In this document: piece by piece, positions 1-64,000 of the stretch
How positions within the stretch are numbered: the stretch's first letter is position 1
How the letters are laid out: every line of letters starts with the position of its first letter
Source of the DNA: Ptychodera flava
Lineage: Eukaryota
NCBI RefSeq assembly: GCF_041260155.1
Contig: NC_091937.1
Coordinates: forward strand, 6,640,626-6,704,625
Length of the DNA stretch: 64,000 nucleotides
Direction: 5' to 3'
The notes under the pieces: generated by a model
Database searches by the model: none
Seen by the model: only the letters and a program-made list of their open reading frames with translations
What the model was told of the DNA's origin: nothing
Translations under genes and position numbers: made by a program

Positions 1-332
1 TCATGAAAGTGTTGAGGTTTGAAAGCCGAGCAAATGGAACTTTGCTCCTGACAAAGTCTGCAGAGACCAGTGTCTGTATGAGTGTACATGTAGATGTTTT
101 GTGACTGTTACATAACTTTTCCTGGTAAAGTTAATGATATCAATATATGTGAATAATAATCAATGTACAATTTATACCCTGATTTTCTACAGAAAATCAA
201 GGCAGTCAATATTAGGAGACAGCACAACAGATACTAGATTTCCTGAATGTTAACAGTGTCTCCCTTTCCTTTGAGCAGAATGTATGCCATAGTACATAGC
301 TGAAGTCGCATAATCTTTTTTTTTTCTTTTAG

Positions 333-701
333 AACAACTATCAAACAATGTAATGCTGGAGTGGAGACGGATGCAAAGACGCAAGAAACTATCAACTGCA
401 TTTACAAATAGTAGCAGTACTTCCACTAGTGCTTCTCATATACAGTCACCAATAGCACAGGCATCAACATCGTCGGCATCATCAACGCCATCCACATCAA
501 GTCTTGGCCAACATGTGCAATTGCTGTCAAGTTTATCTCCTTCTGTTTCATCGTGCGTCTCACCAAGTTCGTCTCCCTCCCGCAGAGAACAACCCATATT
601 TACATTGAGGCAGGTCATCATGCTTTGTGAAAGGCTTCTCAAAGAACGGGAGGAGCAAATTAGAGAGGAATATGACAAAACCCTGACATGCAAACTTGCA
701 G
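333..701 (+). CDS. akirin: akirin internal coding exon (phase-2 entry, phase-1 exit): ...NNVMLEWRRMQRRKKLSTAFTNSSS...[43 protein letters not shown]
   Basis: Acceptor tttttttttcttttAG at 331-332 and donor G|GTATGT at 702. The translation aligns with human AKIRIN2 (EQILYNIKQEYKRMQKRR... and [39 protein letters not shown]). The M of track ORF 353..844 is internal, not a start. Confidence 0.85.
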
Positions 702-2117
702 GTATGTGTTCAGTGTGCATGGTCTGTTCTGATACTTCCACAAAAAGTCTCTGTTCAAATTTATTGACATATATTGACAGCACTGTACCACAGTTCATGT
801 ATATTTTGAAAGATACAACAAAAACAAAGATTTGGATCCTTTGAAATTTATACTTTCATTTTACTCGGTCATAGTCGCATTTTAAAGTTGAATGCAAATT
901 GTATTTTCAAACCCAATAATTTTTTTTTCATTCGTAAGGGAAAAAAGAGGAATTAATTTGAAACAGCCTTCCTTATGGCAAGATATGATATAAAATAACA
1001 GCAGAACTGAACGATTGAAATAGCATTTTGAGTTGTAGGGGCAACTGATTTTTGTAAGGTGAGAATGAGAAACAATGGTAATGGCTTGATACATCTTGTG
1101 TTTTGTAAGAGAAACTGCCAATTCAGGACTATTGGTATTCAGAATATTCCACAAGGTGATTTCGAGGGATGGGCCACCCCCGTTTTTTTCGAGCAATCCA
1201 TTCATGTCAATAACTGCTCAAAAGAATGTATTTTCACAACAAAAGAATGTGCAAATTATGCATTGTAATGCAAATTGACTGCCCCTCTCATTTTTGAAGG
1301 CAGTGGAGAACACCAGTATGGTATAGCAACAGTTATGGGTCTCTGGCAATGAATTCCCAGTATGATGGGGATCCTGTATGGCTGTTCATAAGCAGATGCA
1401 TTCAGTAGCTGTTTTTTATAGTTTCCATTGAGAACGCACATTCCGTACACTCCCAGTCAGGCCGTTTGGGTCTCTTGGATAATGAGAAATGCCATACAAT
1501 TGGATCTTTCAAATGCTGGTCACCCACTGTGAATAGCAGCATTAGATGTCATGCCTTTGAATTCAGTATTGCTGACTTTCAGGCCAACCAGTTGTGCTGT
1601 TGATGTGAGACAGAACTGGAGGCATTAGAGCTTTAATCCCATAGTTTCCAAAGTTCTAAATGTTTTTTTACAATAACCAAAAAAAGCAACATGTGCTGAC
1701 ACTTGTGCTATGCATGTTCATCGCTGCAAGTTATTTTTTTTACATATTCATCAGCTAATGTTTGTATAACACCATTGTATTTGGTGTAACTGTGCACATC
1801 TGCATAAGAAAATGGGAGAGAAGAGATAAAATGAAAGCAGTCTCTTGCAGAATTTTTGTGATGTGTATGCCTTTAATTCAAACAAGCGGTTGGTGATATT
1901 TGGTTGGGAATGATACAAAGCAGATTTAGTCTTCTGTATTTGCAATACCGTGTCAACGACATGGTCATCACAAGTGATCCAAGAATCAGACAGACAAAGA
2001 TTGCCCATTGACTGGGCACACTCTCTTTGGTAAATCATGTGATTTATCACTGTCCTTGATGGAGTGTTAGTTTTAGCAGATCTTATTTTATGATGGTATC
2101 CTTCTTTCACTTTGCAG

Positions 2118-2189
2118 AACAATATGAAGCCTTTTTGAAATTCAACCATGATCAACTCCACAGAAGGTTTGGTGAAACAGCTGCCAGCT
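2118..2189 (+). CDS. akirin: akirin penultimate coding exon: (E)[23 protein letters not shown]
   Basis: Acceptor ctttcactttgcAG (2116-2117) and donor T|GTAAGT (2190). Phase is continuous with the previous exon. It matches the AKIRIN2 C-terminus [24 protein letters not shown]. Confidence 0.8.
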
Positions 2190-3429
2190 GTAAGTATACA
2201 ACCATATATGTAAAAGTAATGATGTCCTGTTGATTAGAATTTCATCCTCCATTGATCTGTCCGAAAGAGAGAGTAAAACAAGAATGTCAAATATGTTTGA
2301 TGCTTTACTCTTGAGTATAGATACTGCAAATAGATGCTACTGTATTAGAATTGAGGTTAAAGTGGTAGCTAAGTTGTCCATTTTACAGACTTTTGGGGCT
2401 GTAAAGTACTTAATTTGAAATTTGGTTTGACCAAGGTATGTAAACTCGAGCTAGGAATGTAGTGTGATTGAGATTGCAGAGAATACATTTGCAGGATGTA
2501 TGATAATTTGAGCATTTGTGATTCCGACTTTGTTTTATGGATTTGTGAAATTGGTCCCTTTGGTGAGTATGACCTTTGGTCATGCAAATATTAAAATGTA
2601 CAGCTGGATGACATGATTTATGAGTCAGCCTGATATGGAGATGAGTATTGCCAGCATAAACCAATTTGACATGTAATACATCCCAAGTCAACTGTGTTAC
2701 ATCAATTGATGACAGTTGGAATGGTATACTGTATGTGTCTTTGAGTAGCAAGCCTGGTCCTCCTCCTGTTATTCAAATGTGTTCTTGTTAGTGTTGTCAC
2801 AATCTCTCAGTGTTGTGTAGCTAGGGTATATAGTACACATTACTATTCACCATGGTAGGTTGTGTTTATCGATGTGTTACTTTTATTCTGAGCATGGCAC
2901 TTCAAAAAAGGGGAACTTACAAAAACTCTTGATTGTAAATATTTATTTCAGTAAAATACGAACACTTTTACAAAAATTGGGGCATTGATAAAATGTGCCC
3001 CAGAAAACTATCCCGCATCAACCTTTGTTAGCTATTTAGCTTCATAAAGCCATCTTTTATAATGCAGTGTATATCCTTTACTTCCTTTACTTCATTTGAG
3101 ATGTTTAGATCTGTGATCCTGTCATGTATCAGTCACTGAAATATTGGGATGATAAATGTGCCAACAAATGTTAAATATAACATTATCCTTTTCAAGCATG
3201 TACAGATGTGGAACATTGCACTCAGAAAACTCATTCAATTTGGAGGTCTTCTCAAATTTTTGTCGTTGCCAGATACCTGGCCCAAAATGAACCAACATTT
3301 TTTATGAACATGCTACACTACTGCTTTCCAGTCGCGAAACCCACCTATGAACTGTGTTGACTTTCATTCAGTACTACTGTCGCATAGACAGTTGCATCTA
3401 AAGTGACATGTTTTTGTGTTATTTTGCAG

Positions 3430-3440
3430 ACGTTTCATAA
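3430..3440 (+). CDS. akirin: akirin terminal coding segment: (t)+ac gtt tca taa = Y V S stop, reproducing the conserved ...ASYVS* C-terminus
   Basis: Acceptor attttgcAG at 3428-3429. Phase 1 from the previous exon gives TAC GTT TCA TAA. The YVS* ending is the canonical akirin C-terminus. Confidence 0.7.
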
Positions 3441-4780
3441 AGAGTTGTGGAGTCTGTCTGTATGCACCCAATGGGTAGCATTTCCAACTGGTTGTCTTGC
3501 AAGTTGTGACTTCTACAGAAGCCATACAGCATTTGTATTCTTTCAGTGACCATGAAGCTACTCACCAACAACAAAAGTTTGATTATCATTCATTGGTTCT
3601 CCAAGAAAATGTTTTTTTAAAAGAAATTTACATGAGATTGGCCAGTCCCAAGTTCTGCTGTGATACATATTCTGGTCATGGCTCTATGTACTACATCAGT
3701 TATCTATCTACTCTAACATTGTCACTGTTTTCTGATTGAAACTTTGCCTACTATTGAGTTCCTTAGGTCACACAAGACAATTGTTCTGTAAAAACTTTTC
3801 TCAGACTGCCATGACAGATTCATTATCATTAAAAACTGGAAAAAAAATATAGTTGTGTACCTGTTAATTGAAAGAAAAAAAATTTTTTAGGGGGTCTACC
3901 TGTGCTTACCGAATGTTATTTTGATTATAGTATACTATACAAGTTCATACCATCAAAACACCTTATTCTGCAAAGTGACATACTTTGTACACAATTTTAT
4001 CTTTGATTAATGTAACAGTGTGGAATACCAACATATTTGAAATTACACACCACACGAGATGCCTTTTACAAGGAGCCATTTCAGCAATAGCTTTACTTCT
4101 CTGAAACATGATAAGTAGACAGGCCCTGCATATTTCTATTTAGTTTTCTCTTGCATTTCAAAAGACCAAGTGTACAGGACTTGAAATTCTTGAAAAGCTT
4201 GGGTGATCGCATCACATCATTGAACATGTTTACCCTTTCACCACTATGGTTTGGTCCAAACCCATTGTTATGAATGGCAAGTGTGGACCTGTTTACAGGG
4301 ATTTAGGGGTGAACAGATTAAATTTAACAGTTTGAGTTAAAAAACAACCCATGTCAGACTCGCTCCTGACCACGCACACCATGTTAGTGAGTGGTGTGGA
4401 ACAGTTGGGATGGGTACTGCTGATATGTGATCATAAACCTGCTGTGTGTGGTCTCTAAGGATCGGAAACCTTGTACTTTAAAATGAATATAGAATAGCTA
4501 AGTCTACCCTGGACAAGAAAGGCATACACTTGTAGTTATGCAACTTATCTGATTTAAAAATGTGTTATGTTTATCTCTGCATTAGATTTTTGTGCTTGGG
4601 AATTTATTTTTAATATGGCATTTATCTTTTTGGGTTTGTATAGGATTTTTGTTCCCAGATCTTTACTTTTAAAAGTGTTGTGTAAAGCATACAGATAGAT
4701 GTAGCTAGTATAAGTAAAACATGTACATAACAGAGATGCTTCTTTGTTTACTGTTGCCAATAAAGACTTTTGGGACAGGA
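3441..4780 (+). other. akirin: putative akirin 3' UTR; first canonical AATAAA at 4757-4762 (ccaATAAAgac)
   Basis: No other AATAAA lies between the stop at 3438-3440 and 4757. The UTR length is therefore inferred only. Confidence 0.3.
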
Positions 4781-5375
4781 GGATGTGATATTGTGCATTC
4801 TGTTCTCTGTTGCTTACTTAACCCTATCACTGTACTAGATGAGAATGGGTAACTGATGAATTTTATTCTGTGTACTGTAGCCTTCTTCATGGCAGAGTTG
4901 TTTGTAGGACACATTTGATAATCAGCAACCTCATTCTGACAATTAGAAAATGCAGAACTGCAGCTGCTACATCTGACTGACCAACAACAAAGGCTGTTAC
5001 CAAATTTATAGGGTACTTATGCTATTAGCCGCATAATATATGAACTTCTGGCAGGCCCACTTCTTGAGCAACCATGTACAAGTGCTGTGGCCATGACAAG
5101 CATCTGTACCGGAGACTGAGCAGATGGAGTGGTTGTGGATGTGCAATGGTGTTGTCTTTTATAGATTTGTATAATCCTGACTACATAAATCTTGATTAAG
5201 ATAATTTTGAAAGAGGTATTGCTACATTTCTGTCAAAGCTGCAGATTTATGTCAACGTTCTTGACTACCCATCCATAAACGTGTAGGTCACAGAATGGGG
5301 AAACAAGCTGGAGCTTTCTGACAGTTTTTGCATGAATTCATGCAGACTGGTTTTGAAAGGAGAGTATAGTGCAGT

Positions 5376-5685
5376 TTAAGGTAGAATGTGCCTTGGCGAC
5401 ATAGTTGACTCAAATTTCTGCAATACTATTCTGATCTTCCACTGTAAGGGCTCATTCTGAAGCTGTTTGTGAAAGAAAAACTTTTACTTTCTTAGTTTTT
5501 TGAAAATCCAACATTTAATGTTTCCCTCACAGAGTTAACACAGGAATGACGGCCATTTTGAATTTCAAATAATGCAAAAATGTTGGGTAATTTGTTTCGC
5601 CAGTTCCAAACTTTGCATGGTGACCCTGATTTTTCGACGTGCATACTACCTGAAGCTCATTTGCATATGAAAAATGACAGAAAAT
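5376..5685 (-). mobile_element. SINE-like ~340-bp interspersed repeat, minus-orientation copy
   Basis: Contains the reverse complement of the family core gaaattcaaaatggctgccatccctgtgttaactctatgg and of the tail ...cacattctaccttaa. Confidence 0.7.
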
Positions 5686-7133
5686 ATTATTGTTATATTG
5701 TTATTTCTTTGAAACTTCAACCAAAAAGTTAGAGTAAGAAGCTGTTTTGAAAAATAGGTCCAAAAAGTGGGATACCTGGGAATGGTGAGATACACGGCAA
5801 AATCTGAAAAAGCTAACTAAGCAGTTTTTCTCTTTCTGCTGTAAGTAAATGTAGCATTGTGTGTCTTCATTGCAGTGTATAATAGATACCCACTTTATTC
5901 TACATACAACTCTAAAGGAGTATTTTCGAAATCTACACTAAAAGAAATTGACTTAATCAATTCCTCAAAAATGTAAATGTTGAAATTTACTACAAAGAAA
6001 TGTGAACTGTGTAAATATGATAATGCAATGTATTTCTGCAAGATTTATCTCAAAGATGAGTGGAATCACTGATTTGTCAATTTCATTTCTTGTTTGCGTG
6101 TAGTTTGTGCAACTGTGGTAAAAATGGCAGTATTCCTTCTGATGATGAGGTACACACCTTATGGACCAATATCGGCAGATCACACCAAAAGATCAGGTCA
6201 TGTTGAATTTAAAAGAGCAAGTGAACTGCAGAGTTATTATAGAAAGTGTACACTGTCAGAGCAAAAACTAGTTCAAAAAAGAAAAGCAATGTTTTTGGTC
6301 TTCAGGCCATTCAGAGTCACGTTGCAAGGCTTGACTAGGTAGGTAAATAATTGTATAAGACTGAGGTGACGTGGCATTTTTACTGGGAAGGGCATTATTG
6401 ATTGACCTGCATACATCTACCCACGGTTACATACCTGTAAAGTTATAAAATTGAAGTTACTGATTACAAGGATCACTCTGATAGCAGTACATGCACTCTA
6501 AAGTTCACATCACATGCAGTTGTGTTTCCTTACATTATGGTTTTCTGCAGTATTAGGAAATAATGGATATATTTGTATATTCCTATAGTTGATAAACGTA
6601 CAAAAAGACTGTTTTTTACACTTCCCATTTCCCATCTAGTGCTGATTGGAATCGTCTTTCACATAGAAGTAAGGTTTTAATTTCAAACCTATTATAACAA
6701 TGGTTTGGTACATAACCTTTTTGTTCTGTTAGCAATCAGTTGGATCTCCACACATGGAAACAGGGTGGAAGTGTTAATATGCAGTTTAATCATAGCTAGT
6801 TTAACATGCTATTCATGGAACTATGTGGCTACAGTTCTGATCTGGACAACTCTTTCTTATCATATGCCTGGTCACTGAAATTTAGATTTACAGAAATATG
6901 AGAATTATATGGCTCAGTCACTTTGGTACAGAAAGACGTGCTGTACTATAGTTCTTTAACCAGTAACCATTTGGTAATAGCACATATTAATAGCACATTC
7001 TGGTAGCTGGGTTACCCTGACCTATATTTTCATCACCAATGGATACAAAATACAAGAAGCATTTTTAGGCACTCCAAGTTTGTGTCTTTCTTGTATATCA
7101 ATGTGTCTTGCAACAAAAAATCAGTATTCTTTT

Positions 7134-8376
7134 TTAGCTCCGCTGTCAGCGACGCGGAGCTTATCAAATAGGTTGATTATCCGTCGTCGTCCGTCGTCCG
7201 TCGTCCGTCGTCCGTCGTCGTCCGTCGTCCGTCGTCGTCCGTCAACAATTGCCTTCTCCTCTGAAACCACAAGTCGAATTGCTTTGAAATTTTATATGCA
7301 GTTCACTTGGGGTGACCTCACTTCAGTTTGTTCAAATCATGGTGAAATTTGCATATTTGTATTTTTGGGGCATTTTTTGGTGTTTTTGGTAAAAAAATCT
7401 TCTTCTCTGAAACCGCTCGTCTGATTGCTTTGAAATTTGATATGCAGTTTGCTTAGGGTGACTTAAACCAGATTTGTTAAAATGGTGGTGAAATTTGCAT
7501 ATTTGTATTTTTAAGGCAATTTTGTCATTTTTGGTAAAAAAATCTTTAAAATCTTCTTCTTCAAAACTACAAGTCAGATAGCTTTTATATTTGGTACATA
7601 TGTCCCTAGGGATGATCTATTTCAGATTTGTTCAAATTGTGCAGAAATATGCAAATTTGCATTTTTAAGGCAATTTTTGCCATTTTTGGTCAAAAAATGT
7701 ATTTCTCAAAAAGTACTGGTCTGACAGTTTTGAAATTTGGTATACAGGTTTCTATAGATGAACTAAGTAATATATATTGAATTTCTGATGAAATCTGTAA
7801 TTTTGTATTTTTTGAGCAATTTTTGCCATTTTTGGTCAAAAATGTGTATTTCCAAAACTACTTATCTGATAGCTTTGAAATTTGGTATACAGGTTTCCAT
7901 AGATGAACTAAATGATATTTATTGAAATAATGATGACATCTGCAATTTTGAATTTTAGGGCAATTTTTCTCATTTTTGGTCAAAAAATGCGTTTCTCGAA
8001 AAGTACTGGTCTAACAGCTTTGAAATTTGGTATACAGGTTTCTATATATGAACTAAGTGTGATATTTTGAAATTATGATGAAATCTGCAATTTTTATTTT
8101 TGGGGGCAATTGTTGCCATTTTTGGTCAGAATATTTTATTCTCAAAAACTACTCATCAGATAGCTTTGGTTGACATGTTCTTAGGGATGATCGAATGTGA
8201 TATATTCAAAGTATGATGAAATCTTCAATTTTGTATTTTTGCAGCTTATTTTAGCCACTTTTTTCTGGCCACTGCATTGAGTTATCAAAGATTTCCACCT
8301 TCTTCATCAACATGTGTCAAAAATAGTTATTCTGTACATAAACACAGCGGAGCTATATCGGCCGCTAGGTCGCTTG
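7134..8376. mobile_element. non-autonomous element, family A: hairpin-forming termini, a (CCGTCGT)n microsatellite at 7181-7243, an internal ~150-bp tandem array (7 units, 7240-8270) and a conserved 3' tail
   Basis: Left terminus tAGCTCCGCTGTcagcgacGCGGAGCT and right terminus ACAGCGGAGCT are inverted. The tail ...ccaccttcttcatcaacatgtgtcaaaaatagttattctgtacataaacacagcggagctatatcggccgctaggtcgcttg recurs at 17020-17115 and 39050-39140. Confidence 0.6.
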
Positions 8377-10029
8377 TTTGAGATTAATAGGGAAACAGTC
8401 TGTACAGCAGAAGTGTACCTATACCACTGGGGTTACATAAAACAGTCTATACAGCAGAAGTGTACCTATACCAGTGGGGTTACATAACAAATGAAATATG
8501 CAAGGTTGTTGGCACAAACTCTACTCTATTGTTAAAGCCAATAAGGGCCTGGGCAGTAATAAGGGGGGGGGGGGCGCCAGGGAAATTCAGAAACTTGGTG
8601 TGTGGAAAATATCGACCCAGCTGACCCCTCAAACTTTTGCATAGAAACAGTGACCTTCCGAAATTCAGTACGCTCCCCTGCCTCCATCATAATGCCAGTA
8701 TATATATAAAAGTGATGATGATGATTATTATTATTAATTATAACAATTATCAGTGAATATAAATTATTTAAAAAACTACATTATACAGTGAAGTAATAAA
8801 CCAGAATATCAAAGTACAATATCAACTTTTCTGCAACACAGAAAAAAAGGACAGCTTGTGACACTAAGTGATCAGTGCCAAAGCTTTTATGTCCAAGGTC
8901 AAAAGGAGGTGTCCCCCCTGATGTACAAACTTTGGTGGCAGTTTAGGTTACTTTTGAGACATGTACTTGGCCTTGAATATGAAAGTACAACATTATAACT
9001 TTCCGGCAACACAGAAAAAAGGGGATCTTTTGTAATAAAAACTGTGCAGTGGTCATTTTAGGGTTGGGAAGGGGAGGTGAAAAAGGATGTTGTCCCCCTC
9101 GCTTTGAAGAAACTTTTGAAAATTTCGCTATTGGAATTGTTTCATTAGATGATATTGGACTATACTTTTAGACATAAGGGGTGTTCAATGCTTGTGACAA
9201 AATGATTAGCTTTATCATGTTTAAAGCAGGTAATTAACATAGGGTCATTTTTATAATTTTCTACTAGTTTCACTTGAGTACTTGAAGAAGCAACATGGGT
9301 GAATAAAGACAGTTAGGGGTGGACCATTTGATATCGGGGGGGGGGGGGTCTGGAAGATTTAAGAGGTTGTACTTTTTTTGTTCAAATTTTTTTTCACTCT
9401 CTGATTACTGGTAACTTTTTTTCTCGCACTCCTCATTTGGATATTTGGATACTTTTTTCCCCAACAACAAATGTACAGTCCTCTTCTGTGTGTGGAGTAA
9501 AATGTTGCACATTAGATAATCAGTTGGAACACAATACTTGTACATATATTTACCATTTACCATCTAACTAACATATGGGAAAACAATTGAGCAACTGATG
9601 AAGGAATTGCACATTGGTTCCGAAACACCATCAGGGAGCCGTCATTATTTATGGCCTGGGGGAGGGGGTCGGAGGAATTTCATCCGAAACGCCAAAATTT
9701 CTAGTAACCACCTCCCCCTCTCCCTGGTAACCATAGTGAATTTGAGTAACCCCCTCTCTGACTCAGAAATTTTGACTGATTCCCCCCCCCCCCACTTAGA
9801 AAAGTTAAATACCAATACATGTATATATAAAATAATACAGCACAAAGTTACAAAAATATACAGATATAAAAGCTGATGGTCTATAACCAGTATCCAACCA
9901 TATAGTATTGTTTAATTTGGATGTGAATCATGACAGGGTTTTCACTAGGATATTTGACTAGACAGAATTTGAAAGTACAGAGGGTAGAACACGCGAGATC
10001 CTGAGGGGAAAAGCATCAGAGGGGCTGTC

Positions 10030-10745
10030 CCTATCTTGCACGGAAAATTTCGAGAAATTGATGTGTGCAATTGTGCTGCAATCTGGTGCAATCTGACAAG
10101 TGTTTTTAATTTTTTTTCTAAGTAGAACTGTTAAAACACCCCAATGGATGTGTGTAGTGGTGCAACTGAGAGGTGTTTAATTTGTTTTGCACTTGTTAAA
10201 ATTGTTTGAAAATGACATTGAACACTGATATTTTTATTACATTTTTTGCATGATCAGTGTTTCAGTCAAAATATTCAACAAACAAACAATGACAATACAT
10301 TTGTAAAAACAGTTGTTGCCAGAGACTGAAGACCAAAGAATGTAAAAGAATGGAAAATCTGTAACAGGCTTCTTGTGTTATTTTTTCAGCTGCCAGCTTT
10401 GAATGACAATCCTGAATTCAGTATGGTTAGTTGTCAAAATGATTATTGAATGATTATTGATAACTGAAGTCAATTAAAATATATGTTTCGGTGTTGATAA
10501 AGGATTAATTCACAACAGTTCAGTCCTGGATCCTGTGAAAAATTTGAGAGATTGATGTGTGCAATGGTGAAATCTGGGAGGTCTTTTCAATTTGTCTTTT
10601 ACTAGTAAAACTGTTAGAACACCCCAAGGGCAAGAGCATGGGGGTTACCCCATCTAGCACAAAAAATTTTGAGAAATTGATATGTGCAATAGTGCAATGT
10701 GAGAGGTGTTTCAATTTATTTCACACAAAAAATTGAGTAATCCTC
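10030..10745. repeat. ~130-bp repeat in two blocks (10030-10210, 10530-10745), 4 units
   Basis: Unit aaaatttcgagaaattgatgtgtgcaat.gtg...gaggtgttt.aattt...ctgttaaaacaccccaa. Confidence 0.6.
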
Positions 10746-11364
10746 CTTGAAGTGTTCAATATTTGAGTGAACCACCATCACATTCCTCTGACCCGCCAAG
10801 GCTGTAAATAATGACGCCAAGGCTGTAAATAATGACGACTCTTATATAACCAGTTCTCCTGGGACCCAGATCACACTATTGATTCACCGGTGTCTCGCCA
10901 TGTTTCTCCATATCATAAAACCACATTGATCAATTCAATATACCTCATCATTAACAAAGGTAGAAAACAATGTGTGAAGTTGCCCTCACTTTCCTTTATG
11001 TATAGGTTTAAAAAGCCAAAAGTTGCTACATTTACTGACCACATTATACCCTCGAGCTATATGAGGAAGACATTACAATGTAAATGTAGCACTCCCCAAA
11101 ATTATTTGGCCAAAGAACCATTGTGTATCTGACACAGTCTTCAATTTGCACCCAAAGGGTGCCCTGAAAATGAAAAATGTGCTCCAGAAAGTAACTTTTG
11201 GTCGATTTTTTTTTCTTTCACCTAAGTGAGCTAATTTTTTCTACGCCCCCTCTGCCTGATTTTTTTTTCATTGACATTCGCTGGGAATTTTTTTTTTGAA
11301 AACCTAGATCCCCCAGGATATCAAATGGTTCACCCCTTAGGCTTCCGCTTATTTCACTTGTGCT

Positions 11365-11510
11365 TGCCACAGGTGTCTGGAGTTGCCAGTGTAGATAGCC
11401 CTGCGCACATGTCTGTTCCTGGCGTTATACGGCCGTATAACGCCGGGAACACACAGACCTGTACGCAGGGCTACATGTACACTGGCAAATTCAGGCACCT
11501 GTGGTGCAAT
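11365..11510. repeat. ~145-bp imperfect palindrome centred on the perfect palindrome cgttatacggccgtataacg
   Basis: cacaggtgtctggagttgccagtgtagatagccctgcgcacatgtctgttcctggcgttatacgg | ccgtataacgccgggaacacacagacctgtacgcagggctacatgtacactggcaaattcaggcacctgtgg. Confidence 0.75.
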
Positions 11511-12500
11511 GCCAGTATACTCTTCTCCCATGCAAGTTGTATGTGTTTATCCTGTTGTCAAACAACAGGAAAAGTGTGACGAGGTCGAAGTGACAAGGGT
11601 ACTGGAGTCGAGAGGACCACTACCAGCGACATCCATCCGAACAACCGGGTTAAAGGATCGACCTGCTGACCTACTCCCCTACGCATGCGTGTTCGATCCC
11701 TGGCGATATCTCCAAACAGCCTTTGACCTTTACCCGGAAGATATCAACAAAACGTCACGATCTAAAACGGGAAAGTTGTACACACTATTAGTCATACATC
11801 TGGTGAGATGGATCGCGCCGGTAGTGGCTGACTTTGACCGGTACTTCTCATTTTAACTGCAAAATTATCCTGAGTGTCACAGATCGGTTTGCAGCTATCC
11901 TAGCTATACGACCGCTAGCTTTGCAGGTAAGCTCTGATCTTGGGTTGCCCAACATGCCCAACGCACGTTCACTCAGCGAGTGGTTGGATTTTGATAGTGT
12001 TCTGTGTCCGTCTTTTCCTCGAGTGCCATCCATCGCAAACAAACAGTAATGATCGGGGATAAAGTTAGTCTTTTTGAAGATGTGCACAGTGCATGTCTGT
12101 ACGCTTGTGATGGTAGTTAGTTCTTGGACGCTTTTTTGCATGCAGACACTGTCTAGTCACCAACGTACAATTACTACTGTAGGCGGAAATAAAATAACTG
12201 AGCTCTCAGTGTCACGCATCACAAGTCAACAGGTATCGGTATTGTAATATGATTCGTGAACACGCTTTTAACAGGGGACTAAATTTTATTCTATAGCATT
12301 ATGCCAACCCAGTCATAAATGTGCAAGATGAACTAGCAATTTGGAACACACAAAATGCTGTCGATGTCGTCTCCTCCACGTCTGCAGTGCAATGTCAGCA
12401 CTTTCCAGGCAGACATGTCACGTGATTAACTCCATACATCCTGGAAACAAGTTATGCAGGTGCACTCGCTCACTTACGACGAAAATGATTTACAAACAAA
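11380..12500 (+). promoter_or_regulatory. CpG-rich, non-repetitive block 0.65-1.8 kb upstream of the PARP4-like ATG; candidate promoter / non-coding first exon, with a strong donor cagGTAAGC at 11924-11929
   Basis: CpG density is locally much higher than in the surrounding AT-rich DNA (cgacctgctgacc, cgcatgcgtgttcgatccctggcgat, gatcgcgccggtag). The next exon (13108-13280) opens with an acceptor ccttgctgtAG directly upstream of the ATG. Confidence 0.3.
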
Positions 12501-13151
12501 AAAGTACTCAACAATCTTATCATAAGACAATATGTTGAAAATGAGGATTTCCAACATGCATACTGTTAATCACAGTTTTACACAAATTGTAAGACAAAGC
12601 TTTTCCATGTCTGAATTTTTTGGGTTTGAAACTCGAAAGCTTAGTGAAATAACTTTCACTTACAAATTTGTAAATGAGTAATTTCTTAAAATTTGTTTTT
12701 GAATATGAAAGTCAACACTGCAGAGTAACTTCTTCTGTATAGCTTGCAAGTAAAACTCGGACAAGAATTATTTACAAATTATTTCTCTCAATATGGTATT
12801 TTTTCTCCACAACAGTGATGTTGAACTTTGGAGTTTGATTTGATTGGTTTGTTGCATAACAGTGCATAACAGAAATTCTGCTTGTACTAGCTGAATGAAT
12901 GATTCTCTTTCAATGGTGTGCATAGAGATATAAGCACATTTGAGGAAGTATTTAAAAAAGATTTTGTTGATCGTTGACAGCTCTACACTGCAGTCATGCA
13001 GAAAAGCCAGCCTCTATGCGTTGACAGTTCTCACTTTCTTGTATGGAATACAGGTATATTGTGTTTTTGCTGACACGGAAATTCAAATAACTTTGACCTT
13101 GCTGTAGGTGAATTCAAAACAGGAACGGCCAGGCTTGGAATACAAAGCATC

Positions 13152-13280
13152 ATGGGAATATTCAAAGGTTACCAAATTACGTTGGAACTGAGCACAAATG
13201 TTCCATTCAAGAAGAAACAGGAATTGAGAAAAAAGATAACAAACAATGATGGAATAGTGAGCTACATCATCACAAAGAAG
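13152..13280 (+). CDS. PARP4: PARP4-like exon 1 (start codon; BRCT N-terminal half): MGIFKGYQITLELSTNVPFKKKQELRKKITNNDGIVSYIITKK
   Basis: ATG at 13152 follows an in-frame stop at 13071. Donor AAG|GTGAGA at 13281. It matches the human PARP4 N-terminus MVMGIF...KKKLQTDIKENGGKFSF. Confidence 0.65.
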
Positions 13281-14253
13281 GTGAGAAAGTTATTTTCAAT
13301 CATCAAGTCACCATTTTAGCAGAACTTAAACTTCAATCCTAGGGATAAAGCATATTAATAAATATATTATCCAACATTTTCTGATTTCAGATGATAAAAT
13401 GAACACTTTATGGTTTTATATGTACAGTTTTACACTACTGGCAGACAACAGTTTTGGATTCCACAAATGCCATTATAAATAAAATCAGGAACTGTACCTA
13501 CACATTCGTGATCTTGACATTGTGGTCAAAAGCATGGATTCAAGTGTGACGGGACCCATTGATAATTTAGAGATATTTTATGTATTATGCAAGCATGACT
13601 TCATCTCCCCACCCCTGAACTTAGGCCAGTGTGCCGCCACTGGAATGGTTATGGCAGATTGATGGATTGTAGTTATTCACATTAACTTCAGGAGTCTAAA
13701 ACTAAGCTGTTTTTAGCTGATTGGCTGTTTGAAAGGGATCATTATAAATATGAATGATATTCAGTCAACCAATAAGCAACATACACTGTAGCTTCCAAGA
13801 TGCCACAGATTGCCAGATGAACTTGATAAGACATGGCAGTATGCAACATGTATCACTGTTATGTGTTGCTTTAGTTTCACCAGAACTTTCTGCATGAATT
13901 CACTCCTTTAAGCTTCATTTGTTTCATGACACAATGAATTATATATTTGTTCATTTGTTCCTGGTTTTTTAACTGAATGTCTAAAATTACCCATGGATAT
14001 TCTTCAAATAAAGATATTTTGACACAAATTCAGTCCTGACATCACAGATATTTTCCATCTGCATCGTGCAAGCCTTCAGTTAATTACTGTTTTTGCATTT
14101 CCTCAGAAAGTCATGGCAGAGAACACATTTGGTCTGAAAATCCTACATTTTAAGAAAAAATACCAAATCTAGATATCTCCAATTGACCCTATAACATAAA
14201 CATCATTGCATATTTCAATATCACAGTTGATTTTTTCCTGTCTTTACATGCAG

Positions 14254-14452
14254 AGTAATTATCTTGTTGTGAGTAATCCAGAGAAAGGGGACACTTCCTT
14301 CAAAATAAGACAGGCAGTAAAATATGGTATTCCCGTCGTATCCATGGATTTCATCCATGAGTGTGTGGAAAAAAACTTACTACAAGATGTGGATCCCTAC
14401 ATTGTGTACGGAGCAACCAGATCGGGGGAGTTCAGTTCAGGAAAGATTGTTG
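14254..14452 (+). CDS. PARP4: PARP4-like exon 2 (BRCT): SNYLVVSNPEKGDTSFKIRQAVKYGIPVVSMDFIHECVEKNLLQDVDPYIVYGATRSGEFSSGKIV(G)
   Basis: Acceptor tttttcctgtctttacatgcAG and donor G|GTGAGT at 14453. It aligns with human PARP4 BRCT (THIILDNADVLSQ...ANPDFIWKSIREKRLLDVKNYDPY). Confidence 0.8.
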
Positions 14453-14814
14453 GTGAGTGGTAACACGTAGGACTTTTTTCAATTACTCGCATGAAAAGTT
14501 TATAAAATATTGCACTGCTGATAACTTTCAATAAATTTCACTCCCAGAGCGCACAAATTTGCATATGAAATGTATGGTGTAGGTGTGCAAATTTGTGACG
14601 AGACTGAAAGCAGAAGAAAATGTTTACATAGCAGGAAAAGATCAAACATTTGGTATTAATTTTTTGCATGTAATTTGTAGGATATTTCACGCAAGTGATA
14701 TGGTACCAACTATTTTTAGAAAATTCAGTATTGCCCACAACCACTTCATGAAAAATATTCACACTAAATGTACACTTCTAATTCAAATTGAGGAAATAGT
14801 CATTTATCAAGGTT

Positions 14815-15500
14815 TTTAGCTCATATTTGGTTTTATATATAAATACCAAAAAGAGCTTATATGATGAGTCTAAATGTCTGTATATTTGTGGGTATGTGCG
14901 GATGTATGTCCGTCACACACAAAGGCTCCCATACCGCCAAAGCTACCGTCTCAGTATTTGGTGTACAGGTAGATGTAGGGGTTGAGATGTGAATTTGTTC
15001 AAATGAACACATCAGTGTCAAAAATGTGCAAATGAGGTAAGAAAAAGCGAAATTCTGAAACAGGCTTGAAACAGGCTTACTCCACTGACTTGAGTCATTT
15101 CCTGTTATTGTCATTGAACTGTTACATATTAACAGACCTGCTCAAACCATAGACAGTAGAGGGGAGGAAGACCGTCAGTAGAGGGGAGGAAGACCGTCTA
15201 TGGTCAAACTGAGGCAGTAAGGGGGCTAGCTGCCTTTCTGCTATGCATGTTGCTAAAGTTGACCTCCAGTACCTAAAGTTTCAGACCTTAATTACTTTTG
15301 TCATTCTTGTTTTTCTGGTTTAAATATTTCTTGTTGTTTTTCTGGTTGTACTGTGCAGAAATCATTGTCATAACATCAACGTAGAATTTTCCTGCACTGA
15401 ACAGATAGAAACAACATTTATTGTTGATCTTTGGTACCCATACTGGTATGTACCAATTCTGATCAAATTTGAGCGACACCGTATAATTGCGGTATTTTTC
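14815..15500. mobile_element. family B non-autonomous element (~690 bp) in PARP4 intron 2
   Basis: Starts ttTAGCTCATATTTGGTTTTAtatataaataccaaaaagagcttatatgatgagtc. It is about 90% identical over its length to 26373-27061. Confidence 0.7.
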
Positions 15501-16538
15501 TTCATATTTTTCTTTGTATACAAAATAAGTTTGATCAAAAAGACATCCTGGCATTTTTTTCTTTTCTTTGTCTGATCACATTAAAGAAATATTGTTGGTA
15601 GGGACACAAAGGAAAAAAGTATACATCCCTTTTCCACTTTTTTCAGAAGGCTATATATTGCATTATTCTAAGCGTATTTTGGAATTTTCATCCTTCATAG
15701 ACTCTGTTACTTTCCTGTAGGATTTCACAAAATAAATTTTAAATATAGCAATTATTTAGTCAGCAAATAAATTGTGTTTGTTCTTAATGCGGAAATCTCA
15801 ATTTTTTGCACTAATTAAATATTTGCAAAGGTGATGTTTACAAAATTGATTAAACATTGTTTATAAAAAATTTGACACTGTGGCAGTTTTGACCTCATCT
15901 ATCCGGTTGCCATTTTTGGTCTCAAAATTGTAATAGTGTACCATATTACGGTAGTGTACAAAGTTTATGTTCAGGCCTGATATTTAGACTCTGTTGATTT
16001 GAAGATAATCTATGAACTGTTTCCTTTTCTTTGCTGAATAGTGAAGAACTAAATTTTATATCCTATGTCAGCCACAGTGAAAATTTAAACTTTGAAAGGA
16101 ACACCGTCAAGAAATGAGCTTCTGGTTGGATGTAGCAAATATCTGTCAGAATAAGTGATCATTCACTATGGTAAAGCAAATAATTTTCATGAACAATGGC
16201 CGTTAAGTGTTATTTGCTGAAATACAACTACAGCCCAAGCCAGAAAAACAAACTGTTACTTCCACTGAATGACACTACGTATAGCAACACTCAGCCTAAA
16301 AAAATGATATTAAAATGGCCTATGAGTCATTGAGTTTAGGTTCTGTATCTGTCTATCATTGTCTCTCTGTCATGCCCTGTCTCTCTGTCTTTGTCCCGCT
16401 GTCACTTTCCACCAAATGTCAAACTGACAAATATGCAGTGATATCTTTTGGTTCATGTGCAATGAAATAGGAAACATGTTCACTGTATCTTAAGCCTGCC
16501 ATAAAGAAAATAATAAAAATTCATTGCTTCTCTTTCAG

Positions 16539-16611
16539 CTAATAAACCACAACAGCAACTTGATGGAAAAAAGAAAACTGCTGCACCAGTATTTAATATA
16601 AACAAAATAAA
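16539..16611 (+). CDS. PARP4: PARP4-like exon 3 (short linker): ANKPQQQLDGKKKTAAPVFNINKIK
   Basis: Acceptor cattgcttctctttcAG and donor AA|GTGAGT. Phase 1 in and phase 2 out fit the flanking exons exactly. It is low-complexity linker with no homology, so splice phase is the only support. Confidence 0.5.
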
Positions 16612-16639
16612 GTGAGTGTTTCAAGTTAATATTTTATTT

Positions 16640-17115
16640 TCTATATTATGAATTCATGAATTATGCATATTTGTATTTTGAAGCTGCAATTTTTGTCATT
16701 TTTGGTAAAAAAATCTTTAAAAATCTTCTTCAACAGTGATAGTTTTGATATTTGGTATACAGGTTTATGAGGATGATCAAAAAGTGATATATTGAAATTA
16801 TATTGAAATCTGCAATTTTGTAGTTTTGGGGCAATTTTTGCCATTTTTGGTCAAAAAATTTGTTTTCTTTAAAACTACATGTCTGATAGCTTTGATATTT
16901 GGTAGACATATTCTTAGTGGTGATCTTAATGTGACATGCTCAAATTATGACGAAATGTTCAATTGTGTATTTTTGCAGCTATTTTTGCCATTTTTGGTCA
17001 GGCCACTCTGAAGTGAGCTGTCAAAGATTTCCACCTTCTTCATCAACACATGTCACAAATAGTTATTATCTACATAACACAGCAACGCTATATTGGCCAC
17101 CAGGCTGCTTGTCAA
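16640..17115. mobile_element. family A copy (2.5 tandem units plus conserved 3' tail) in PARP4 intron 3
   Basis: Units gcaatttttgccatttttggtcaaaaaat...ctgatagctttgatatttggta. Tail atttccaccttcttcatcaacacatgtcacaaatagttattatctacataacacagcaacgctatattggccaccaggctgcttg. Confidence 0.6.
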
Positions 17116-17247
17116 GATAACGTTGAATTTATGAAAGTAGGCAGTGTGGTCTTTAATAGTGGTAACGCTAAGTCCGTGGTCAAAAATTGTCATTCTGTTT
17201 TTTCACCTGTTTTTAAATCACAATCATTTGTTTTTCAATCAAATCAG

Positions 17248-17323
17248 AGTCTGGCAAGACGAACATGAAGGCTTTCTATTCCGAGAAGAAAGTTTTGAAG
17301 TTGCCAAAAGCGTTGTCCTGAAG
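17248..17323 (+). CDS. PARP4: PARP4-like exon 4: (K)VWQDEHEGFLFREESFEVAKSVVLK
   Basis: Acceptor tttttcaatcaaatcAG and donor AAG|GTCAGT. It resembles human ...KKQGFLLREHFTPEATQLASEQLQ. Phase is consistent with neighbours. Confidence 0.55.
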
Positions 17324-17524
17324 GTCAGTGTTATCTGGGTCTGTTTTTAATCCTGTTAACGGAATGTCCAACGGTCTAATGGTATGGCTTTTCATATGCC
17401 ATATAATGTTAGCAGTGGACAGTGATTTCTCAAGAACATTTCACTACCTTTGTCTTCAATGCAGTGGAATGGTTACTTTTACCAATGTCTGTAAATGATT
17501 TTTTGTACCCTTTTAAAGCCTCTG

Positions 17525-17880
17525 TAAGTTAGAACGTGCCTCAGTGACAGATATTTAGATTCTCAAATTTCTATAATTCTTTTCTGATCTACTTCTTGTG
17601 GGGGCTCATTTTAAAGGTTTTGGAAAAAGTAAAAATTTCACTGTCTTAGTTTTTCGAAAATCCAAAATTTCATTTTTCCCCATAGAGATAACACAGTGAT
17701 GGCAGCCATTTTGAATTCAGATATCGCAAAATGTTGGGTAATTTGTTTCGTTAGTTCCAAACTTTGCATGTTACCCCCAATTTTTATTGTTGATCTGGTA
17801 AGAGAATGGTTGAAAGTTTCATTTAGGAAATTTGAACAAAAGTATAAGTCTCTGTCTTTTGAGGCGCATGAGTCAAAATT
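17525..17880 (-). mobile_element. SINE-like family copy (minus), about 200 bp downstream of the PARP4 exon 4 donor
   Basis: Same core (gatggcagccattttgaattc) and tail (gtaagttagaacgtgcctc) in reverse complement. Confidence 0.7.
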
Positions 17881-18419
17881 GATATTTTCAACTCAATCAT
17901 GTTGATGTTTGCCATGTGTGTTTCTTGAGTCGAAGTGAAGACAGAATTGTTCATTTTGTTGCAATACATGTCTTTACTACATTTACACATAAATAACATT
18001 TGTATCTATTATCAGTCAATTTTTGGCATAATTAGTCAAAAAGATGATTGATGTGTGTATGCATGTACTGGCTCAGTTACGCAAAATGTGTTTGCAATTA
18101 ATTATCTTGCCCAATTTGTGATAAAGTGAATGTCTAGTGTAAATAACAAATCAAACTAACTGATATTATATACTGTATTTGTATGATTTTAGTACCCTGG
18201 TTTGGGAACATGAAATGGGCATAATTGTCAGGGAGGCTTTATTATTTATGGCCGGGAAGGGTGGGGGTGGGGGGGGAATGCCTGATGCATTCTTTAACTT
18301 TGAGTGTCCCTTTCCTCACATGCCATCTTTTGAGAACCCCCTTGCCAACTCAGAAAGTTTTGCATTTCCAACTGCCATAACAACACACTCATATGCCCAT
18401 GCTTGAATACATAATACCC

Positions 18420-18531
<112 letters not shown>

Positions 18532-20118
18532 TTACATGATAATATCCTTTCACCTGCCAGACGGTATCACTTCCCAATCTGCCAAGTCAGTTAAAAACAG
18601 TATTGAATCAAAACCATATGTATTTTCACCCCGTTGGCTTGGTTTGTTATAGCAGCTTTAGTCTGTAGAAATCATGTTTAGAGTGCACCTGTCTCCAAGG
18701 ACCTTCAAATCTTCAAGTCTTTGTTAAAATCCACCATGTGGGACATGTTTTGCTTTACTGGTTGTAACCAACTTGACCTGGTTGTGAAATACAGACATAG
18801 CAAGAAAAGGAATATAATATTTACACACACATCTATATATGTAATACACACACTTACGTATACCGGTATAACAGCTCGTGCAGTAGGCTTCCAAAGGCTC
18901 ACTGATACCGGTATGTGTTAATCAACTGCAGTACGATAACAAAATTTTCCTTGACTGCCTAGTCAAGGAAAATTTGACTAATTTTGCAGTTTTCAAAGCA
19001 CTGTTGGTCAGTTGATAATGCAAGACTACATCAAATAGGAAGACAGATTTTGGTTGTGTTTTATCATTGACTGGAATCCTATTATACAAATTGTTAGAAA
19101 ACTGAGAAAAAGACAGGAGAAGTAATGTTCTGTGTGCTGGAGATACATCTTGTTCCATCCTGGGTTCCAACAATGAAACCACAACCTAGTGAACGTAGAT
19201 GCAGAGTTTTCACTCACCGAGGCTTGCTATCAGAAATGAAGGTAAGTTTAAGGGTGAGACTGAAGGATGAGTCCACACTGAACCACATTACAATTCAGCT
19301 TGACTCTAGAGGGCACATTCCAATTTTAATAGGGCTGTTCACAACTCAGACATTGTTCTCTCATTAATATGCTGAATAAATATTTGTCCGCATTTCCAGA
19401 TTACGCTTTTGAAAATTACGTATGCAAGAATGACGAAAATACATCTTTGTAGGTGACTACTAGTGTAACAATGAACACTAAAAGACATTTTCACAATTCA
19501 GATTACAAGCTGCAAAAACAGCCATGCATGCATTGATAAATTTGTCTGCATTTCAAGCAGCAGCGTCAGATGTCGCATGCTTACAGCTATATGTACTGGT
19601 AGTAACAAACCAGTAACCATGAACAGTGCCATTAGTAAAGAAGGCACACTGAGACAAACTTATTCATTACCATATAGAAAGATGTACACTCATATGGTTT
19701 ACCAAATTTGGACAAGATACTTAAAGTGTGCTGTAATACTGATTTGCTGATGGAGCTAATTTTGGTTAGGAAGACATCAGATTCTTTAGGTTTTGTTGTG
19801 AAATATAGATCAATTTCATGTTCCACAGAGTTAATAGTACTCTACAATAGGTCAAACCTGGAATTCTAACGGACACTGAGGTAAAAACAAAGTGGTGTGC
19901 ACAAATGTGCACAGAAATATGTGTATTTCCATACACGTTTGTATATATGGGTTTGTTTGTATGGTACCACCAGCACGTGATCTCTTAGATGTACTGAGTC
20001 TGTAGAACATATTGCATCCTTTTTATTCTGCAGTAGAATCATTAACAGCAGACAGACATATAATTTTCAGTTTTAAATCACTATTCTCTGTATTTCTCAT
20101 ATCTCATCCAATGTACAG

Positions 20119-20280
20119 GATAAAAGTGCTGGAAAAAGAGAGTATCGTTACACACAAAGTGCAGATGAAGCCCTACAATGTTACATTTTTCTGTACAACC
20201 AATTTACCAGATATCCACACAACATGGTTAAAACAACAAAAATTCTTTCCAGAAAAATTGGGTCTGACAACTTTCAGAAG
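20119..20280 (+). CDS. candidate frame-preserving cassette exon (162 nt, phase 0/0) in PARP4 intron 4: DKSAGKREYRYTQSADEALQCYIFLYNQFTRYPHNMVKTTKILSRKIGSDNFQK
   Basis: Acceptor tcatccaatgtacAG and strong donor AAG|GTAAGA. It is an open 54-codon frame in AT-rich intron. There is no convincing homology. Confidence 0.2.
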
Positions 20281-21814
20281 GTAAGAGGTGATGTCATCAT
20301 GCAATGAAAAATGTATTCCTAGTTTGCATATAGCACTTGGAAGGATTCACCAAACCCAAATAAACTTGCTACATATGGTGATAATATGACATCAAATCAA
20401 GTCCAGCAATTGTTATCATTCAAGGCAAATAAATAACCAGGTCAAAGAAACAAACAAACAAACATAACTACAAAAAAACCTGACAAAATCAATAGTCCAA
20501 TCTTGAACCACTAGTAAAGTGGTGGTACCAGGTGTCCGGAGTGGATAAGCATACCCCGCTAGCATGCTACACCCGTCAATGATTTGACAGCAGTGAAAGA
20601 AACTTAGGATTCTAATTATAGCTTACTACTAATTTGTACAGTGTCACCTAACAATTTTATTCATTGAAGCAGTGCATAATGAACACTCAACATGAAGCTG
20701 ATTACAGCAATTCTGATGACGGTACAAAAACATGGCATTGATATCTCAGAAAAGTCTATATTTACAAAAAGTGCAACATATACTGAACATGGGACTGTGT
20801 TCAGTTTGTATCTTGTTAGTTCACTTGTTAACTCAGCTTTAGCTATTATCATAATAATGTCTGACCGACTGTGAAATTTCAGCGGAAAAACATGATTAAA
20901 TTTGAAGAAACTTGAAATGTATATTGACGAGACAATGCGTTTGTTGTAGAGAAAGACATTTTGCATTTTCACTTCGGCTAACTTTCAATTTGCATATTAA
21001 TAAGCTTTTACAATTTGGCGTATGAAAGTTACAGGACTTGACCGACGGCAATTACATTTGCTAGATAAAGTGACAATTCAATGATATCACAGCAGTGAAA
21101 GAAATTAAGCATTTTCATTTCAGTTGATTACTTCTTTGTATACTCAACAATTTTTCAATTGAAGCTCCACACAATGAATTTAGTTTGTGAAATTGATTTT
21201 ATAGCAATTTTAATGAAGTTACAAAACTCATAACAATCAGAGAAAAGTATCAATTTACAGACAACTTGCAATATACTTAAACAGGGAAGCATTTACAGTT
21301 CATATTTGATGTTTTAAGTTTTGTCTTTCTAGAGCCATTTCACAGAAATTCCAGGACTGGTTTCCAGTAAACTTAGCACAAGGGCATTGTACCGTGAAGT
21401 ACAGATGCATATTAATTGTTTTATGTGATATGGTGGCCACTTTCATTTTAATTTTTGTCTGGCTGGAGCCATTATTTAGATATACCAAGACAAATTTCAT
21501 TTAAACTTGGCACAAAGGGTGCTATGATGGAAAGGTACGACTGTATACCTACACTTACAAGTCACACATTTGTGTTCAGCCGTTACTGTAAAATCCAATC
21601 AAATACCTATGCTACAGGTGGGGACTGTGTCATTTAAAGTGTGACTTGTTTATCTTGAAAAGCTCCCCCAAAGATATTTTTATTGATACCAAAGAGTAAT
21701 CATTGCCTTGCATTCTTCATGAAAATATCTTTTTTGACATTTTGATGATTTGATAGTTTCAAAATCGGCTCAGAAATTTATGGTAATATTGTGATATTTT
21801 TCTGCATGTGCCAG

Positions 21815-21949
21815 ATAATGTTGGAAACAATAGAAGTCAAGAATCTGTTGCCAGGTGTTTCTAAACTTGTGGAAGATCTTTGGCAAGAAGCTGTGGGCAA
21901 GCTGGATGAGATATTGTTGCAACCAGTCGCATCATTGAAGCTTGGAGAT
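21815..21949 (+). CDS. PARP4: PARP4-like exon 5 (PARP regulatory/helical region): IMLETIEVKNLLPGVSKLVEDLWQEAVGKLDEILLQPVASLKLGD
   Basis: Acceptor tttttctgcatgtgccAG and donor GAT|GTAAGT. It aligns with human LLLEEVMNSSTLSQEVSDLVEMIWAEALGHLEHMLLKPVNRISLND. Confidence 0.8.
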
Positions 21950-22583
21950 GTAAGTACCCAGAATGCAGTAGGAAAATTGAAAGTTTTGGATTGAGTAAAC
22001 ACAGACAAAGGCAGCCATTTTGAATTTCAAATTCACAAAAGTATGAGTCATAAAAAAAAACTTCCTTACATTCCTGTTATCAGCTGTAGTGCAATTCTTC
22101 CTTCTTGGATATAAAGTTGAATTAATCTCAATCTTGGCGATATTAATCTCTATGGCCCTGAGTGTGGTTGAAGACCAACGTTGTATGGTAAAAGGGTCAA
22201 AATGTGCGAGGATCAATATGCCATATGACTCTGGTCTGCACAACCTGTATTAGGCCTGTAAAGGTTTTATCATATATCCTATTGAAACTGATTGTCTGCA
22301 TTTAGTTTCAAAAAATTACCATTCTATAAGGTGTTGAAACGCTTTTGACAGTGTTGCGTACAACTGGTGCGGAAAGTTTCAGTACTCTGAAACACAATTG
22401 TATTCACAAACATGTAATGTATACAGGTGAGAAACTAAAGCATGGTAGCAAAACTTAGAATTTGGTCACATAATTCACAGAACATTCTTGAATGTGCTGA
22501 TAGTACAACATGAGCAAATTTTAGAATTCATATAATCTATGACAAAATTATAGAGGAAGATTATTTTTTTCTCTTTTTTTAAG

Positions 22584-22757
22584 GTTGAGAAGGCTGAAGG
22601 TATACTTCTACAGTTGAGAAGGGCTGTTGACAACAAGGCTAGCATATCAGATATTGCCAACCTTTCCGTTCAGTACTATGCAATAATCAAACACAAAGGA
22701 AATAATAACCACATAACAGATAAAAGACAGATTGCCCAGAAACAGGATCTTTGTCAG
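22584..22757 (+). CDS. PARP4: PARP4-like exon 6: VEKAEGILLQLRRAVDNKASISDIANLSVQYYAIIKHKGNNNHITDKRQIAQKQDLCQ
   Basis: Acceptor ttttttctctttttttaAG and donor CAG|GTAAGG. Human: VSKAEGILLLVKAALKNGETAEQLQKMMTEFYRLIPHKGT...LLAKKADLCQ. Confidence 0.85.
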
Positions 22758-23415
22758 GTAAGGATGTTTTCATCAGTTTGTTACCTAATTGTATGTGACT
22801 TTCAGTATGGTGATCCAATACGGTGTCAATATGGTGAATTCTTACAGCTAATAAATGAAGGTGAAAAATTTTATGAGACCTATTATAACGACTACTTAAG
22901 CTTTAAGGTGAACCCAACCAATATTTTAATCTTGGGTTAACAAATTAATTGAAATTGAATGGAATATTTGCAAAAGAGTGATTTCGAGCAAAATACGCTG
23001 TGGTGGGTGCAGAGCTTCCTTATTTTCAACGTCTGTTTTGAGGAAATCTTTCAAAAATCACTGTTTATTGAAGGAGCTTGCTTTGCTACATCTTACCAAA
23101 GGGAAACATACCGGTATTGTTTGCTTTATTTACTTAATAGTACTACATTTGTAATTCATTTTCTGAATGAAATAATAAAAATATTATCAAAATTTTCAAC
23201 TTCTGTCCCATTGGTTTCTGTGTACTCATAGTGCAGCTGAGTTGACAGGTGATTATTTTGATTTGGCCAAAATAATCATTGCCATAATTTTGTTTGTGTT
23301 TATACTTATCAAGGATTCAAGGTGGGCTTGTCATTTATTCAAGTACATGATATGTGAGAATTTGACTGATAGTAGTCTTTCTGCATTGATAACATGTTAT
23401 TATTTCAACTCACAG

Positions 23416-23579
23416 CTTATCAGAGATGTTCTAAGTGTCAGTGAAGCCACAAACTGGTCTGTTTTAGGCAGCTCTGAAGCAAAGTACAAAGCTCTGCGAT
23501 GCCGCATTGAACATCTGGTCGATGAGGATGATATAGAATATGAACGCATTAAAGATTTAGTCCTTTCCAGCCAGTCAAG
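23416..23579 (+). CDS. PARP4: PARP4-like exon 7: LIRDVLSVSEATNWSVLGSSEAKYKALRCRIEHLVDEDDIEYERIKDLVLSSQS(ag)
   Basis: Acceptor tatttcaactcacAG and donor AG|GTTTGT, which is weak. Human: LIRDMVNVCETNLSKPNPPSLAKYRALRCKIEHVEQNTEEFLRVRKEVLQ. The junction DLCQ|LIRD is conserved. Confidence 0.8.
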
Positions 23580-24182
23580 GTTTGTTCATCTCAATCCCAT
23601 AATTTTGTGTCACAAAGGTGTTTGCTTTTTATTGAAAAAAGTGTATTTCTGTAAATAGATGGCTTTCAGATTCTATGCATACAAGCAAGACACTGCCTTT
23701 ATAAATAATTACACCACACTGTACCAGTAACTTATCACTAACTTTGAGTTTTAGTTTTTTCACTGCAAACGTGCACTGCCAATACAATAGTCAAAGTACC
23801 CGATAGGTTTGTCACTCATTGCAGATATACAGAACCATTTACTTGGTCATGTATTGCCCAACACCCCTAGCAGTTGCGCCACTCCATCAAGTCATCAAAA
23901 TGTAGTGATTTATCTTATTATTGTAAAATAAAGGGATGTACTTAACTGTTTATTCAGTTTCATGAGGTAAAAATGGCTGGGATGGCAAATGTCTCTCACA
24001 AAAGTTTACTTTTTAGTTTGCTCATGTCTGGCCAAATAGAGTCTGGGTAATAAGAAAATATGACTGATACCATTGGACAAACTGCGTTAATGTAGGTAAA
24101 TGTTGGATCAAAGTTTGTATGCCGTATATTCTTACTAAGCCGTGTTGGTCTACTCTGCCTTGCTCAGTGCGCCACCTGTTAA

Positions 24183-24538
24183 GGTAGTTTGAGCCTCGAA
24201 AATGAAATACTTAAAGTTTTGCTCAAACTTTCCTCAAACAAACTTTTAACCATTCTCTTTCAAAATCTAGAAAAAAATCGGGAGTCACTGTGCAAATTTT
24301 GTTACTAGAGAAACAAATTACTCAATATTTTCTGATATTTAAAATTCAAATTGATGGCCAACCCTGTGTTATCTCTATGGGAAAAGTAAAATCCCAATTT
24401 TCACAAAACTAAGCCGGTGAAATGTTTATTTACTCCATAAGCTCCAAAATTAGCCCCCGCAAGTGGTAGGCGAGAAGAATATTGTAAAAGTTTGAGAGTC
24501 GGAATATTTGTCTCCTCGGCCCGGCATGTTCTACCTTT
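24183..24538 (+). mobile_element. SINE-like family copy (plus)
   Basis: Head gcctcgaaaatgaaatacttaaagttttgctcaaactttcctcaa, core gatggccaaccctgtgtta, tail ggcatgttctaccttta. Confidence 0.7.
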
Positions 24539-24899
24539 ATTGGCAGCATGTGCAATACCAGTACATCTACATTCCTCACCAGATATAAGAGTCTTTTTAA
24601 TATTTTACGTTGCATCTGTGCCATGCAAATTCCATGTTCACATTGTATTTCATCAATGTTGCATCAGCAACTTGGATTAATTATCTATGTTATGTATTAG
24701 CTTAGATGTACACAAGAAAAGCTTCAGTTGTCCACAGTGCACACACAATATCAGACAAACAATTTGTCATGATGCCTGTGCCAGTATAGTATTGAGAATT
24801 CAATCTATTCATAGTTTTCACACAGTTTTATAGATGTATGTTAACACTACAGTACATGCATGGAAGATGTATTTTTAAAGTATCTATATTTTTCAACAG

Positions 24900-25037
24900 T
24901 GACAGTGAAATCAAAGTGGAGAACATTTATGCTGTCCATCGTCCAGCGGAAGAAAAAGTGTTGGCCAGAAAGCTAGGATATTCCAAATACATGTTCCATG
25001 CATCAAAACCAACAAATTTTGTTGGAATTTTATCAAG
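24900..25037 (+). CDS. PARP4: PARP4-like exon 8 (PARP catalytic start): SDSEIKVENIYAVHRPAEEKVLARKLGYSKYMFHASKPTNFVGILS(R)
   Basis: Acceptor tctatatttttcaacAG and donor AG|GTAGGA. Human: FRVGRVNETTEFLSKLGNVRPLLHGSPVQNIVGILCRG, the catalytic H-G-S region. Confidence 0.85.
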
Positions 25038-25186
25038 GTAGGAATATTTTTCCAAAGTTGTCAAACATTGCTTTAAAAAAATGCAGCCATTGTGTGATGG
25101 CTTAGAAAGTAATAGCCAATTGGTTGTTTTTAAGATAAAGTGTGGAAGACAAATTTACTAAATGCTGAAATCTTATTTTCCTGCAG

Positions 25187-25285
25187 AGGATTGCTCCTAC
25201 CAAAAGTGGTTGTTGATGACTTTGGTGGAAAACGAACTGATCCCGGAAAGTTGGGACATGGCATATACTTTGCTGATTCATCAAG
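25187..25285 (+). CDS. PARP4: PARP4-like exon 9 (catalytic): (R)GLLLPKVVVDDFGGKRTDPGKLGHGIYFADSS
   Basis: Acceptor tcttattttcctgcAG and donor AG|GTACAA. Human: GLLLPKVVEDRGVQRTDVGNLGSGIYFSDS. Confidence 0.9.
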
Positions 25286-26166
25286 GTACAAAAATATCGG
25301 ATGAAAAAAGAGAAGGCTTTTTTGATGAAGTATATCAGCAATAAACCGCACCCAGTGATGGTATACAATGTGATTTTGACCAGTTCATGACATAGCAAGT
25401 GCATACATGGTATGTCATGAAATGGTCAAAACCAAGTGCTATACTGTCGCTGAGTGTGGTTTATTGCTATTATATCATAACAGTACTATATTGAAATTCT
25501 GGCATGGAACATCAAAGAAGGATTTTGCTCTTGCTGAGAACTCACATGTGCCAACCATGCTTTATCGGGAACATAGCGTGGTTATTTTCACATCTCGACC
25601 ATACAGGTTGCTGTGTTTGTGCCATCAATATATTGATATGATATAATTGATGATATAGGTTTAAATTTAAATTTACGTTTTACATCTGAACAAAACTGTT
25701 AGAGAGATCACATTTTCCATCAATAGTTAAAAATCTAAGATGTAAACTTACAGTAGGATTACAATATGATTTGACGGGACACCAGGCAATCCTACAACCC
25801 TATTGAAGGAATGTGGATAGGGAAATTTTAAAGTTATAAATATCTGTGTTGATGTTCAACATCTTACGATAACTGCTACCTATTATGTACTTACTGACCA
25901 GGGCTTCATTTTCTTGTTGCTCCTGTGCAACTCATACAAAATAATGCAACAAAAATAGATAATATAGATACAATAAGCAATATGATGCCACTACAGGGAT
26001 CTATTGCTTAATTGCCACTCACACCCTTTTTAATTTTCTCTGCAAAGGCTAAAATTATAACTCATAAACTTGAATGGTAAACAGTCAAGTTCATTGCAGA
26101 CCAGTACCTTGGACTATTTTTGAATTATTATGATTTTAATCTCATCAAGAAGTCTCTGCATTTCAG

Positions 26167-26350
26167 TACAAGTGCTAAGTACAGTTTTGTCAGTGAGGTC
26201 AGGGGAACCCGCTTTATGCTGGTCAGTAGAGTTGAACTGGGGCAATGTAAAGATCTGTACAAATCCGATGCAGACATGATAGCTCCTCCCAATGGATACA
26301 ACAGTGTGCACGGCGTCAAGGGAACAGACCAACAACCATCAGATTTCAAG
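26167..26350 (+). CDS. PARP4: PARP4-like exon 10 (catalytic): STSAKYSFVSEVRGTRFMLVSRVELGQCKDLYKSDADMIAPPNGYNSVHGVKGTDQQPSDFK
   Basis: Acceptor tctctgcatttcAG and donor AAG|GTAAGA. Human: LSTSIKYSHPGETDGTRLLLICDVALGKCMDLHEKDFSLTEAPPGYDSVHGVSQTASVTTDFE. Confidence 0.9.
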
Positions 26351-26372
26351 GTAAGAGTGGAAATATCCATTT

Positions 26373-27061
26373 TTAGCTCATATTTGGTTTTGTATATAAA
26401 TACCAAAAAGAGCTTATATGATGAGTCGGTGGCGTCTGTATGTCTGTATATTTGTCGGTATGTATATACGGATGTATGTCCGTCACACACAAAGGCTCCC
26501 ATACCGCCAAAGCTACCATCTCAGTATTTGGTGTAGAGGTAGATGCAGGGGTTGAGATGTGAATTTGTTCAAATGAACACATCAGTGTCAAAAATGTGCA
26601 AATGAGGTAAGAAAAAGTGAAATCCTGCAAATGTGCAGGAGTGATGGCATGCCAGTAAGAAACAGGCCAACTCCACTGATCTTGAGTCATTTCCTGTCAT
26701 TGTTTATGAACTGTTACATATTAACAGACCTGCTGAAACCATAGACAGTAGAGGGGGGGGGGAAGACCGTCTATACTCAAACTAAGAGGGGCTTGTTTCT
26801 GCTATGCATGTTGCTAAAGTTGACCTCCAGTACCTAAAGTTTCAGACCTTAATTACTTTTGTCATTCTTGTTTTTCTGGTTTAAATATTTCTTGTTGTTT
26901 TTCTGGTTGTACTGTGCAGAAATCATTGTCATAACATCAACGTAGAATTTTCCTCCACTGAACATATAGAAACAACATTTATTGTTGATCTTTGGTACCC
27001 ACACTGGTATGTACCAATTCTGATCAAATTTGAGCAACACCATATAATTGCGGTATTTTTA
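26373..27061. mobile_element. family B copy, beginning 23 bp downstream of the PARP4 exon 10 donor
   Basis: Near-identical to 14815-15500, including ...cctccagtacctaaagtttcagaccttaattacttttgtcattcttgtttttctggtttaaatatttcttg.... Confidence 0.7.
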
Positions 27062-28743
27062 GGATACTGTACTTGATTAGCGCACATATCAGTTATTTGC
27101 TGCTAGTCACTTCATCTTGTTCATGATAAAATTATTCACTGAGTTATGGGGGCTGATTCTGAATAATGTTGGAGTTCACCACTAGTATGCAAAGTTTCAA
27201 ACTTTTTGGAAGACTTTTGCACTAACCTCTTTCATACAATAATGATAATACTACTATCTTGTCATCACCAATGTAATATTGAAAAGTATGAATGTTGGTC
27301 CACACAAATGTAAGTTTTTATATTCATCCACCATACATTTAAAATTTGAAGTTTAAACTTTTGCTAGTACATTTTGCATGGAAACTTTAACCTGTTCTCC
27401 CCCTATGTAAACATATTCCTCTCTCTCCATGTCAATGGGTTTAGGCCAAACCATGGTGGTGAAAGAGTTGAATGAGATATATCTTTTTTGTAAATCATGC
27501 CTGGAAATAAAAAAAGTTAGCATGTCAACATTAGACAAGTACTAAAATATTTCAAATTACTAATATTGCTATATGCAAAAAGACCACTTATCTTTTGGGA
27601 TAACTGTCTGAGGTCAATGTGACTATCTGTATTTCTTAAAAACAAAATGATGTGCATCCATTGTCTGTTCCATTTTGAACAAATTCCCCACAGTTTGCAT
27701 GTGACAAAAAAGACAGACTGTCATTTTTGAAGTGATTTAACCAAGATATACATTCCACTTTCATGTTTAATTCATCAAAAATTGACAATTCACTATCTCT
27801 GTCTACTGTCGTTGAACAGTAGTGTCTACTGTCGTTGAACAGTAATAGGGCCTGGAAAAGTGTCTAGACCATGGTTATTATGTACATAACTGATTTGAAT
27901 CAGTTTTATGGTTCAGGTACTGCTTTATAAATGTCTAATGTTCATTATGCAATTCCCAGGGATGTCAATTTGTGGATAGGGAAATGTTCAATAGGCATAA
28001 TCTTTACAATTCAGATAATTTGTCTTGATACCCTGTAACTGTGTGTTGTTATACACCTGTGTCTGTAACCTTTAGAGTTTCATCGTAGAGTAAGTTTCAG
28101 TATCAGAGGACACTGAATCCAATAACTTTGACATGGAATACAAGAACTTGAGATTGTTGGACTCTATGTGACTTTTGACCTCACAGTAACTTTACATCAA
28201 CAGGGGAAAAAGAAGAGAAGATTTTACTTTTTTTTTATAAAAAACATACCGGTACTACTTAACATTCAGTACTTAATGCATAATGGTCAGTCCAAAACCT
28301 GTGAATTTGAGTGAAATTATGATGTTGAACTACAATTTCTACGACATGCACTGTGCTGTGCCAGTTGAAGTTTCATTTAGTGCTTTTACTCTAGCAGACA
28401 TGATAAAGGCACTCGCAGTCTGCTCATGATCACACGATGGGAATCCTTGAAATACCATAATTTGGGCTTTTTATGGTAAAATTGGAGTGAAAAGGTGTAT
28501 AATAATAATGTTATTCATAAAATAGCATGATTTGTCTCCTTGTACATTGTATGGTAATGTTATCAGACATAAATCCCAGTATTTTGTGAAATGCCTTGTT
28601 ATGTCACGTAGCTTTTTACAGAACATGCATGGCTTCTTCTGAGAGACTACTAAGTGTTCTTAATCAGAGTCTAAAGTATCCCATTCATATATCAAGATTT
28701 ATCTGTTGAAAACTGAATCCTTTATCTACTGCTTGTGTTTCAG

Positions 28744-28951
28744 GATGATGAGTATGTAGTGTATAACACAAACCAGCAGATGATGCGATATTTAGTTGAA
28801 TTTACAGTTCCTGGTGATGTCATCAAATCAGTGCCTTCTGCAGTGACACAACAAAGTAGAACCAGTGAGACTACTTCTTCAGATGATGAATCTGATTCTG
28901 AAAGTAGCATTGATGATTCTACTTCAGATGTCAGTGATGATTCTGGAATTG
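28744..28951 (+). CDS. PARP4: PARP4-like exon 11 (catalytic C-terminal end plus acidic Ser/Asp-rich linker): DDEYVVYNTNQQMMRYLVEFTVPGDVIKSVPSAVTQQSRTSETTSSDDESDSESSIDDSTSDVSDDSGI
   Basis: Acceptor tctactgcttgtgtttcAG and donor G|GTAAGA. Human: DDEFVVYKTNQVKMKYIIKFSMPGDQIK. Confidence 0.85.
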
Positions 28952-28982
28952 GTAAGAATAAAGATTGCATACATATTTCTTT

Positions 28983-29345
28983 TAAGTTAGAACATACCTT
29001 GGGGACAAATAGTCAGACTTTCAAATTCTTTCAAATTTCTACAATTTTTTTTCTGATCTACCACTTATAGGGGCTAATTTTAAAGCTCTTGGAGAAAGGA
29101 AAACTGTCATCGTGTTAGCTTTTCGAAAAATTCAAAATTTAATTTTTCTCCCTAGAGCTAACACAGGGATGGCAGCCATTTTGAATTTCAAATATCACAA
29201 AATGTTTTGTAATTTGTTTCGCTGGTTAAAAACTTTGTACGGTGACCCCCACTTTTTATTGTTGATTTGGTATGAGAATTGTTGAAAGTGTCATTAACGA
29301 AAGTTTGAGAAAAATTTTGAAATCTTTCATTTTTAAGCGCAATAT
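28983..29345 (-). mobile_element. SINE-like family copy (minus), 32 bp downstream of the PARP4 exon 11 donor
   Basis: Reverse-complement tail ttagaacataccttggggacaaatag and core agagctaacacagggatggcagccattttgaatttc. Confidence 0.7.
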
Positions 29346-30332
29346 ACTACCTTAATGGTTGAACATGCCTTGACACATTAAGTGTTTTCCACAGCTTGGA
29401 AAACAGGGGGGGGGGCAACCATTTTACATAACAATGCATAATTTGCATATTCTTTTGTTGTGTAAATAGTATTTTTCTATACAGTCATTAACATATGAAA
29501 ACATTGCTCCAAAACAGTAGGGTAGCCCACCCCTTAAAATACCCTTTTGGAGACCCCTGCACATAGTTTAAACTTTTGCAGTTACTTTAGTCCGGGAAAC
29601 TTTAACTCAGTTTCTTTCATATGACATTTATAAGATCAGCTATAAACTTAGTTGTAATGGGAAAACTAAATTTTTTGTTTTCTCAGAAAATGAGACAATA
29701 CCAACATTATTTACTCCAGTGGCTTAAAAATTAACTGACAAAGGCGACACATCAAAAAAGTATAGCAGTGATTTGAAAGTCTGAAAAGTGCTGTGTGGGT
29801 CCATGTTACCTTGGGGTAGAACATGCATCTCACCAAATCAAGAACATAAATCAGGGGTCGCCATGCAATGTTTGGAACTAGAGAAACAAATTACTACCTG
29901 TATGGATATAGAACTTCAAATTTGCTGCCATGCCCTGTGTTAATTTTATGGGAAAATACAACATTTTTCGATATTTTAAAGGAGACAGTGAAAGTGTTTT
30001 AGCTTCAAGAGCTTTAAAATGAAAGAATGGTAGACTAGAAAAAGTATTAAAACAATTTGAGAGTCCACATATCTTTCTCTGAGCCACATTCTATCTTAAT
30101 GCTGGACTTTCTCACAGCCCCTGGTTTGCTACACAATATGTAGTTACTGTATCATATATTCATACTGTGATATGTCCTCAATGGTCTTCGCAGGCCAGCT
30201 CTATGCCAACTGTGTAGCAACACTACCCCAGCTTGTTGAGAGCCTGGCTATGGTGAGCTCAAAATCAGGGCAGGAAAAGACCACGCTGTGTACAGCCAAT
30301 GTGGGACTTTAGAGAAACTGCTTTAATTTAGT

Positions 30333-30880
30333 TAGTGCCTCAAAATTGAAATACTTCAACCTTTGCCCAAACTTTCCAATAAGGAAATTTTAAATCCCTC
30401 CATTTTGAAATCAAGAATAAAAATCATGGGTAACCATGCAAATTGTGGTAATAGAGAAACAAATTACCCAATATTTATGAAATTCAAAATGGCTGCTAAC
30501 CCTGTGTTAACTCTATGGGCAAAAGTGAAGTCACCTTGCTGAAAGCTTTATTTACTCTGTTAGCTTTGACCCTTTGAGCGCCAAAGTCAATTTCTATCGC
30601 CTTTATAAAATGTACCCAAGTCCAATTTTTTCAAATTTTTGCCAAAATTTTAATGAAAAACTGTAGTCCATGAAATGTGATGTCCGTTTGGACCAAAATT
30701 ATCAAAAAAATTACAGAAAAATTCATAAAAATTGTTAAAATGTTGCACTAAAATTCTGATGTGAAAAATTACAGCACTTAAAAGGTTAAAATGAGCCCCC
30801 ACATATGGTATACCAAAACAGAATACTTAAGTTCCAGAGTCAGAATATCTCGTCCCAGGGCACATTCTGCCTTGATACAT
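30333..30880 (+). mobile_element. SINE-like family copy (plus) split by a nested piggyBac-like MITE at 30566-30789
   Basis: SINE head and core run 30333-30565. The SINE tail aatgagcccccacatatggtataccaaaacagaa...cacattctgcctt resumes at 30790. Confidence 0.65.
30566..30789. mobile_element. second, more diverged copy of the piggyBac-like MITE, inserted at a TTAA inside a SINE copy
   Basis: gctTTGA|CCCTTTGAGCGCC ... GCACTTAAAAGG|TTAAaatga. The interrupted SINE sequence gcttTAAaatga is continuous once the element is removed. Confidence 0.6.
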
Positions 30881-31138
30881 GAGTGATAGTATATCTCAAT
30901 TATAAAAAGTTCTCAAAAATTTATGGAAAAGTTGTGGCCCTTTGACATTGAAGAAACCCTGTAGACAACGTAATTATACTGAGTTATTATCAAACATGAA
31001 TATAAAATTTGTAAAAGGTTTTCAATCTATAAAGGGTGAGGTATTCGTATATGTGAAGAAACAACACAAAGTCTGTTTTGCTCTAAGAATTGGCTGTGAA
31101 TGTTATTTTATTCTGACAAATCTCTTTATGTCTGTCAG

Positions 31139-31269
31139 ACTTGAATGATGTCATGAATGTGACTGACCCTATGTCAAAGGTTAAACCTGGCTTGATTTCA
31201 ACAAGTGACACACCGGTACCCTTGAAGTCTGTTCATGTGAGGGCTAAACTGATGGATCTGGTTGCACAG
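31139..31269 (+). CDS. PARP4: PARP4-like exon 12: DLNDVMNVTDPMSKVKPGLISTSDTPVPLKSVHVRAKLMDLVAQ
   Basis: Acceptor tctctttatgtctgtcAG and donor CAG|GTAAGT. Human: LQDASGNLVPLEDVHIKGRIIDTVAQ, the start of the VIT domain. Confidence 0.8.
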
Positions 31270-32169
31270 GTAAGTTTTTTACAATGGAACAATTCAACTG
31301 AGGATTATTATAATGGATTTACTGTGAGCAAAGTTAGTCAGGTCAGACATCTTCAAGTATGTTGCAGGGCTAGGATCACTTTACATCATTGTTACTGGTC
31401 TTTGAGACCACAAAATACTGAACGGATTTGCAAATCTTTGGCATGTACTGATGGCTCCATCTACCACACAACAATTTCCAAATGTTTACAGAATCAGTTC
31501 AGCTCACTTTAATAAGAGATTAAATATCCATATATGGATAATGAAAATCTCTCAAACTACAAGAAGTGGAAATGATGATTCTAGATTATAATCGATGATG
31601 GGTGTGAAAGGGTGTAGAAGGCTTTGACATTATCAGCTGGTAAACTGTTCCAAGTGTTGTTCATATGTGGACTAAATGAAAACCTTTTCTAGTCAGCCGA
31701 GACAAAGGCTTGAACACCAATTTCAAGGCATATACTCAGGTTATTGCTTTCTTCATCTGAAATGAAAGGCTAAATAGGTCGATAATGATACAGGTATCAT
31801 TACTGAAAAATGGTGGAATTGTAAGGCATATATACTTTGAACATATTTTTGTATTTAACAATTTTGTCAAAGTTGTCTAAGTTGTTAGACACAAATTTCT
31901 GTCAGACTCAATTTTAGCTGCATATTGCAATTCAACAAGCAGACAGCTGAAACTCTGAGTTGCACCAATAAAGACAGGTGCAAGACAGAAAAATGTCTCT
32001 GTTGTTTACATGATTTTTGTTTTTGCAATAATTTTTTATTGAAAAAAGACCAAAGAATTTAACAACGAGGTTATAGAAAAAAATATAATATATCTCTACA
32101 TGATGATTTAATAAATAACTTTTCTTCTTACATATCAACATTAAAAATTTTCGTCCCCTTCCTTCGCAG

Positions 32170-32388
32170 GTCATCGTTATGCAAGCATACTTCAATGAAA
32201 GTAAGGACCCAATAGAGGCAAAATATGTCTTTCCGTTGGATACTATGGCAGCAGTGTGCGGCTTTGAAGCATTCATAAACGGCAAACATATCATTGGTCA
32301 AGTCAAAGAAAAGGAAACAGCACACAAAGAATACAAGGAAGCCATAAGTAAAGGGCATGGAGCATACCTCATGGATGAAGAAACTCCA
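32170..32388 (+). CDS. PARP4: PARP4-like exon 13 (VIT domain): VIVMQAYFNESKDPIEAKYVFPLDTMAAVCGFEAFINGKHIIGQVKEKETAHKEYKEAISKGHGAYLMDEETP
   Basis: Acceptor tcgtccccttccttcgcAG and donor CCA|GTAAGT. It is near-identical to human VIVFQTYTNKSHVPIEAKYIFPLDDKAAVCGFEAFINGKHIVGEIKEKEEAQQEYLEAVTQGHGAYLM. Confidence 0.9.
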
Positions 32389-32807
32389 GTAAGTTAGGGC
32401 GTCTGAATACTCTGCTTGTCTTTAATAGGGTGTCTGAAACTCTGCTTGCCTTTACTCTTGACAGATAGCTTGTATCTTCATTTATGCTACGTTAAAATGT
32501 AGCTGTGTGTCTCATAGTTTATGTGTCAGTGTGCCTGTCTGTCAGCATTAACACTTTCTAGCGCTTTGTACAAAATCTGTATATCTTTCATTCGCTCTCT
32601 CTTTCCTCTTCAGTCTCTCTGTCTCTGTGCTTTTCTCTTTGTGAAAAGTCATCCATTGTAAGTCTTTCTTCCTTTACCAAGTGGGCAGAACCACAAGAAA
32701 AATATTATTACATGATTGAGTTGATGTCCAATGGATAGACATTTAAGAAATTACATAATATGACCTATCAGAGTATGTAATGTAATATTATATGTATCAT
32801 TAAGGTA

Positions 32808-33155
32808 GTATTACCTCAAAAGTGAAAGACTTAAACTTTTGCCCAAACTTTACTCAAGAAACTTTCAACCATTCTCTTAAGCAATCAAGAACAAAAATAA
32901 CGAGTCCCTCTGCAAAGTTTGGAACTAGGAAACAAATTATCCAACAATTAGTAATACCGGTATCTGCAACTCAAAATGGCTGCCATCCCTGCATAAACTC
33001 TATGGGGCATGAACATTTTTGATTTCAAGAAAATTATGACAGTGAAAATTTTCTTACAGCTTTAAAGTGAACCACCACAAGTGATAGATTAGAATAGGAT
33101 TGAAAAACCTTCAGACTCTCAATCTGTCCCAGACGCATGCATTCAACCTTAATTA
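32808..33155 (+). mobile_element. SINE-like family copy (plus), ending about 45 bp upstream of the exon 14 acceptor
   Basis: Head agtgaaagacttaaacttttgcccaaactttactcaa, core caaaatggctgccatccctgcataaactctatggg. Confidence 0.7.
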
Positions 33156-33199
33156 TTCGGCTGACTACAATTTTGTTCATTTTCATCCTCTGCAACTAG

Positions 33200-33405
33200 G
33201 ATGTTTTCACAGTGAGTGTTGGAAACCTACCACCAATGGCAACGGTCCTGATCAAGATTACATATGTTACAGAACTCAGTGTGGATGGAGATAACATCTT
33301 GTTTCAGCTGCCAGGAAGTGTTGCTCCCTGGAAAAAAGACTCAGCACTTTCTCAAGAAACTCAGACAGATGTGAAAACTGTGAAGGTAGAGAAGGAAGGA
33401 CAAGG
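33200..33405 (+). CDS. PARP4: PARP4-like exon 14 (VIT): DVFTVSVGNLPPMATVLIKITYVTELSVDGDNILFQLPGSVAPWKKDSALSQETQTDVKTVKVEKEGQ(gg)
   Basis: Acceptor tttcatcctctgcaactAG and donor GG|GTAAGA. Human: DVFTVSVGNLPPKAKVLIKITYITELSILGTVGVFFMPATVAPWQQDKALNENLQD. Confidence 0.9.
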
Positions 33406-34995
33406 GTAAGAATTCAATAAATTTATTTAGCATTATGTTCCATATCAAAATGCACATATACTCACTTTTACAGTCCTTAGGGTATTGTTTAATTTTATTT
33501 TATATTCCTCCCCATTATACACTTTTTGTCCCAAAAAAATTGATGGTAGACAATTGATATCAGTACTGACTCTGTTTGACTAGTTCAAAAGTTATTGTCT
33601 TTGTAAAATTGTCTTTGTAACTGTCAGTTGTAAAAAAAAAATTGTATGACCATATTTTGAGCAAAGAACACGTTTGTGTGTCATTATTTATATCCATGAT
33701 GAAAGGACTAAATTAAAAATCGTCACAATAAAGTATTTTACTCCTTCAAGACAAAGTAAACTTTTGTTTAGTGTAGGTTAATCACAATGTTTTCCAAATA
33801 ATCGGTGTGAATTTTTTCATGAATAGTTAGCAGAACTTCTTAATTCAGAATGTAGTTGTGGGTTTCATGCGCTGTGAAGTCCAAAAACCATCCACTTAGG
33901 CAGAATTTTTTTTTATCTTTTATTAAAATATATGCTTCAAAAAACAAAACGTTTGCATTAACATCAAGTTCGTATTCAAATAGCAAGTTAATTACATTTA
34001 TAATAGGACTGTATGAATTTCATTGGATATTTGTACATTTCAGAGTAAAGACTGTATTTAGTTCTACAAGTGAGCTCATATTTTAGTAGACCACCAATTG
34101 CAATATTTTTCTCCATTTGCCAATACTTGTGAATAGTCCATTTTCCGATCAGTATAAGAAAATTAACAAAGTTTTCATCATCTTGAGAAAAATTATTCAT
34201 ACAACAATAAAGTACAATGTGTTTTTCTTTTATGTACATTGGCGTTTTCAAAAGTTTACTAAGAATACATTCTATATTATTCCAAACAACTTTAGCAATT
34301 TGACATCATAAAAATTTGTGTTCGAGGGTATCTACCTGCTTACACACTTTACAATCCATTGACGTTCTCTTGTTCCAAAAGTAGAGAAATTTATTACATG
34401 GAATAATCCGTTACATGGAATAATCCACCCAGGCAGAATTGTAAATCGCATTTTGAAATTCAGGCACAAGTTCCAACCATAATAGTATGATGACATGTGT
34501 AGTTGTCACCATATGGTGATTGGTTGGGAGTGAGTTTTGCCGTAACAATGAGTGTGAATATGGTAGTGATGAGAATTTCTGACCAATCACAAACAAGCTT
34601 ACAATGATGGATTTCTAGTGGAACCAGTACCTTTTATTACATATCACTGTGGCATCACAGGGTAGTTTCAGTTCCCTTTCTTGATCATCTTAACAATTTC
34701 ACCACCCGACTATGGTTTAGCCCGGTGAAACCCATTGTTACCAAAGATGATTGTTGACCTTTAACTTGAAAATGGGGTGGAAAGGTTACCAATTATCTGC
34801 TCACACTTTAAAATCAAGAACTCAATGCAAGCATGTGGTAATGGGTTGATAGACACAAAATATCAATGCTAGATCCCAGAATGTTGTAATCTGTGGTATA
34901 CTGAACATTAAATTGAATCTCCACAAAACACAGAAACTGTTCCAAAACATACACAGGTGTGGAAACTTCAATTTTGCATTGATATTTCTCAACAG

Positions 34996-35077
34996 GGATC
35001 TGAGCATCCAAGCTTCTGTTGAGATGCCATTTGACATCAGAACAATAGAATCACCCACTCATGAAATCAACATCAAG
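34996..35077 (+). CDS. PARP4: PARP4-like exon 15: (G)DLSIQASVEMPFDIRTIESPTHEINIK
   Basis: Acceptor atatttctcaacAG and donor AAG|GTATTT. Human: QSFSLTMSIEMPYVIEFIFSDTHELKQK. Confidence 0.8.
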
Positions 35078-35170
35078 GTATTTGATTTATATGCCATTTT
35101 CTTGTGTTTTTCAATAGATTTTGAAGCAAATTTAATAGCTACATGAGAAAGTTTTCTACAAAGTTACGGT

Positions 35171-35501
35171 AGTTTGTGCCTCAAAATGAAGACTTAAGCT
35201 TTTGTCAGGCTCTCCTCAAGCAAACTGTCAACCATTCTCTTTCAAAATCAAGAATAGAAATTGGGTGTCACCATGCAAAGTTTGGTATTAGAGAAACAAG
35301 TTATCTTCCATCAAATTGGCTGCCATCCCCGTATTTACTCTATGGGGAAAACAAAATTTCTGATTTTCACAAAACTAAGCTGGTGAAAACTTTATTTAAT
35401 CCATAAGTTTCCACATGAGCCTCCTCGAGTGGCAGGCCAAAAGAATTATTTTGAAATTTTTAGAGTCTGAATATCTTTCCCAGAGGCACATTCTACCTTA
35501 A
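35171..35501 (+). mobile_element. SINE-like family copy (plus)
   Basis: gtgcctcaaaatgaagacttaagcttttg ... ggctgccatccccgtatttactctatgggg ... cacattctaccttaa. Confidence 0.75.
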
Positions 35502-35861
35502 AGCTCCACTAGAGTAACTCTTGATGTATTTTTAATCCTTTATTTGTCCTGCACGTAGAGTACAGTTTCTCATTTCTACTCCAAAAGTCATGTGTAAGTG
35601 CTTTGTGTTCAACAATACAACTCAGCCTGGATATGAGTAATATGCGATGTCACTGGTATTGTTATCATTGTGAATTGTAATCACAACTTTAATTCATTTT
35701 TCCAGATTCATACAAAATGACTTTAATAATGAATCCAACAAAAATGTTTTTGCACTTAGAAATAGACATCTTCCAGTACGTAATTTGAATATTTTAATGA
35801 CACATTATTTTAATGCGGATTCCGAGTGTCATCTGACCTTTGACCTGACTATGTCTCACAG

Positions 35862-35999
35862 CGCACTGCCAGCAAAGCTGTCATTGAACTTGAGAAGAAC
35901 TCGACCATGGGCGATGGTTTCCAGCTGTTGATTGGACTTGCTGAGATCCATGTCCCCAGGATGTGGGTTGAAAAACATCCAGATAAGACTGATAGTCAG
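35862..35999 (+). CDS. PARP4: PARP4-like exon 16: RTASKAVIELEKNSTMGDGFQLLIGLAEIHVPRMWVEKHPDKTDSQ
   Basis: Acceptor tgactatgtctcacAG and donor CAG|GTAAAA. Human: RTDCKAVISTMEGSSLDSSGFSLHIGLSAAYLPRMWVEKHPEKESE. Confidence 0.9.
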
Positions 36000-36861
36000 G
36001 TAAAATGTTGTATTGAAGAGGAAATCAATTTAGAATTGGATGAAATGGCTGGATCATGTACTTGCATTGTATAGATATCAGCAGAATGAGCCATTGCTAT
36101 CAAATGAAGATACAGCTTTATTGTCTTCTATGGCAAAGCTGGACCACTTGAAATGCAATGGGGGGGGGGGGGATGAAAGCAATCTTACTTTCGTCACACT
36201 GAAAGTAGTTTTCATACTGTCAAATTTTGGTAAAATTACAATTTTTTTTGCAAAAGTCCTTTGAGTAGGAGAGGGATACATACTGTATATTAACCTATCT
36301 ATGAAGGGTTATCAGTTTTCTTAGCTTGACCAGTTGATTGGCAAATATGTACTAGTTATGTATTGCACAGTAGTGAGAGTATGATAAAGAATTGGTTGAA
36401 CATCAACCAAACAAGTGGTAGTCACATTGGACTGACTTTGATGCTTGTCTTGGGGAGACAACAAATTATAAGCATTTGCTGTATCCCTGTGATCATGTTC
36501 AAATCGTGCACAGGTAGTTAGGCCGTCTTTTTACATGCCATATCTAGTACATGTATACATGCAGCAATGGGGACATAGGATAGCAGAGAGTCCATATTTA
36601 TGTTTAGATAATTATGTACATGTATTTGTACCGTTATCTGTGTGTGTTTGTCCATTTCGTGCTGAGTTAGTATTCAGTGATTGTAGTGGGTATGTGTCAC
36701 TTTGCTGAATAATCACCCACTTACAGTATTTTGTATCTCAGTGTCTTCCCATGGTATATTCACTCATTACCACTTAAAGGCGGAGCTTACATTTTACTTG
36801 TCAAGATATGTCATAAATAACACTAACATTGTACCATTGGTTGTATTATTTTCCAACACAG

Positions 36862-37048
36862 GCGTGTATGTTGACATTCTACGCTGAGTTTGAAGCAGAC
36901 AGCATAAATGGTTATGAGGTGGTCTTTTTCTTGGATTTGTCAAATTCAATGCAAGGAAATTCACTCACAATGGCAAAGAAGATACTTATGTTGTCGTTGC
37001 ATCACCTACCGGAATGCTGTACCTTTAATATTGTAATCTTTGGCTCAA
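36862..37048 (+). CDS. PARP4: PARP4-like exon 17 (vWA domain start, MIDAS-like DxSxS): ACMLTFYAEFEADSINGYEVVFFLDLSNSMQGNSLTMAKKILMLSLHHLPECCTFNIVIFGS
   Basis: Acceptor ttgtattattttccaacacAG and donor A|GTAAGT. Human: ACMLVFQPDLDVDL...EVIICLDCSSSMEGVTFLQAKQIALHALSLVGEKQKVNIIQFGT. Confidence 0.9.
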
Positions 37049-37390
37049 GTAAGTTGTTGCAGCTTGGCTTATAAACTTTTCTGCTCTCAACAAAGCAGGT
37101 TTTATCAAAAAAAGTTACTCTCTGCTGCTGTTACGGTCTTTAGTCTTTAAATTTCTCTCCACAATACATTTCATAATATGAGATGCCAGTGGTGAGACAG
37201 TACAAGCTTGCCTTACTGAGGATATTTGCATGAAGGCATGCTGTGTATTCTGTGGTGTGTTGGCACCTGGAGTGATCACGAAGAAACGAAATACAGGAGT
37301 AAAGCTTTCAGAAATGTGATATTTTGTATTATTAAAAAGTACATTAAGCGTTGAAATCTTCCCGGCCGAAAGATGTTTCTTTTTTTAAGG

Positions 37391-37741
37391 TGTATGCACC
37401 TCGAAAGTGAAAGACTTAAACTTTTGCTCTAACTTTCCTCAAGGAATCTTTTAATCATTCTCTTTCAAAATCAAGAATAAAAATAGGGGGTCACCGTGCA
37501 AATTTTGGTACTAGAGAAACAAATAACCCAAGATTTACCGATATTAGAAATTCAAAATGGCCACCATCCCTGTGTTAACTCTATGGAGAAAAATAAAATT
37601 TTCGAATTTCGAAAAAGTAAGCCGGTGAAAAGTTTTCTTTCACCAAGAGCTTTAAAATGAACCCCATATGTGGTATATCAGAAGAGCATTGTAAAAGTTT
37701 GAGAGTCCGAACGTCTGTCCCCGAGGTGCGTTCTACCTTAA
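37391..37741 (+). mobile_element. SINE-like family copy (plus)
   Basis: Full-length copy: cacctcgaaagtgaaagacttaaac ... gccaccatccctgtgttaactctatgg ... gtgcgttctacctta. Confidence 0.75.
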
Positions 37742-38000
37742 GTATAATAATAATAGCTTGCATACCGTCATTTTCGTTTTGCTTATAAGATACTTGTTGT
37801 TTACAAACAAAAGTAGTTTGGGGCACAAGAGCTCATTAACATAAGATTATTGTATAATGTTTTCTGTATTGCACTGCAGTGCAAATACCAATTGTACGTG
37901 CACTATTAAAAAGTACAGTGAGCGTTGAAATCTTGCAGACCGAAAGATGTCTCTTTCTTTAAGTAGTATAATAATAGCTTGCATACCGTCATTTTTGTTA

Positions 38001-39290
38001 GCTACTATAGACTATAGTCTATAGAAGCTATGGGATGGGTACCGTCCGGCGTCCGTCGTCAGTCTGTATGTATGTATGTATGTATGTATGTATGTATGTA
38101 TGTCCGTTTGTGAGGCGTCCGTCCACTCAAATATCTTGAGAACCGCAGTACTTACTGATTTGATATTTGTTGTGTAGATGAAAAATACGATTTTGAAACT
38201 ATTTTTTTTAACTTTTTGATATTGTTGAAAATAGGCAAATTAATGCCAAAAAAGGTGTTTTTGGTAAAAAATCTTCTTCTTCATAACCGCTGGTCAGACA
38301 GCTTTGTTATTGGTATACAGGTCCCTAGGGGTAACCCAACTTAGACTTGTTCAAATTGTGATGAAATATGCAAATCTGTATTTTTAAGGAATTTTTTGTC
38401 ATTTTTGGTCAAAATTTGACTTACATTGTATGTAATTCTTGTACTGTATAAACCCTATCAATTCACCCAGAAAAAAATAATTAATATGATTTTAAATAAT
38501 TGAATTAATTAGGAAATCATCAAAGGCAAAATAATTTTAGTGTAGAATTATCAGAAAGTTCAACTTTTTGACGTTTGACAGTTCATAGTGAAATGCTTAC
38601 CATCTTAGAGGATTAAAACATGTAAAGGCAACTTTCCTGAATCCCAACTTTGACATATTCTGAACCGTCATTTATTGTGCCCTGTATGTTATCTCAAAGA
38701 AATTGCTCAAAATAGTCAATAGAGATAGAGATAGAGAAAGTTCTAATTTCCATTTATGGTTGACTTGGTAAGGATAAAATAAAATTACTTTTTGAGGAAA
38801 AAAATAGAGTGGTCAATTAAAAGAGTGGTCAAAGTGATAGGGTTTTTATGGTAAAGCTGGGCTGTACAAAGATTCCTCATGTGCTATTTATAGCAATTAT
38901 GCAATCTGTGTAAACAGTGCAATGAAAGTGTAACATGATTCCTTATAATGCTTTTGATGACCTTGAACTTCTTAAGTTTCAAACCTTTGTCTCTTCAGTG
39001 TGCTTTCTCTGAGTATGTACAGTCTCAACTTATTAAACAGAACTTACAATGTTAATCAAAGATATCCACCTTCTTCATCAATACATGTGTCACAAAAGGT
39101 TATTCTCTACATAACTCAACAGAGCTCTGTCAACTGTTGAGTTGCTTGTTCTTTCAAAACCGCTGGTCAGACAGCTTTAATATTTATTTACTTGTCCGTA
39201 GGATGACCTTAGTGAGATAATTTCATACAGTAAGGAAATACTTAATTTTGTATCCATGTCTATAGTAGCTTCAGGGACTTTGGCCCTATT
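38001..39290. mobile_element. family A copy in PARP4 intron 17: head, (TGTA)n at 38065-38101, tandem units, about 650 bp of unrelated internal sequence, then the conserved tail at 39050-39140
   Basis: ccgtccggcgtccgtcgtcagtc(tgta)n ... ggtaaaaaatcttcttcttcataaccgctggtcagacagctttgttattggtatacagg ... tail aaagatatccaccttcttcatcaatacatgtgtcacaaaaggttattctctacataactcaacagagctc. Confidence 0.55.
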
Positions 39291-40092
39291 CGTTTTTCTT
39301 GTAAGATACTTTTTGTTTACAATGAAATGTAGTCTGGGTCACAAGAGCTCATTAACATAAGATTATTGTATAATGTTTTCTGTATTACACTGCAGTGCAA
39401 ATACCAATTGTACATGCACTCCAATGCAAGTAAACTGTGGTAATACACATATTTTCACCAACCAACAAAATCTTAAACATTCCACCCAGAAATGATATTA
39501 TGAACATGCATTTCCTATACTTTAAACAGAAAACCAACAAGAACCAACTTTTCATTCTCAAAAAAGTCATGAATGTAGATAGAACTACTAATAGAGTAAT
39601 TATTAAACATTTTGTTGATATTCTTTCGGCAAATGAAATATAACCAGTAATGAGTATAATGTGAAGTCTCAAACATTTTTCATATGTTGGCTAGAGCGTG
39701 ATGAATATCTTCAGGAAGCATGTTTTTTACTGTACAATGTTACAGTTATTAGGGTACTGATACCTACACAGCAGAAGTAATTTGTCTGGTGTATTTGACT
39801 ACCGAAATGATGAAAAATCTGTGAGCTAAAAATTTACTGCTTTCAAGTCATTTGTCCAAATTTCCTCATGCAGAGATAGTCCCTTGCCACCGCAGATCGA
39901 CAATTGAGTTGTTCTAAAATTTGCCAGGAAAGTCAAGTATGTCTCTATCAGCACTCATTTACTCAAATTGTATGTAGATGAACATTAGACATAGTAGACG
40001 TAAGCTCAAGGTGGAGAAAGTTTACTTTTCCCCCTGTAGTAATGGTACTTTTAAATTCATTATCTCATTCCTTGCAAATTGCCTTTCTACAG

Positions 40093-40360
40093 CATTTGAT
40101 GAACTGTTCCCAGACAGCGTTCCAAAAACCAAGGAGAACGCTAGGAAAGCCCAGCAGTTTGTCCGGTCGGCTCGCATCCGAGCCAACATGGGCAACACAG
40201 ACGTTTGGCGACCCCTTCTGTTATTTCTTCAGTTCAGCCCTTCTACCGGCCAACGCAATGTGTTCCTGATTTCTGATGGGCATATCAACAATGAGAAAAT
40301 GACACTGGATAAAATTCATCAGAACAATCAACATACCAGAGTCTTTACCCTTGGTGTCAG
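40093..40360 (+). CDS. PARP4: PARP4-like exon 18 (vWA): TFDELFPDSVPKTKENARKAQQFVRSARIRANMGNTDVWRPLLLFLQFSPSTGQRNVFLISDGHINNEKMTLDKIHQNNQHTRVFTLGV
   Basis: Acceptor tcattccttgcaaattgcctttctacAG and donor AG|GTAAAA. Human: GYKELFSYPKHITSNTMAAEFIMSATPTMGNTDFWKTLRYLSLLYPARGSRNILLVSDGHLQDESLTLQLVKRSRPHTRLFACGIG. Confidence 0.9.
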
Positions 40361-40744
40361 GTAAAACACTTGCTCCCATCAATTTATTTTTTATCTTGTT
40401 TATTTGATTCTGTCGTTTTGGAATATCCCGTGCCATTTGTCCACTTGTGACTCATGTATTGCGAGAGTACTGTACTGATACTGCTGTAGACTAGCTTGCC
40501 CTCACGTTGCATTTAGACTATACTATATGCTTTTAATTCTACCCCACACTGCCTGTAGTCTACCCTAACATTGCCTTTTGAGGTACATCTCAATATCTCA
40601 TGTACTGCAGAATTCTACAAGCAAAAGTGAATTCATTCAAATTGATGACCATCCCCTGACCCTGAGACTTGGTATTGACATCAATTTCCAAAGAATTCAT
40701 TCATGTGATGATTTGTGATATATTGTTTGAAGTTCCTCATTAAG

Positions 40745-41073
40745 GTAAAATGTAAAAATTTGCTCTAATTTCCCTAAATGAAACTTTCAACCATATTCTT
40801 ACCAATCAAGAATAAAATCAGGAGTCACTATGTAAAGTTTGGTAGTAGAGGGTGAACCAACAACCTGACATTTACCAATATTTGAAATTCAAAATGGCTG
40901 CCATTCCTAGCTGTGTTAACCTTATGAGGAAAAATAAAATCTTTGATTTAAAAAAAAACTGCAATAGCGAAATTTTTCTTACTGTAAGAGCTTTAAAAGA
41001 AACACCCACAAGAGGTAGATCACAAAATTGTAAAAATTTGAGTCTGATATCTGTCCCCAAGGCTCGTTGAAAG
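40745..41073 (+). mobile_element. SINE-like family copy (plus)
   Basis: aaaatggctgccattcctagctgtgttaaccttatgagg ... ctgtccccaaggctcgtt. Confidence 0.7.
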
Positions 41074-41182
41074 ACTGATCATTACAAAGCCAACATTTTA
41101 TTAAATTAAATGTAAGCAGTGTATAGGGCTTTCAGATTGTAAACAATTGACAAACAATATCTTCTCTTTTAATTTTTCACAG

Positions 41183-41282
41183 CTCAACTGCAAACCGTCA
41201 TCTGCTGCAGTCCATGGCCAGGGTTGGAGCTGGTGCCTATGAATACTTTGATAATCAGACAAAATCAAAGTGGGAGAGAAAA
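41183..41282 (+). CDS. PARP4: PARP4-like exon 19 (vWA end): (S)STANRHLLQSMARVGAGAYEYFDNQTKSKWERK
   Basis: Acceptor ttctcttttaatttttcacAG and donor AAA|GTAAGA. Human: STANRHVLRILSQCGAGVFEYFNAKSKHSWRKQ. Confidence 0.9.
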
Positions 41283-41900
41283 GTAAGACACTGTTCTCCT
41301 CTGGAACATTTAGTGACCCTGAAACTTCACACACCTAGTCTCTTGTAGACAATCTAGACTTCACAGTCCCTTGTCAAACCTTCCAACACTTTATTTACTG
41401 TCAATGAACTTCAGATGCCCAAGTATCTTCACAAACTCTTAAGCATCAGTCTGTCTTTGAACTTATAGATATCTTTGTCTTTCCTAAAAATTTGAAGACA
41501 CCCCTATTCTATGTTCGTCAGGGTATCTTGTCATATTTTGAGAGACTTATCTTTTCAGAACTCTCAAACACATTGTCCTTGAGAAGTATACAAATAGAAG
41601 GTTGTTGATTCCATGATCGGACATAAATGTATCACTTGAGCTTTGTCATTCCTAAATATAGGAAGAAAACAATTTTTGAATCATAAGCTATGATTTATTA
41701 ATGGCACAGTACCTGGTTATTTTATGTACCTGGAGAAATTATGGTGAATTTAAATTTTCCGATCAAAATTCCAATCAAACCTGAAATGTTTTCATAATTG
41801 AGACTTGATTATAAAGGCCTACCTCTGTCAGAGAAAAACATGAGATAATACAGTAATTCCAGTAATGTTAAACATTTCTATCTGTGATGTTTTACTTCAG

Positions 41901-42071
41901 GTGAAATCCCAACTCCAGAAAGCAGCGCAACCTGCTTTGACATCTGTCAGTGTTGCCTGGCAACAGTTTGATAATGATGCCCCCAAGCCAATTCAGGCAC
42001 CCAATCAAATTGTCTCATTGTTCAGTGGGTCAAGGCAGGTGGTCTATGGTTTTGTACCATTCTGTACACAG
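41901..42071 (+). CDS. PARP4: PARP4-like exon 20: VKSQLQKAAQPALTSVSVAWQQFDNDAPKPIQAPNQIVSLFSGSRQVVYGFVPFCTQ
   Basis: Acceptor tctgtgatgttttacttcAG and donor CAG|GTAAAA. Human: IEDQMTRLCSPSCHSVSVKWQQLNPDVPEALQAPAQVPSLFLNDRLLVYGFIPHCTQ. Confidence 0.9.
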
Positions 42072-42790
42072 GTAAAACATCTTTATGCAAATCATGTTTA
42101 ATTTTTATCTGCTAATTTAAAAAGATAAGTTTATTCTGCTTAATTCAACAGTGAAGCATTCATTGGGCTTGGAATACTGTCAATATTATATCTTACCAGA
42201 AATCAGATTTGTAATTTTCCACCACCATATCAACAGACTTCAGGGCAATATTTTTTAATGCCTACAGTGTTCTTGTAGATATCAATGTTGGTGACTACCC
42301 CCAGGTTTTACAGTGCCAGCCATTTGAATTGCATGTAGAAATGAACAAACATGTCATTGTCATATTGTTTTCTTGAAATTTTCACAGACTTGATACAAAG
42401 AGCTATTCTTGGAAATCTATTTAAAAGTAGAGTGAACATGCTAGACTGTAAGATAAAATTCTTTACAAATTCACGCAAATAAATCTGTAAGTTTTTCTTT
42501 TACAACCTTTTGATTTTGATTGTATCTAATATTTGATGTACGTGTACCCATTCACTGGTGGTTGTTGAATTGTGAAAATCTGTTTGCTTTCTTCATTTAC
42601 AGGAATATTTTGTGAGCCATAACTATTCATTAAAATTCTTTAATAACAACTGGGGTCAGACGATCACTTATTGAAATATATCATCAACATGATTTGTCTG
42701 TTGCTAAATTACTGTAATTTCTCATTATATACCTCAGCTCATGGGTTGGTCATGTGGTTTCTCTGATGTGTAAACTTTCTGATATTTCAG

Positions 42791-42871
42791 GCCACACTGA
42801 AAGCAGAGATTGACCATAAAGACGTTTCTACAATGGTGTCTACAGCTGATCTTAACATCACCCAAGGAAAG
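42791..42871 (+). CDS. PARP4: PARP4-like exon 21: ATLKAEIDHKDVSTMVSTADLNITQGK
   Basis: Acceptor ctttctgatatttcAG and donor AAG|GTAATG. Human: ATLCALIQEKEFRTMVSTTELQKTTG. Confidence 0.85.
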
Positions 42872-43154
42872 GTAATGATGAAATGAAAAATGTTTATTGA
42901 CTGTTTCATTCAAAAGTAATAAATGTGTTTTATTGCTGATTGATAAGAAAAGGTGTTCTATTTTGATAGTGTACATGTCAACCAAAATTGGGAGAGTAAT
43001 TAAAAAGCAAAGTTGTTACTATTTTTGAATTATTTTCCAGTTTGTCATTGTCTTAGCTGACCCTAAAAGTTTTTAAAAACAACTTCATGCTGTACATGAA
43101 TGTTTCTCTGTACCATTAGTTTACCATGTTCTTGTAACTTGGTCTTTACCCAAG

Positions 43155-43337
43155 ATCCTTCACCAACTGACAGCACGCGCCATTATCAGAGACTGGGAAG
43201 ATGGGACATTAAATGTGAACAGAACTGAGCATGAGGTGATGAAAAGTGAGCAGAAGGCATACATCATCAATATCAGCAAAGAATATTCCATTGTGACACA
43301 GTTTACAAGCTTTGTTGCCATAGAAACTAGAGAGCCG
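43155..43337 (+). CDS. PARP4: PARP4-like exon 22: ILHQLTARAIIRDWEDGTLNVNRTEHEVMKSEQKAYIINISKEYSIVTQFTSFVAIETREP
   Basis: Acceptor cttggtctttacccaAG and donor CCG|GTGAGT. Human: MIHKLAARALIRDYEDGILHENETSHEMKKQTLKSLIIKLSKENSLITQFTSFVAVEKRDE. Confidence 0.9.
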
Positions 43338-43814
43338 GTGAGTATGCTAGAAGTCTCTCTCCCCTTTTCTTTTTATCAGCCATGATAAGTTACTTTTCAA
43401 AAAGAGAAATTTGTGTAAGAAAAGGAAATAAAAATGCCACCTTTTAATAGCTTGTACAACTCTCAAGGACATAAAATTGTAAATTTTGCAGAGAACATAA
43501 TTTCACAAGCATCTCCCTTTTAATGAAAAACTTTTTAAACATTATGTCGTGTTTTAAGTAATAGAAACCAATAACTGTATGCAGTAATTTCTCTAAATTG
43601 TGAATTATGCACACTACGAGCTTATATGGATGAGTATCCTATACTTTCTAGTGGTATTCAAGTACTGTAGGTGTTTATTATTATTTCAAGTTTATGAATC
43701 ATTCAAGAAATCTTCAGTCTGTGAAACACAGTACATTGTATTTGGTACAGTCGGTGCTTGCTGCAGTTTGACAAGTTAAATGATAATTCTGAAAAATTAT
43801 GTTAAATTTCTCAG

Positions 43815-43931
43815 GCTGAAAAGTTACTGGGGCCATGGGGTCCCAGCATAGAAGAACTGGTTTCAAAGGAGAATGTAGACAGTCTGCCATATATGGGATT
43901 TGAAGAGAAAGTCAGAAAAGAAAAAGTGGAG
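43815..43931 (+). CDS. PARP4: PARP4-like exon 23: AEKLLGPWGPSIEELVSKENVDSLPYMGFEEKVRKEKVE
   Basis: Acceptor atgttaaatttctcAG and donor GAG|GTAAGA. Human: ...IPKVSELIAKEDVDFLPYMSWQGEPQEAV. This is the last exon with clear PARP4 homology. Confidence 0.75.
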
Positions 43932-44148
43932 GTAAGATCTCTGTTTGTTCTTTTGTTTGTATTTATGCTCATTGTACACTCTGAAATATGATCTCTTTCT
44001 GTGAATTAGCCATGCTAGCTCAAAGGTCGCTTATTCTTGGGCAGATAGAAAACCACCTGTTTTTACAATATTTTAGCTCCCATTAGCTGCGCGCAAATGT
44101 GTAAAGAATGTTTTCTGCACATAGTGGATGTATGTACTGGTAGTAAGC

Positions 44149-44377
44149 TTAACCCTTTGAGTGCCAAAGTCAAATTTTGTCGCCTTTATAAATATACCCC
44201 AGTCAAATTTTTCAGATATCTGCCAAACTTTTGATAAAAACTGCAGCCAATGATTTGTGATGTCCGTTTGGTCCAAAATTATTAACAAAAAATAATAATG
44301 CTGAAAAATTTATAAAAATTGATAAAATGTTGCACTAAAATTTTGGTGGGAAAAAATTACAGCACTCAAAGGGTTAA
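44149..44377. mobile_element. piggyBac-like MITE (~221 bp) with 16-bp terminal inverted repeats CCCTTTGAGTGCCAAA / TTTGAGTGCT..GGG and flanking TTAA target-site duplication
   Basis: gcTTAA|CCCTTTGAGTGCC ... GCACTCAAAGGG|TTAAgtt. The TTAA duplication and CCC... termini are the piggyBac hallmark. There is no internal ORF. Confidence 0.7.
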
Positions 44378-44389
44378 GTTAGGGTTTTA

Positions 44390-45560
44390 GGTCAGGTGAC
44401 ATTTGTGTTGAACGTACGCGTTCGATGAAGGTCTAGTCCGAACTTTCGTGTTAATTCTTAAATAGACCAAATAATTAGAGAAAATGAAACTGTAGTGTTG
44501 AAGATTATTATTTTAACTTCATTTTGGGGAATTTTCACTTTTGTACTACAATAAATGGCAAAGCAGTACGAGTACAAACTCACGCGTACCGGCGATTTTG
44601 GCGTCCATTATGAGCGTTGTGCCGTGATCTCAAATGTCCCGCGAAGGAGATCGAATATATACCTCTTTGGTAGGCTCTCCGCATGACTTATTCTGATCGC
44701 ATCACTATTTTTTAGGGATGGTACGAAAGTAAAGATCATGGGCTTCATTTTGAGGGGGCGAACGTTAAAATCAGCCGAGAAAAACTCAATCTGTGATCAA
44801 ACTTTGTGTTTCGTTTGTGTTTTTTTGGAAGAAAATCTTGATTTCCTTAAACGTTCGGCCCAAAAATTAATTTTATGATAAATATTACTTGTAATTCTGC
44901 AATAATTACGAGTCTGACGATGCGAAAAATGATGCTTAAGGCCCTTTTTAGCGAGTATGGTTTCACCCCAACTTTACATCCGGGCACTCCCAGGAATCAC
45001 ATACAAGTAATCAGCGCTTCGCCGCATGTTCTGTGTCAGGAGGTCTAAGCTGAGTTCCGTCGTTCACGATTTTGCAGCTAGATTTGTCTGATTTCTTATC
45101 TAACGCAAGGAACTAGAGAAATATACTTTACCTTTCAAACGTTATCTTGTTCGAAGTAGTTTGATTTCCGGGTGATATTTTTCGATAGACACTGAGAAGT
45201 TGTCAAGCCAGCACTGCAGTGTAGGCATACGCACGTGCACCGCACTTTGCCGATACTATACTGAACTGCTCACGTGCACCGCACTTTGCCGATACTATAC
45301 TGAAATTTTAGTTTCGATCTTTAGTTCCCGAGAAGGGGACTATATTGGTTCTCTCTGAAGAACAAGGCCGTAGATTATTAATTTGTTCTTTCCTCATTGA
45401 TGGTGTTCAGGACTTTGGAAAAGTTGGTTTTTATTTCGGACCGCTGACTTCAAGGGTCTATGGTATTTCCGGGGCAGCGTAATTTTGCATCCAGTTTTAA
45501 TGCATTTGTTCATTCTATAAATGCGTGTTGCTGTTTTACGGCATAGACAAAGGGTTGAGA
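44390..45560. other. CpG-rich, non-repetitive island inside the intron downstream of PARP4 exon 23; contains a 35-bp direct duplication (gcacgtgcaccgcactttgccgatactatactgaa at 45237 and 45275)
   Basis: Many CG dinucleotides (acgtacgcgttcgatg, cgcgtaccggcgattttggcgtcc, ccgcgaaggagatcg), whereas the flanking introns are CpG-poor. It has no similarity to the other repeat families in the window. Confidence 0.4.
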
Positions 45561-46718
45561 ACGAAGTTTTTTTTACTTTTTGGAAAAGTTCTTCATAATT
45601 GTTAAACTTAAAATCTACATTAATCAGACATATTTCATAATCATTTAATAAAAGTTGTAATCACACACAAAAAATTAAAAAAATTTCCGAAGTTCAAATT
45701 AAAAAAAAATATAAAAAAATATTTTGTTAAATTCAAATCAAGTTCTAAAATGTCACAGGTATCATTTGATTGTTTACAGGTATTGTTGTTTATTTGTTTA
45801 CCTTGTAAACGTAAATCTAAATAACTTTTCATATATGCAAAGTAATATATGATGGAATATGATTATCATATTTCTGTTGATGTTCACAATACATAATGCA
45901 TACAGTGATCAATGTCACAGGTATCATTTGATTGTTAACAGGTATTGTTTATTTGTTTACCTTGTAAACAGCATTCTATATAATATTTTTCATTTATAAA
46001 AATTAAAAACCATTGAACATTTCATCAGCAATATCCACAAAAAATTTCATCAATTTTCAATAAGAAATGCTTGAGTTATTGCAAAAAGCACTAGAAATTG
46101 CAATTCTAGTTTCCTCAAACAATGTTCAGTATGGGGTCACCTGGTTGTTATGATAACTACAGGTGTCTACCATGGCATAATTTCTAAATAGGAAGCCGAT
46201 TTTTGTCAAATTCAACAGGGCATATCTCTGCACGTTCTGAACCAATTTTCATCAAACAAAATGCAATCAATTGGTCTTGAAGAGAGCTTTCTTTTGATAT
46301 ATAATTTATCATTATTGTAGCTGTCTATCAATTTCATGTAAAATCCCTAGTTAAGTAAGTGTGTAAGAAAGAAAGTGAGCAATAAGTACATGAAAATCGG
46401 TAAGTAACTGGTATGTATCTATGAATTTTCACTATCTACTGCAAAGTTAATGTGCTTTCTTCTCTTTCATAAACTTTGTGATATTCATAATCTCAGTTCC
46501 AAGTAATGTTAATTTTGATCTCTGTATGTTCTTCCCGTGTTAAATGCTGATGTACATGGAAATGGGAATGCCATCTGGAATTTAATATATTTGCTTTGTA
46601 CTGTATTGCTCATACAATATGAAATCACCCGTATCATTTGGCTTTCCTTGTGCTCACTTCAAACTCAAATGTTCATTTACTAAAGATACCAATTCTTTCT
46701 CTGTTTGAATGTGAATAG

Positions 46719-46868
46719 TTGAGTGGTGAAGAACTACTCAAGGACTTACTGGAGAAAGCAGAAACAAACCAACGTCTGTCCATCATTCTGCAAGCAGAGA
46801 GAGGCTATCAAGAAGCATATGATGTGGCTGTGAAAGACTTGCCGACAACTCATCCACTCAGACTCAAA
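46719..46868 (+). CDS. exon with a 14-3-3-like segment, in phase (0) with exon 23: LSGEELLKDLLEKAETNQRLSIILQAERGYQEAYDVAVKDLPTTHPLRLK
   Basis: Acceptor ttctttctctgtttgaatgtgaatAG, with an in-frame stop immediately upstream in the intron. Donor AAA|GTAAGC. AYDVAVKDLPTTHPLRL matches the 14-3-3 helix AY(K/Q)(A/E)A..I...(L/M)(P/Q)PTHPIRLG. Confidence 0.5.
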
Positions 46869-47303
46869 GTAAGCATTCTGTTCCCATCTTTCTGCTGTGT
46901 TTCCTCAGATCCAGTATTGTCTATTGCATTTCTTTTGAGACTGGTCCATTTCATTTCTGAATGGGGTAGAACCGACCTTCGTAAGGCTGCAGCACTGGTA
47001 TCAAAGACTTGCCATCCAAATGTAAGAGACACAAAATATGCCAGTAACAGTGTACATGGGGTATTTTGGTGGAGATCAGATTTACTTTACGTTTCATTTG
47101 GTGTACTTGACTCATAAATAAGAATGGAAAGTTATTCTATATCATTTTACAATCAAATAAGCACAACTCATATAATGTCACTAATATTTTTGTCAAAAAT
47201 GATGCTCAAGTTATCTCCTCTACGATCTTATTAGCTCCATGATTTTCTACTTTCCTTCATCAAGTTTTGTTACTGTTTTTGATATCCATCCTTTTACTTT
47301 CAG

Positions 47304-47388
47304 GCTGCCTGTTCACTTGCCAAGTTTTGTTTGGATGTTCAAGGCGACAAAGACAAAGCAGAATCCATCGCAAAACAGGCTTTTGACG
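47304..47388 (+). CDS. 14-3-3-like segment continued: AACSLAKFCLDVQGDKDKAESIAKQAFD(g)
   Basis: Acceptor catccttttactttcAG and donor G|GTAAGC. ACSLAK is an exact match to the 14-3-3 helix EKACSLAKTAFDEAIAEL. The preceding LALNFSVFYYEILNSPE helix is missing. Confidence 0.5.
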
Positions 47389-48052
47389 GTAAGCACTTGA
47401 TGACATACATTTAATTTTTCACCGAAAAACATTATTTTTCACACATTTCTTTGTAAAGGGATAAAGTGACAATCACTTCATTCTATTTGTCATTGCATTC
47501 GAGGCCAGCTAATGGACATTTTGTAACATATTCAAAGAGTGGTCAAAACTATACCTTCAACTCTTTATAAAGTCAGAACTCATTTTGAAATGGCATAATT
47601 TCTGATAAAATGAATATGCAATTAAGCTATCGCTGACTTTGACCTGTTCATCCCTGGTTCCTTGTAAACAGGTCTGTGCTCTCTATTGATAACAGTGGGT
47701 TTGGACCAAACCATGGTGGTGAAAGGGTTAATGGTGTAAAATCATGAGCTGACAGTGCAGTCCCTTTTATGCAACAGTCATACCACCCTGATACATCAAC
47801 ATTGTTTGAACTCACAGTTAATTAAAAAGTAATTATTAAAGATTATCTCAGCATGTGAATATCGTGAAACACTTGGATATTGCCCCGTCTGTTTATGTCT
47901 GTTTATCCTTCGTGAAAATGGTACTACATACTGTGTTTTACTTTTACTACAATATGTATGTTGCTAATAACCTTCATGTGTTGAAAAGAGAATAAAAAAT
48001 GTTGATTCGAATTTTATGATGGAGTTTACATGGTTGAAAGTTTACTTTACAG

Positions 48053-48128
48053 ACAGCATATCTGAGTTGGATACATTGAGTGAAGATAGTTATAAGGATT
48101 CAACTCTGTACATGCAAGAACTGAGAGA
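48053..48128 (+). CDS. 14-3-3-like segment continued: (D)[24 protein letters not shown](ga)
   Basis: Acceptor gtttactttacAG and donor GA|GTAAGT. Phase 1 in and phase 2 out. It matches the 14-3-3 C-terminal helix [26 protein letters not shown] at 17 of 24 residues. Confidence 0.55.
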
Positions 48129-48989
48129 GTAAGTCTTTGAAATTATCTTTATTTGTACAAAATATTTGTTTGAAAATATGATTATGGAATATGTTCATGA
48201 ATCAACATATATGGCTTTTATTCCTAATACAAGTGTATTCATTGACAGTCCAGTTGCAGGCAGAGATGTGTATGGTCAGGTTAATTTGTTTGGCAGTCCA
48301 TTCGTTGTATTGTGTATGTATGTGTGTCCTTCCGTATTGAGTCAATACCAACATATGCCAAGACCAACGTCTGTTGAACCGAGTATGAGGAGAGTGCATT
48401 GAGATGCTCACTTAAATGTAATATTGTTCTGCCATTGTATTCAATATGGTATGCCAGGCACCCATTTTGTTGTGATTTATTTCCTTCACATAGTTATGAA
48501 CAAGATATGCCACATATGGCTAGATATGTTCCCTTGAATGTTGAAAGAAAAAGCACACAATGTTACTCTTAATAGTGTATCTGTTTGTGAACTTGTTTTG
48601 CAATACAATCCAAAGTGGTCACTTGTAACCTATGTCCTTGACTTTCTCACTGATACCTCCTATACTAAATCACATTTTTATGTCAACAACATCACTTTTT
48701 AGTGTCCCTGGACTGTGTCCCTGAGGACTTATATAGGTTTGATCATGTCCGTGTGTGGGGGCGTGCTCGCGTGCGTGAGTGCGTCCATTCACGCAGATAT
48801 CTCAGAGATGCCTGGAGCGATTTCATTCACACTCTATTCCAAGATTACTCCCTATGTCATACATGTGCACGTTGATTTGTTTTGTGATCCGATCCAATAT
48901 GGCCGTGTGATGGCCATTTTATTTAAAAAGTGGAGACTATGTCATTGACAATGACTTTTTAAAAAGAGCTCTGTTTCTGGAGCGTGTGA

Positions 48990-49890
48990 TTGCACTAAAC
49001 TTAATAAAACTTTGAGCTCTAAAAGCACACAATGAGGCATGTCAGTATTGCATCAATTAATTGCTAATTTGCACATTTGATGAACTTTTGTAATGAGGGT
49101 GACATGTCCAAAATACTACAGCAAATTTGATGAAACTTGGTAAAGATCTTTAACACACAGTCTCATAATAGTGTACAAAGACATGTAGCAGTGACATGCT
49201 AATTTGCATGTTTGACGAACTTTCCTAATTTGTAAGCTATGTCCAGAAACATTGCATCAAATTTGATGATACTTGGTACAGATGTTGATCTTTCAGTACT
49301 GTAATACTATGTAAAGACATTAAGCAGTATCATGCTAAATGATTGCTAATTTGCATTTTTGGTGAACTTTTATAATTAGTGTGATTTGTATAGAAATGCT
49401 GCATCAAATTTGATGAAAAGTGCTACAGATGTTGATCTCCAGGAGTGTTATGGCATGTAAAGATATGCAGTAGTATCATGTCAATTAATTGCTGATTTGC
49501 ATGTTTAATGAATTTTCGTAATTAGGCTCATATGTCAAGAAATGGTTCATCAAATTTTATGAAACTTGATACAGATGTTAAGCTCACATTGCTTTAACAG
49601 TGAATAAAGACATTCAGCAGTGTCATGTTGATTAATTTGTAATTTTCATATTAGATGAACTTTCCTAATTAGAGTGATATGTCCAGAAATACTGAATCAA
49701 ATTTGATGAACTTGGTACAGATGTTGATCTCAGTACTGTAATACCATTCATTGACACTTAGCGGTATCGTTTATAAAATGTGGTACAGGTGATAATCTTT
49801 CAGTGTTATAGTAGAATGCAAAAATGTTTGGCAACATGCTGTCGATTAATTATTGACTTATTTAATGACCTTTCGTAATTAAGTTGGCAG
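48990..49890. repeat. ~145-bp tandem repeat (about 6 units) in the intron between the 48053 and 50601 exons
   Basis: Recurring ...catcaaatttgatgaaacttggtacagatgttgatct...gcagt.tcatg.t.attaattgctaatttgcat.tttgatgaactttcctaatt.... Confidence 0.7.
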
Positions 49891-50600
49891 CCCATATTGG
49901 TTTAACGTTTTGACCACTATAGAACTTACTCTTAATCACAGACCCAGTTAATGAACAGGACTGTATCCTCTCAAAGAACTTGTAAATCAAAGTACCCATT
50001 AACAAGTGGGGACTGTGTCATCAACAATGACTTGTTATCCCTTTTGTAATCTGTTACTTCATTTTGTGATAATTAACAGAACACAGAAATTTGCTTTTAA
50101 CATAAAAAAACAACCTAAAAATCATCATTATGATTGCAGTTATTGTTTGGATTTTTGTAAGCTTCCAAGGCATCACTGTCATTTTCAGTCCCCATGGATG
50201 AAGTCCAAGGGATTAACAGTTTTGGTCATGTCTGTCCATTTATGCAAGCTGTTTTTGAAGATGCCTGGACCCATTCCTTTCAACAGATCTACATGCATCT
50301 AATTTATAGGTCATGATACATCTTGTGTGGATACCAGGCTGCTGTTTTGTTATGATTACATCTCATGTCCATAGCATTAAAGAGGTATCTGAAATGATTC
50401 CATTGAAACTTTGTAGGAGGACATTGTATAATGGTGATATGGACATCAATTTGTGTTGCTAGAATAATTTCACTAAATGCATGCAAAAAACATTGAAAAT
50501 CAAAACAGGGATTAAGAGCTCCTAAGAAAAATTTGATCCATGTAGACTACGTCAATCAATGATGATTTGTGCATTTCTATTTCATGTATTTTGTTTCCAG

Positions 50601-50695
50601 TCTCTTTGAGAGAAGAGAAGATTTAGAAATATCGTCTTTCTATCAGAGTTATGGAACTATCAGTAGTGATAAGTACTATGGCTATGATGACTATG
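50601..50695 (+). CDS. exon: (D)LFERREDLEISSFYQSYGTISSDKYYGYDDY(g)
   Basis: Acceptor tgtattttgtttccAG and donor G|GTAAGT. Phase 2 in and phase 1 out bridge the previous and last exons exactly. LREDLFER follows the 14-3-3 LRDNLTLW register. Confidence 0.45.
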
Positions 50696-51570
50696 GTAAG
50701 TTTAGTGAATGACTTCCATGCAATTCAATGTGAAGTTATCTAATATTGATAATATCATCTAATTATAAGAGTGCAGGGGAATGGAGCATGGGTTGATGTG
50801 AAAGAGAACTTTTTTGCGGCCTCTAAAATGTTCAAAAGTGTACTCCCCTACTTTTATCACTTTGGGCACAAATTATCAATTATTGGTGTTCAGTGAAAAT
50901 CGAAGGCAGATGTGAATCTGCAGATCGTATTGTCACAAATAAATCTTATAAGCGTGTGTTCATGACTTATGACTTTCAAATTCAATTGAGTTCCTATAAA
51001 TATACATAATCAACAATGTTATTACAGGCATAGCATGTGCATATTTGAAAAAGCTTGAACAAGACAATATGGCTGCCACAACTCTGTAAAAATAACCAGA
51101 AATGGTGGACATAAAGAAGGAGAATCTTGTCAGAGTCACGGAGACATGATGAGATCCGTTGAAACACATGGCAACAGATATTCTCTACAGTGATATTCTA
51201 TTCTCTCTTTCCCTTGCAATATAACAAGTTTTGAAAAAAATTGCAGCAATAAAATGAACATATGCATATTTTATTAATGAGCATTGTTTCAGTATTGAAA
51301 TTGTATGGTAATGATACATGAAGTGATTATTGATAATTAAGTGTGTATAATGATGGTAACAATGCAGATAATTCACGTACCTGGCATGTTGCATGGTATA
51401 AAAATGGAGTGAAAATCATTACAAGTAATTGCCAATTCTGTCAAAAGTGAATGTTGTCACGATGCAGGTAAGGGATGTGTCATTTTGGAATTCAGAGAAA
51501 GTTGAGGAAATTTTGATTTGAATTAATCATTGTGTAGCTCATAGGTCTTTAAACTTTGTGTATGATGCAG

Positions 51571-51857
51571 ATTATGAAGATGAGGTATATGGCATGCTCT
51601 TCATGGACAATGGCTCATTTATGACTGATGTTGGATTTGCTGGCTCTCCACAGCCTAAGGCAACCTTTCCAACAGTTGTTGGCCGTCCCCGTCACCAAGG
51701 TGTCATGGTTGGTATGGGTCAGAAAGACAGCTATGTGGGATTTGAAGCAGTTGGTGGGAAACCAAAGCGTTTCCTGACAGAGGAAAAGTCCGTCTTAGCT
51801 CTAATAAGACGTAAAGCAGGTGAATGCAACGTTGTCAATGGTTCTACTCTGGAATAA
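51571..51857 (+). CDS. terminal exon with an actin-derived segment: (D)[94 protein letters not shown]
   Basis: Acceptor tttgtgtatgatgcAG. [20 protein letters not shown] is 20/20 identical to actin residues 37-56. DNGS, GFAG and FP..VGRP match the actin N-terminus [29 protein letters not shown]. The sequence diverges after codon about 60. Stop TAA at 51855-51857. Confidence 0.55.
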
Positions 51858-51858
51858 A
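51853..51858 (+). promoter_or_regulatory. AATAAA polyadenylation signal overlapping the stop codon (ggAATAAAat)
   Basis: Canonical hexamer seen directly. It is the first one after the terminal CDS. Confidence 0.5.
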
Positions 51859-52428
51859 ATAGACGCAATGTGTTTCCCATACTCAATATGTCCAAAAGAT
51901 CATGTGATGCCGGTAAAAACAAACCGATTTGTATAAATGCATATAGAAATGCACGTATTTCTGGACGTGTTTGTGAATGTGGTTTGTTTGTACCATGGTC
52001 CATTCAAATTCCGGGTCTAACCTATCCTGGTGCATGCTATGTTTTAAACCAGTTTAAGTGCAATCAGTGCGACTCTCTTGCAAAGTGTTTATCTGGTAGA
52101 AGAATGGGTATTATTCTATGTTGAAGAGGCTGAACATAAGTTATGCAAAGTAGTTGTTGAAGTTGGTAGCTAAGTAGGTATTGAAAGCTAGATGATTTAC
52201 AATGTCATTCTCAGTACTTAATGAAGAGTACCGGGGTATAAGTGCATGCACTCATGCATATTTGACACTGACAAAATCACAAGAACATGATAGTTCTGTT
52301 TGCTTTTAAATCACCAGATAAAGTGCATGGGTGCATGATTTATGAATAATCCTGATTAACAATGTGTCATTTTGATTGCATATGCATACTTTAGCAATTA
52401 AAAGACCAATAATTGATATTTTTTGTCA

Positions 52429-52464
<36 letters not shown>

Positions 52465-52497
52465 CTTTTTTTTTCTTTCTTTCTTTCTTTCTTTCTT
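52429..52497. repeat. compound microsatellite (AC)12(AT)6 T-run (CTTT)5
   Basis: Seen directly. Confidence 0.9.
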
Positions 52498-53104
52498 ATT
52501 CTTCAAAATTTATGTTGAAATACAAACTATTTTCACTTTGTTTTGTTAACAAAGTCATTCTTATCTAGACTAAATATTAGTTGTCAACATTAACATTGGA
52601 TATAATGTACAGGTGGGCTGTGCCAACAACTTGTACACCAGACACTGGGGCATATTTGAGACAAGAACAAGAGCTATTTTATCAACAGATCAAAAATACT
52701 GCTCAGGGTTATATGTATCGAAGATCATAGCTGATGATGCTTTCAATAACACAAGCTATGATATTGCATATCAAGTAGTAGATATACGATATTGATAATA
52801 TTGATGTGGATTGTTTTCAGCAGATATTGACTTTGAAAAGGCTATGTGTGCAAGATTACTAGGAAACACCCAATCAAGGCCATCACCAGTAAGTAATCTC
52901 ATCAATTCCATATATGCCATATTTGCCTTTCCAAAATTCAGCATCAAATGTTTTGATTTTGGAGCCATGAAAGTACTTTTTATGTTTTGATTTTGACTTT
53001 TTCCAAGGTAAAAGCTTTGTTAATGTTTACTAAATATGCAAGGGAAAACAGAAAAAATGAGATGTCTTTTATTATCTTCTCAAGGAAAAATAGGCATTTT
53101 AATT

Positions 53105-53600
53105 TTTCTGGTAGACTTAACTCAAAGACTGGCAGCCATAATTTCTGTGTGAACACAATGGGGAAAATTTGAATTACTAATTTGTGTTCAACAATTAGAA
53201 GACACTGAAACTTCACTTACTTCAAGAGCTTCAAAATGAGGCCACACAAGTGGTAGATCAGAAAAGTATTATAAAATTTTGTGAGTCCAAATATCTGTCA
53301 CCAAAATGCATTCTACCATTAGCTCTTTGTGAGTCCAAATATCTCTCACCAAAGTGCATTCTACCATTAGCTCTTTGTGAGTCCAAATATCTCTCACCAA
53401 AGTGCATTCTACCATTAGCTCTTTGTGAGTCCAAATATCTCTCACCAAAGTGCATTCTACCATTAGCTCTTTGTGAGTCCAAATATCTCTCACCAAAATG
53501 CATTCTACCATTAGCTCTTTGTGAGTCCAAATATCTCTCACCAAAATGCATTCTACCATTAGCTCGTTTTGTAAGACCTTTGAATGATGCTGTATCACAA
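53105..53600 (+). mobile_element. SINE-like family copy (plus) whose 3' tail has been tandemly amplified (see repeat 53281-53568)
   Basis: Core gactggcagccataatttctgtgtgaacacaatgggg, then six copies of the tail motif. Confidence 0.7.
53281..53568. repeat. 48-bp minisatellite, 6 copies (gtgagtccaaatatctctcaccaaagtgcattctaccattagctcttt)
   Basis: Exact period of 48 seen in the sequence. It explains track ORFs 53250-53635 on three frames with 16-aa peptide repeats. Confidence 0.9.
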
Positions 53601-54689
53601 TATATTGAAAACTTCTGACCTCCCTGTGGCAACAACTATATTTCTAGAAGGCAGTGGTTATCTAATGCTTACAGAGGAAATATCATGTATCTCCTGTGCT
53701 GGTAAAAACAGCACCAATTCTCGCTACCTGAAATAGCTTTTATCTTGTGCTGGGGCGGTGGGCAAACTACATGATATTGAAATGCATTGTGGGTAAAAAG
53801 TCAACCAACAAGAGTTTGAGATAGTGATCTCATAAATTCTTTGAACACAAATGTGTATCGTTTTAATGGCAAAAGTTTGGGTTTTTTTGTGGAACCACTA
53901 AACTCATTTACCTTGTCATCTTTTTAGGCATTACTGGCATTAAATTTCTGTATAACCTTAAACATAACATTTGTAATGTGTGTTTTATGTGTAGAAATCT
54001 GCCAAATGGTCAATTGCCTGAGACTTTTATGACCCACCTTCGTGGAAAAATCATTACCGAGAATTGAAGGGCACTTTTCATAAAGCAGCAGCATAATTGA
54101 TTCACTTTTATGTATTCCTCCTAGGCTGTCAGAGTGATCAAATGTACTTCAAACCTAGGTCCCTCATAAGGGACCATGTTAAAATATTGCATACAGTTGC
54201 AAAATTGCAAGCTGAATGTCGATCTGCATGTATAATGATTGTATATACCATCATTGGATAGGGTTTGGTGATTTTGTAAACACCAATGCCAAAAAGACTC
54301 TGCTATCTGTAAATATTGAAATAAACTTGGTGAAACAATCAGTAATTGGCCAATTATTACTCATGAATATTTATAACCTTCACAAACAGTGTGCGAAATT
54401 TAGAGAAAATAGCTTCAGGTCATAAGGACCTGCACCGAGCCAAAGCTTCTGGTCCTTACAGAAAACTGCCGGTCCTCAATAAAGGCACTTGTTAACGACC
54501 ATTAAAGTCAACTTCTCCACCAATACTATGCTTTCGAATGTTGTAATATTTAATTTTCGTGTCCTTTTATCAATAGAGTCAGCAAGTATTAACTCCAAAT
54601 GACTATTCACATAAATTGCAGAATAGGGTAAGTGAATGATCATGAAATATTCATCTACATGATCTGGAATCTGAAAAAGATCACAGTCC

Positions 54690-56420
54690 TCATCTTCCTC
54701 ACTGTCATGCACACACATTTATCAATGTTTTCCACCATTTGGGGGACTATGGGACTAACAGGAGAATTTGACATTTTTTCTAGCCATGTCAAATCCCCCA
54801 CTCTCGGACTATAAAATGATGTCAAACACCCAGGGGCCAGGGAATACAGGCTCATGCACTGGCTACATGTGGCTGATGAAAGCGATAAAGTTTGTCTCTC
54901 ATGACTGTCTATGGGGAATGGTACGTGTTCTCTACATTGCTGTGTACAATTGTACACTACACCAGGGTATGTGATATTGTGATTTGAAAATGGTTGGCGA
55001 GCTGAAAATCACTTCTGAAATTTGCCAACGCAAGTGGTAGAAGAGTGCGTGAATAACTTAGTACCCTGTTAACGCAAAGTCATGAGTAAGGGGAGTGTAT
55101 GAATAAATTTTTTATGCAAACATTGATCACTACAACTTTTTTCTTAATGGAAAACAGAAGGAAGAAAATACTTGGTATGGCTTTTGATATGACGTATGGA
55201 TTACTTTCAAAATTTTTCAAAAAATAAATATGCTTAAATGTGGCCTCTGTTGCATTCATGAAGAAACAGATGAAGTTATACTTTTAATTAAAAGGACAAG
55301 TATCGTAACTTTTTTTCGATTATAAAAATTGCAGACAACATGAATGGCACACGTCACCACTTGTGGAAATGAATGCATATTTTCTGATTGAAAAGTTTTG
55401 ACTGAGCGATTGCTGGGTCTCATCGCCCTTTGAAAGCGTAAAGTTATTAAAATGACTCTGAAAAGTTTGACAGACACTCGATACTGCTGAAAACCATCGA
55501 CACGATCAGTTAATGATACCGTAAAATCTTAAAAGACGTAATTTTTTGCGACATTTAGGCCTACAGTCCAGAATGACACTGAGTTTTGCCTGTCTGTCGT
55601 AAAACAGTATACATCGAAACAATTTGAAGCCCTACTCTCGACCTCTGAGAGTATACACGACGGATCGTGCAACTCGACAAAACTGTTAATGATAAGGCCG
55701 CTCTGTTTTATAAAATGTGCATTTGTTATCACGATATATCATGGTAACAGTCGGCCTCTTGACTTTGGTTGAAGACCAACGAATGTTAGCAAGATGTTCT
55801 AGCGGTCACAAACAAACGCAGCGAAACGTGAACTTGACTGTCGACTGGCAGGTAGCACAATTGGGCTGTCGTGTAACATCTAGTCCTTGTATCTGGCGTA
55901 GTTCAAAACGATAGAGGTAAAAAAATACCTCCATATTCAAAACCAAATATGTTTAGCCAACAGCACTGATCTCGTAGTAGGTTTTTGTCTTAAACTCTTC
56001 ATTGAACCGTTTATGTTTTGAACTCTTCAATGGAATTTACTATGTACATTTGTGTACACGTAAATTCCGAACACTTAAAGTGTGGAACTAGTGAAGTGAT
56101 ACTGGGTGTTGTTATCATATGACACAGATATGCTAACATTACCAGGGTTACACTCACTAGACGATTGTATCACATTGTTGCACCAAAATCAATCCATTCC
56201 ATTGCTAGAATCTGCATGCACGGACGTAATTCATACTGATCTGAATGCAATCAGCTGCACCGTGCTATGCGCGTCGATCGGAGGGATTAGTGGCGTACCA
56301 TAGAGATCGAATTCCCCACCACCAGGATACGAAGTGCGATCAATATCCCTGTTGCCCCGCACTCCCACGGTGGAAAACATTGATAGGTGCATGACATTCA
56401 AGTCTGAATCACATAATTCA
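54690..56420. repeat. inverted duplication: 54690-54960 (+) and 56100-56420 (-) share a diverged ~250-bp segment, enclosing a CpG-rich core (55440-55910) and flanked by direct repeats ttcag.tcataaggacc at 54412 and 56490
   Basis: gtcatgcacacacatttatcaatgttttccacc...ggagaatttgac on the + strand matches the reverse complement gtcatgcacctatcaatgttttccacc...ggggaattcgatc. Track ORFs 54632(+) and 56231(-) both read VMH.HLSMFST. Confidence 0.45.
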
Positions 56421-57009
56421 GAGTCAGTCATCATCTGCATCTGTTCAGATCTTGAGGAGAAATTTTTATCATTTATTCCAAATTTCAGTCGGTCATAAGG
56501 ACCGACATGTTGCTAAAAACTTTCGGCTCGACGAGAAATCTGTCGGTCTCGGACCGTCGGACCAACGTTAATTTTGCACACTGTTCACAAATCCCATGGT
56601 TTCCTGTCTCCTGGTAGCTGGGAACCTGCCCCAAACAGTGGGAAATAATTATCCAAAACACAGTAACCATACTGCATACTACTATTGCTACATTGCAAAG
56701 CATCCTTTGAATGACAACCATTTAGGTAGCTGTGTCTTTTTCTCCAGCAACAGCAACAGTCTTTTTGTGTTCCTGAGAATGCTTCAAATGCATAATACTT
56801 TGCTTACCAAGTCTTTGCATTTCAGACGTCATCAATCTCTATCTATCTCATCCTTTCATTCCTCTATCAGTAGACCAAATTTGTGGAGTTGATGAATTGT
56901 TAATCACCAATCCAAGTCTTAGAAGTTTATGTGTGGTCATCTAGAACTGAATAAAATCTTGTAGATTTGACTTTTGCAAATAAAAATTTTTTAATAATAA
57001 TTATGCTTT

Positions 57010-58990
57010 TAGCTCACATTTGGTTTTACCAATGTGAGTTTATCGTATAGGCTGAAGTCGATGGCGTCTGTATGTATGTGTGTATGTATGTATGTATGTA
57101 TGTATGTACAGTATGTCCGTCAACATCAAAAACACGCAAACCGCTGCACGTTTCAGCTTGGTATTTGTTGTGTGGATGCATCCTGGGCTATAGATGGGAT
57201 TTTGTTCAAATGAAGTCTGCATTGCCAAAATTATGCAAATGAGCTTACAAAATGTGAAAATGGTCAAGAATTAATAACTCAAGAACTGCTTTTTTGATTG
57301 CTTTGAAAATTTGTGTGCAAGTACCTTAGGTTAACCTTATACAGTTTTATGAATATTGTGAAGATATCCTTAATTTTGTATTTTTGCTGAATTTTTTGGT
57401 GATTTTTCTCATTTTCAGTAAAAATTCTTCTTCTCTGAAACCGCCGGCCCAATCGCTCTCAAATTTGGGTTGTCTCTTTGCGAGGGTGTTACTCTTCTAA
57501 TTTGTTGAAATTATGACAAAATTGGGAAAATTACTATTTTTGTGCAATTTTGTCATTTTTGGTCAAAAAATCTTAGACAGTGTTTCCTTTTTAAAACCCC
57601 TGGACAGACAGCTTTCATATTTCGTACACAGACGTACAGAGATGACAATAGTTAGATATGTGGAAATTGTCCTGAAATATAAAAAATTGTATTTTTAAGA
57701 CAATATTGTCATTTTTGGTCAAGAAAACTTTATCTCAACATTACTTGTTTGATAGCTTTGTAATTTGGTATAAAGTCCCGAAAGATGTTATTAGATAAAT
57801 TTTCTGCTCAAAGTGTTGGGAAACCCCAAAATTTGTATATTTTAGGTACTATTCTCAGTTTGTGACCTTAAATGACCTATACTAACCCAAGATATGTTGT
57901 GAGACAATTTTGAAGGCTGTGAACATAATTTTGTCATATTTGATACCAATTTGTAGGAAAATTTGATCCAGAAAACAAAGCTGAGGTGATTTTTTTCATT
58001 TTGGACCAATTTTTGCAACTTTTCTATGTAAGACATACAAAAACTGATGAGAAATTTGGATCCAGGATAATTCAAGATGTTGTAATCACCACCCACAGTG
58101 GAAGGCATTTCACTATCTGTAACTAACTTAAGTGGCTGTTTACATAAGAATGATAACACTCATGGCATTAATTAAAAATCTCCAAGGTTGTAAATGTACT
58201 TCCTGTCATTTGGTCTTATGTAATACCAAGGGGTGGAACATTTGATATGCAGGAGGGGTAGGGTTTAGAAGATCAATGATGTAGCATTACTTTTTTACCA
58301 GATCCCTTGTGCATTTTTTGCCCACTCCCACCTTTTCTTTTTATCAAGCCTTCTCTGTTTTTTGTTGTTGACATTTGCTTATGTATTTAGGATCTGCTTC
58401 TCCCATTGCTATAGAAGTTGATATGCTTGTTCCTCAGGATGACCTCCAGTACCTAAGTTGGAGACCTTCCTGGTTTAAATATTTCTCGAATGGACCAATT
58501 CAAACCGAATGTGAGCACATAGTGTCCTTGACGGTATTTTCACTTTAATGCACTGAAATTTCCCAATAACGATTGCTTTGGTGTTCGATGCAATTGTTTT
58601 TACGGATGCCCTGTTTCATATTTGTTAAACCTATTTATTTTCTGATGGCGTTTGTCCATTCATTTCAAATTTGGTTTCTTTCTTTGCTCTTGGGAATTAT
58701 GGGGCCATGCAGATATGTCAAAATGGTGATGAAATTTGCAAACTAACATGTAAAATTTTTGAGCCAATTTTCTCGTTGTCCATCATAACATTTCCCACCA
58801 CATAGCCATGTACCTGACTGCTTTCAAGTTTGGCTTGTAGGTTCCTTGTTACATATACTACTGTATCCAGATTTGTTCAAATGATGATGAAAATGTGTGT
58901 AACAAACTTCTTGTGTCTCATTGTTTATCTTACTGGAAACAACATCTCAAAAACCACTCAAACGAAAGCTTTTAATCATTCTTCATCTTT
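57010..58990. mobile_element. composite of family A (head tAGCTCAcatttggtttta, (GTAT)n at 57068-57108, tandem units) with a family B tail fragment at 58440-58520
   Basis: Same head, microsatellite and unit architecture as 7134-8376 and 38001-39290. It has the unit motifs attgctttgaaaatttg and atttttggtcaaaaaatctt. Confidence 0.5.
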
Positions 58991-59165
58991 TTTGTAGAAA
59001 AACACTTCATATTTGTCAAAAATAACAACATTTTGGGAGTATGAATCGCTTGATAGCATGTTTAGTATTGAGGTTCCTATGGATGAGCTCATCAAGTTAA
59101 CTTATACGTTGAATTAAATTAAGTCTTTTGGGCTGGTTTTCTAAAACATCAGATACTTCATTTAT

Positions 59166-59328
59166 TAGCTCATATTTGGTTTTATATATAAATACCAAAA
59201 AGAGCTTATATGATGAGTCTGAGTGGCATCTGTGTCTGTATATTTGTGGGTATGTGCGGATGTTTGTCCATCACACACAAAGGCTCCCATACCGCCAAAG
59301 CTACCGTCTCAGTATTTTTTAAACCCCC
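59166..59328. mobile_element. family B truncated copy (5' 160 bp only)
   Basis: tAGCTCATATTTGGTTTTAtatataaataccaaaaagagcttatatgatgagtc...gctaccgtctcagtattt. Confidence 0.6.
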
Positions 59329-59671
59329 TGACAGTGTATCATAGTTACAAACATATCATCTTTGGTATTAAATTTGCAAGAGCACAATCTGAAAGTTTCA
59401 TTTAAATTAAGAACAAAGTCCAATTATTGTGTAGTAATGATAGATCATTGTCATTGATATTACCGGTAATGCCATAGGTTTTAACCTTATTCTTCATTTT
59501 TTTTTCTATTCCATGATAGCGTATACCGGTACGTAAATTTGCAAGGACCAAAGCCGACGATGACAAGAAGAGTTCTGACGTATTTCACAAGAAATCAGAT
59601 GTTGAAGAGGCAATTGTGCTTGGAGGTATACCAGAGCTTGCATTTGTGGTTAAAAGATCAGTATTATACAG

Positions 59672-59822
59672 TAATTAGAGGTTATTACCCAATATTGCCT
59701 GTTCCTGTGTTGTATCAGCATGAGTGTCATTTGTGCTGCGTCAGACACGAGACGAAGTCGAGTGTCTGAGGCAGCATAAATGACATGAATGCTGATACGA
59801 CGCAAGGAACACGTGATATTGG
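59672..59822. repeat. ~70-bp-arm imperfect inverted repeat (arms about 85% matched) centred near 59748
   Basis: ggttattacccaatattgcctgttcctgtgttgtatcagcatgagtgtcatttgtgctgcgtcagacacgag ... ctgaggcagcataaatgacatgaatgctgatacgacgcaaggaacacgtgatattgggtaataac. Confidence 0.7.
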
Positions 59823-60289
59823 GTAATAACTAATTTATCATATACTCATGCCCAGAAATTTACTAATAATACTTATAACGCCTTGCGCATAAATATCTAA
59901 ATATTTGTGTGAAAAGGCTTCATTCATAAACTATACAAAAAAGTCAACATCAAGCGCGACATCACTGCAAATCCTCCATATGTCAATGAACCGCAAGAAG
60001 AAAGACACCGGGATTCAAAAATGTCATACAGGAGAAACCTTTTAAGGTGCAATATACTATTACAATTGTAACAGATCAAAAACTGTCCTCAGCTTTAAAT
60101 TTGTCCTGTCTTCGATCGCACTCTTTTGTCGTATGGAACGGAGTGGGGTTGCAATTTTGATTGTTAACACTGAAAGTTGCCATGTCAACAGGCGTCGCGT
60201 GCGCGACACTTCGCTGTCATGCCACGTGCTCGCTACCTGTAGACCATGCCATGGCCAGAAGTCGGGATTTTTTCATTTTAGACATTTTA

Positions 60290-62400
60290 CATTTTAGTAG
60301 TGCATGTTTGACATGTTAGGTCGGAACTAACGTGACCAAAAAAGCCAAACTTGCAAAGCTATCGTGTATCGTGCAGACCCAACATATCCGCACCTATCGT
60401 TTCTAAAATGTCTAACGTGTATGTCAGGTCGGAACTAACGTGCCTAAAATGCCAAACGTGCAAACCTATCGTGTATCGTGCAGACCTAACGTTAATAACC
60501 TATGTCTAACATGTATAGCATTTTAGGGCGTACAAATTAATAAGTCCTATTCTATCATGCCAATCGTGCAAACCTATCGTGTATTGTGCACACCCAACAT
60601 GTATCCTATCGTGTATCGTGCAGACCTAACGTGTACGGACCTAAAGTGTCTAAAATGTCAAACGTGCATGTCATTTTAGGTTCTCAACATGGGTCAAGTC
60701 TATCATGCCAATCGTGCAAACCTATCGTGTAACGTGCCGACCTAACGTGTACGGAACTAACGTGTCTAAAATGTCTAACGTGTATATCATGACTGTACCA
60801 TTCAACTTATCTGGAGACCCTAAAATGACATACACTTTAGACATTTTAGACACGATAGGTTTGCATGATTGCCATGATAGCTCTTGACTCAATTAGAGAC
60901 CCTCATTGACATACACGTTTGACATTTTAGACACGTTAGCTCTGTCAACGTTAGGTCGGCACGTTATACGATATGTCTTATGATTGCCATGATACAATTC
61001 TACTTATCTTGAACCCTAAAATGACATACACTTTTGACGTCTATAGACACAATGTCTAACGTGTATGTCGTTTTAGGTTGTCAACATGAGTCAAAATCTA
61101 ACATGCCAATCGTGCAAACCTATCATGTATCGTGTAAACCTAACGTGTACGGACCTAACGTGTCGAAAATGTCTAACGTGTATGTCATTTTAGGTTCACA
61201 ACATGGGTCAAAATCTATCATGCCAATCGTGCAAACCTATCGTGTATCGTGCAAACCTAACATGGTCAGCACGTTACACGATAAGTTTGCACGATTAGTA
61301 TGATAGATTTTGTCTCAATTACATCCTAAAATGACATACACGTTAGACATTTTAGACACTTTAGCTCCATAAATCTTAGGTCAGCACCTTATACGATATG
61401 ACTCAAGATTCACGTGATGGCCTACAAACACGGTAGGAGACTAACTCTATCACGCCAATCGTGCAAACCTATCTTGTATCGTGCAAACCTAACGTGTACG
61501 GACCTAACGTGTCTAAAATGTCTAACGTGTATGTCATTTTAGGTTCTCCACATGGGTCAAAATCTAACATGCCAATCGTGCAAACCTATGGTGTATCGTG
61601 CACACCTAACGTGTACGGACCTAACGTGTCTAAAATGTCTAACGTGTATGTCATTTTAGGTTCTCAACATGAGTCAAAATCTATCATGCCAATCGTGCAA
61701 ACCTATCGTGTATCGTGCAAACCTAACGTGTACGGACCTAACGTGTCTAAAATGTCTAACGTGTATGTCATTTTAGGTTCTCCACATGAGTCAAAATCTA
61801 TTATGCCAATCATGCAAACCTATCGTGTATCGTGCACACCTAACGTGTATGGACCTAACGTGTCTAAAATGTCTAACGTGTATGTCATTTTAGGTTTTCA
61901 ACAGGACTCCAATTTCTATCATGCCAATCATGCAAACCTATCGTGTATCGTGCAAACCTAACGTGTACGGACCTAACGTGTCTAAAATGTCTAACGTGTA
62001 TGTCATTTTAGGTTCTCCACATGGGTCAAAATCTATCATGCCAATCGTGCAAACCTATCGTGTAACGTGCAGACCTAACGTGTACGGACCTAACGTGTCT
62101 AAAATGTCTAACATGTATGTCATTTTAGGTTTTCAACATCGGTCAAAATCTACCATGCCAATCGTGCAAACCTATCGTGTATCGTGCAAACCTAACGTGT
62201 ACGGACCTAACGTGTCTAAAATGTCTAACGTGTATGTCATTTTAGGTTCTCCACATGACTCCAATTTCTATCATGCCAATCATGCTAACCTATCGTGTAT
62301 CGTGCAAACCTAACGTGTACGGACCTAACGTGTCTAAAATGTCTAACGTGCAGACTTTTACAGTGTTTAGTCATGCACGTTTGTCCTACACGTTTGGGTT
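60290..62400. repeat. ~117-bp satellite array, about 17 units, with orientation-switched segments at 60800-61050 and 61290-61400
   Basis: Unit gtctaaaatgtctaacgtgtatgtcattttaggttctcaacatgggtcaaaatctatcatgccaatcgtgcaaacctatcgtgtatcgtgcaaacctaacgtgtacggacctaacgt. Regular period 61500-62340. Flanked by direct repeats gctcgctacctgtagaccatgcc at 60229 and 62487. Confidence 0.85.
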
Positions 62401-63332
62401 CTATAATGTACAATGGCATACAATTGCCCATAGCACGATAGCTTCAACAATGTGAAACGTGCATTTTTACCAACTACTGGCCATAGCTCGCTACCTGTAG
62501 ACCATGCCGTGTGAACAGGAAGAATGTTTGCTAGATTGTTTAAAAAAATACAAGAACTTTAACAGAAAAACCATGGGGAAGCATTACAAGACTCAATATC
62601 TTATTTCCATATTTAGCAACACAATATATTCATGTTCCTCAAAGCCCTTCAAATTTTTACATCGGCAGCATCACTTCGCAGGCGGAGAGCTGCAGCCATT
62701 TTTTGTTTACATTGTTTACCATCAAAATGCAAATATAGTTCGGGAATACTCCAAACCGATGACGTTTATAGTGCATATCTCGACATTTACTGTGAAATAT
62801 CACAGCTGATATTTTACGGTAAATGTCACTATCGTGAAGTGATATGGGCATGGGTATATGATAATATGACCTTGAATGACGAAATAAGAAAGCGTTTGTG
62901 TATAGCTGTTGAAAGCACCAGGAGTATAATTATTATAACACGCCACACACAAATTTTTTGCCAAGTTCATAAGAACAAGATCCATGATGAGAAAATGGAT
63001 AAAGCTAGCTACACTCTAGCTCAAAATATCAACTCAAGCTGGATTAAATATTTTCCTTTTTGCATTCTATTAGCATATCAATTAGAAAATATAAGTTCAA
63101 GCAGGGATGTTAATTTGTGTGCCAAGAATATTTTCAATGTCTCACCACAAAGAAATTATTACATCAACAACTGCTGTGGAGACCATTTACAATTCTTGTA
63201 CAGTGTGTGCATTTAAGGTAGTATGTGCCGCAAAAGTAAGACTCAAACCTTCCTCGAAGTATACATATGTCCTTGTGGGAAATTACAGTGCTCGATGCTA
63301 AAGCAGAGTGTTATGAATAATAATACAAAAAT

Positions 63333-63456
63333 ACTTCAAGTACAAAGTAATGATATCTGTTACTTAAGTTTCATGCATCCTGCATCCTTCTTCTGTCTGA
63401 TGATAGCAGGATGCATGAAACTTAAGTAACAGATATCATTACTTTGTACCTGAAGT
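63333..63456. repeat. near-perfect inverted repeat: 51-bp arms with one mismatch and a 22-nt loop
   Basis: Left arm acttcaagtacaaagtaatgatatctgttacttaagtttcatgcatcctgc. The right arm is its reverse complement, with cagg in place of caag. Loop atccttcttctgtctgatgata. Confidence 0.85.
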
Positions 63457-63466
63457 AATTTTGTGT

Positions 63467-63582
<116 letters not shown>

Positions 63583-64000
63583 CACATGAACTCGCCCGTA
63601 TCTCCACCTGTGTGACGTACACCAGCACAGATAAGAAATCCATATTACCGCTGTTGTACGTCATCAACCGGAACTTTTTTCCTGCAATGGTACCGTTCGT
63701 ACGTGCACATCGCGACACAGACCGATTTGTCGTGATCGATACCGTGCTCTCATGGCATTTTGACAAAAAGGTGACCCGATAAATCCAGATACGGAAACAG
63801 AGAAGGCATGCCCAACGAAATTTCGAGTCGCTAAAGCTTTACTATTCCCAAGAATCGAATGAGGATACCGTCGATCGTTTGACTCAGTAACGTCACGGCT
63901 CCAGTCGCAAGGCTCAATGTGGATATCGTAGTACCTGGCGATCGCCAAGCGACGTTGTACCTGGCGATCCCGGTTGGCGATAAACCCGAAAGATACACCT

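Follow-up and report, generated by a model that had tools for sequence, protein, structure and literature searches.

What kind of element are the repeats scattered through the 64-kb window (the whole stretch of DNA analysed here), which join a microsatellite and tandem satellite-like units to ends that can fold into hairpins? They were likened in the earlier note to Helitron/Helentron-type satellite-bearing non-autonomous elements, and the Helentron half of that proposal was supported by the subterminal inverted repeats (subTIRs), hairpins, T-runs, and arrays described below. The repeats, which total 7.4 kb or about 11.6% of the window, are very probably non-autonomous Helentron-type rolling-circle transposons of the HINE class (Helentron-associated interspersed elements), for which the link to Rep/helicase is drawn by architecture.

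Element A1 spans positions 7136–8379 and presents the T-run, hairpin, (CCGTCGT)n, seven units, and 3′ tail in that order. Its parts and the related copy A2 are located as follows.

7130–7135, + strand: T-run at the 5′ boundary of A1, whose Ts are indistinguishable as target or element terminus.
7136–7146, + strand: 5′ subTIR of A1, AGCTCCGCTGT, 11 nt (sequence search).
7154–7161, + strand: internal inverted repeat (IR) of A1, GCGGAGCT, complementary to the 5′ subTIR and giving the 5′ hairpin (DNA fold).
7180–7243, + strand: left-flank microsatellite (CCGTCGT)n of A1 (TRF, periods 7, 10, and 17).
7253–8261, + strand: central array of A1, seven units of ~146 bp, the last shortened at the tail (TRF, nhmmer, identity matrix).
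8262–8379, + strand: right flank (3′ tail) of A1, ending GCTTGTT(T) (alignment with two other tails).
8344–8354, − strand copy of AGCTCCGCTGT: 3′ subTIR of A1, ACAGCGGAGCT, an exact inverse 11-mer 25 nt from the T-ended terminus.
16642–17113, + strand: A2, a 5′-truncated copy with 2.3 units and the A-type tail (tail alignment, nhmmer units).

The 11-mer AGCTCCGCTGT has two exact occurrences in the whole window, at 7136–7146 (+) and 8344–8354 (−). Folding of positions 7136–7165 as DNA gave −11.1 kcal/mol (z = −4.1), and an equally stable fold was obtained for 1 of 200 shuffles; the fold at the 3′ end of A1 was weak (z = −0.9). The A1-type 5′ end is single in the window, and its boundary is placed by analogy, with the exact inverse repeat as support. 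The reverse complement of the microsatellite, (ACGACGG)n, would in our reading belong to the same class as the published ACGG/ACGA and GTCY motifs, which were reported in DTC84/pearl (PMC3879986) and Cg_HINE (PMC7492417). Units of A1 were detected with nhmmer E-values of 5.5e-24 to 1e-34, and those of A2 at 16654–16994 on the + strand. The copy previously placed at 16640–17115 is real (16642–17113) but 5′-truncated; it starts ~30 nt past a probable exon donor site at about 16612, and its tail is 82% identical to that of A1 over 217 columns. An A-type 3′ tail is kept in three copies (A1, A2, and A3-inner), in which the similarity stops at GCTTGTT and the flanks beyond are unrelated, and its 19-mer TCCACCTTCTTCATCAAYA occurred 3 times in the window against 0.01 expected. 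Conservation of this tail throughout family A, as proposed earlier, held for these three copies but not for A4, whose tail is B-like.

The stretch 38001–39290 had been taken as a single copy. It was found to be a composite, in which A3-inner (38420–39150) is nested in A3-outer.

38000–39297, + strand: A3-outer, a complete element with a second terminus type (subTIR pair, fold, nhmmer units).
38000–38012 and 38017–38029, + strand: 5′ subTIR AGCTACTATAGAC and IR of A3-outer (fold z = −3.7).
38040–38103, + strand: GTC-rich and (TGTA)n microsatellites of A3-outer, with (TGTA)n at 38065–38103 (TRF).
38266–38405 and 39149–39253, + strand: units of A3-outer (nhmmer).
39258–39270: 3′ subTIR of A3-outer, a 13/13 match to the repeat at 38000, with the terminal T-run at 39293–39297.
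38420–39150, + strand: A3-inner, another element lying nested within the array of A3-outer (unit interruption, tail alignment).
37742–37904, + strand: T1+R, an older solo 3′-end fragment with right flank, the paralogous empty site (chimera alignment).
37963–37999, + strand: T2, an older 3′-end fragment adjoining the 5′ end of A3-outer (sequence alignment).

The unit of A3-outer breaks off after one unit's end and resumes at model position 11 (nhmmer), that is, A3-inner is nested in register. A3-inner carries the A-type 3′ tail ending in GCTTGTT and a non-canonical or incomplete 5′ end; its 3′ stem CTCAACAG/CTGTTGAG has 8 bp (z = −2.6). A chimera of 37945–38000 and 39296–39445 was colinear with 37725–37925 across the junction, with about 91% identity over about 165 bp. 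The empty site lies in a paralogue 250 bp upstream (~9% diverged, not an orthologous allele), and the break falls inside the T-run with only Ts duplicated. This comparison identifies A3-outer as a discrete insertion within a T-run, the target being unduplicated apart from Ts. T2 and A3-outer form a tail-to-head junction, at which A3-outer sits exactly at the 3′ T-run of the older copy.

The remaining elements comprise A4, the family B copies, family C, and decayed pieces.

57011–58540, + strand: A4, with B-type termini and four A-type units (termini alignments, nhmmer, fold).
57011–57023 and 57028–57040, + strand: 5′ subTIR AGCTCACATTTGG and IR of A4 (fold z = −7.2).
57069–57108, + strand: (TGTA)n of A4 (TRF).
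57276–57860, 57861–58418, and 58419–58540, + strand: units of A4, DNA without match, and the B-like tail (nhmmer, alignment).
58505–58517: 3′ subTIR of A4, matching at 11/13.
58570–58892, + strand: decayed unit-family fragments just past the 3′ end of A4 (nhmmer, E 1e-8 to 2e-2).
14818–15499, + strand: B1, arrayless, in a PARP4 intron, with subTIR AGCTCATATTTGG, an imperfect IR at 14845–14857, a degenerate GTCT/GTAT microsatellite, and 3′ end GCGGTATTTTT (alignment with B2, fold z = −4.3).
26375–27060, + strand: B2, a second full B copy (alignment with B1).
59167–59320, + strand: B3, a B-type fragment comprising the left (5′) flank only (5′ alignment).
48701–50036, + strand: family C (TRF, left-flank alignment, fold).

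The 3′ part and the first 250 bp of A4 align with family B, and A4 is therefore grouped with B by its termini. A division into families A and B was thus not upheld, as A4 groups with B at both ends and carries four A-type units. Its end was also moved from 58990 to 58540; the fragments at 58570–58892 are taken as the remnant of another copy, separate from A4. The 5′ motif ascribed to family B, AGCTCAYATTTGG, was indeed found exactly at 14818, 26375, and 59167 (B1, B2, and B3), and also at 57011 (A4). Similarity among these four begins exactly at the T-run plus AGCTC, upstream of which the flanks are unrelated, and that of the B-type tails ends at GGTATTTT(T). B1 and B2 share 87% identity over 722 columns (14813–15499 and 26370–27060), slightly below the 90% previously estimated, and B3 is 91% identical to B1 over 156 columns (59162–59317). 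Internal satellites had been attributed to family B as well; there is no array, and one unit remains as a weak match at 14955–15005 of B1 (nhmmer, E = 0.09). The 3′ subTIR of family B matches at only 10/13, and matches of this quality are about as common as chance predicts for the window (52 observed against 42 expected). The exon upstream of B2 is the PARP catalytic-domain exon (PF00644), which ends at 26350; the T-run of B2 begins 19 nt, and the element 24 nt, past the donor GT at 26351, in agreement with the 23 bp given before.

Family C starts with a T-run followed by AGTG, and its left flank is homologous to that of A1 (TTAT..ATAGGTTTGAT and a GT/GTC-rich tract). Its array consists of 4.7 units of 147 bp (49062–49747), and its 3′ end is the palindrome GTCATCAACAATGAC followed by TTGTT; an additional solo 3′ end lies at 48925–48960. 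The tails form 5–6-bp stems (z = −0.4 and −1.5). Family C is probably a further element type of the same kind, a candidate without a demonstrated subterminal inverted-repeat pair. It would probably constitute a fourth terminus type, sharing the left-flank plan and having a 147-bp unit of its own.

A common layout was recognized in the complete copies: T-run, subterminal repeat, hairpin, spacer, microsatellite, units, and right flank. The 5′ subterminal repeat of 11–13 nt starts with AGCT, and its complement 4–15 nt downstream creates the 5′ hairpin. A short conserved spacer, TTAT..ATAGGYTGA, separates this hairpin from a GTC-rich and/or TGTA microsatellite, after which 0–7 units of the ~146-bp satellite-like repeat follow. 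The microsatellites reported earlier for family A were all located by TRF, (CCGTCGT)n at 7180–7243 and (TGTA)n at 38065–38103 and 57069–57108. Tandem units of about 150 bp had also been described; they were confirmed as units of ~146 bp, seven of them in A1, except that the A3 array is split by the nested element. The right flank carries the inverse of the 5′ repeat, located 22–27 nt inside the T-ended 3′ terminus, and the two repeats match at 11/11 in A1 (7136/8344), 13/13 in A3-outer (38000/39258), and 11/13 in A4. The clear target-site duplications and terminal inverted repeats by which the earlier proposal was to be refuted were not seen, the inverted repeats being asymmetric. Two structures listed together as terminal short palindromes are both real, but they are of two kinds that had been conflated: agctccgctgt...acagcggagct is the long-range subterminal pair (7136/8344), while ctcacatttgg...ccaatgtgag is a local 5′ hairpin.

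The significance of hairpins was evaluated by folding the DNA of each element against 200 shuffles. For the 5′ hairpins, z-scores of −4.1 (A1), −3.7 (A3), −7.2 (A4), and −4.3 (B1) were obtained, with 0–2 of 200 shuffles as stable. The 3′ stem-loops of A1, A2, A3-outer, A4, and B gave z between −1.05 and +0.07, and only that of A3-inner surpassed the shuffles (z = −2.6). A scan for AGCT plus an 8-nt hairpin was non-discriminating, as it returned 6 matches against 2.9 expected at one mismatch. A T-rich run directly precedes AGCT in 6/6 of the 5′ junctions in the window, and the AGCT motif is terminal in all six, which agrees with the terminal position assumed for the shared 5′ motif. Of the seven 3′ ends, six close with Ts and one has a T-to-C change; these ends read GCTTGTT, CGTTTTT, or GGTATTTT(T), and beyond the terminal T-run the sequence continues with G, C, or A. 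Junctions differ in how many Ts flank them. No target duplication other than these variable Ts was seen at the junctions or at the A3-outer empty site, a small sample, which is in line with the absence of target-site duplications (TSDs) expected beforehand.

At least three terminus types (AGCTCCGCTGT, AGCTACTATAGAC, and AGCTCAYATTTGG) share the unit family and the left-flank plan, the latter being common to five types. The hairpin arms vary on both sides by type (CCGC/GCGG, ACTATAGAC/GTCTATAGA, and CACA/TGTG), and the 3′ repeat changes alike. The modules have thus been recombined, and the hairpin arms have changed in step with the 3′ repeat. All 23 unit matches found by nhmmer (23/23) lie on the + strand, in the same orientation as the flanks. 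Overall identity among units ranged from 55 to 86% (identity matrix), with 81% between A1.7 and A2.2, 80% between A1.3 and A3.1, and 83–86% among A1.4–A1.6; the final units of A1 and A2 match each other better than any other unit. Judging from these identities, the array travels with the element, its unit variants are position-specific between copies, and the middle units were also amplified in place. Position-specific unit identity was likewise reported for DTC84 (PMC3879986). A block of 117-bp satellite at 60.3–62.35 kb was considered as another such element, and no HINE-like ends were seen on it.

HINE-type elements are known from oysters, clams, and flies (PMC7492417; PMC3879986; PMC4067079). 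The class to which the present repeats are assigned by analogy is thus a known, well-described kind, and they are likened to its named families by published descriptions. When the published HINE hallmarks (PMC4067079; PMC7492417) were checked here, most were found, with the 3′ palindrome mostly weak. Cg_HINE of Crassostrea gigas (Vojvoda Zeljko et al. 2020, PMC7492417), which is Helitron-N*_CGi of Repbase, likewise has a left flank with an 11–12-nt subTIR, a 7–12-nt complementary IR 1–12 nt off, and a microsatellite (often GTCY, GTCC, or GTCK). Its central satellite-like repeats of 140–180 bp, including a 147-bp cluster, usually number 2–5 per array in fixed orientation, and its right flank consists of a subTIR and a palindrome. 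T-rich or TT targets without TSD, differing flanks joined to related repeats, and intronic copies with deletion derivatives are further points in common. Unlike Cg_HINE, the 3′ palindromes here are mostly weak, the likeness resting on description, and all pieces lie on one strand, whereas both orientations were reported for Cg_HINE. The hosts also differ, as the PARP4 VIT region here is only 63–67% identical to that of C. gigas. Pearl (Crassostrea virginica) and DTC84 (Donax trunculus) are described as "tandem-repeat-containing MITEs" with a putative AA TSD (PMC3879986), a description that preceded the Helentron link and differs from ours. They share with the present elements an inverse motif of 11 bp, placed terminally at one end and subterminally at the opposite one, core-repeat variants in a fixed order with a truncated edge repeat, and, as we read it, a microsatellite motif class whose reverse complement occurs in A1. 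The conserved 12-nt palindrome in the DTC84 core repeat was not seen here, this likeness also being taken from description. The DINE-1/HINE families of Drosophila, mosquito, and mite (Thomas et al. 2014, PMC4067079) resemble them in having 12–15-bp subTIRs (terminal on the 5′ side, set back on the 3′ side), an IR located 3–22 bp from the former, and a microsatellite followed by central repeats and a 3′ stem-loop, together with TT or T-rich targets, variable terminal Ts, and no target modification. The mite 3′ subTIR lies 38–60 bp from the end compared with 22–27 nt here, the DINE-1 "core" sequence is absent here, and autonomous partners with 95–98% identical ends are known for those families, whereas the class is assigned by architecture here (PMC4067079).

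TIR-type MITEs, moved cut-and-paste by a DDE transposase with a 2-bp TT/AA TSD, would also have 11–13-nt inverted repeats near both ends, and the Ts on both sides of every copy may be taken for a TT duplication; this was the original description of pearl and DTC84, with a putative AA TSD for the latter (PMC3879986). However, the repeats are asymmetric, the 5′ one being terminal and the 3′ one lying 22–27 nt inside the end and followed by family-specific sequence, and the flanking Ts vary in number by junction, with no fixed-length TSD seen beyond a conceivable 2-bp TT duplication. The same architecture in flies and mites is tied to 95–98% identical Helentron partners without target modification (PMC4067079), and the empty-site analysis of Cg_HINE detected no TSD (PMC7492417). 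We hence regard MITEs of this type as quite unlikely. Canonical Helitrons possess a 5′ TC, a 3′ CTRR, and a hairpin 10–12 nt before the 3′ end, and insert between A and T. With these, the present elements have in common a presumed rolling-circle mobilization in trans, and they are non-coding, free of TSDs, bear hairpins, and include 5′-truncated copies and a tail-to-head junction, all of which is general rolling-circle behavior. A 5′ TC after A was nevertheless found in 0/6 ends, all of which are a T-run plus AG (typically AGCT), and CTRR in 0/7 3′ ends, which finish in GTT, GTTT, or a T-run instead. What follows the terminal T-run is G, C, or A, not the flanking T of an insertion between A and T, and subterminal inverted repeats are a feature of Helentrons, not Helitrons (PMC4067079). 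The absence of A-T site context and of TC/CTRR ends, as is expected for Helentron termini, leaves non-autonomous canonical Helitrons very unlikely.

The pieces could also be non-mobile, i.e., satellite dispersed through recombination or segmental duplication and edged by palindromes that arose by chance. In favor of this, the units are old and have diverged (55–86% identical), fragments lacking ends occur (16642–17113 and 58570–58892), and a local duplication lies beside one copy (T1+R and T2+R′). Against this, independent copies with unrelated flanks have sharp, identical boundaries, exact 11- and 13-nt inverse repeats stand at the expected places along with strong hairpin z-scores, one copy is a clean insertion relative to its paralogue, and the B copies have spread without an array, which makes such dispersal similarly improbable. 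SINE-like retroposons with internal tandem repeats would be short, non-coding, abundant, and intronic as well. They are the least probable of the four, being extremely unlikely: neither a tRNA-like head (ARAGORN) nor an Rfam match was found, an A-rich 3′ tail is absent, the ends are T-runs on the strand of the 5′ hairpin, and no variable-length TSDs were seen.

The non-autonomous Helentron reading is consistent with the coding capacity. No open frame in the window exceeds 199 aa, and Pfam detected neither a Rep nor a helicase or endonuclease domain in any frame of at least 75 aa; the matches in these frames were host PARP4 domains plus actin and 14-3-3 fragments only. The elements encode no protein, and no protein homologues were found for spurious ORFs spanning B (107 aa) and two A units (94 aa). 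The host gene, within and near which the repeats lie and which was named before as PARP4, is PARP4-like on the + strand according to Pfam, with the domain order BRCT, PARP_reg, PARP, VIT, and VWA, and the best named hits of its VIT region were C. gigas fragments with 63–67% identity, from which the host was read as mollusc-like. An orthologous empty site was sought in the best PARP4 relative with DNA (79% over the VIT exons), which proved to be a compact gene of a different organism and was uninformative. In a metagenome scan with the tail 19-mer, whole-element BLAST aligned only 21–29 nt at the seed among the matches listed, and these are judged to be chance matches. Viral-contig scans with the B/A4 hairpin motif and the unit motif gave no match, and a full-text literature search for terminus and unit strings returned unrelated primer matches only.

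An autonomous Helentron encodes an HUH Rep and a Pif1-like helicase, usually with an AP-endonuclease, and shares its subTIRs and last ~60 bp with its non-autonomous relatives. The Rep/helicase(/endonuclease) of such an element elsewhere would recognize the terminal hairpin and the subterminal repeats of the present elements. It would then nick in the flanking T-run and displace a single strand as far as the 3′ signal, and this strand would be re-inserted between the Ts of a T-rich target, which is not duplicated. We further infer that, once the two ends are joined in an intermediate, the subterminal repeat of the 3′ end may pair with that of the 5′ end over the junction, leaving the T-run as the loop of a hairpin. 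That the hairpin arms and the 3′ repeat vary in concert suggests recognition of the termini by their structure.

All HINE-derived pieces in the 64-kb window lie on the + strand, the sense strand of the PARP4-like gene, and they represent at least 11 separate insertion events of three to four terminus types and differing ages. If this pattern goes beyond chance or local copying, it would indicate strand-specific integration or retention of Helentron-type elements, which we think rather unlikely. Its cause might, by analogy, be integration into a single strand that replication or transcription leaves exposed, as is known for bacterial HUH transposons. An asymmetry in poly(A) signals gave no explanation for the orientation (7 on + and 11 on −). 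A SINE-like family unrelated to these elements is present in the window in either orientation.

For annotation, the elements should be masked as Helentron-derived repeats and not read as regulatory or structural features. They come as near as 19–24 nt to a splice donor; beyond annotation, their importance is small. If the strand bias is true, it would, together with the tail-to-head insertion, offer a handle on the still uncharacterized Helentron mechanism. A small natural experiment is provided by the 5′ repeat, its hairpin partner, and the 3′ repeat, which differ in a coordinated way from type to type. Furthermore, one ~146-bp unit family is carried on several terminus types, its variant order is inherited, and its middle units are amplified, so that these elements provide an example of the known link by which rolling-circle transposons seed satellite DNA.

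The anchor element A1 spans 7136–8379, within 3 nt of the 7134–8376 assigned to it in the earlier note, and is composed of the following features.

Features of A1
7130–7135, + strand: six-T run before the element (sequence read)
7136–7146, + strand: AGCTCCGCTGT, 5' 11-mer (sequence read)
7154–7161, + strand: GCGGAGCT, partial complement of AGCTCCGCTGT (sequence read)
7180–7243, + strand: (CCGTCGT)n microsatellite (TRF)
7253–8261, + strand: array of seven ~146-bp tandem units (TRF; nhmmer, E 5.5e-24 to 1e-34)
8344–8354, + strand: ACAGCGGAGCT, within a 118-bp tail ending in GCTTGTT(T) (sequence read)

The 11-mer occurs exactly twice in the 64 kb, once per strand, at 7136–7146 and 8344–8354, and the A1-type 5' end occurs once in the window. 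A hairpin of −11.1 kcal/mol was obtained for the first 30 nt (z = −4.1 against shuffles). Unit identities were taken from a 15-unit alignment, in which the final A1 unit had its best match in the final A2 unit (81%) and A1.3 in A3.1 (80%); the middle units A1.4–A1.6 shared 83–86% among themselves and other pairs 55–75%. By these position-specific identities, variant order is inherited with the element, and the middle units have been amplified in place. The pattern of unit variants described for DTC84 is the same as that seen in these arrays.

The copy A2 (16642–17113) contains 2.3 units and an A1-type tail (82% identity over 217 columns), and is 5'-truncated, the 5' part being absent. A3-outer (38000–39297) is a complete element whose terminus type is unlike that of A1; AGCTACTATAGAC is located at 38000, its complement with one mismatch at 38017, and its exact inverse at 39258, accompanied by a 5' hairpin (z = −3.7 against shuffles), a GTC-rich tract, and a (TGTA)n microsatellite. 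Its array is broken by foreign DNA at 38420–39150, which ends in an A-type tail (GCTTGTT), and nhmmer placed the break at one unit's end and the restart at model position 11. A second element, A3-inner, is thus nested in register inside the A3-outer array and has a non-canonical 5' end. A4 starts at 57011 with AGCTCACATTTGG (5' hairpin z = −7.2), carries four units at 57276–57860, and ends at 58540 with GACGGTATTTT, rather than at 58990 as formerly proposed; 58570–58892 is a separate decayed unit fragment (nhmmer). Its first 250 bp and last 120 bp match family B. Within that family, B1 (14818–15499) and B2 (26375–27060) are closely alike as noted earlier, though at a measured 87% rather than ~90%, and B3 (59167–59320) is a 5' fragment with 91% identity to B1. 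Internal satellites had been ascribed to both families; arrays were found in A1–A4, but family B has none, just one weak unit remnant at 14955–15005 (E = 0.09, nhmmer). The element C (48701–50036) shares its left-flank plan with the other types, has its own 147-bp unit, and is probably a further family; no inverted-repeat pair was evident in it. Two stretches inside copies of these non-autonomous Helentrons (HINEs), 57861–58418 (~560 bp) and 38420–39040 (~620 bp), had no other window match and no Pfam match; host DNA may have been captured there, or further repeats may be nested. Within the first of them, 57927–57956 shows 77% complementarity to a portion of one unit.

Similarity among B1, B2, B3, and A4 starts exactly at a T-run followed by AGCTC, their upstream flanks being unrelated, and ends at GGTATTTT(T) in B-type tails and GCTTGTT in A-type tails. 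A T-rich run precedes all six of the 5' junctions, and 3' ends finish in Ts in 6 of 7 cases, the remaining one having a T-to-C change. An empty site was found for A3-outer. A 40-nt older 3'-end fragment, T1, together with its right flank R (37742–37904) is duplicated, and in its second copy T2 (37963–37999) and R' (from 39298) are separated by the whole 1298-bp A3-outer. T2 joined to R' is colinear with T1 and R (about 91% identity over about 165 bp). The break lies inside the T-run, and no target duplication is visible apart from Ts at this one paralogous site. This shows that A3-outer is a discrete insertion and that the AGCT motif is terminal. The terminal position proposed earlier for the shared 5' motif agrees with the start of similarity, and the anticipated absence of target site duplications holds at this site. 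The insertion occurred exactly at the T-ended terminus of the older copy, creating a tail-to-head junction. The ~91% local duplication (37742–38000 and 39298–39420; a 40-nt older HINE 3' end and 130 bp of flank) has a flank ending in a perfect 16-nt palindrome, TTGCACTGCAGTGCAA; it may have arisen by tandem duplication or by 3'-end read-through with transduction.

The copies were grouped by termini, as used for Helentrons.

Terminus types
AGCTCCGCTGT: A1
AGCTACTATAGAC: A3-outer
AGCTCAYATTTGG: A4, B1–B3
AGTG...: C (probable)

Three 3'-tail types are combined with these termini, and the former split into families A and B fails under this grouping. The 5' repeat, hairpin partner, and 3' repeat differ between types and are mutually complementary within each type.

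Type arms (5' repeat / hairpin partner / 3' repeat)
CCGCTGT / GCGG / ACAGCGG
ACTATAGAC / GTCTATAGA / GTCTATAGT
CACATTTGG / CCAATGTG / CCGAATGTG

The post-hairpin spacer TTAT..ATAGGYTGA is still recognisable in A1, A4, and C. In the three or four types compared, this joint change of arms and 3' repeat suggests recognition of the termini either by structure or as matched sites. The stem-loop downstream of the 3' repeat beat shuffles in A3-inner only (z = −2.6) and failed to do so in five other tails (z −1.05 to +0.07), and the 10/13 match of the B-type 3' repeat equals chance frequency when taken alone.

The window is AT-rich (G+C ~35%), and Pfam matches on its open frames were as follows.

Host-gene domains
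about 14.2 kb, + strand: BRCT
about 22.6 kb, + strand: PARP_reg
about 26.1–26.35 kb, + strand: PARP catalytic
about 32.1–33.4 kb, + strand: VIT
about 36.8–40.4 kb, + strand: VWA

Joined exons matched PARP4 proteins in a protein search (best named matches, Crassostrea gigas fragments, 63–67% identity), and together with the domain order this identifies the host gene as PARP4-like; the matches point to a mollusc-like organism other than an oyster. Two HINE copies start ~20–30 nt from exon donor sites (16540–16612 versus 16642; 26350 versus 26370), so insertion is tolerated very close to splice sites. Two isolated open frames downstream of the VWA exons are probably pseudogene or retrocopy fragments: 51522–51854 matches the N-terminus of actin (PF00022, E = 3e-6), and 46719–47114 matches part of 14-3-3 at an E of 1e-3, which falls below the family cut-off.

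At least 11 HINE pieces, about 11.6% of the window, all lie on the + strand, which is the PARP4-like sense strand.

HINE pieces, + strand (starts)
7136, 14818, 16642, 26375, 37742/37963, 38000, 38420, 48701, 57011, 58570, 59167

All 23 unit matches in a two-strand search were also on +, and the bias gives a two-sided binomial value of ~0.001, taking 11 independent events. Poly(A)-signal asymmetry, considered as a cause, offered no explanation (counts 7 versus 11). The all-plus orientation is the one oddity; the window also holds a SINE-like family, whose copies occupy both strands. This family (~330–350 bp, start TTAAGGTAGAAYGTGCC) has at least 11 copies of 66–80% identity and no tRNA-like head (ARAGORN).

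SINE-like copies
5376–5634, 17525–17869, 24178–24515, 28981–29355, 29835–30099, 30323–30532
32800–33156, 35164–35503, 37385–37745, 40753–41068, 53130–53301

A fragment of it adjoins six 48-bp units at 53278–53565, whose 98% identity marks a young minisatellite. A 2-kb block at 60344–62350 holds about 11 units of a 117-bp satellite (352-bp higher-order period at 93%). Subrepeats of 20 bp occur inside the block, its portion at 60604–61401 is inverted, and the direct repeat GCTCGCTACCTGTAGACCATGCC flanks it near 60230 and near 62487; no HINE-like ends were seen there. Four foldback stretches of ~140–155 bp, 76–88% complementary (11367–11504, 25331–25474, 59681–59830, 63317–63472), look like MITE-type palindromic elements, and long (TA)n tracts lie at 18422–18528 and 63470–63582 (54 and 56 units).

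HINEs are defined by 12–15-bp subterminal inverted repeats, an inverted repeat 3–22 bp from the 5' subterminal one, a microsatellite, central repeats, and a 3' stem-loop, and they occupy TT or T-rich targets, which stay unmodified, with a variable T number (PMC4067079). In oyster Cg_HINE elements the satellite-like repeats measure 140–180 bp, the microsatellites are of GTCY/GTCC/GTCK type, and the flanks are reshuffled (PMC7492417); the microsatellite of DTC84 and pearl is (ACGG/ACGA)n (PMC3879986). We read the (CCGTCGT)n tract of A1 as the reverse complement of the DTC84/pearl motif class. The canonical Helitron marks, 5' TC, 3' CTRR, and the A|T target, whose insertion context the earlier note had proposed to check, are all absent from these elements. 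The elements have neither tRNA-like heads nor Rfam matches; no frame in the window exceeds 199 aa, and none carries a domain of a Rep, a helicase, or an endonuclease. Copies elsewhere were found neither by protein search with element-derived ORFs, nor in viral-contig scans, nor by full-text literature search with sequence strings, and the matches listed from a metagenome scan were chance ones. From literature on the class, a Helentron Rep/helicase(/endonuclease) would act in trans; the T-run would be nicked, one strand displaced as far as the 3' signal, and the displaced strand integrated between Ts. What is shown is the element architecture, a discrete insertion, and the lack of target duplication; on structural grounds the Helentron-type reading first put forward for these elements is supported, and they are new members of an already well-known class.

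Follow-up and report, generated by a model that had tools for sequence, protein, structure and literature searches.

A short repeat in the window, the stretch of 64,000 nucleotides of Ptychodera flava DNA analysed here, is interrupted by a second element, and the locus raises the question of what the two elements are and in which order they arrived. An earlier note on this DNA had placed the structure at 30333-30880 and read it as a piggyBac-like MITE inside a SINE copy. The nesting at this place stands; its outer bounds are better drawn as a host body of 30327-30871 between TTAA (30323-30326) and TTGA (30872-30875), and the host repeat proves to be a MITE in its own right. The insert occurs twice in the window, as copy B inside the host and as copy A elsewhere.

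30323..30326, plus strand: left TSD of the host MITE, TTAA
30327..30565, plus strand: left part of the host MITE; degenerate 5' TIR TTTAGTTAGTGCCTC against consensus GGTAGTTTGTGCCTC; nhmmer, hmm positions 4-268 at 30330-30570, E 7e-62
30566..30569, plus strand: left tetranucleotide of copy B; TTGA, the duplicated TTAA with one substitution
30570..30785, plus strand: copy B, putative piggyBac-type MITE of 216 bp, CCCTTTGAGCGC...GCACTTAAAAGG, TIRs decayed; 83% identical to copy A over its full length
30786..30789, plus strand: right tetranucleotide of copy B; TTAA, the host's own, right copy of the duplicated target
30790..30871, plus strand: right part of the host MITE, ending in the 3' TIR GGGCACATTCTGCC; nhmmer, hmm positions 264-350 at 30786-30871, E 3.5e-16
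30872..30875, plus strand: right TSD of the host MITE; TTGA, that is TTAA with one substitution
44149..44377, plus strand: copy A, putative piggyBac-type MITE; TTAA 44149-44152, 221-bp body 44153-44373, TTAA 44374-44377

The insert and its two copies

Copies A (44153-44373) and B (30570-30785) align at 83.2% identity over 232 columns (BLASTN of 44149-44377 against 30566-30789, E 1e-54), and neither has a further BLASTN match within the 64-kb window. A MAFFT alignment that takes in 15-18 bp of flanking DNA shows high identity throughout the elements, first C to last G, and an abrupt loss of it directly outside the flanking tetranucleotides, which are TTAA/TTAA in copy A and TTGA/TTAA in copy B. 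The homology claimed in the earlier note thus holds across the length of the two copies and stops only at these tetranucleotides. The structure TTAA-CCC...GGG-TTAA that it described at 44149-44377 is likewise present, with perfect TSDs enclosing perfect 12-nt TIRs (CCCTTTGAGTGC...GCACTCAAAGGG, 12/12 complementary). The TIRs had been given as 16 bp long; the inverted repeat is indeed perfect, and reaches 17 nt with C and TTAA counted in, but the TIR proper measures 12 nt, the figure of 16 being TTAA plus these 12. The TIRs of copy B are still complementary at 9/12 positions, read directly from the MAFFT alignment. A 16-mer from the termini (TTAACCCTTTGAGTGC), allowed up to three mismatches, occurs in the window at the four ends of the insert family and nowhere else, against 0.73 occurrences expected by chance. 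Both copies, of 216 and 221 bp and the only two in 64 kb, are devoid of ORFs.

Only one position is highly conserved in piggyBac-like TIRs, the first base C, and the opening triplet is C[C/A/T][C/A/T], usually CCC; loss of the terminal G abolishes excision, and apart from these features the length and sequence of the TIRs differ widely (PMC5381638). The insert family carries this end signature (first base C, C[C/A/T][C/A/T], last base G), and on TSD and terminal nucleotides alone (CCC...GGG, TTAA) it would be classed as piggyBac-type. It resembles npiggy1_Mm of the mouse lemur, a non-coding element of about 220-240 bp with TTAA TSDs and TIRs of 12-13 bp that start with CCCTTTG and end in GGG; the lemur piggyBac MITE, given as 240 bp, starts TTAACCCTTTG... 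(PMC2997546). Past the first seven bases, however, the TIRs (CCCTTTGAGTGC here, CCCTTTGCACTCG there) and the internal sequences are unrelated. Like other piggyBac-derived MITEs, the insert family would presumably depend for its mobility on an autonomous piggyBac element with matching ends, acting in trans. Human MER75 and MER85 are piggyBac-derived MITEs as well. The insert TIR plus subterminal 21-mer has 0 DNA matches in metagenome contigs and 0 in viral contigs, and in a literature string search CCCTTTGAGTGC and TTAAGGTAG turned up in primers and unrelated constructs alone. A conserved 21-mer of the host family does occur in five metagenome contigs, where homology does not extend beyond the seed, and these were set aside as chance matches.

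The presence of an active or recently active piggyBac transposase, which the earlier note took the two copies to indicate, finds no backing in their state: they lie K2P 0.157 apart, the TSD of copy B is mutated and its TIRs have fallen to 9/12. Among the 24 TIR and 8 TSD positions, copy A has 0 changes and copy B 4. Much of the divergence may have accrued on the branch of copy B, in which case copy A may be considerably younger, the sample being small (n=2), and the intact ends of copy A make later activity possible. No ORF in the window exceeds 194 amino acids.

Order of nesting

Removal of copy B together with one tetranucleotide restores a host repeat of about 330-350 bp, and about 10 other copies of it run through without interruption. 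The joined host flanks align through the junction without a break to at least eight of these, with junction-spanning matches at 37399-37756, 24179-24540, 17865-17526, 35170-35499, 32800-33153, 29355-29046, 40731-41068 and others. The restored pre-insertion site reads GCT-TTAA-AATGAG, and TTAA stands at the homologous position in 6/9 other host copies, from which it follows that the host already had a TTAA here, which the insert entered and duplicated. The nested insertion is real, and of the two elements the host is the older. The divergence values agree with this order, mean pairwise K2P being 0.357 within the host family and 0.157 between the two copies of the insert family; the interrupted host copy at 30327-30871 lies at K2P 0.245 from its family consensus and is among the most diverged copies. 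The continuity of the host upon excision of the MITE and its greater age, both put forward in the earlier note, are hence borne out by the junction-spanning alignments and by the uninterrupted copies and K2P values; the empty sites that it proposed to look for in other host copies are represented by the TTAA at the homologous position.

The host repeat and its family in the window

The boundaries of the host family emerge from an alignment of ten copies with their flanks, in which the element begins with GGTAGT.TG.GCCTC directly after a TTAA and ends in ...GGCACGTTCTACC directly before another, conservation being nil outside. The family TIR is GGTAGnnnGTGCCTC and the consensus termini are 5'-GGTAG...CTACC-3'; the 5' end (GGTAGTTTGTGCCTC) matches the reverse complement of the 3' end (GGTAGAACGTGCCTC) at 12/15 positions, and every copy with an intact end has G as its first or C as its last base. 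The 19-nt motif TTAAGGTAGNNNGTGCCTC, searched with up to three mismatches on both strands, gives nine matches at element ends, compared with 0.25 expected; in copies on the plus strand the hits lie on the plus strand at 5' ends and on the minus strand at 3' ends, and in minus-strand copies the arrangement is reversed. The flanks read exactly TTAA in 13/22 assessable cases, most of the others being one base off (binomial P < 1e-20, with a background TTAA frequency in the window of 0.0065 per position).

The boundaries are also seen from an empty site. Some 500 bp downstream of the copy at 37389-37737, at 37899-37999, its two flanks are found again with a single TTAA between them, and the joined flanks match this site at 88% across the junction (E 1e-27). 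This local pair of filled and empty sites proves the boundaries of the host family. The pair is supplied by a local duplication of about 100 bp (37325-37384 plus 37742-37778 versus 37899-37999), adjoining which 132 bp at 37773-37904 recur at 39289-39420 with 92% identity; the MITE at 37389-37737 may itself lie inside another repeat unit.

Three copies (5380-5633, 29828-30094 and 40730-41068) have internal deletions with the 5' TIR kept. Internal deletion is the pattern left by abortive gap repair in DNA transposons, while 5' truncation is that of retroposons. The host repeat is a second TTAA-duplicating MITE family, of which the window contains about 14 copies and fragments, roughly 3.7 kb or 6% of its length, mostly between 24 and 41 kb (nhmmer). 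Apart from the interrupted copy they include the following:

24183..24535, plus strand: full-length copy; flanks TTAA/TTTA
32804..33148, plus strand: full-length copy; flanks TTAA/TTAA
35168..35497, plus strand: full-length copy; flanks TTAC/TTAA
37389..37737, plus strand: copy nearest the consensus, K2P 0.115; flanks TTAA/TTAA; filled site of the empty/filled pair
37899..37999, plus strand: paralogous empty site of the copy at 37389-37737; same flanks, single TTAA
28986..29351, minus strand: full-length copy; flanks TTAA/TTAA
17528..17874, minus strand: copy with degenerate 5' end; flanks TTTT/TTAC
5380..5633, minus strand: internal-deletion derivative; both termini kept, 5' TIR fused to consensus position about 93
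29828..30094, plus strand: internal-deletion derivative; 3' flank TTAA; extra fragment at 29658-29786
40730..41068, plus strand: copy with 5' flank TTAA, a small 5' deletion and the last 7 bp or so missing
53104..53317, plus strand: partial copy, 3' end amplified into a 48-bp minisatellite at 53278-53565
63213..63262, plus strand: solo 5' end; TTAA followed by GGTAGTATGTGCCGCAAAAGT...

Copies between 30 and 38 kb are regularly spaced, for which a large tandem duplication with a period of about 2.4 kb was considered and rejected; homology between neighbouring copies stops at the element boundaries, and they are therefore independent insertions. The minisatellite at 53278-53565 consists of six 48-bp units at 98% identity, each unit being made up of the last 40 bp or so of the probably Kolobok-type MITE (see below), with the 3' TIR among them, and of 8 bp of flanking DNA (ATTAGCTC), so that the tandem array grew out of a MITE terminus after its insertion. 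The solo 5' end at 63213-63262 is followed by unrelated DNA, then by a palindrome at 63330-63460, whose arms measure about 50 bp, and immediately behind the palindrome by a (TA)56 microsatellite at 63470-63582; a second such array, (TA)54, lies at 18422-18528.

History of the locus and rival readings

The window is AT-rich (64%), has the look of animal nuclear DNA and holds exons of a PARP catalytic domain at about 26.2 and 28.7 kb and of a VWA_3 domain at about 40.1 kb, all on the plus strand (Pfam), their intervals being 26.1-26.4, 28.7-28.8 and 40.0-40.4 kb. Together with a BRCT-like ORF seen by eye on the same strand near 14.5 kb, these domains identify the putative gene as PARP4 (vault PARP)-like, and the nested element sits in one of its introns. 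Two PARP exons, joined and compared with a set of 5.8 billion proteins, gave 0 hits, with just 10 candidates sharing words with them, so that the species is probably absent from that set. An akirin-like exon (353 to about 700, by eye) and weak 14-3-3-like and actin-like exons (46.7 kb and 51.6 kb) also lie on the plus strand. Other repeats share the window. A repeat of about 745 bp is interspersed at 14791-15499, 26349-27060, 57007-57259 and 59162-59317 with 86-91% identity, one copy beginning immediately 3' of a PARP catalytic-domain exon. Blocks of a tandem repeat of about 146 bp occur in five places (7253-8168, 16625-17000, 38141-38414, 49062-49747 and 57261-58023), and several share non-tandem flanks (8284-8378, 39055-39150 and 17021-17089 being similar), which suggests an interspersed element with an internal satellite. 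A 117-bp satellite occupies 60300-62350 in over 11 copies that are about 80% identical, with a higher-order period of 352 bp at 93%; the long repetitive ORFs that run through it are almost certainly not genes.

Kolobok elements have a TTAA-specific 4-bp TSD and 5'-RR and YY-3' termini, 'unlike piggyBac' (PMC9587614, summarising Kapitonov and Jurka), and the abundant T2-MITEs of Xenopus, in which AGGRR follows the TTAA, are counted among the non-autonomous Kolobok elements (PMC6004289). The host family has the 4-bp TTAA TSD, the RR...YY termini and the TIRs, and it departs from the piggyBac end rule of C first and G last; a TTAA duplication with 5'-GG...CC-3' ends fits Kolobok rather than piggyBac, and on TSD and terminal nucleotides alone (GG...CC, TTAA) the family is probably Kolobok-type. 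It shares with the Kolobok superfamily the TSD, the character of the termini and the presence of TIRs, but is known only as a non-coding derivative, whereas Kolobok is defined by a DDD/E transposase with C/DxxH (PMC9587614). The Xenopus T2-MITE/Xmix elements are similarly short, very abundant and long-lived, with TIRs, a TTAA target and purine-purine termini, and the Xstir tandem-repeat family that arose from Xmix parallels the 48-bp array derived from a host 3' end (PMC6004289). The T2 motif has AGGRR after the TTAA where the host family has GGTAG, similarity of sequence between the two is not to be expected, and we infer the Kolobok link of the host.

The reading that we favour, at a probability of roughly 0.8, is that an intron of the predicted PARP4-like gene received two cut-and-paste insertions, one upon the other, a piggyBac-type over a Kolobok-type element. 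A non-coding inverted-repeat element of about 350 bp, moved most probably by a Kolobok transposase acting in trans, would first have inserted at a TTAA and duplicated it. Later a non-coding element of about 220 bp with the 12-nt TIRs described above would have entered the host's internal TTAA (GCT-TTAA-AATGAG). In the piggyBac mechanism staggered cleavage occurs at TTAA, the 3' ends of the transposon are joined to the target, and gap repair duplicates the TTAA. The insert would accordingly have been moved in trans by a piggyBac-type transposase that bound its TIRs, excised it and integrated it at TTAA with a 4-nt stagger, whose repair would have produced the duplication. Both elements then decayed neutrally in place, the left TSD of the insert changing to TTGA, its GGG to AGG and the GG of the host to TT.

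Several other readings have to be weighed against this layered history. The host family might also be a piggyBac-superfamily MITE, with non-canonical G-initial termini, and a single transposase lineage might have moved both elements. The two families have TTAA target specificity in common, and piggyBac TIRs vary in length and sequence (PMC5381638); yet the G first and C last of the host go against the highly conserved C and G of piggyBac ends, the TIRs of the two families have no sequence in common, and we consider the reading unlikely. That the host family was actually moved by a transposase of the piggyBac lineage, possibly the one that served the CCC...GGG family, seems very unlikely. Were it true, it would break the rule of conserved terminal C and G in piggyBac ends and would imply cross-mobilisation between elements whose present appearance places them in two different TTAA-specific superfamilies.

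Host and insert could alternatively form a composite subfamily that moved as one unit, the nesting having taken place elsewhere and at an earlier time and the present locus being secondary. The window contains only one interrupted host copy, and nothing there contradicts a composite origin; against it, no second composite copy is found among the roughly 14 host-family copies and fragments in the window, and the host copy, which at K2P 0.245 lies far from its consensus, is in keeping with an old, simple copy that was hit in place. A composite origin is improbable.

The size of the duplication bears on a further reading, in which the host duplicated TA (Tc1/mariner or pogo, 'Stowaway-like') or TTA/TAA (PIF/Harbinger, 'Tourist-like') and TTAA is made up of the TSD and bases of the element. 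TTAA being a palindrome, the empty site at 37899-37999 is formally consistent with a duplication of 2, 3 or 4 bp, and taken alone it fits TTAA with GG...CC ends as well as TA with AGG...CCT ends. The outer 5' T and the outer 3' A are, however, conserved across independent insertions in nearly all copies, and all four positions are present in 13/22 flanks, which a TA duplication would not predict, so that the 4-bp reading is favoured; a 3-bp duplication would give asymmetric element ends. Both shorter duplications are highly improbable. With four base pairs duplicated, a different superfamily with 4-bp TSDs, such as Sola, may be an alternative to Kolobok for the host family.

The weakest reading is that of the earlier note, in which a retroposon transcribed by Pol III and inserted by the LINE machinery was later hit by a piggyBac MITE: the host resembles SINEs in being short (about 350 bp), non-coding, interspersed, highly repeated and old, features common to SINEs and MITEs, but it is unlike them in its terminal inverted repeats, its constant TTAA flanks in place of variable-length TSDs, the single-TTAA empty site, short variants that are internal deletions rather than 5' truncations, copies that end in ...GTTCTACC and pass directly into TTAA with neither an A-rich nor a microsatellite tail, and the lack of a Pol III head, and it can practically be dismissed as a SINE. 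The window contains 0 tRNA genes (ARAGORN) and 0 Rfam matches at gathering score, and neither the best copy nor the interrupted host copy shows similarity to tRNA, 7SL or 5S RNA in Rfam even at E<=10.

The structure is a well-known kind of event, part of the ordinary repeat history of an intron, and it leaves current understanding unchallenged; both families may or may not already be catalogued. The useful outcome is a corrected classification of the host, together with a pair of filled and empty sites within the window. Two lessons for annotation follow from the locus, namely that TTAA duplication is not in itself diagnostic of piggyBac and that shortness and abundance do not suffice to make a repeat a SINE. 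The nesting provides a clean relative date for two TTAA-specific DNA-transposon lineages, and the host family, concentrated as it is in introns of the putative PARP4-like gene, adds greatly to the size of introns here.

Follow-up and report, generated by a model that had tools for sequence, protein, structure and literature searches.

Does the PARP4-like gene of Ptychodera flava run on into a tail built from pieces of 14-3-3 and actin, and would such a tail make it a new kind of vault PARP? The question arises from a stretch of 64,000 nucleotides (hereafter, the window), in which five plus-strand segments between positions 46719 and 51857 lie downstream of a PARP4-like gene (Table 1). In our view, these segments are very probably further coding exons of the PARP4 (vault PARP, clade 5) orthologue in this animal, with a layout that is already known.

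Table 1. Candidate features of the PARP4-like gene in the window
Feature	Coordinates	Strand	Evidence
BRCT-encoding PARP4-like exons	13152..14460 (approximate; start from the initial annotation)	+	open segments 13074-13316 and 14200-14460; Pfam
ADP-ribosyltransferase catalytic exons, PARP4-like	24796..28818	+	Pfam PARP 1.7e-31; tblastn matches 26165-26350, 28738-28818
VIT-encoding PARP4-like exons	31138..33400	+	tblastn with P0133, P0139; Pfam VIT 9.7e-38
vWA-encoding PARP4-like exons	36856..41288	+	tblastn; Pfam VWA_3 7.9e-20
Post-vWA exons, conserved ILHQLTARAIIRDW and TQFTSFVAIE	41898..43340	+	tblastn with L003, P0122, P0123 (59-73% identity)
Exon 23 (AEKLLGPWGPSIEELVSKENVDSLPYMGFEEKVRKEKVE)	43815..43931	+	phase 0 end at GTAAGA donor; matches L003 1047-1154
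Exon A, start of 14-3-3-like half, through THPLRLK	46719..46868	+	Pfam; tblastn; 44% identity to L003 1176-1322
Exon B, middle 14-3-3-like helices (AACSLAKFCLDVQGDKDKAESIAKQAFD)	47304..47388	+	L003 1323-1406; 14-3-3 alignment
Exon C, final 14-3-3-like helices	48053..48128	+	14-3-3 zeta tblastn (70%, E=2e-7); L003 1474-1548 (68%)
Exon D, acidic Tyr-rich linker	50601..50695	+	splice sites; frame; composition like pre-actin linker of Mytilus and Nematostella
Exon E, 'EDEVYGM' motif and fragment from the actin N terminus (residues 5-56 or so, D-loop included)	51571..51857	+	Pfam Actin; tblastn ACTB; selection

A PARP4 body upstream of five phase-compatible exons

As the initial annotation had proposed, the upstream gene aligns with PARP4. 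Pfam searches with a rough, incomplete exon assembly recovered the BRCT (BRCT_2, 4.2e-10 and 40.2 bits against a cut-off of 27.3; BRCT, 2.6e-7), PARP catalytic (profile positions 3-198 of 199), VIT and VWA_3 domains, and the helical regulatory domain (PARP_reg) scored 25.2 bits against a cut-off of 26.8 with this same incomplete query. Translations of the catalytic exons, read by eye, contain the motifs FHASK, GIYFAD and DDEYVVY, which we take, as in PARP1, to be the H-Y-E positions of the ADP-ribosyltransferase.

All five downstream segments are preceded by an acceptor that is rich in pyrimidines and terminates in AG, and the first four end at a GTAAG donor. Joined together, they amount to 693 nt, or 230 codons, in a single frame closed by a TAA at 51855-51857, and the junction between exon 23 and exon A is in phase 0 on both sides. 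The coordinates, phase with exon 23 and peptides initially reported for these segments were all borne out. The 14-3-3 'LRD' motif is completed across the junction between exons C and D. Exon D, which has no direct homology match, is the least supported of the tail exons; it is required for the frame because joining exon C straight to exon E leads to an early stop (worked by hand).

Both proposed homologies score above Pfam cut-offs when the 230-aa tail is the query. PF00244 (14-3-3) matched with E=4.1e-22 and 79.3 bits (cut-off 33.2) over profile positions 124-217 of 223, that is, the C-terminal half only; PF00022 (Actin) matched with E=3.2e-7 and 29.7 bits (cut-off 27) over positions 7-54 of 410, its score on the assembled window protein being 26.6 bits, slightly below that cut-off. 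In tblastn searches with 14-3-3 zeta and beta-actin sequences, the zeta matches within the 64 kb were confined to the tail exons, and the beta-actin query matched exon E at 67% identity (E=4e-19) and no other actin-like exon in the 64-kb window.

The tail exons very probably continue the PARP4 frame

Comparison with related PARP4 sequences indicates that the tail belongs to the PARP4 protein. In contig L003 (JGI Ga0499340_165762), a single frame runs unbroken through the counterparts of exons 23, A and B: the exon 23 counterpart runs on into the 14-3-3-like segment, and the match to exon B is contiguous with the exon A counterpart. On the same strand, the exon C counterpart comes next, followed by an actin fragment. 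In P0132, P0140 and P0124, a continuous open reading frame connects the post-vWA region with the 14-3-3 half, and in P0125 one connects that region with an actin fragment. The assembled window protein aligns with Branchiostoma lanceolatum PARP4 (CAH1248284.1) in one stretch, at 60.8% over 867 residues, starting at the catalytic domain and ending within the 14-3-3 half. It is because of the continuous L003 frame, the amphioxus alignment and the actin-bearing PARP4 entries of cnidarians and bivalves that we place the tail exons in the PARP4 protein.

The gene probably extends beyond the actin fragment

The stop at 51857 had initially been read as terminal, with the implication that the new exons replace the MVP-interaction tail. 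The first point now appears doubtful and the second is not established. In every full-length orthologue carrying the actin piece, about 190-800 residues trail it. In exon E, three phase-1 GT donors (51753/51754, 51810/51811 and 51819/51820, the last reading cag/GTGAAT) lie upstream of the TAA, and the corresponding exons of Mytilus coruscus and L001 end at phase-1 GT donors 4-5 codons past YVGFEA. The gene thus probably continues past 51857, with exon E ending earlier, at the phase-1 donor at 51753, 51810 or 51819.

Alternatively, the fusion may be correct and exon E truly terminal, in which case PARP4 would end at 51857 without an MVP-ID and hence would not be a vault component. This reading is consistent with a frame that is open through to the TAA, with the Nematostella isoforms X2-X5 (1764-1827 aa), which are annotated and gave no MVP-ID profile score in any of the four tested, and with the window itself: MVP-ID (PF26156) gave no match in its six-frame translations (profile built from 31 MVP-ID sequences) or by tblastn, the 12 kb downstream of exon E included. 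In orthologues the MVP-ID sits about 460-800 residues past the actin piece. The two kinds of module also occur together: Nematostella isoform X1 and Hydra PARP4 both carry the actin fragment and end in an MVP-ID, and Branchiostoma belcheri PARP4 and contig L005 combine the 14-3-3 piece with an MVP-ID. Set against the trailing residues of the orthologues, the exon ends of M. coruscus and L001 and the donors that precede the stop in the window, a terminal exon E is possible but rather doubtful.

A degenerate 14-3-3 half and a constrained actin fragment

The window encodes about 90 of the approximately 230 residues of a 14-3-3 protein (PF00244). Its last two helices share 55-70% identity with those of canonical 14-3-3. 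The dimer interface is missing: the alignment contains no counterpart of the first four helices, and the complete nine-helix fold with its N-terminal dimer interface is absent. Numbered on a zeta sequence cross-checked against P0149, K49 and R56 have no counterpart in the aligned window sequence, and R127, Y128 and N173 are replaced by K, D and S, respectively; these three positions are replaced in most orthologues too and are unconserved among them. Having neither the helices for dimerisation nor any of the phosphate-binding residues, the 14-3-3 half is predicted to be unable to act as a classical phosphopeptide clamp. An AlphaFold2 model of the orthologue P0140 has four confident helices; its superposition on solved 14-3-3 structures spans about 90 residues, with 55-60% identity and an rmsd of about 3.5 A. 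In the window, the 14-3-3 half ends in a degenerate helix (LYMQELRDLFERRE versus the canonical sequence), and blastp found no 14-3-3 match in the PARP4 entries of Mytilus edulis and Magallana gigas, so the piece may be decaying in the lineage of the window.

The actin fragment is under purifying selection. Between the window and three orthologues, synonymous differences in this fragment are near saturation (pS 0.64-0.80), with low values for the non-synonymous ones (pN 0.21-0.27); a 21-residue core ending in (S/A)YVG shows only one Ser/Ala change and many silent changes, and the D-loop sequence is kept exactly. Residues 5-56 or so resemble beta-actin closely, but only about 50 of 375 residues are present; most of the nucleotide-binding fold is missing, as are the rest of subdomain 1 and the whole of subdomains 3 and 4. 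Judged from its sequence, a piece of this kind cannot fold as actin or polymerise.

The degenerate last helix and the missing mussel and oyster matches, together with the apparent loss of both pieces in vertebrates, might also suggest that the tail consists of decaying relic exons, open by chance and left out of the PARP4 mRNA in this species. We give this only a slim chance, given that all five exons in a row are open, with undamaged AG/GT sites and phases that fit, that Pfam scores exceed curated cut-offs, and that strong purifying selection acts on an intact actin core. Very unlikely indeed is the alternative raised initially, a separate chimeric 14-3-3/actin gene, transcribed independently of PARP4, whose promoter and first exon would have to lie in the 2.8-kb interval 43932-46718: an in-frame TAG at 46716-46718 abuts exon A, exon A has no Met and the first Met of the joined tail frame is residue 99, L003 lacks any intron at the exon 23/A junction, and the spacing from LPYMGF to LSGEE is 10 residues versus 14 in L003, with no space for another exon. 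In its favour, M. coruscus and Mytilus galloprovincialis have small separate entries that comprise only the linker and the actin piece (P0003, 186 aa; P0007, 134 aa), but these look like fragmentary gene models, because in M. edulis (CAG2205451.1) that actin piece is attached to a full PARP4 body. An internal promoter with a short isoform is conceivable.

A known architecture in non-vertebrate PARP4

The architecture had been put forward as unreported and as novel whether or not the tail is joined to PARP4, a claim that fails. PARP4-like proteins with VIT, vWA and an appended 14-3-3 domain, some with a C-terminal actin domain as well, have been described in four amoebae, Branchiostoma floridae, Strongylocentrotus purpuratus and Capsaspora (Perina et al. 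2014, DNA Repair 23:4, PMC4245714, section 3.1.2), and the layout is also found in PARP4 entries of public databases. The window shares with those proteins the order PARP catalytic, VIT, vWA, 14-3-3 homology and actin homology: the 14-3-3 homology follows VIT and vWA in what would be the same polypeptide, and the actin homology lies downstream of the 14-3-3 piece, an arrangement also seen in L003 and Nematostella. The published account gives only Pfam/SMART domains, is silent on the animal 14-3-3 region being a C-terminal half and the actin region being about 50-70 residues, and includes no lophotrochozoan among its examples.

Our survey of distribution combined a profile search over 1.84 billion representatives with local blastp. 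Full-length PARP-VIT-vWA proteins with 14-3-3 homology occur, for example, in B. lanceolatum, B. belcheri and Cavenderia fasciculata. Actin residues 3-72 or thereabouts are present in PARP4 of Nematostella (XP_032219397.2), Hydra (XP_065649889.1), M. edulis (CAG2205451.1), M. gigas (K1PUC2) and Macrostomum, and a further Nematostella vectensis PARP4 entry with the fragment is XP_048577466.1. As in the window, the actin fragment of Nematostella, Hydra, M. edulis and M. gigas (about residues 4-72) follows the post-vWA region, with a core identical in all; in these four it is internal, with about 240-800 residues after it. In Nematostella there is, in addition, a degenerate stretch resembling 14-3-3, and an 'EDDVYGM' motif stands directly before the actin piece. 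The gastropods Bulinus truncatus, Plakobranchus ocellatus and Biomphalaria glabrata share the same PARP4 body and carry a small extra domain at the same post-vWA position, but theirs is ubiquitin-like rather than actin-derived.

Human and other vertebrate PARP4 proteins have the BRCT, ART catalytic, VIT and vWA domains in the same order as the window, together with a helical/regulatory region that has only a below-cut-off candidate in the window (human domain map in Suskiewicz et al. 2023, PMC10450202, the text of which does not mention 14-3-3). By contrast with the window, their post-vWA region leads into acidic disordered repeats and then the MVP-ID helical domain, and no 14-3-3 or actin homology was evident in two vertebrate PARP4 sequences read by eye. 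The window gene is therefore almost certainly, as far as sequence comparison can tell, an ordinary PARP4 orthologue with a layout annotated in sea anemone, hydra, amphioxus, mussel and oyster. Non-vertebrate PARP4 appears commonly to carry, after the post-vWA region, a degenerate 14-3-3 C-terminal half of about 90 residues and then actin residues 3-72 or so, which take in the opening beta-strands and the DNase-I-binding (D) loop; after these comes a long, apparently disordered stretch, and the vault-binding MVP-ID seems to come last in at least some species.

Possible roles of the tail modules

We infer that the 14-3-3 half and the actin piece could serve as non-catalytic interaction modules, helping to direct the enzyme to its sites of action or to its substrates. 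Within F-actin, the D-loop of one subunit fits into the barbed-face cleft of the next. Given this, and a D-loop kept exactly in the window, our most likely guess is that the actin piece would dock on actin or on D-loop-binding proteins, linking the enzyme to the actin cytoskeleton, a guess drawn from the conserved sequence and from what is generally known of how actin is built. The L005 tail gave a weak WH2 match (E=0.063 and 13.4 bits, against a cut-off of 23.1).

A more specific reading, which we regard as unlikely and offer tentatively, is that the actin piece mimics the pointed-face surface of actin, its first strands and D-loop docking in the barbed-face cleft, or on proteins or toxins that recognise the D-loop, and would thereby couple PARP4 or the vault to actin or act as a decoy for pathogen factors; on this view, the ancestral PARP4 layout of animals would have combined the 14-3-3 half, the actin fragment and the MVP-ID, a combination lost in vertebrates. 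If true, such mimicry and ancestral layout could hint that the vault enzyme originally had a function overlooked in studies of mammals.

Gene structure of the tail exons

The gene in this window is a PARP4 orthologue with a tail of an already known kind; the initial annotation read the gene correctly, but its claim of novelty does not hold. On a rough exon assembly, Pfam detected, in order, BRCT, PARP catalytic (1.7e-31), VIT (9.7e-38), VWA_3 (7.9e-20), 14-3-3 and Actin domains, with the PARP4 regulatory helical domain scoring slightly below the cut-off, in agreement with the PARP4-like gene originally proposed upstream of the tail. The motifs FHASK, GIYFAD and DDEYVVY, which we take, by eye and on the pattern of PARP1, to be the H-Y-E motifs, suggest that the H-Y-E set of this PARP4 is intact.

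Features of the PARP4-like gene, its tail and the surrounding repeats (window coordinates)
Feature	Position	Strand	Description
PARP catalytic exons	~26.2-28.8 kb		tblastn with partial PARP4-like database proteins
VIT exons	31.1-33.4 kb		tblastn with partial PARP4-like database proteins
vWA exons	36.9-41.3 kb		tblastn with partial PARP4-like database proteins
Conserved post-vWA region	41.9-43.3 kb		tblastn with partial PARP4-like database proteins
Exon 23	43815-43931	+	ends in phase 0
Exon A	46719-46868	+	start of the 14-3-3-like half; begins in phase 0
Exon B	47304-47388	+	tail segment 2 of the joined frame
Exon C	48053-48128	+	tail segment 3 of the joined frame
Exon D	50601-50695	+	tail segment 4 of the joined frame
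Exon E	51571-51857	+	tail segment 5, actin piece; TAA at 51855-51857
Repeat in two PARP4 introns	~14.8-15.6 kb and 26.4-27.1 kb		probably a dispersed repeat or transposon fragment
Dinucleotide (TA-type) runs	near 18.4-18.6 kb and 63.5 kb		
Element with terminal inverted repeats	44148-44378		exon 23-exon A intron; looks like a miniature transposon
Direct repeat	45232-45304		exon 23-exon A intron
Second repeat pair, ~80 nt	45749-45829 and 45911-45988		exon 23-exon A intron
Tandem array	49062-49747		2.5-kb exon C-exon D intron
Tandem arrays	53250-53635 and 61034-62313		downstream of the gene

All five tail exons are preceded by an acceptor AG with a pyrimidine-rich tract, and exons A-D are followed by a GTAAG donor. 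Joined, they form a single frame of 693 nt closed by the TAA, and their phase continues that of exon 23, as first described. The 230-aa product of this frame matched both Pfam families named in the original claim, 14-3-3 (E=4.1e-22, 79.3 bits, profile positions 124-217 of 223) and Actin (E=3.2e-7; 29.7 bits, cut-off 27; profile positions 7-54 of 410), and tblastn of the whole 64-kb window with 14-3-3 zeta and beta-actin gave matches confined to these exons. The 14-3-3-like and actin-like coding segments are real, and the match is not due to chance. Joining exon C straight to exon E leads to an early stop, so that the frame requires an intervening exon of exon D's phase, and the 14-3-3 'LRD' motif is restored across the C/D junction. 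An Rfam scan of the whole window returned no match.

Linkage of the tail to PARP4

The initial annotation left open whether these exons belong to PARP4 or form a separate 14-3-3/actin gene. Judged from the window sequence and from comparison across species, the five segments are very probably joined to PARP4. Specifically, L003, a JGI metagenome contig of 2.5 kb belonging to a different organism, encodes a vWA piece, the post-vWA region, the 14-3-3 half and the actin fragment on a single strand, and in it the counterparts of exons 23, A and B (44-73% identical to those of the window) lie in a single unbroken frame (...GPSIEELVAKEDIDILPYMGW...AEISPEQRIRDALEEG...LQAERSFRHAYECAQENLPATHPLRLQASLGLASFLQDV...AKTAFDG), the 2.8-kb intron between exons 23 and A of the window being absent. 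Continuous open reading frames also run from the post-vWA region into the 14-3-3 half in two database proteins (P0132 and P0140) and into the actin fragment in a third (P0125), and on the JGI contig L005 VIT is followed by vWA and then by the 14-3-3 half. The PARP4 of Branchiostoma lanceolatum aligns with the assembled window protein in one stretch that starts in the catalytic domain and reaches into the 14-3-3 half (60.8% identity over 867 residues). Compared with amphioxus, crinoid, unionid, limpet and oyster proteins, the PARP4 body shows nearly the same similarity to each (56-61%), and the highest identity of any match in all searches was about 73%. The 99-aa open reading frame that spans exon E had no exact match among recorded sequences.

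A stand-alone 14-3-3/actin gene, the other option initially considered, is unlikely. Immediately 5' of exon A lies an in-frame TAG, which also supplies the acceptor AG, and exon A contains no Met, the first in the joined frame being residue 99. Being closed in this way, exon A needs an upstream coding exon ending in phase 0, and exon 23 fits.

Distribution of PARP4 tails

A profile of three database proteins (P0132, P0140 and P0124) spanning the post-vWA region and the 14-3-3 half was searched against 1.84 billion representative proteins and gave 99 matches below 1e-30, the long ones being sorted into four groups by local blastp with domain probes. After PARP-VIT-vWA, the first group (about ten clusters) has 14-3-3 homology, as in B. 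lanceolatum (CAH1248284.1), Branchiostoma belcheri (KAI8502339.1) and Cavenderia fasciculata (XP_004366641.1); the 14-3-3 match is near full-length in the last species (P0241) and in three other proteins. A second group (five clusters) continues with actin residues ~3-72, the fragment being found in PARP4 isoforms of Nematostella vectensis (XP_032219397.2 and others), in Hydra vulgaris PARP4 (XP_065649889.1), and in Mytilus edulis (CAG2205451.1), Magallana gigas (K1PUC2) and Macrostomum lignano. In the third group a ubiquitin-like domain follows, four such proteins being named across the searches, and in the fourth the vault-binding domain MVP-ID, with two named members, B. belcheri and Potamilus streckersoni, a unionid bivalve; the MVP-ID proteins of vertebrates were found in another search. 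Nematostella PARP4 has the same order as the window, with a degenerate 14-3-3-like stretch, an acidic linker and the actin fragment, the linker ending in EDDVYGM where the window has EDEVYGM.

In the four named proteins with a ubiquitin-like domain (P0130, P0242, P0246 and P0264), which come from the gastropods Bulinus truncatus, Plakobranchus ocellatus and Biomphalaria glabrata and from Sinanodonta woodiana, a unionid bivalve, that domain follows the post-vWA region at the position of the window's 14-3-3 and actin pieces (Pfam ubiquitin 3.4e-10 in Bulinus). Small stand-alone entries from Mytilus coruscus (whose contig L004 is CACVKT020004061.1) and M. galloprovincialis, P0003 and P0007, titled 'unnamed protein product' or 'actin, partial', consist solely of the linker and the actin fragment of PARP4. 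Since this piece is attached to the complete enzyme in the M. edulis entry, the small entries are probably incomplete models of the PARP4 gene. No 14-3-3 exons were found in the 3.2 kb upstream of the actin exon of L004. Three further contigs (L006, L007 and L008; JGI 3300046521) have in common an open reading frame from the post-vWA region into the actin fragment and differ downstream. All three carry a short insert with stops precisely after actin ...GRPRH, at codon 41, a common intron site in actin genes, and they resemble isoform transcripts that have kept an intron.

A full-text literature search for PARP4 with '14-3-3 domain' returned Perina et al. 2014 (PMC4245714) as its sole match. 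The paper describes PARP4-like proteins in which a 14-3-3 domain is added to VIT and vWA, giving as species four amoebae, lancelet, sea urchin and Capsaspora, and it describes an extra C-terminal domain, for example actin, in some PARP4-like proteins, with actin or actin-binding domains on those of Salpingoeca, Capsaspora and Acanthamoeba. An AlphaFold-based re-annotation of human PARPs (PMC10450202) divides PARP4 into BRCT, WGR, HD, ART, an inter-alpha-trypsin-like region, disorder and MVP-ID, and its text does not mention 14-3-3. The architecture, which vertebrates lack but many other lineages have, was thus published in 2014 and stands in public PARP4 entries, and describing it as unreported was wrong.

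The 14-3-3 half and the actin piece

Aligned to canonical 14-3-3, animal PARP4 tails cover roughly the last four helices alone. They have no counterpart of K49 or R56, and R127, Y128 and N173 are replaced; with only these helices present and these residues absent or changed, the piece is a half 14-3-3 without dimer interface or phosphate site. The last two helices are very near real 14-3-3 in most orthologues, and in the window the final helix is degenerate. The orthologue P0140, modelled with AlphaFold2 from an alignment of 30 sequences (mean pLDDT 71), has four helices in the 14-3-3 half, with pLDDT 86-95 over the best-modelled part. Foldseek superposes these on solved 14-3-3 structures over ~90 residues, with 55-60% identity and an rmsd of ~3.5 A.

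Over 53 codons of the actin piece compared between the window and three orthologues, silent differences have reached saturation or come close to it (pS 0.64-0.80) and non-synonymous differences amount to 0.21-0.27. A 21-residue core ending in (S/A)YVG differs by a single Ser/Ala change amid many silent ones, and the window, Mytilus and the Logan contig L001 have in common changes derived relative to actin, such as YVGFEA for YVGDEA and FPT/S.VGRP for FPSIVGRP. These patterns speak for common descent and for constraint over a long time. Saturated silent sites and derived changes that orthologues share, such as YVGFEA, lead us to reject a recent retrocopy or pseudo-exon of actin. The actin piece covers only the first beta-strands and the D-loop, which in an actin filament reaches into the barbed-face cleft of the adjacent subunit. 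We favour a reading in which the 14-3-3 half and the actin piece are putative interaction modules, the latter of which would dock on actin or on D-loop-binding proteins. A WH2 match in the tail of L005 (E=0.063) fell below the cut-off and is too weak to count.

The end of the gene and the vault-binding domain

The frame is open to the TAA, as initially described; that the gene ends there is doubtful, given the orthologue tails and the phase-1 donors. All full-length orthologues that carry the actin piece extend beyond it by about 190-800 residues. An MVP-ID profile, built with the tested sequences left out, matched the C-termini of Nematostella isoform X1 (E=1e-30), Hydra PARP4 (2e-13), B. belcheri PARP4 (2e-36) and the L005 protein (2.5e-15), so the vault-binding domain is not replaced by the 14-3-3 and actin pieces but occurs alongside them. 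The actin exons of L004 and L001 end at a phase-1 GT donor 4-5 codons past YVGFEA, and in the window phase-1 donors precede the stop at 51753/4, 51810/1 and 51819/20 (the last cag/GTGAAT).

No MVP-ID was found in the window by tblastn with snake, sardine and L005 queries or by profile search of six-frame translations, and tblastn with the Mytilus, Magallana, Nematostella, Hydra and Macrostomum tails, which are low-complexity and fast-evolving and hence a weak test, found no exons past 51857. The 12 kb left after exon E hold no recognisable MVP-ID or downstream exon; introns here measure 0.4-2.8 kb. The four shorter annotated Nematostella isoforms tested (X2-X5) gave no MVP-ID profile score, so a short form ending at 51857 is possible in the window.

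L005 (JGI 3300030520, Ga0311372_10096207; positions 1-5410) is a GC-rich (54%) eukaryotic contig in which the 14-3-3 half is followed by an acidic/proline-rich stretch and a C-terminus with homology to the MVP-ID of vertebrates (blastp E=9e-11), an order that places the 14-3-3 piece and the vault-binding domain within one gene.

Repeats in and around the gene

Within the exon 23-exon A intron, the candidate miniature transposon (~230 bp) has perfect 17-nt terminal inverted repeats (CTTAACCCTTTGAGTGC / GCACTCAAAGGGTTAAG), and the direct repeat comprises two perfect 34-nt copies (CACGTGCACCGCACTTTGCCGATACTATACTGAA) starting 39 nt apart. The array between exons C and D has ~4-5 copies of a 136-147-nt unit (74% match). 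Translations of the repeat found in two separate PARP4 introns are near-identical (IPKRAYMMS...HTQRLPYRQSY... and IFLVVFLVVLCRNHCHNINVEF...IVDLWYP.WYVPILIKFE), and the downstream arrays appear as repetitive translations of open reading frames (CESKYLSPKCILPLAL; SKMSNVYVILGS.H.SKS.MPIVQTYRVSCKPNVYGPNV).

Implications for the PARP4 family

The interest of these observations is modest and attaches to the PARP4 family more than to this locus. The D-loop core is unchanged from cnidarians to bilaterians although silent sites are saturated, and both pieces were lost in vertebrates, the source of nearly all work on PARP4 and vaults. What the tail does may bear on the cellular role of the vault PARP.

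Follow-up and report, generated by a model that had tools for sequence, protein, structure and literature searches.

The actin-like sequence in the 64-kb stretch of the Ptychodera flava genome analysed here (64,000 nucleotides of contig NC_091937.1, referred to as the window) probably belongs to the last exon of a PARP4-like gene, where it represents an ancient, inherited actin module that is kept under selection and may serve an interaction through its D-loop. The identity of the segment, the gene model, the conservation and the selection were computed in this study, and it is the functional part of this explanation that we infer.

Judged from its sequence, the region of approximately 13.15-51.86 kb on the plus strand, to which all coordinates below refer, is a complete PARP4 (vault PARP)-like gene. 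BRCT, PARP, VIT and vWA domains, a post-vWA region, a 14-3-3-like half-domain and the actin exon follow each other on one strand. The closest full-length homologue, PARP4 of Branchiostoma lanceolatum (P0262), is collinear with window positions 13152-48129 over its residues 1 to 1328; its annotated end lies after the 14-3-3 part, with no actin fragment in the annotated protein. The best PARP4 matches to the window came from Branchiostoma lanceolatum (65%), Anneissia japonica (62-67%) and Lingula (60%). The first exons with the BRCT region (13152..14454) correspond to P0262 residues 1-110, the Pfam BRCT domain of this protein covering residues 2-92. They are followed by the exons of the PARP regulatory and catalytic domain (22581..28833), which are collinear with P0262 residues 310-593 and to which P0260, P0242 and P0244 likewise map, and by those of the VIT domain (31141..33418; P0262 residues 619-807). 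The boundaries of these regions, which for the BRCT region are those of tblastn HSPs, are approximate, as are those of the vWA exons (34994..41282, homologue mapping) save for the last one at 41183-41282. The conserved post-vWA region comprises four in-frame GT-AG exons (41901-42071, 42791-42871, 43155-43337 and 43815-43931), which are collinear with P0245, P0248, P0238 and P0262. Moreover, tblastn with 14-3-3 zeta identified three exons (46719-46868, 47304-47388 and 48053-48128) of a 14-3-3-like C-terminal half-domain, the first of which is joined directly to the preceding PARP4 exon by a GT-AG junction of phase 0 (43931^46719). In total, the frame stays open across nine consecutive 3' exons, all joined by GT-AG. 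Similar arrangements were found in two continuous JGI ORFs, one leading from the PARP4 post-vWA region to the 14-3-3-like half (P0248) and the other from the post-vWA region through a helical region to the actin N-terminus (P0245). An MVP-interaction domain was not recognised in the window, and Pfam matches in the 3' part were 14-3-3 and Actin only.

In the spliced product the Pfam 14-3-3 family (PF00244) scored 78 bits at profile positions 124-220 of 223, and AlphaFold predicted this half as helices with a pLDDT above 90. The helices of positions 124-220, including a 22-residue stretch, are common to the window and canonical 14-3-3 proteins, whereas the canonical N-terminal half with the dimer interface and the phosphopeptide-binding Lys/Arg/Tyr is absent from the window. 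The nine helices of a functional dimeric phosphopeptide reader are therefore not all present. The 14-3-3-like half is clear in the window; the Nematostella homologue has it in degenerate form, and the M. edulis gene model skips it.

In-frame splice sites, Pfam and the open frame (51522-51854, 111 codons) place the last coding exon that could be detected for the PARP4-like gene at 51545..51857. We joined each AG in 51480-51620 to the phase-2 donor at 48128 (gtaagt), and only the AG at 51543..51544 allowed the frame to read through. We infer the junction 48128^51545 and the use of the AATAAA from these in-frame canonical splice sites and from the homologues. From its 5' end the exon would encode the final part of a 14-3-3-like helix, then an acidic linker and actin residues ~8-66, and last a tail of 25 residues and the stop codon. 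The peptide across the predicted junction, MQELRE followed by SLNFVYD, aligns with 14-3-3 MQLLRDNLTLWTSD at the end of helix 9, and in the AlphaFold prediction the helix continues through the residues SLNFVYDA. Together with the acidic linker DYEDEVYGM these residues are encoded at 51546..51596, an assignment based on the 14-3-3 alignment, the predicted helix and motifs in homologues: a 'VYD' motif also precedes the acidic linker in the homologue L002 and in M. coruscus (P0190), and the Nematostella homologue has a 'D(D/E)VYGM' motif comparable to the window linker. A faint likeness to 14-3-3 helix 9 was also seen in MQVRDVSFWNSEKVEE (51462-51509), a possible relic, but it is too weak for interpretation.

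A tblastn search of the window with human beta-actin gave a single significant match at 51579-51749 (+), with 38 of 57 residues identical (E 5e-19). Identity over actin residues ~8-57 was 67%, and the whole actin-homologous segment, as delimited by tblastn, Pfam and homologue alignment, spans 51597..51779 and corresponds to actin residues ~8-66, i.e. beta-strands 1-3 of subdomain 1 and subdomain 2. It includes the D-loop and its flanks (51678..51740), where 21 consecutive residues equal actin residues 35-55; the actin identity that an earlier note on this DNA had assigned to a 20-residue stretch is thus confirmed. In the spliced product Pfam Actin (PF00022) reached 29-32 bits against a cut-off of 27, at profile positions 7-54 of 410. 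The clear likeness fades at about codon 57-60, in agreement with the end at about codon 60 given in the earlier note, and a weaker one ('KRFLT' for actin 'KRGILT') extends to about residue 66, where the Nematostella and Hydra homologues retain SKRGIL(S/T)L. Further actin segments were sought across the 64 kb (tblastn, word size 2, E 10), which yielded chance matches only. The complete four-subdomain actin fold with ~375 residues and both phosphate-binding loops is absent. Whereas canonical actin has 375 residues, the window exon encodes ~60 of them, and it lacks subdomains 3 and 4, the nucleotide cleft and the greater part of subdomain 1. Accordingly, this piece is unable to be an actin or to form the actin fold, and the earlier view that it is neither a functional actin nor part of a full-length actin gene or pseudogene continuing at this locus agrees with the single match in the 64 kb. 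Its proposed role as a coding exon of another gene likewise gains support from the predicted in-frame GT-AG junctions with the PARP4-like exons. No exact or near-exact counterpart of the window exon was found among database proteins, the best matches being fragments with 55-66% identity.

The same module was found in other animals. The PARP4 proteins of Nematostella, Hydra, Crassostrea, Mytilus and Macrostomum have actin residues ~5-70 as a module after the vWA/14-3-3 region. Pfam Actin was limited to profile positions ~2-67 and located after the vWA region in the full-length PARP4 proteins of Nematostella vectensis (XP_032219397.2), Hydra vulgaris (XP_065649889.1), Magallana gigas (K1PUC2) and Mytilus edulis (CAG2205451.1). 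For Macrostomum lignano (A0A1I8HY60) Pfam Actin was not among the listed matches; a local phmmer search detected actin residues 4-63 with an E of 4.7e-13. Altogether, 13 of the 173 PARP4-like proteins searched had an actin match, which always comprised only actin residues ~2-73. The genomes of Mytilus galloprovincialis, M. trossulus and M. coruscus contain 14-3-3-like exons and then the same actin exon, the in-frame GT-AG junction between the two being verified in sequence for M. galloprovincialis only. In M. trossulus the locus is spanned by a called gene of 2387 residues with BRCT, PARP, VIT and VWA; in the annotation the 14-3-3-like exons are nested within it as a gene of their own, a hint of alternative isoforms. 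The window gene shares with these homologues the domain order, the acidic linker, the invariant D-loop and an actin match that ends at subdomain 2. PARP4-like proteins of clade 5 with an appended 14-3-3 and an additional C-terminal actin domain have already been described by Perina et al. (2014; DNA Repair 23:4, PMC4245714), and the window gene has the order of their 'third type', with BRCT/PARP/VIT/vWA, an in-frame 14-3-3-like part and an actin N-terminus. It therefore adds to a known, functionally unstudied PARP4 architecture. As the module occupies the same place in cnidarian, mollusc and flatworm PARP4, it predates Bilateria. Vertebrate PARP4 is without the actin module, which is therefore not essential for vault association.

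The substitution pattern indicates that the actin module is under strong purifying selection, which is strongest on the D-loop. Comparison of the window with Mytilus, L002 and L004 over the D-loop half gave a pS of 0.5-0.9 and a pN of 0.02-0.11, and omega was 0.02-0.05 where dS was measurable. Within the D-loop stretch 17 residues as well as the following Y and the final G were invariant in every PARP4-type fragment covering it, and only an S (S/A/V) and the next V (V/I) varied; P0245 breaks off after RPRH. The D-loop has thus been kept letter-perfect in an enzyme that is not an actin since before the cnidarian/bilaterian split, and this strict constraint implies a specific partner.

These observations bear on the origin of the exon. 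In the earlier note the exon was read as an exonised actin gene fragment whose splice acceptor AG arose within the former actin start region, a scenario that is taken here as a recent capture at this locus. The isolation of the fragment, as other actin parts were not found in the 64 kb, and the superficial resemblance of ttgtgtatgatgcagat to the actin start speak in favour of this scenario. However, when the AG at 51569-70, the acceptor of this scenario, was joined to the donor at 48128, the frame shifted and a stop followed after one or two codons, so that an acceptor born inside the former actin ATG region is refuted by the splice test. Besides, the codons for 'VYDAD' are not a relic of the actin start (MCDDD), as they belong to the end of helix 9 of the 14-3-3-like part. 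An exonisation at this locus is also at odds with the identical PARP4 position of the module in Cnidaria, Mollusca and Platyhelminthes, and synonymous sites are saturated between lineages. A recent capture is therefore largely refuted on present data and we regard it as very improbable. We attach scarcely any probability to a decaying actin pseudogene fragment which is open by chance and lies unexpressed in the 3' flank of PARP4. The AlphaFold prediction, which shows no stable fold, would fit such a fragment, but neutral decay, for which an omega of about 1, frame disruptions and continued actin homology are expected, was not observed: the open frame of 111 codons has an in-frame canonical acceptor, omega was far below 1 (0.02-0.27 in the pseudogene test) and the core of 21 residues is invariant across phyla. 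Moreover, the continuous ORF P0245 joins PARP4 to the actin fragment, and RefSeq isoforms of Nematostella and Hydra include it.

A different question is whether the exon is constitutively terminal. The stop codon had been noted to overlap an AATAAA, and this holds, with the TAA at 51855-51857 inside the AATAAA at 51853..51858. Because of this overlap and since a downstream exon was not found in the window, the exon is probably the last coding exon here. Nevertheless, the designation as a terminal exon stands only for the window, as its homologues in Mytilus and Nematostella are internal exons. Thus the same PARP4 actin-module exon might be internal or alternatively spliced in P. flava as well, using a donor at 51808 (gtaaag) or 51817 (gtgaat), with phase-1 GT sites at 51809 and 51818 in the window exon, and leading to fast-evolving Pro-rich or K/E-rich exons within or beyond the window. 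We consider this a possible, albeit rather unlikely, arrangement. In Mytilus the actin exon ends with GKP and a phase-1 gt and is followed by a K/E-rich exon and, after that, by ~370 Pro-rich residues, and the Nematostella protein has at least 272 residues beyond the actin fragment. Phase-1 GT sites just past the conserved part were also found in L002 and L004, and the nested 14-3-3-like gene of M. trossulus points in the same direction. While the window ORF ends 25 codons past the actin part, where the AATAAA lies on its stop, the tail continues into Pro-rich, K/E-rich or Hsp70-like sequence in Nematostella, Hydra, Mytilus and oyster. On the other hand, 51.9-64 kb did not contain a candidate continuation: tblastx against the Mytilus downstream regions gave no match, none of the ORFs inspected was coding-like or Pro-rich, and when the post-actin tails of eight homologues served as tblastn queries, chance matches alone were returned, although these tails are of low complexity and hence hard to detect.

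Under the preferred reading of an inherited and selected module, a function that does not depend on an actin fold has to be considered. The AlphaFold prediction did not show the actin part as globular, and with a deeper alignment it contained three beta-strands (pLDDT ~82-86) and a low-confidence D-loop. The piece is likely a flexible interaction module which would display the pointed-face/D-loop surface of actin. The most obvious candidate partner is whatever constrains this surface in actin itself, namely the hydrophobic cleft at the barbed face of another actin, or alternatively proteins that bind or modify the D-loop. Such binding would tether PARP4 or the vault to actin or to these partners, or direct its ADP-ribosyltransferase to them. 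Short flexible elements that occupy the barbed-face cleft of actin are WH2, thymosin-beta and RPEL, and plant NLRs carry integrated decoy domains, in which a piece of a host target is embedded in another protein as bait. The likeness of the window module to these systems would be one of functional analogy, and we know of no sequence relationship to either of them. The primate genes POTEE/F/I/J carry, in frame at their 3' end, a beta-actin that was retroposed recently and is essentially full-length. The window gene resembles these fusions in carrying actin-derived coding sequence in frame at the 3' end of an unrelated gene; unlike them, its piece is a fragment of ~60 residues from the actin N-terminus, ancient and common to several phyla. 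An association of vaults with actin has been reported on the basis of mammalian colocalisation data only, and since mammalian PARP4 is without the module, this provides weak support at best.

There is also a more specific alternative for the function, which we consider improbable. PARP4 tails of animals and amoebae might be modular arrays built from pieces of the most conserved cellular hub proteins (half of a 14-3-3, ubiquitin, subdomain 2 of actin with the D-loop, calmodulin and the Hsp70 substrate-binding domain), and the actin exon might be an integrated bait or decoy that lures pathogen effectors or host enzymes aimed at these hubs to the vault or to PARP4; in a variant, the hub fragments would be in-cis pseudo-substrates for the ADP-ribosyltransferase. 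Among the classic cofactors and targets that bacterial toxins have in the host are 14-3-3, actin, calmodulin and ubiquitin, which would fit such a role. In local searches, 20 of the 173 PARP4-like proteins matched 14-3-3, 15 matched ubiquitin, 13 the actin N-terminus and two calmodulin. With Pfam, P0312 (151.8 bits) and the PARP4 of Magallana gigas (45.7 bits) each showed a fragment of the Hsp70 substrate-binding domain. Daugherty et al. (2014; PMC4038475) reported that the vertebrate region between vWA and the MVP-binding domain is positively selected and proposed it as a host-pathogen interface, which is in line with the bait idea. However, this evidence is purely correlative, and the actin fragment is extremely conserved and not fast-evolving. 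Besides, fragments of highly conserved proteins are the easiest to recognise, so that the pattern may partly reflect detection, and part of the database models may stem from predictions in which separate genes were fused. If the proposal were true, the exon would recruit attackers or binders of the D-loop to the vault or PARP4 for ADP-ribosylation or sequestration, and the vault would gain a function in innate-immune sensing.

With the ancient module as the preferred reading, what looked like a one-off exon capture exemplifies a feature of the vault PARP that is old, conserved and unexplored as to its function. The function of PARP4 and the vault is a long-standing question, for which the module offers a concrete experimental handle. 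It is accessible in Nematostella, Hydra and oysters, with the actin barbed face, D-loop-binding proteins and pathogen effectors as candidate partners. For genome annotation, it should be noted that such exons readily pass for 'actin, partial' or for '14-3-3 epsilon-like' genes in their own right, as seen in the Mytilus assemblies.

The open frame at 51522-51854 (+) overlaps the segment 51540-51860, in which the earlier note had seen an exonised 5' fragment of an actin gene. Human beta-actin gave one significant tblastn match in the 64-kb window, at 51579-51749 (38/57 identical, E 5e-19), and any second actin piece matched at chance level only. Therefore, the locus does not contain the rest of a full-length actin gene or pseudogene. 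The translation of 51678-51740 was identical to actin residues 35-55 (21 residues). Pfam Actin matched the exon product with 32 bits against a threshold of 27, over profile positions 7-54 of 410 only. The piece comprises beta-strands 1-3 of subdomain 1 and all of subdomain 2 and is unable to fold as actin. The earlier observation was largely correct and its reading as a co-opted, non-actin fragment was right, whereas its account of origin, age and splice acceptor was wrong.

Upstream of the actin piece, a PARP4 (vault PARP)-like gene lies complete on the + strand. The Branchiostoma lanceolatum PARP4 P0262 (1363 aa; BRCT-PARP-VIT-VWA-14-3-3 in Pfam) mapped to the window in 23 collinear pieces that begin with residue 1 at 13152 and end with residue 1328 at 48129, and other PARP4 fragments mapped in agreement with it. 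We modelled the 3' part of the gene exon by exon, which resulted in nine exons at 41183-41282, 41901-42071, 42791-42871, 43155-43337, 43815-43931, 46719-46868, 47304-47388, 48053-48128 and 51545-51857 (all +). In this sequence-based model all junctions are GT-AG and the frame is kept through to the TAA. The product of the exons from 46719 to 48128 matches a 14-3-3 domain in its C-terminal half, by tblastn and by Pfam (78 bits over profile positions 124-220 of 223). The predicted junction 48128/51545 yields MQELRE/SLNFVYD, which corresponds to the 14-3-3 helix-9 motif MQLLRDNLTLWTSD and lies inside a confident AlphaFold helix. Accordingly, we assigned 'VYDAD' (51558-51572) to the end of the 14-3-3-like domain and rejected it as a relic of the actin start MCDDD. 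Every AG in 51480-51620 was tried against the phase-2 donor at 48128, and only AG 51543-44 gave an open frame. AG 51569-70, previously taken as an acceptor that arose inside the actin start, ran into a stop within one or two codons. A consensus-like donor, ATGCAG/gtaagg, precedes the exon closely at 51467/51468. The stretch 51462-51509 (+), in the same frame as the exon with one TGA between, reads 'MQVRDVSFWNSEKVEE' and faintly resembles the Mytilus 14-3-3 helix-9 end 'MQLLRDNLTLWTAEGE'; this could be what is left of an earlier exon end, or a chance likeness.

The first protein search returned no exact match to the exon product and three short proteins with a derived 'YVGFEA.G' ending after a perfect D-loop, namely P0003 (Mytilus galloprovincialis 'actin, partial'), P0001 from Logan and P0002 from Tara. 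At the M. galloprovincialis locus L001 the 14-3-3-like exons splice in frame (AAG/GTAAGT ... ttttag/AT, phase 1) to an exon encoding an acidic linker and the same actin piece as in the window. The same exon order was found in M. coruscus (L006) and M. trossulus (L005), and in the latter the whole locus lies within one called gene, whose BRCT+PARP+VIT+VWA product has 2387 residues. In the annotations, the 14-3-3-like exons of L005 (10001-12378, CM071711.1) form a separate nested same-strand gene, '14-3-3 protein epsilon-like' (208 residues), and in M. galloprovincialis and M. coruscus the actin exon is labelled 'actin, partial' or unnamed protein; such entries probably reflect alternative isoforms or a gene split by annotation. 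Searching with the window PARP4 exons revealed two continuous JGI ORFs that run from the PARP4 post-vWA region into the 14-3-3-like half (P0248) or the actin N-terminus (P0245). We then used the spliced window product as query in an exhaustive search and looked up Pfam domains and clusters for the matches. This gave full-length PARP4 proteins that matched Pfam Actin at the extreme N-terminus of the profile only and always after the vWA region, in Nematostella vectensis (XP_032219397.2 and four more isoforms), Hydra vulgaris (XP_065649889.1), Magallana gigas (K1PUC2) and Mytilus edulis (CAG2205451.1). For Macrostomum lignano A0A1I8HY60 the fragment was detected by local phmmer (E 4.7e-13, actin residues 4-63), and Pfam Actin was not among its listed matches. 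In a local phmmer census 13 of 173 PARP4-like proteins carried an actin match, always within actin residues ~2-73. An unnamed 338-aa protein without a PARP4 part, P0383, repeats the actin N-terminal fragment about five or six times in tandem, in degenerate form.

A 19-residue D-loop stretch is invariant in every fragment covering it (P0245 breaks off after RPRH), and W, F, K, N, Y, R or D occupies the site of actin D56. In several fragments EA.SKRGIL(S/T)L is kept to residue ~68-70, the end of actin subdomain 2, of which 'KPKRFLT' is the degraded counterpart in the window. We compared 53 aligned codons of the window with Mytilus and two further homologous sequences, L002 and L004, by the Nei-Gojobori method. 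Synonymous change was saturated (overall pS 0.71-0.80, with a maximum of 0.92 in the D-loop half), and pN was 0.02-0.11 in the D-loop half versus 0.29-0.38 in the N-terminal half. Omega in the D-loop half was 0.02-0.05 where dS was measurable. Taken together, these values exclude neutral decay and recent capture, and with the same module at the same place in PARP4 of other lineages a recent local exonisation is largely refuted.

Judged from the sequence, the exon is probably terminal in the window, as the earlier note had proposed. After the actin part the frame continues for 25 codons to a TAA (51855-57) inside AATAAA (51853-58), and neither a downstream coding-like ORF nor similarity to any homologue's tail was found in the window. 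Alternatively, the exon may be internal or alternatively used. Phase-1 GT sites are present at 51809 and 51818, and tails of the homologue type are hard to detect. In Mytilus the exon ends at GKP/gt in phase 1 and is followed by a K/E-rich exon and by Pro-rich sequence, in Nematostella at least 272 residues follow the actin fragment, and L002 and L004 have phase-1 GT sites directly after the conserved part.

Perina et al. 2014 (PMC4245714, section 3.1.2) described PARP4-like proteins with VIT, vWA and an appended 14-3-3 domain in amoebae, lancelet, sea urchin and Capsaspora, an extra C-terminal domain such as actin in some PARP4-like proteins, and ubiquitin-related domains in Acanthamoeba. The literature searched contained no functional study of the module. 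Therefore, the architecture is known at the level of domain cartoons, and the window gene is a further member of this conserved, functionally uncharacterised PARP4 tail architecture.

With a shallow alignment AlphaFold predicted the 14-3-3-like half as confidently helical and the actin part as unstructured (pLDDT ~50), and with a 70-sequence alignment it placed three beta-strands at pLDDT ~82-86 and the D-loop below 50 (pTM 0.35). A letter-perfect D-loop in a non-actin protein argues for contact with the partner or partners that constrain it in actin. These are the barbed-face hydrophobic cleft of the neighbouring actin, DNase I-type binders and D-loop-modifying enzymes. Our best guess is that the actin piece would serve as a flexible tether or targeting element by which PARP4, together with the vault, is joined to actin or D-loop partners. 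Vaults have been reported at the tips of actin filaments in mammals (PMC2150576), which is only loosely relevant since vertebrate PARP4 lacked the module in our census.

The tails of the 173 census proteins also carried 14-3-3 (20 proteins), ubiquitin-like domains (15, including the gastropods Biomphalaria, Plakobranchus and Bulinus) and calmodulin/EF-hand pieces (Mytilus edulis CAG2205447.1 and one ENA protein). The ubiquitin-like domain in gastropod and other tails ends in LRGG. Pfam detected an Hsp70 substrate-binding-domain fragment in Magallana gigas K1PUC2 and in P0312, where it stands in a row with ubiquitin and actin(1-70); some database models may be fused gene predictions. Pieces of other conserved proteins occur in the PARP4-like tails of P0249, P0269, P0270, P0300, P0306, P0312 and P0266. 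Speculatively, these hub-protein fragments might act as bait or decoy, a reading we retain because the inter-domain region of the vertebrate counterpart, fast-evolving and positively selected, has been proposed as a site of contact between host and pathogen (Daugherty et al. 2014, PMC4038475).

Further features of the window include a minisatellite at 53250-53618 (~48 bp unit, at least 6 repeats), open in several frames on both strands and translating as CESKYLSPKCILPLAL repeats in one of them. A tandem array at ~60336-62452 (unit ~135 bp) translates as repeats of VQTYRVSCKPNVYGPNVSKMSNVYVILGSPH.SKSIMPI and is probably a satellite and not coding. Microsatellites of (CA)n, (TA)n and (TTTC)n lie at 52430-52500, and positions 63480-63600 are taken up by a long (TA)n-like run. 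Upstream of PARP4, the ORF at 353-844 (+) has an akirin-like C-terminal motif and is a putative akirin gene.

Follow-up and report, generated by a model that had tools for sequence, protein, structure and literature searches.

Among the described systems to which a long genomic hairpin can be compared are the Drosophila FB elements, whose inverted termini run from hundreds of base pairs to kilobases and are made of short tandem subrepeats, and the known hpRNAs, whose arms of hundreds of base pairs derive from their target genes. MITEs, small non-autonomous DNA transposons, can be far more compact. Made1, a human MITE derived from Hsmar1 and the source of mir-548, measures just 80 bp and consists of two 37-bp terminal inverted repeats (TIRs) and 6 bp of other sequence (PMC1784062). 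Microsatellite-targeting MITEs that prefer (TA)n have been documented as well, and these are flanked by the tract on both sides (PMC8449440). The AT-specific ATons of Aedes have TIRs of 15-17 bp and a conserved ATAGGCC end (PMC3422177). Another set of studies concerns template switching, which creates perfect hairpins in one event and has left more than 6,000 of them, with stems of 30-55 nt, in primates (PMC10710096); according to a further study, it can also homogenise and expand the arms of inverted repeats (PMC13100816). Finally, the human palindromes PATRR11, PATRR17 (~190 bp) and PATRR22 are AT-rich and near-perfect. A 9-bp central spacer already abolishes both cruciform extrusion and instability of PATRR22, and in (AT)n no kinetic barrier stands in the way of cruciform extrusion (PMC1851657).

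Here, we describe a palindrome that lies close to the right end of a 64-kb window, by which we mean the whole stretch of DNA (64,000 bp) that was analysed. Like Made1, it is short, non-coding, TA-compatible and nearly all inverted repeat, with arms of 64-67 bp in place of 37 bp and a spacer of 22 bp in place of 6 bp. Rice Micron and pineapple Ac-mMITE resemble it in being small inverted-repeat elements that touch (TA)n; the tract lies on both sides there and on the right only here, and assignment to the Micron/Ac-mMITE type of microsatellite-targeting MITE was rejected on that ground. The ATAGGCC end of the ATons is absent. Template-switch mutations are likewise near-perfect inverted copies with a short spacer and no target-site duplication (TSD), although the arm is longer here. 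The palindrome shares its AT-richness and near-perfection with the PATRRs, but these are symmetric at the centre whereas its own 22-nt centre is asymmetric, and a cruciform palindrome of the PATRR type was rejected for want of that symmetry. As at the Drosophila-type hpRNA and endo-siRNA loci, a long near-perfect RNA hairpin could form, with arms that are far shorter. A Helitron or Helentron 3' hairpin was also considered and rejected, on the 67-bp size of the arms.

Two origins, insertion of a MITE and a template-switch error, come out nearly tied, and we place the MITE slightly ahead. Neither would surprise a specialist, and the locus is likely to be prone to replication slippage, deletion and assembly trouble.

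Extent and geometry of the palindrome

A pair-by-pair complement check finds 43 perfect pairs, between 63341-63383 and 63406-63448. Beyond this core there is a single mismatch (A 63340/C 63449) and then seven further pairs, giving 51-bp arms (63333-63383 and 63406-63456) that differ by one mismatch and enclose a 22-nt loop (63384-63405), 124 bp overall. The initial annotation had reported just this 124-bp hairpin, and its description is exact by pairwise reading; the true extent, however, is longer. Both the pairwise check and an antidiagonal scan carry the arms outward to 67 bp (63317-63383 and 63406-63472, with no strand assigned to either), so that the full palindrome occupies 156 bp and has three mismatches, with 64 of the 67 arm positions complementary (95.5%). 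In addition to the mismatch already given, these are T 63324/G 63465 and A 63331/A 63458. All three lie within the outer 27 bp of the arms, an outer-end bias that is not significant (P ~0.07). A repeat finder extends the arms still further, to 72 nt at 93% identity. Over its 156 bp the palindrome has 29.5% GC (~70% AT).

The left arm (63317-63383) is perfectly paired in its inner part, 63341-63383, and a 37-mer taken from it occurs only there and, inverted, at 63406-63442. The spacer (63384-63405, no strand) reads ATCCTTCTTCTGTCTGATGATA, is asymmetric over its 22 nt and stays mostly unpaired in the MFE fold; the 20 bp around it include GCATCCTGC. A direct duplication, GCATCCT GCATCCT, spans the border between arm and loop, the first bases of the loop continuing it. 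At its outer end, GTGTTATTAT, the right arm (63406-63472) grades into a TA tract. The left flank of the palindrome reads ...GCAGAGTGTTATGA and is not (TA)n, and the flanking DNA is ordinary and unique on either side.

No subrepeats inside the arms were reported by TRF or by the repeat finder. The three short palindromes nested in the arm (GATATC, CTTAAG and ATGCAT) compare with an expectation of 1.3, which is not a significant excess. Free of internal subrepeats, the arms are unique sequence over their 67 bp, which speaks against the suggestion, made from a first reading of the region, that the hairpin might be a foldback element in the strict sense. The same reading had taken the low divergence of the arms as a sign of recent origin, gene conversion or selection for the fold. 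Recent origin is sufficient to account for three differences in 67 bp, and neither gene conversion nor selection is needed.

The adjoining TA tract

TRF places a (TA)56.5 microsatellite at 63470-63582 (98%, no strand), which is itself a perfect former of hairpins and cruciforms, and a pattern match finds 54.5 uninterrupted copies at 63470-63578. An adjacent (AT)55 tract had been noted before, correctly, and the contact is in fact closer than adjacency: palindrome and tract touch, with the right arm overlapping the tract by 3 bp. The 13 bp that seem to separate the 124-bp hairpin from the tract are the outer portion of the right arm. Since the 64-kb window contains two long (TA)n tracts, the adjacency can be set against a chance expectation of ~3e-4; it is non-random under the MITE model and the template-switch model alike. 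On its far side the tract is followed by a CpG-rich block (63583-64000, no strand; CpG o/e 1.44, GC 0.49), which continues past the window end and is an unmethylated island or, alternatively, a young insert.

The question of a target site is closely bound up with this contact. A candidate TA duplication can be drawn at 63318-63319 with its partner at 63470-63471 (no strand), in which case the element proper would be 63320-63469; the palindrome extends one base past this TA/TA pair. The candidate is weak and uninformative because TA is trivially available in an AT-rich, (TA)n context. A check of the palindrome boundaries revealed no in-register direct repeat of at least 4 bp, and no target-site duplication longer than TA or TAT is present there, though the copy is young enough to keep one. 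The absence of a longer duplication rules out families of the hAT, Mutator, PIF, piggyBac and P types.

Folding of the palindrome and its neighbour

Folded as RNA, the segment 63300-63490 reaches -102.7 kcal/mol, as against -31.9 +/- 3.5 kcal/mol for 200 dinucleotide shuffles, none of which is as good (0/200; z = -20). Folded as DNA and including the TA tract, 63300-63600 reaches -101 kcal/mol (z = -25) in the form of two adjacent hairpins. An antidiagonal scan of the whole window gives the palindrome a score of 58; the runner-up, inside a satellite, scores 34, and the maxima in ten Markov-1 simulated windows are 10-13. The inverted repeat is real, very stable and far beyond chance.

How would such a structure behave in the cell? 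Its 22-nt asymmetric centre implies that the unique-sequence palindrome should not extrude a cruciform and should need to be single-stranded in order to fold. By analogy with PATRR22, folding should therefore be confined to the replication fork, on the lagging-strand template, or to a read-through transcript. The neighbouring (TA)55 tract can extrude freely, and it alone has a PATRR-like extrusion potential. Hairpin and tract together amount to ~270 bp of structure-prone DNA beside the CpG-rich block, and would plausibly be a hotspot for slippage, deletion and sequencing trouble. Nothing indicates a function, and the present effect of the hairpin is structural only.

Other copies and other palindromes

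Searches of the 64-kb window with an arm 37-mer, 20-mer and 18-mer, allowing up to three mismatches, recover just the two arms. When the segment 62350-64000 is compared with the window by sensitive blastn, no further copy turns up, the only extra match being the other TA tract. One exact arm 20-mer each was scanned against metagenome and viral contigs, collections that are without the source species, and had no match. A second 20-mer with eight metagenome loci, and another with one prokaryote locus, were set aside as chance, for these are bare 20-22-nt matches in bacterial genes that do not extend. Also set aside were five matches of a 68-aa ORF running across the hairpin, obtained among 1.84 billion representative proteins; they are tandem-repeat proteins in which a weak match of 11-33 aa is multiplied. 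The failure to find copies is weak evidence because the collections searched do not contain the source species.

The window does hold other palindromes. One, at 25337-25468, has 64-bp arms that are ~80% complementary and a 4-nt loop, in an architecture like that of 63317-63472; a direct repeat of 8-9 bp, AGTATATC(A)/ATTATATC(A), stands at its two ends precisely in register. With its TSD, this palindrome means that the genome demonstrably carries TIR-only palindromic MITEs. Two more, at 11367-11504 and 59712-59798, are unique within the window and lack a TSD. Kinship of the hairpin with these three palindromes was considered and discarded, as the local alignment scores fall under the random background.

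A possible palindromic MITE

Our first choice of origin, which we hold tentatively, is that the hairpin is one copy of a TIR-only palindromic MITE. The element would consist of two TIRs of ~64-67 bp and a 22-bp spacer, ~150-156 bp with no coding capacity, and would have integrated at a TA dinucleotide bordering AT-rich or (TA)n sequence on its left, the kind of TA target that TA-duplicating transposases of the Tc1/mariner type would favour. Alternatively, the TA tract may have grown later, out of the TA-rich end of the element. With arms 95.5% complementary, the copy would be young. The structure of the palindrome, its significance, its lack of coding potential and a further palindromic MITE in the window are observed; that it moved, that it used TA as target and how old it is we infer.

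Some of the features expected of a MITE are present: the inverted repeats reach the ends of the unit, which is small, AT-rich and without coding capacity. Several observations speak for the MITE origin. The palindrome runs over the whole length of a unit that has the size and composition of a MITE, with no ORF homologue or Pfam match; the TA/TA pair at its ends fits a TA target-site duplication; it is in contact with a TA microsatellite, where chance would give ~3e-4; and, as the strongest local argument, it shares its window with the TSD-bearing palindrome 25337-25468, in a genome dense in short interspersed repeats. Against these must be set the finding of no second copy in the 64 kb or in the other collections, the lack of any duplication beyond TA in a young copy, and the presence of the tract on one side only. 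The position of the arm mismatches, all of them outermost, also argues against a MITE, since TIR ends are usually the best-preserved part of such elements, though the bias is not significant. The termini of the palindrome are not known to fit any superfamily motif, and its sequence resembles none of the known elements with which it could be compared.

The initial annotation had spoken of a foldback or MITE remnant. The MITE holds its place as one of the two best explanations, on account of size, AT content, palindromy, TA and the palindrome at 25337-25468; "remnant" does not, given the intact, young appearance of the element. Should this be a MITE copy, it would mark a TA-targeting family that is young and might still be active, which would help in annotating repeats and provide a marker of insertion polymorphism. 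An allele empty of the transposon would then read ...GTGTTATGAA-TA-TATATA..., with ~150 bp absent.

A possible template switch at the microsatellite boundary

A single template-switch error at the (TA)n boundary, absent from the earlier reading of the region, is an equally good origin for the palindrome, and we rank it second as a serious possibility. It supposes an ancestor with the order arm-loop-(TA)n and a one-step inverted duplication by fold-back synthesis, the product being non-mobile and functionless. A polymerase travelling rightward would stall at the hairpin-forming TA tract; the nascent strand would then fold back and copy the preceding 67 bp, which would become the right arm; and synthesis would return to the template once the copy had come to ATAATAATA; the complement of that motif, TATTATTAT, is able to anneal again with (TA)n. 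Because cruciforms arise from (AT)n with no kinetic barrier to overcome (PMC1851657), the tract would be a plausible obstacle to replication.

Such an event predicts exactly the observed order of arm, loop, inverted arm and (TA)n. It would leave an inverted copy of the immediately adjacent sequence across a short spacer, which is what is found, with a spacer of 22 nt. The arm homology ends where AT-rich microhomology with the TA tract starts. The palindrome is single-copy wherever it was searched for and has no target-site duplication past TA, and the palindromes at 11367-11504 and 59712-59798, also unique within the window, are likewise without a TSD. On the other hand, the 67-bp arms exceed the 30-55-nt range of stems in the primate survey (PMC10710096), and the switch point on the loop side has no in-register microhomology, just ATC/GAT, and that with one base bulged out. 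The palindrome at 25337-25468 shows that similar palindromes in this very window can be true TSD-bearing MITEs. If a template switch is nonetheless responsible, the locus would be a clean and unusually long case of microsatellite-triggered inverted duplication, and raw material for new hairpin RNAs.

Possible small RNAs from the hairpin

Could the palindrome, by whichever of the two origins, be transcribed and serve as a Dicer substrate? As a short hpRNA, endo-siRNA or proto-miRNA locus it would yield 21-23-nt RNAs from both arms, a reading compatible with either origin. We consider this unlikely. In its favour, the RNA hairpin is very stable (-102.7 kcal/mol, z = -20) and has an apical loop of more than 10 nt; palindromic MITEs (PMC1784062) and template-switch hairpins (PMC10710096) are both documented sources of new miRNAs; and the CpG-rich block, possibly promoter-like, lies ~110 bp away. 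Rfam, however, yields no family at gathering score in any part of the window. At a permissive threshold there are matches on both strands to eight miRNA families, unrelated to one another and of plant, mammalian and other origin, at one third to two thirds of their gathering scores, the top match being the plant family MIR841 with 63 bits against a gathering score of 200. Matches scattered in this way below threshold point to a generic perfect stem, recognised for its structure only, and not to membership in a family.

The geometry argues in the same direction. Pri-miRNAs prefer a stem of ~35 bp with mismatches, together with an apical loop of 10 nt or more (PMC10710096). The 22-nt loop would be acceptable for a pre-miRNA; the length of the stem and its pairing would not, at 51-67 bp with 43 bp perfect, about twice the pri-miRNA preference. 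The view first taken of the hairpin, that its arms are too long for a canonical pre-miRNA, is borne out by this comparison and by the lack of an Rfam match at gathering score. Moreover, no sequence complementary to the arms occurs elsewhere in the window as a possible target, and the two transition mismatches between them give one G-U wobble on each strand, with no strand-specific preservation of pairing. A bolder version has the hairpin as a newborn small-RNA gene, made in one step by a template switch or a MITE at (TA)n, upstream of a CpG-island promoter, and already transcribed and diced. This we find marginally less probable again; if true, it would offer a snapshot of the birth of a regulatory RNA de novo in a non-model invertebrate.

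A possible composite element or artefact

The hairpin is situated in non-coding DNA, with ~1 kb of unique, CpG-poor sequence on the left and, beyond that, an array of a 117-bp satellite (~60.26-62.35 kb). A direct repeat of 23-26 bp encloses this array, with copies at 60228-60253 and 62486-62511. The hairpin might be one part of a larger Helentron- or HINE-like composite that takes in the satellite, the unique segment, the stem-loop and the microsatellite, a reading that we regard as very doubtful. The order array, unique segment, stem-loop and microsatellite does loosely resemble DINE-1/HINE, with their central repeats, microsatellite and 3' stem-loop, but the palindromes of Helitrons are 16-20 nt and those of HINE 5-10 bp, against 67-bp arms here (PMC4067079). 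The direct repeat that brackets the array, which might seem to favour a composite, is confined to the array and stops 800 bp short of the hairpin. Furthermore, no subterminal inverted repeats and no remnants of Rep or helicase were found (Pfam, six frames of 62350-64000).

Least probable of all is that sequencing or assembly created the palindrome, by way of a chimeric fold-back read, for example, or through misassembly at the TA tract. Long (TA)n tracts do cause difficulty in both steps and the hairpin is 530 bp from the window end, but fold-back artefacts are long, exact palindromes without a spacer, and the short arms with three to five differences, the asymmetric 22-nt spacer and the ordinary unique flanks are unlike them.

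Genomic context and the 194-aa ORF

The region around 62.5-63.3 kb had been said to hold the longest non-repeat ORF, and the 194-aa ORF at 62632-63216 on the + strand (199 codons stop to stop) is indeed the longest in the window. It ends 100 bp upstream of the palindrome. Open frames of at least 200 codons are reached in 2 of 100 Markov-simulated windows. Pfam finds no domain in the 194-aa product, the assembly index contains no exact record of it, and 5.8 billion proteins include no homologue. The segment 62350-64000, which covers hairpin, ORF and CpG-rich block, is likewise without a Pfam match in all six frames. The ORF is probably a chance one and not a gene, with no bearing on the hairpin.

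The window as a whole has 33-41% GC (~35%) and a median CpG o/e of 0.32, with a few CpG-rich islands. No tRNA-like sequence, as in a tRNA-derived SINE, was found in it. An akirin exon lies at 314-841; its best match, at 68% identity, is a Logan contig of run ERR4677227, and it is ~45% identical to fish and nemertean sequences. PARP4-like exons follow on the + strand, with Pfam matches to the PARP regulatory domain at 22.5 kb, the PARP catalytic domain at 26.1 kb and VWA at 40 kb; a search with the PARP exon gave a sole match, bacterial and at 54%. Akirin, the PARP4-like exons, the CpG depletion and the abundance of repeats together mark the window, as far as its content can be read, as nuclear DNA of an invertebrate animal. 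The repeats include an interspersed family of ~350 bp with at least 10 copies and several tandem arrays with units of 117-147 bp.

Other palindromes in the window

Three further palindromes lie in the window in addition to the hairpin at 63.3 kb (63317-63472). One of these, at 25337-25468 within an intron of the PARP4-like gene, is convincing as a palindromic MITE that carries a target-site duplication. The whole element is 132 bp long, with 64-bp arms that are about 80% complementary and a loop of 4 nt, and it is flanked on both sides, exactly in register, by a direct repeat of 8-9 bp (AGTATATC(A)/ATTATATC(A)), a duplication of hAT or Mutator length. Its sequence is not related to that of the 63.3-kb hairpin.

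The second palindrome (11367-11504) consists of 138 bp without a spacer, is about 82% complementary with a 23-bp core at 11410-11455, and falls within a CpG-rich island (11.4-12.0 kb, 49% GC); no in-register target-site duplication was found at its boundaries. The third (59712-59798, 87 bp) has 37-bp arms that are about 86% complementary and a 13-nt loop, and lies immediately upstream of the satellite region described below. A target-site duplication was also sought for this palindrome, and none was found.

Satellite, tandem and simple repeats

The satellite array within 60228-62511 is built from at least about 11 units of 117 bp, with a higher-order period of 352 bp and several internal inversions that generate inverted repeats of 70-77 nt. 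The array is CpG-rich, with an observed/expected ratio of 1.2-1.4, in contrast to most of the window. Because it is bracketed by a direct repeat of 23-26 bp (GCTCGCTACCTGTAGACCATGCC, at 60228-60253 and 62486-62511), the arrangement suggests that the array lies inside, or has grown from, a discrete unit.

Tandem arrays are also present at 7253-8168 and 49062-49747, where the repeat periods are 136 and 145-147 bp. Partial copies of the array at 7.3-8.4 kb, 72-82% identical, are dispersed at 16.7, 38.3 and 57.3-57.8 kb (16656-17112, 38254-38414 and 57297-57772), and the array together with these copies shows the pattern of a mobile element that carries tandem repeats. The repeat at 53278-53565, with six copies of a 48-bp unit that are 98% identical, leaves reading frames open on each strand, with ORF lengths of 122 and 125 amino acids; it is a young minisatellite and not a gene.

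The second long TA tract of the window, at 18422-18528, is a (TA)54 microsatellite with one interruption and has no adjoining palindrome. Its right flank, which starts with TA followed by CAGTTACATG, resembles a Tc1-type terminus, for which no inverted partner was found within the 64-kb window.

Dispersed repeat families

At least 10 copies of a roughly 350-bp interspersed repeat occur in the window, on both strands and 72-84% identical (5376-5626, 17525-17869, 24178-24512, 29031-29333, 29835-30098, 30338-30529, 32800-33156, 35163-35500, 37385-37745 and 40759-41068), with most copies in introns of the PARP4-like gene. The copies probably belong to a family of SINEs or MITEs; no tRNA-like part was detected by ARAGORN. 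A second dispersed repeat occurs at 14813-15499, 26370-27060 and 59159-59317; it reaches a length of about 720 bp, and its copies are 87-92% identical. Its 26370-27060 copy starts immediately past the PARP catalytic exon (26.1-26.36 kb), which is why the ORF at 26120-26536 continues beyond that exon.

Other segments

The block at 63583-64000, truncated by the end of the window, is CpG-rich and contains several CRE-like motifs (TGACGT/ACGTCA) and a 17-bp direct repeat, CGT(A/T)GTACCTGGCGATC, at 63927-63943 and 63953-63969. The block could be a promoter, or else a young insert. A weak 14-3-3-like segment (46719-47114; Pfam E = 1e-4, under the gathering score), which lies on the plus strand downstream from the PARP4-like gene, may represent an exon or a pseudogene fragment.
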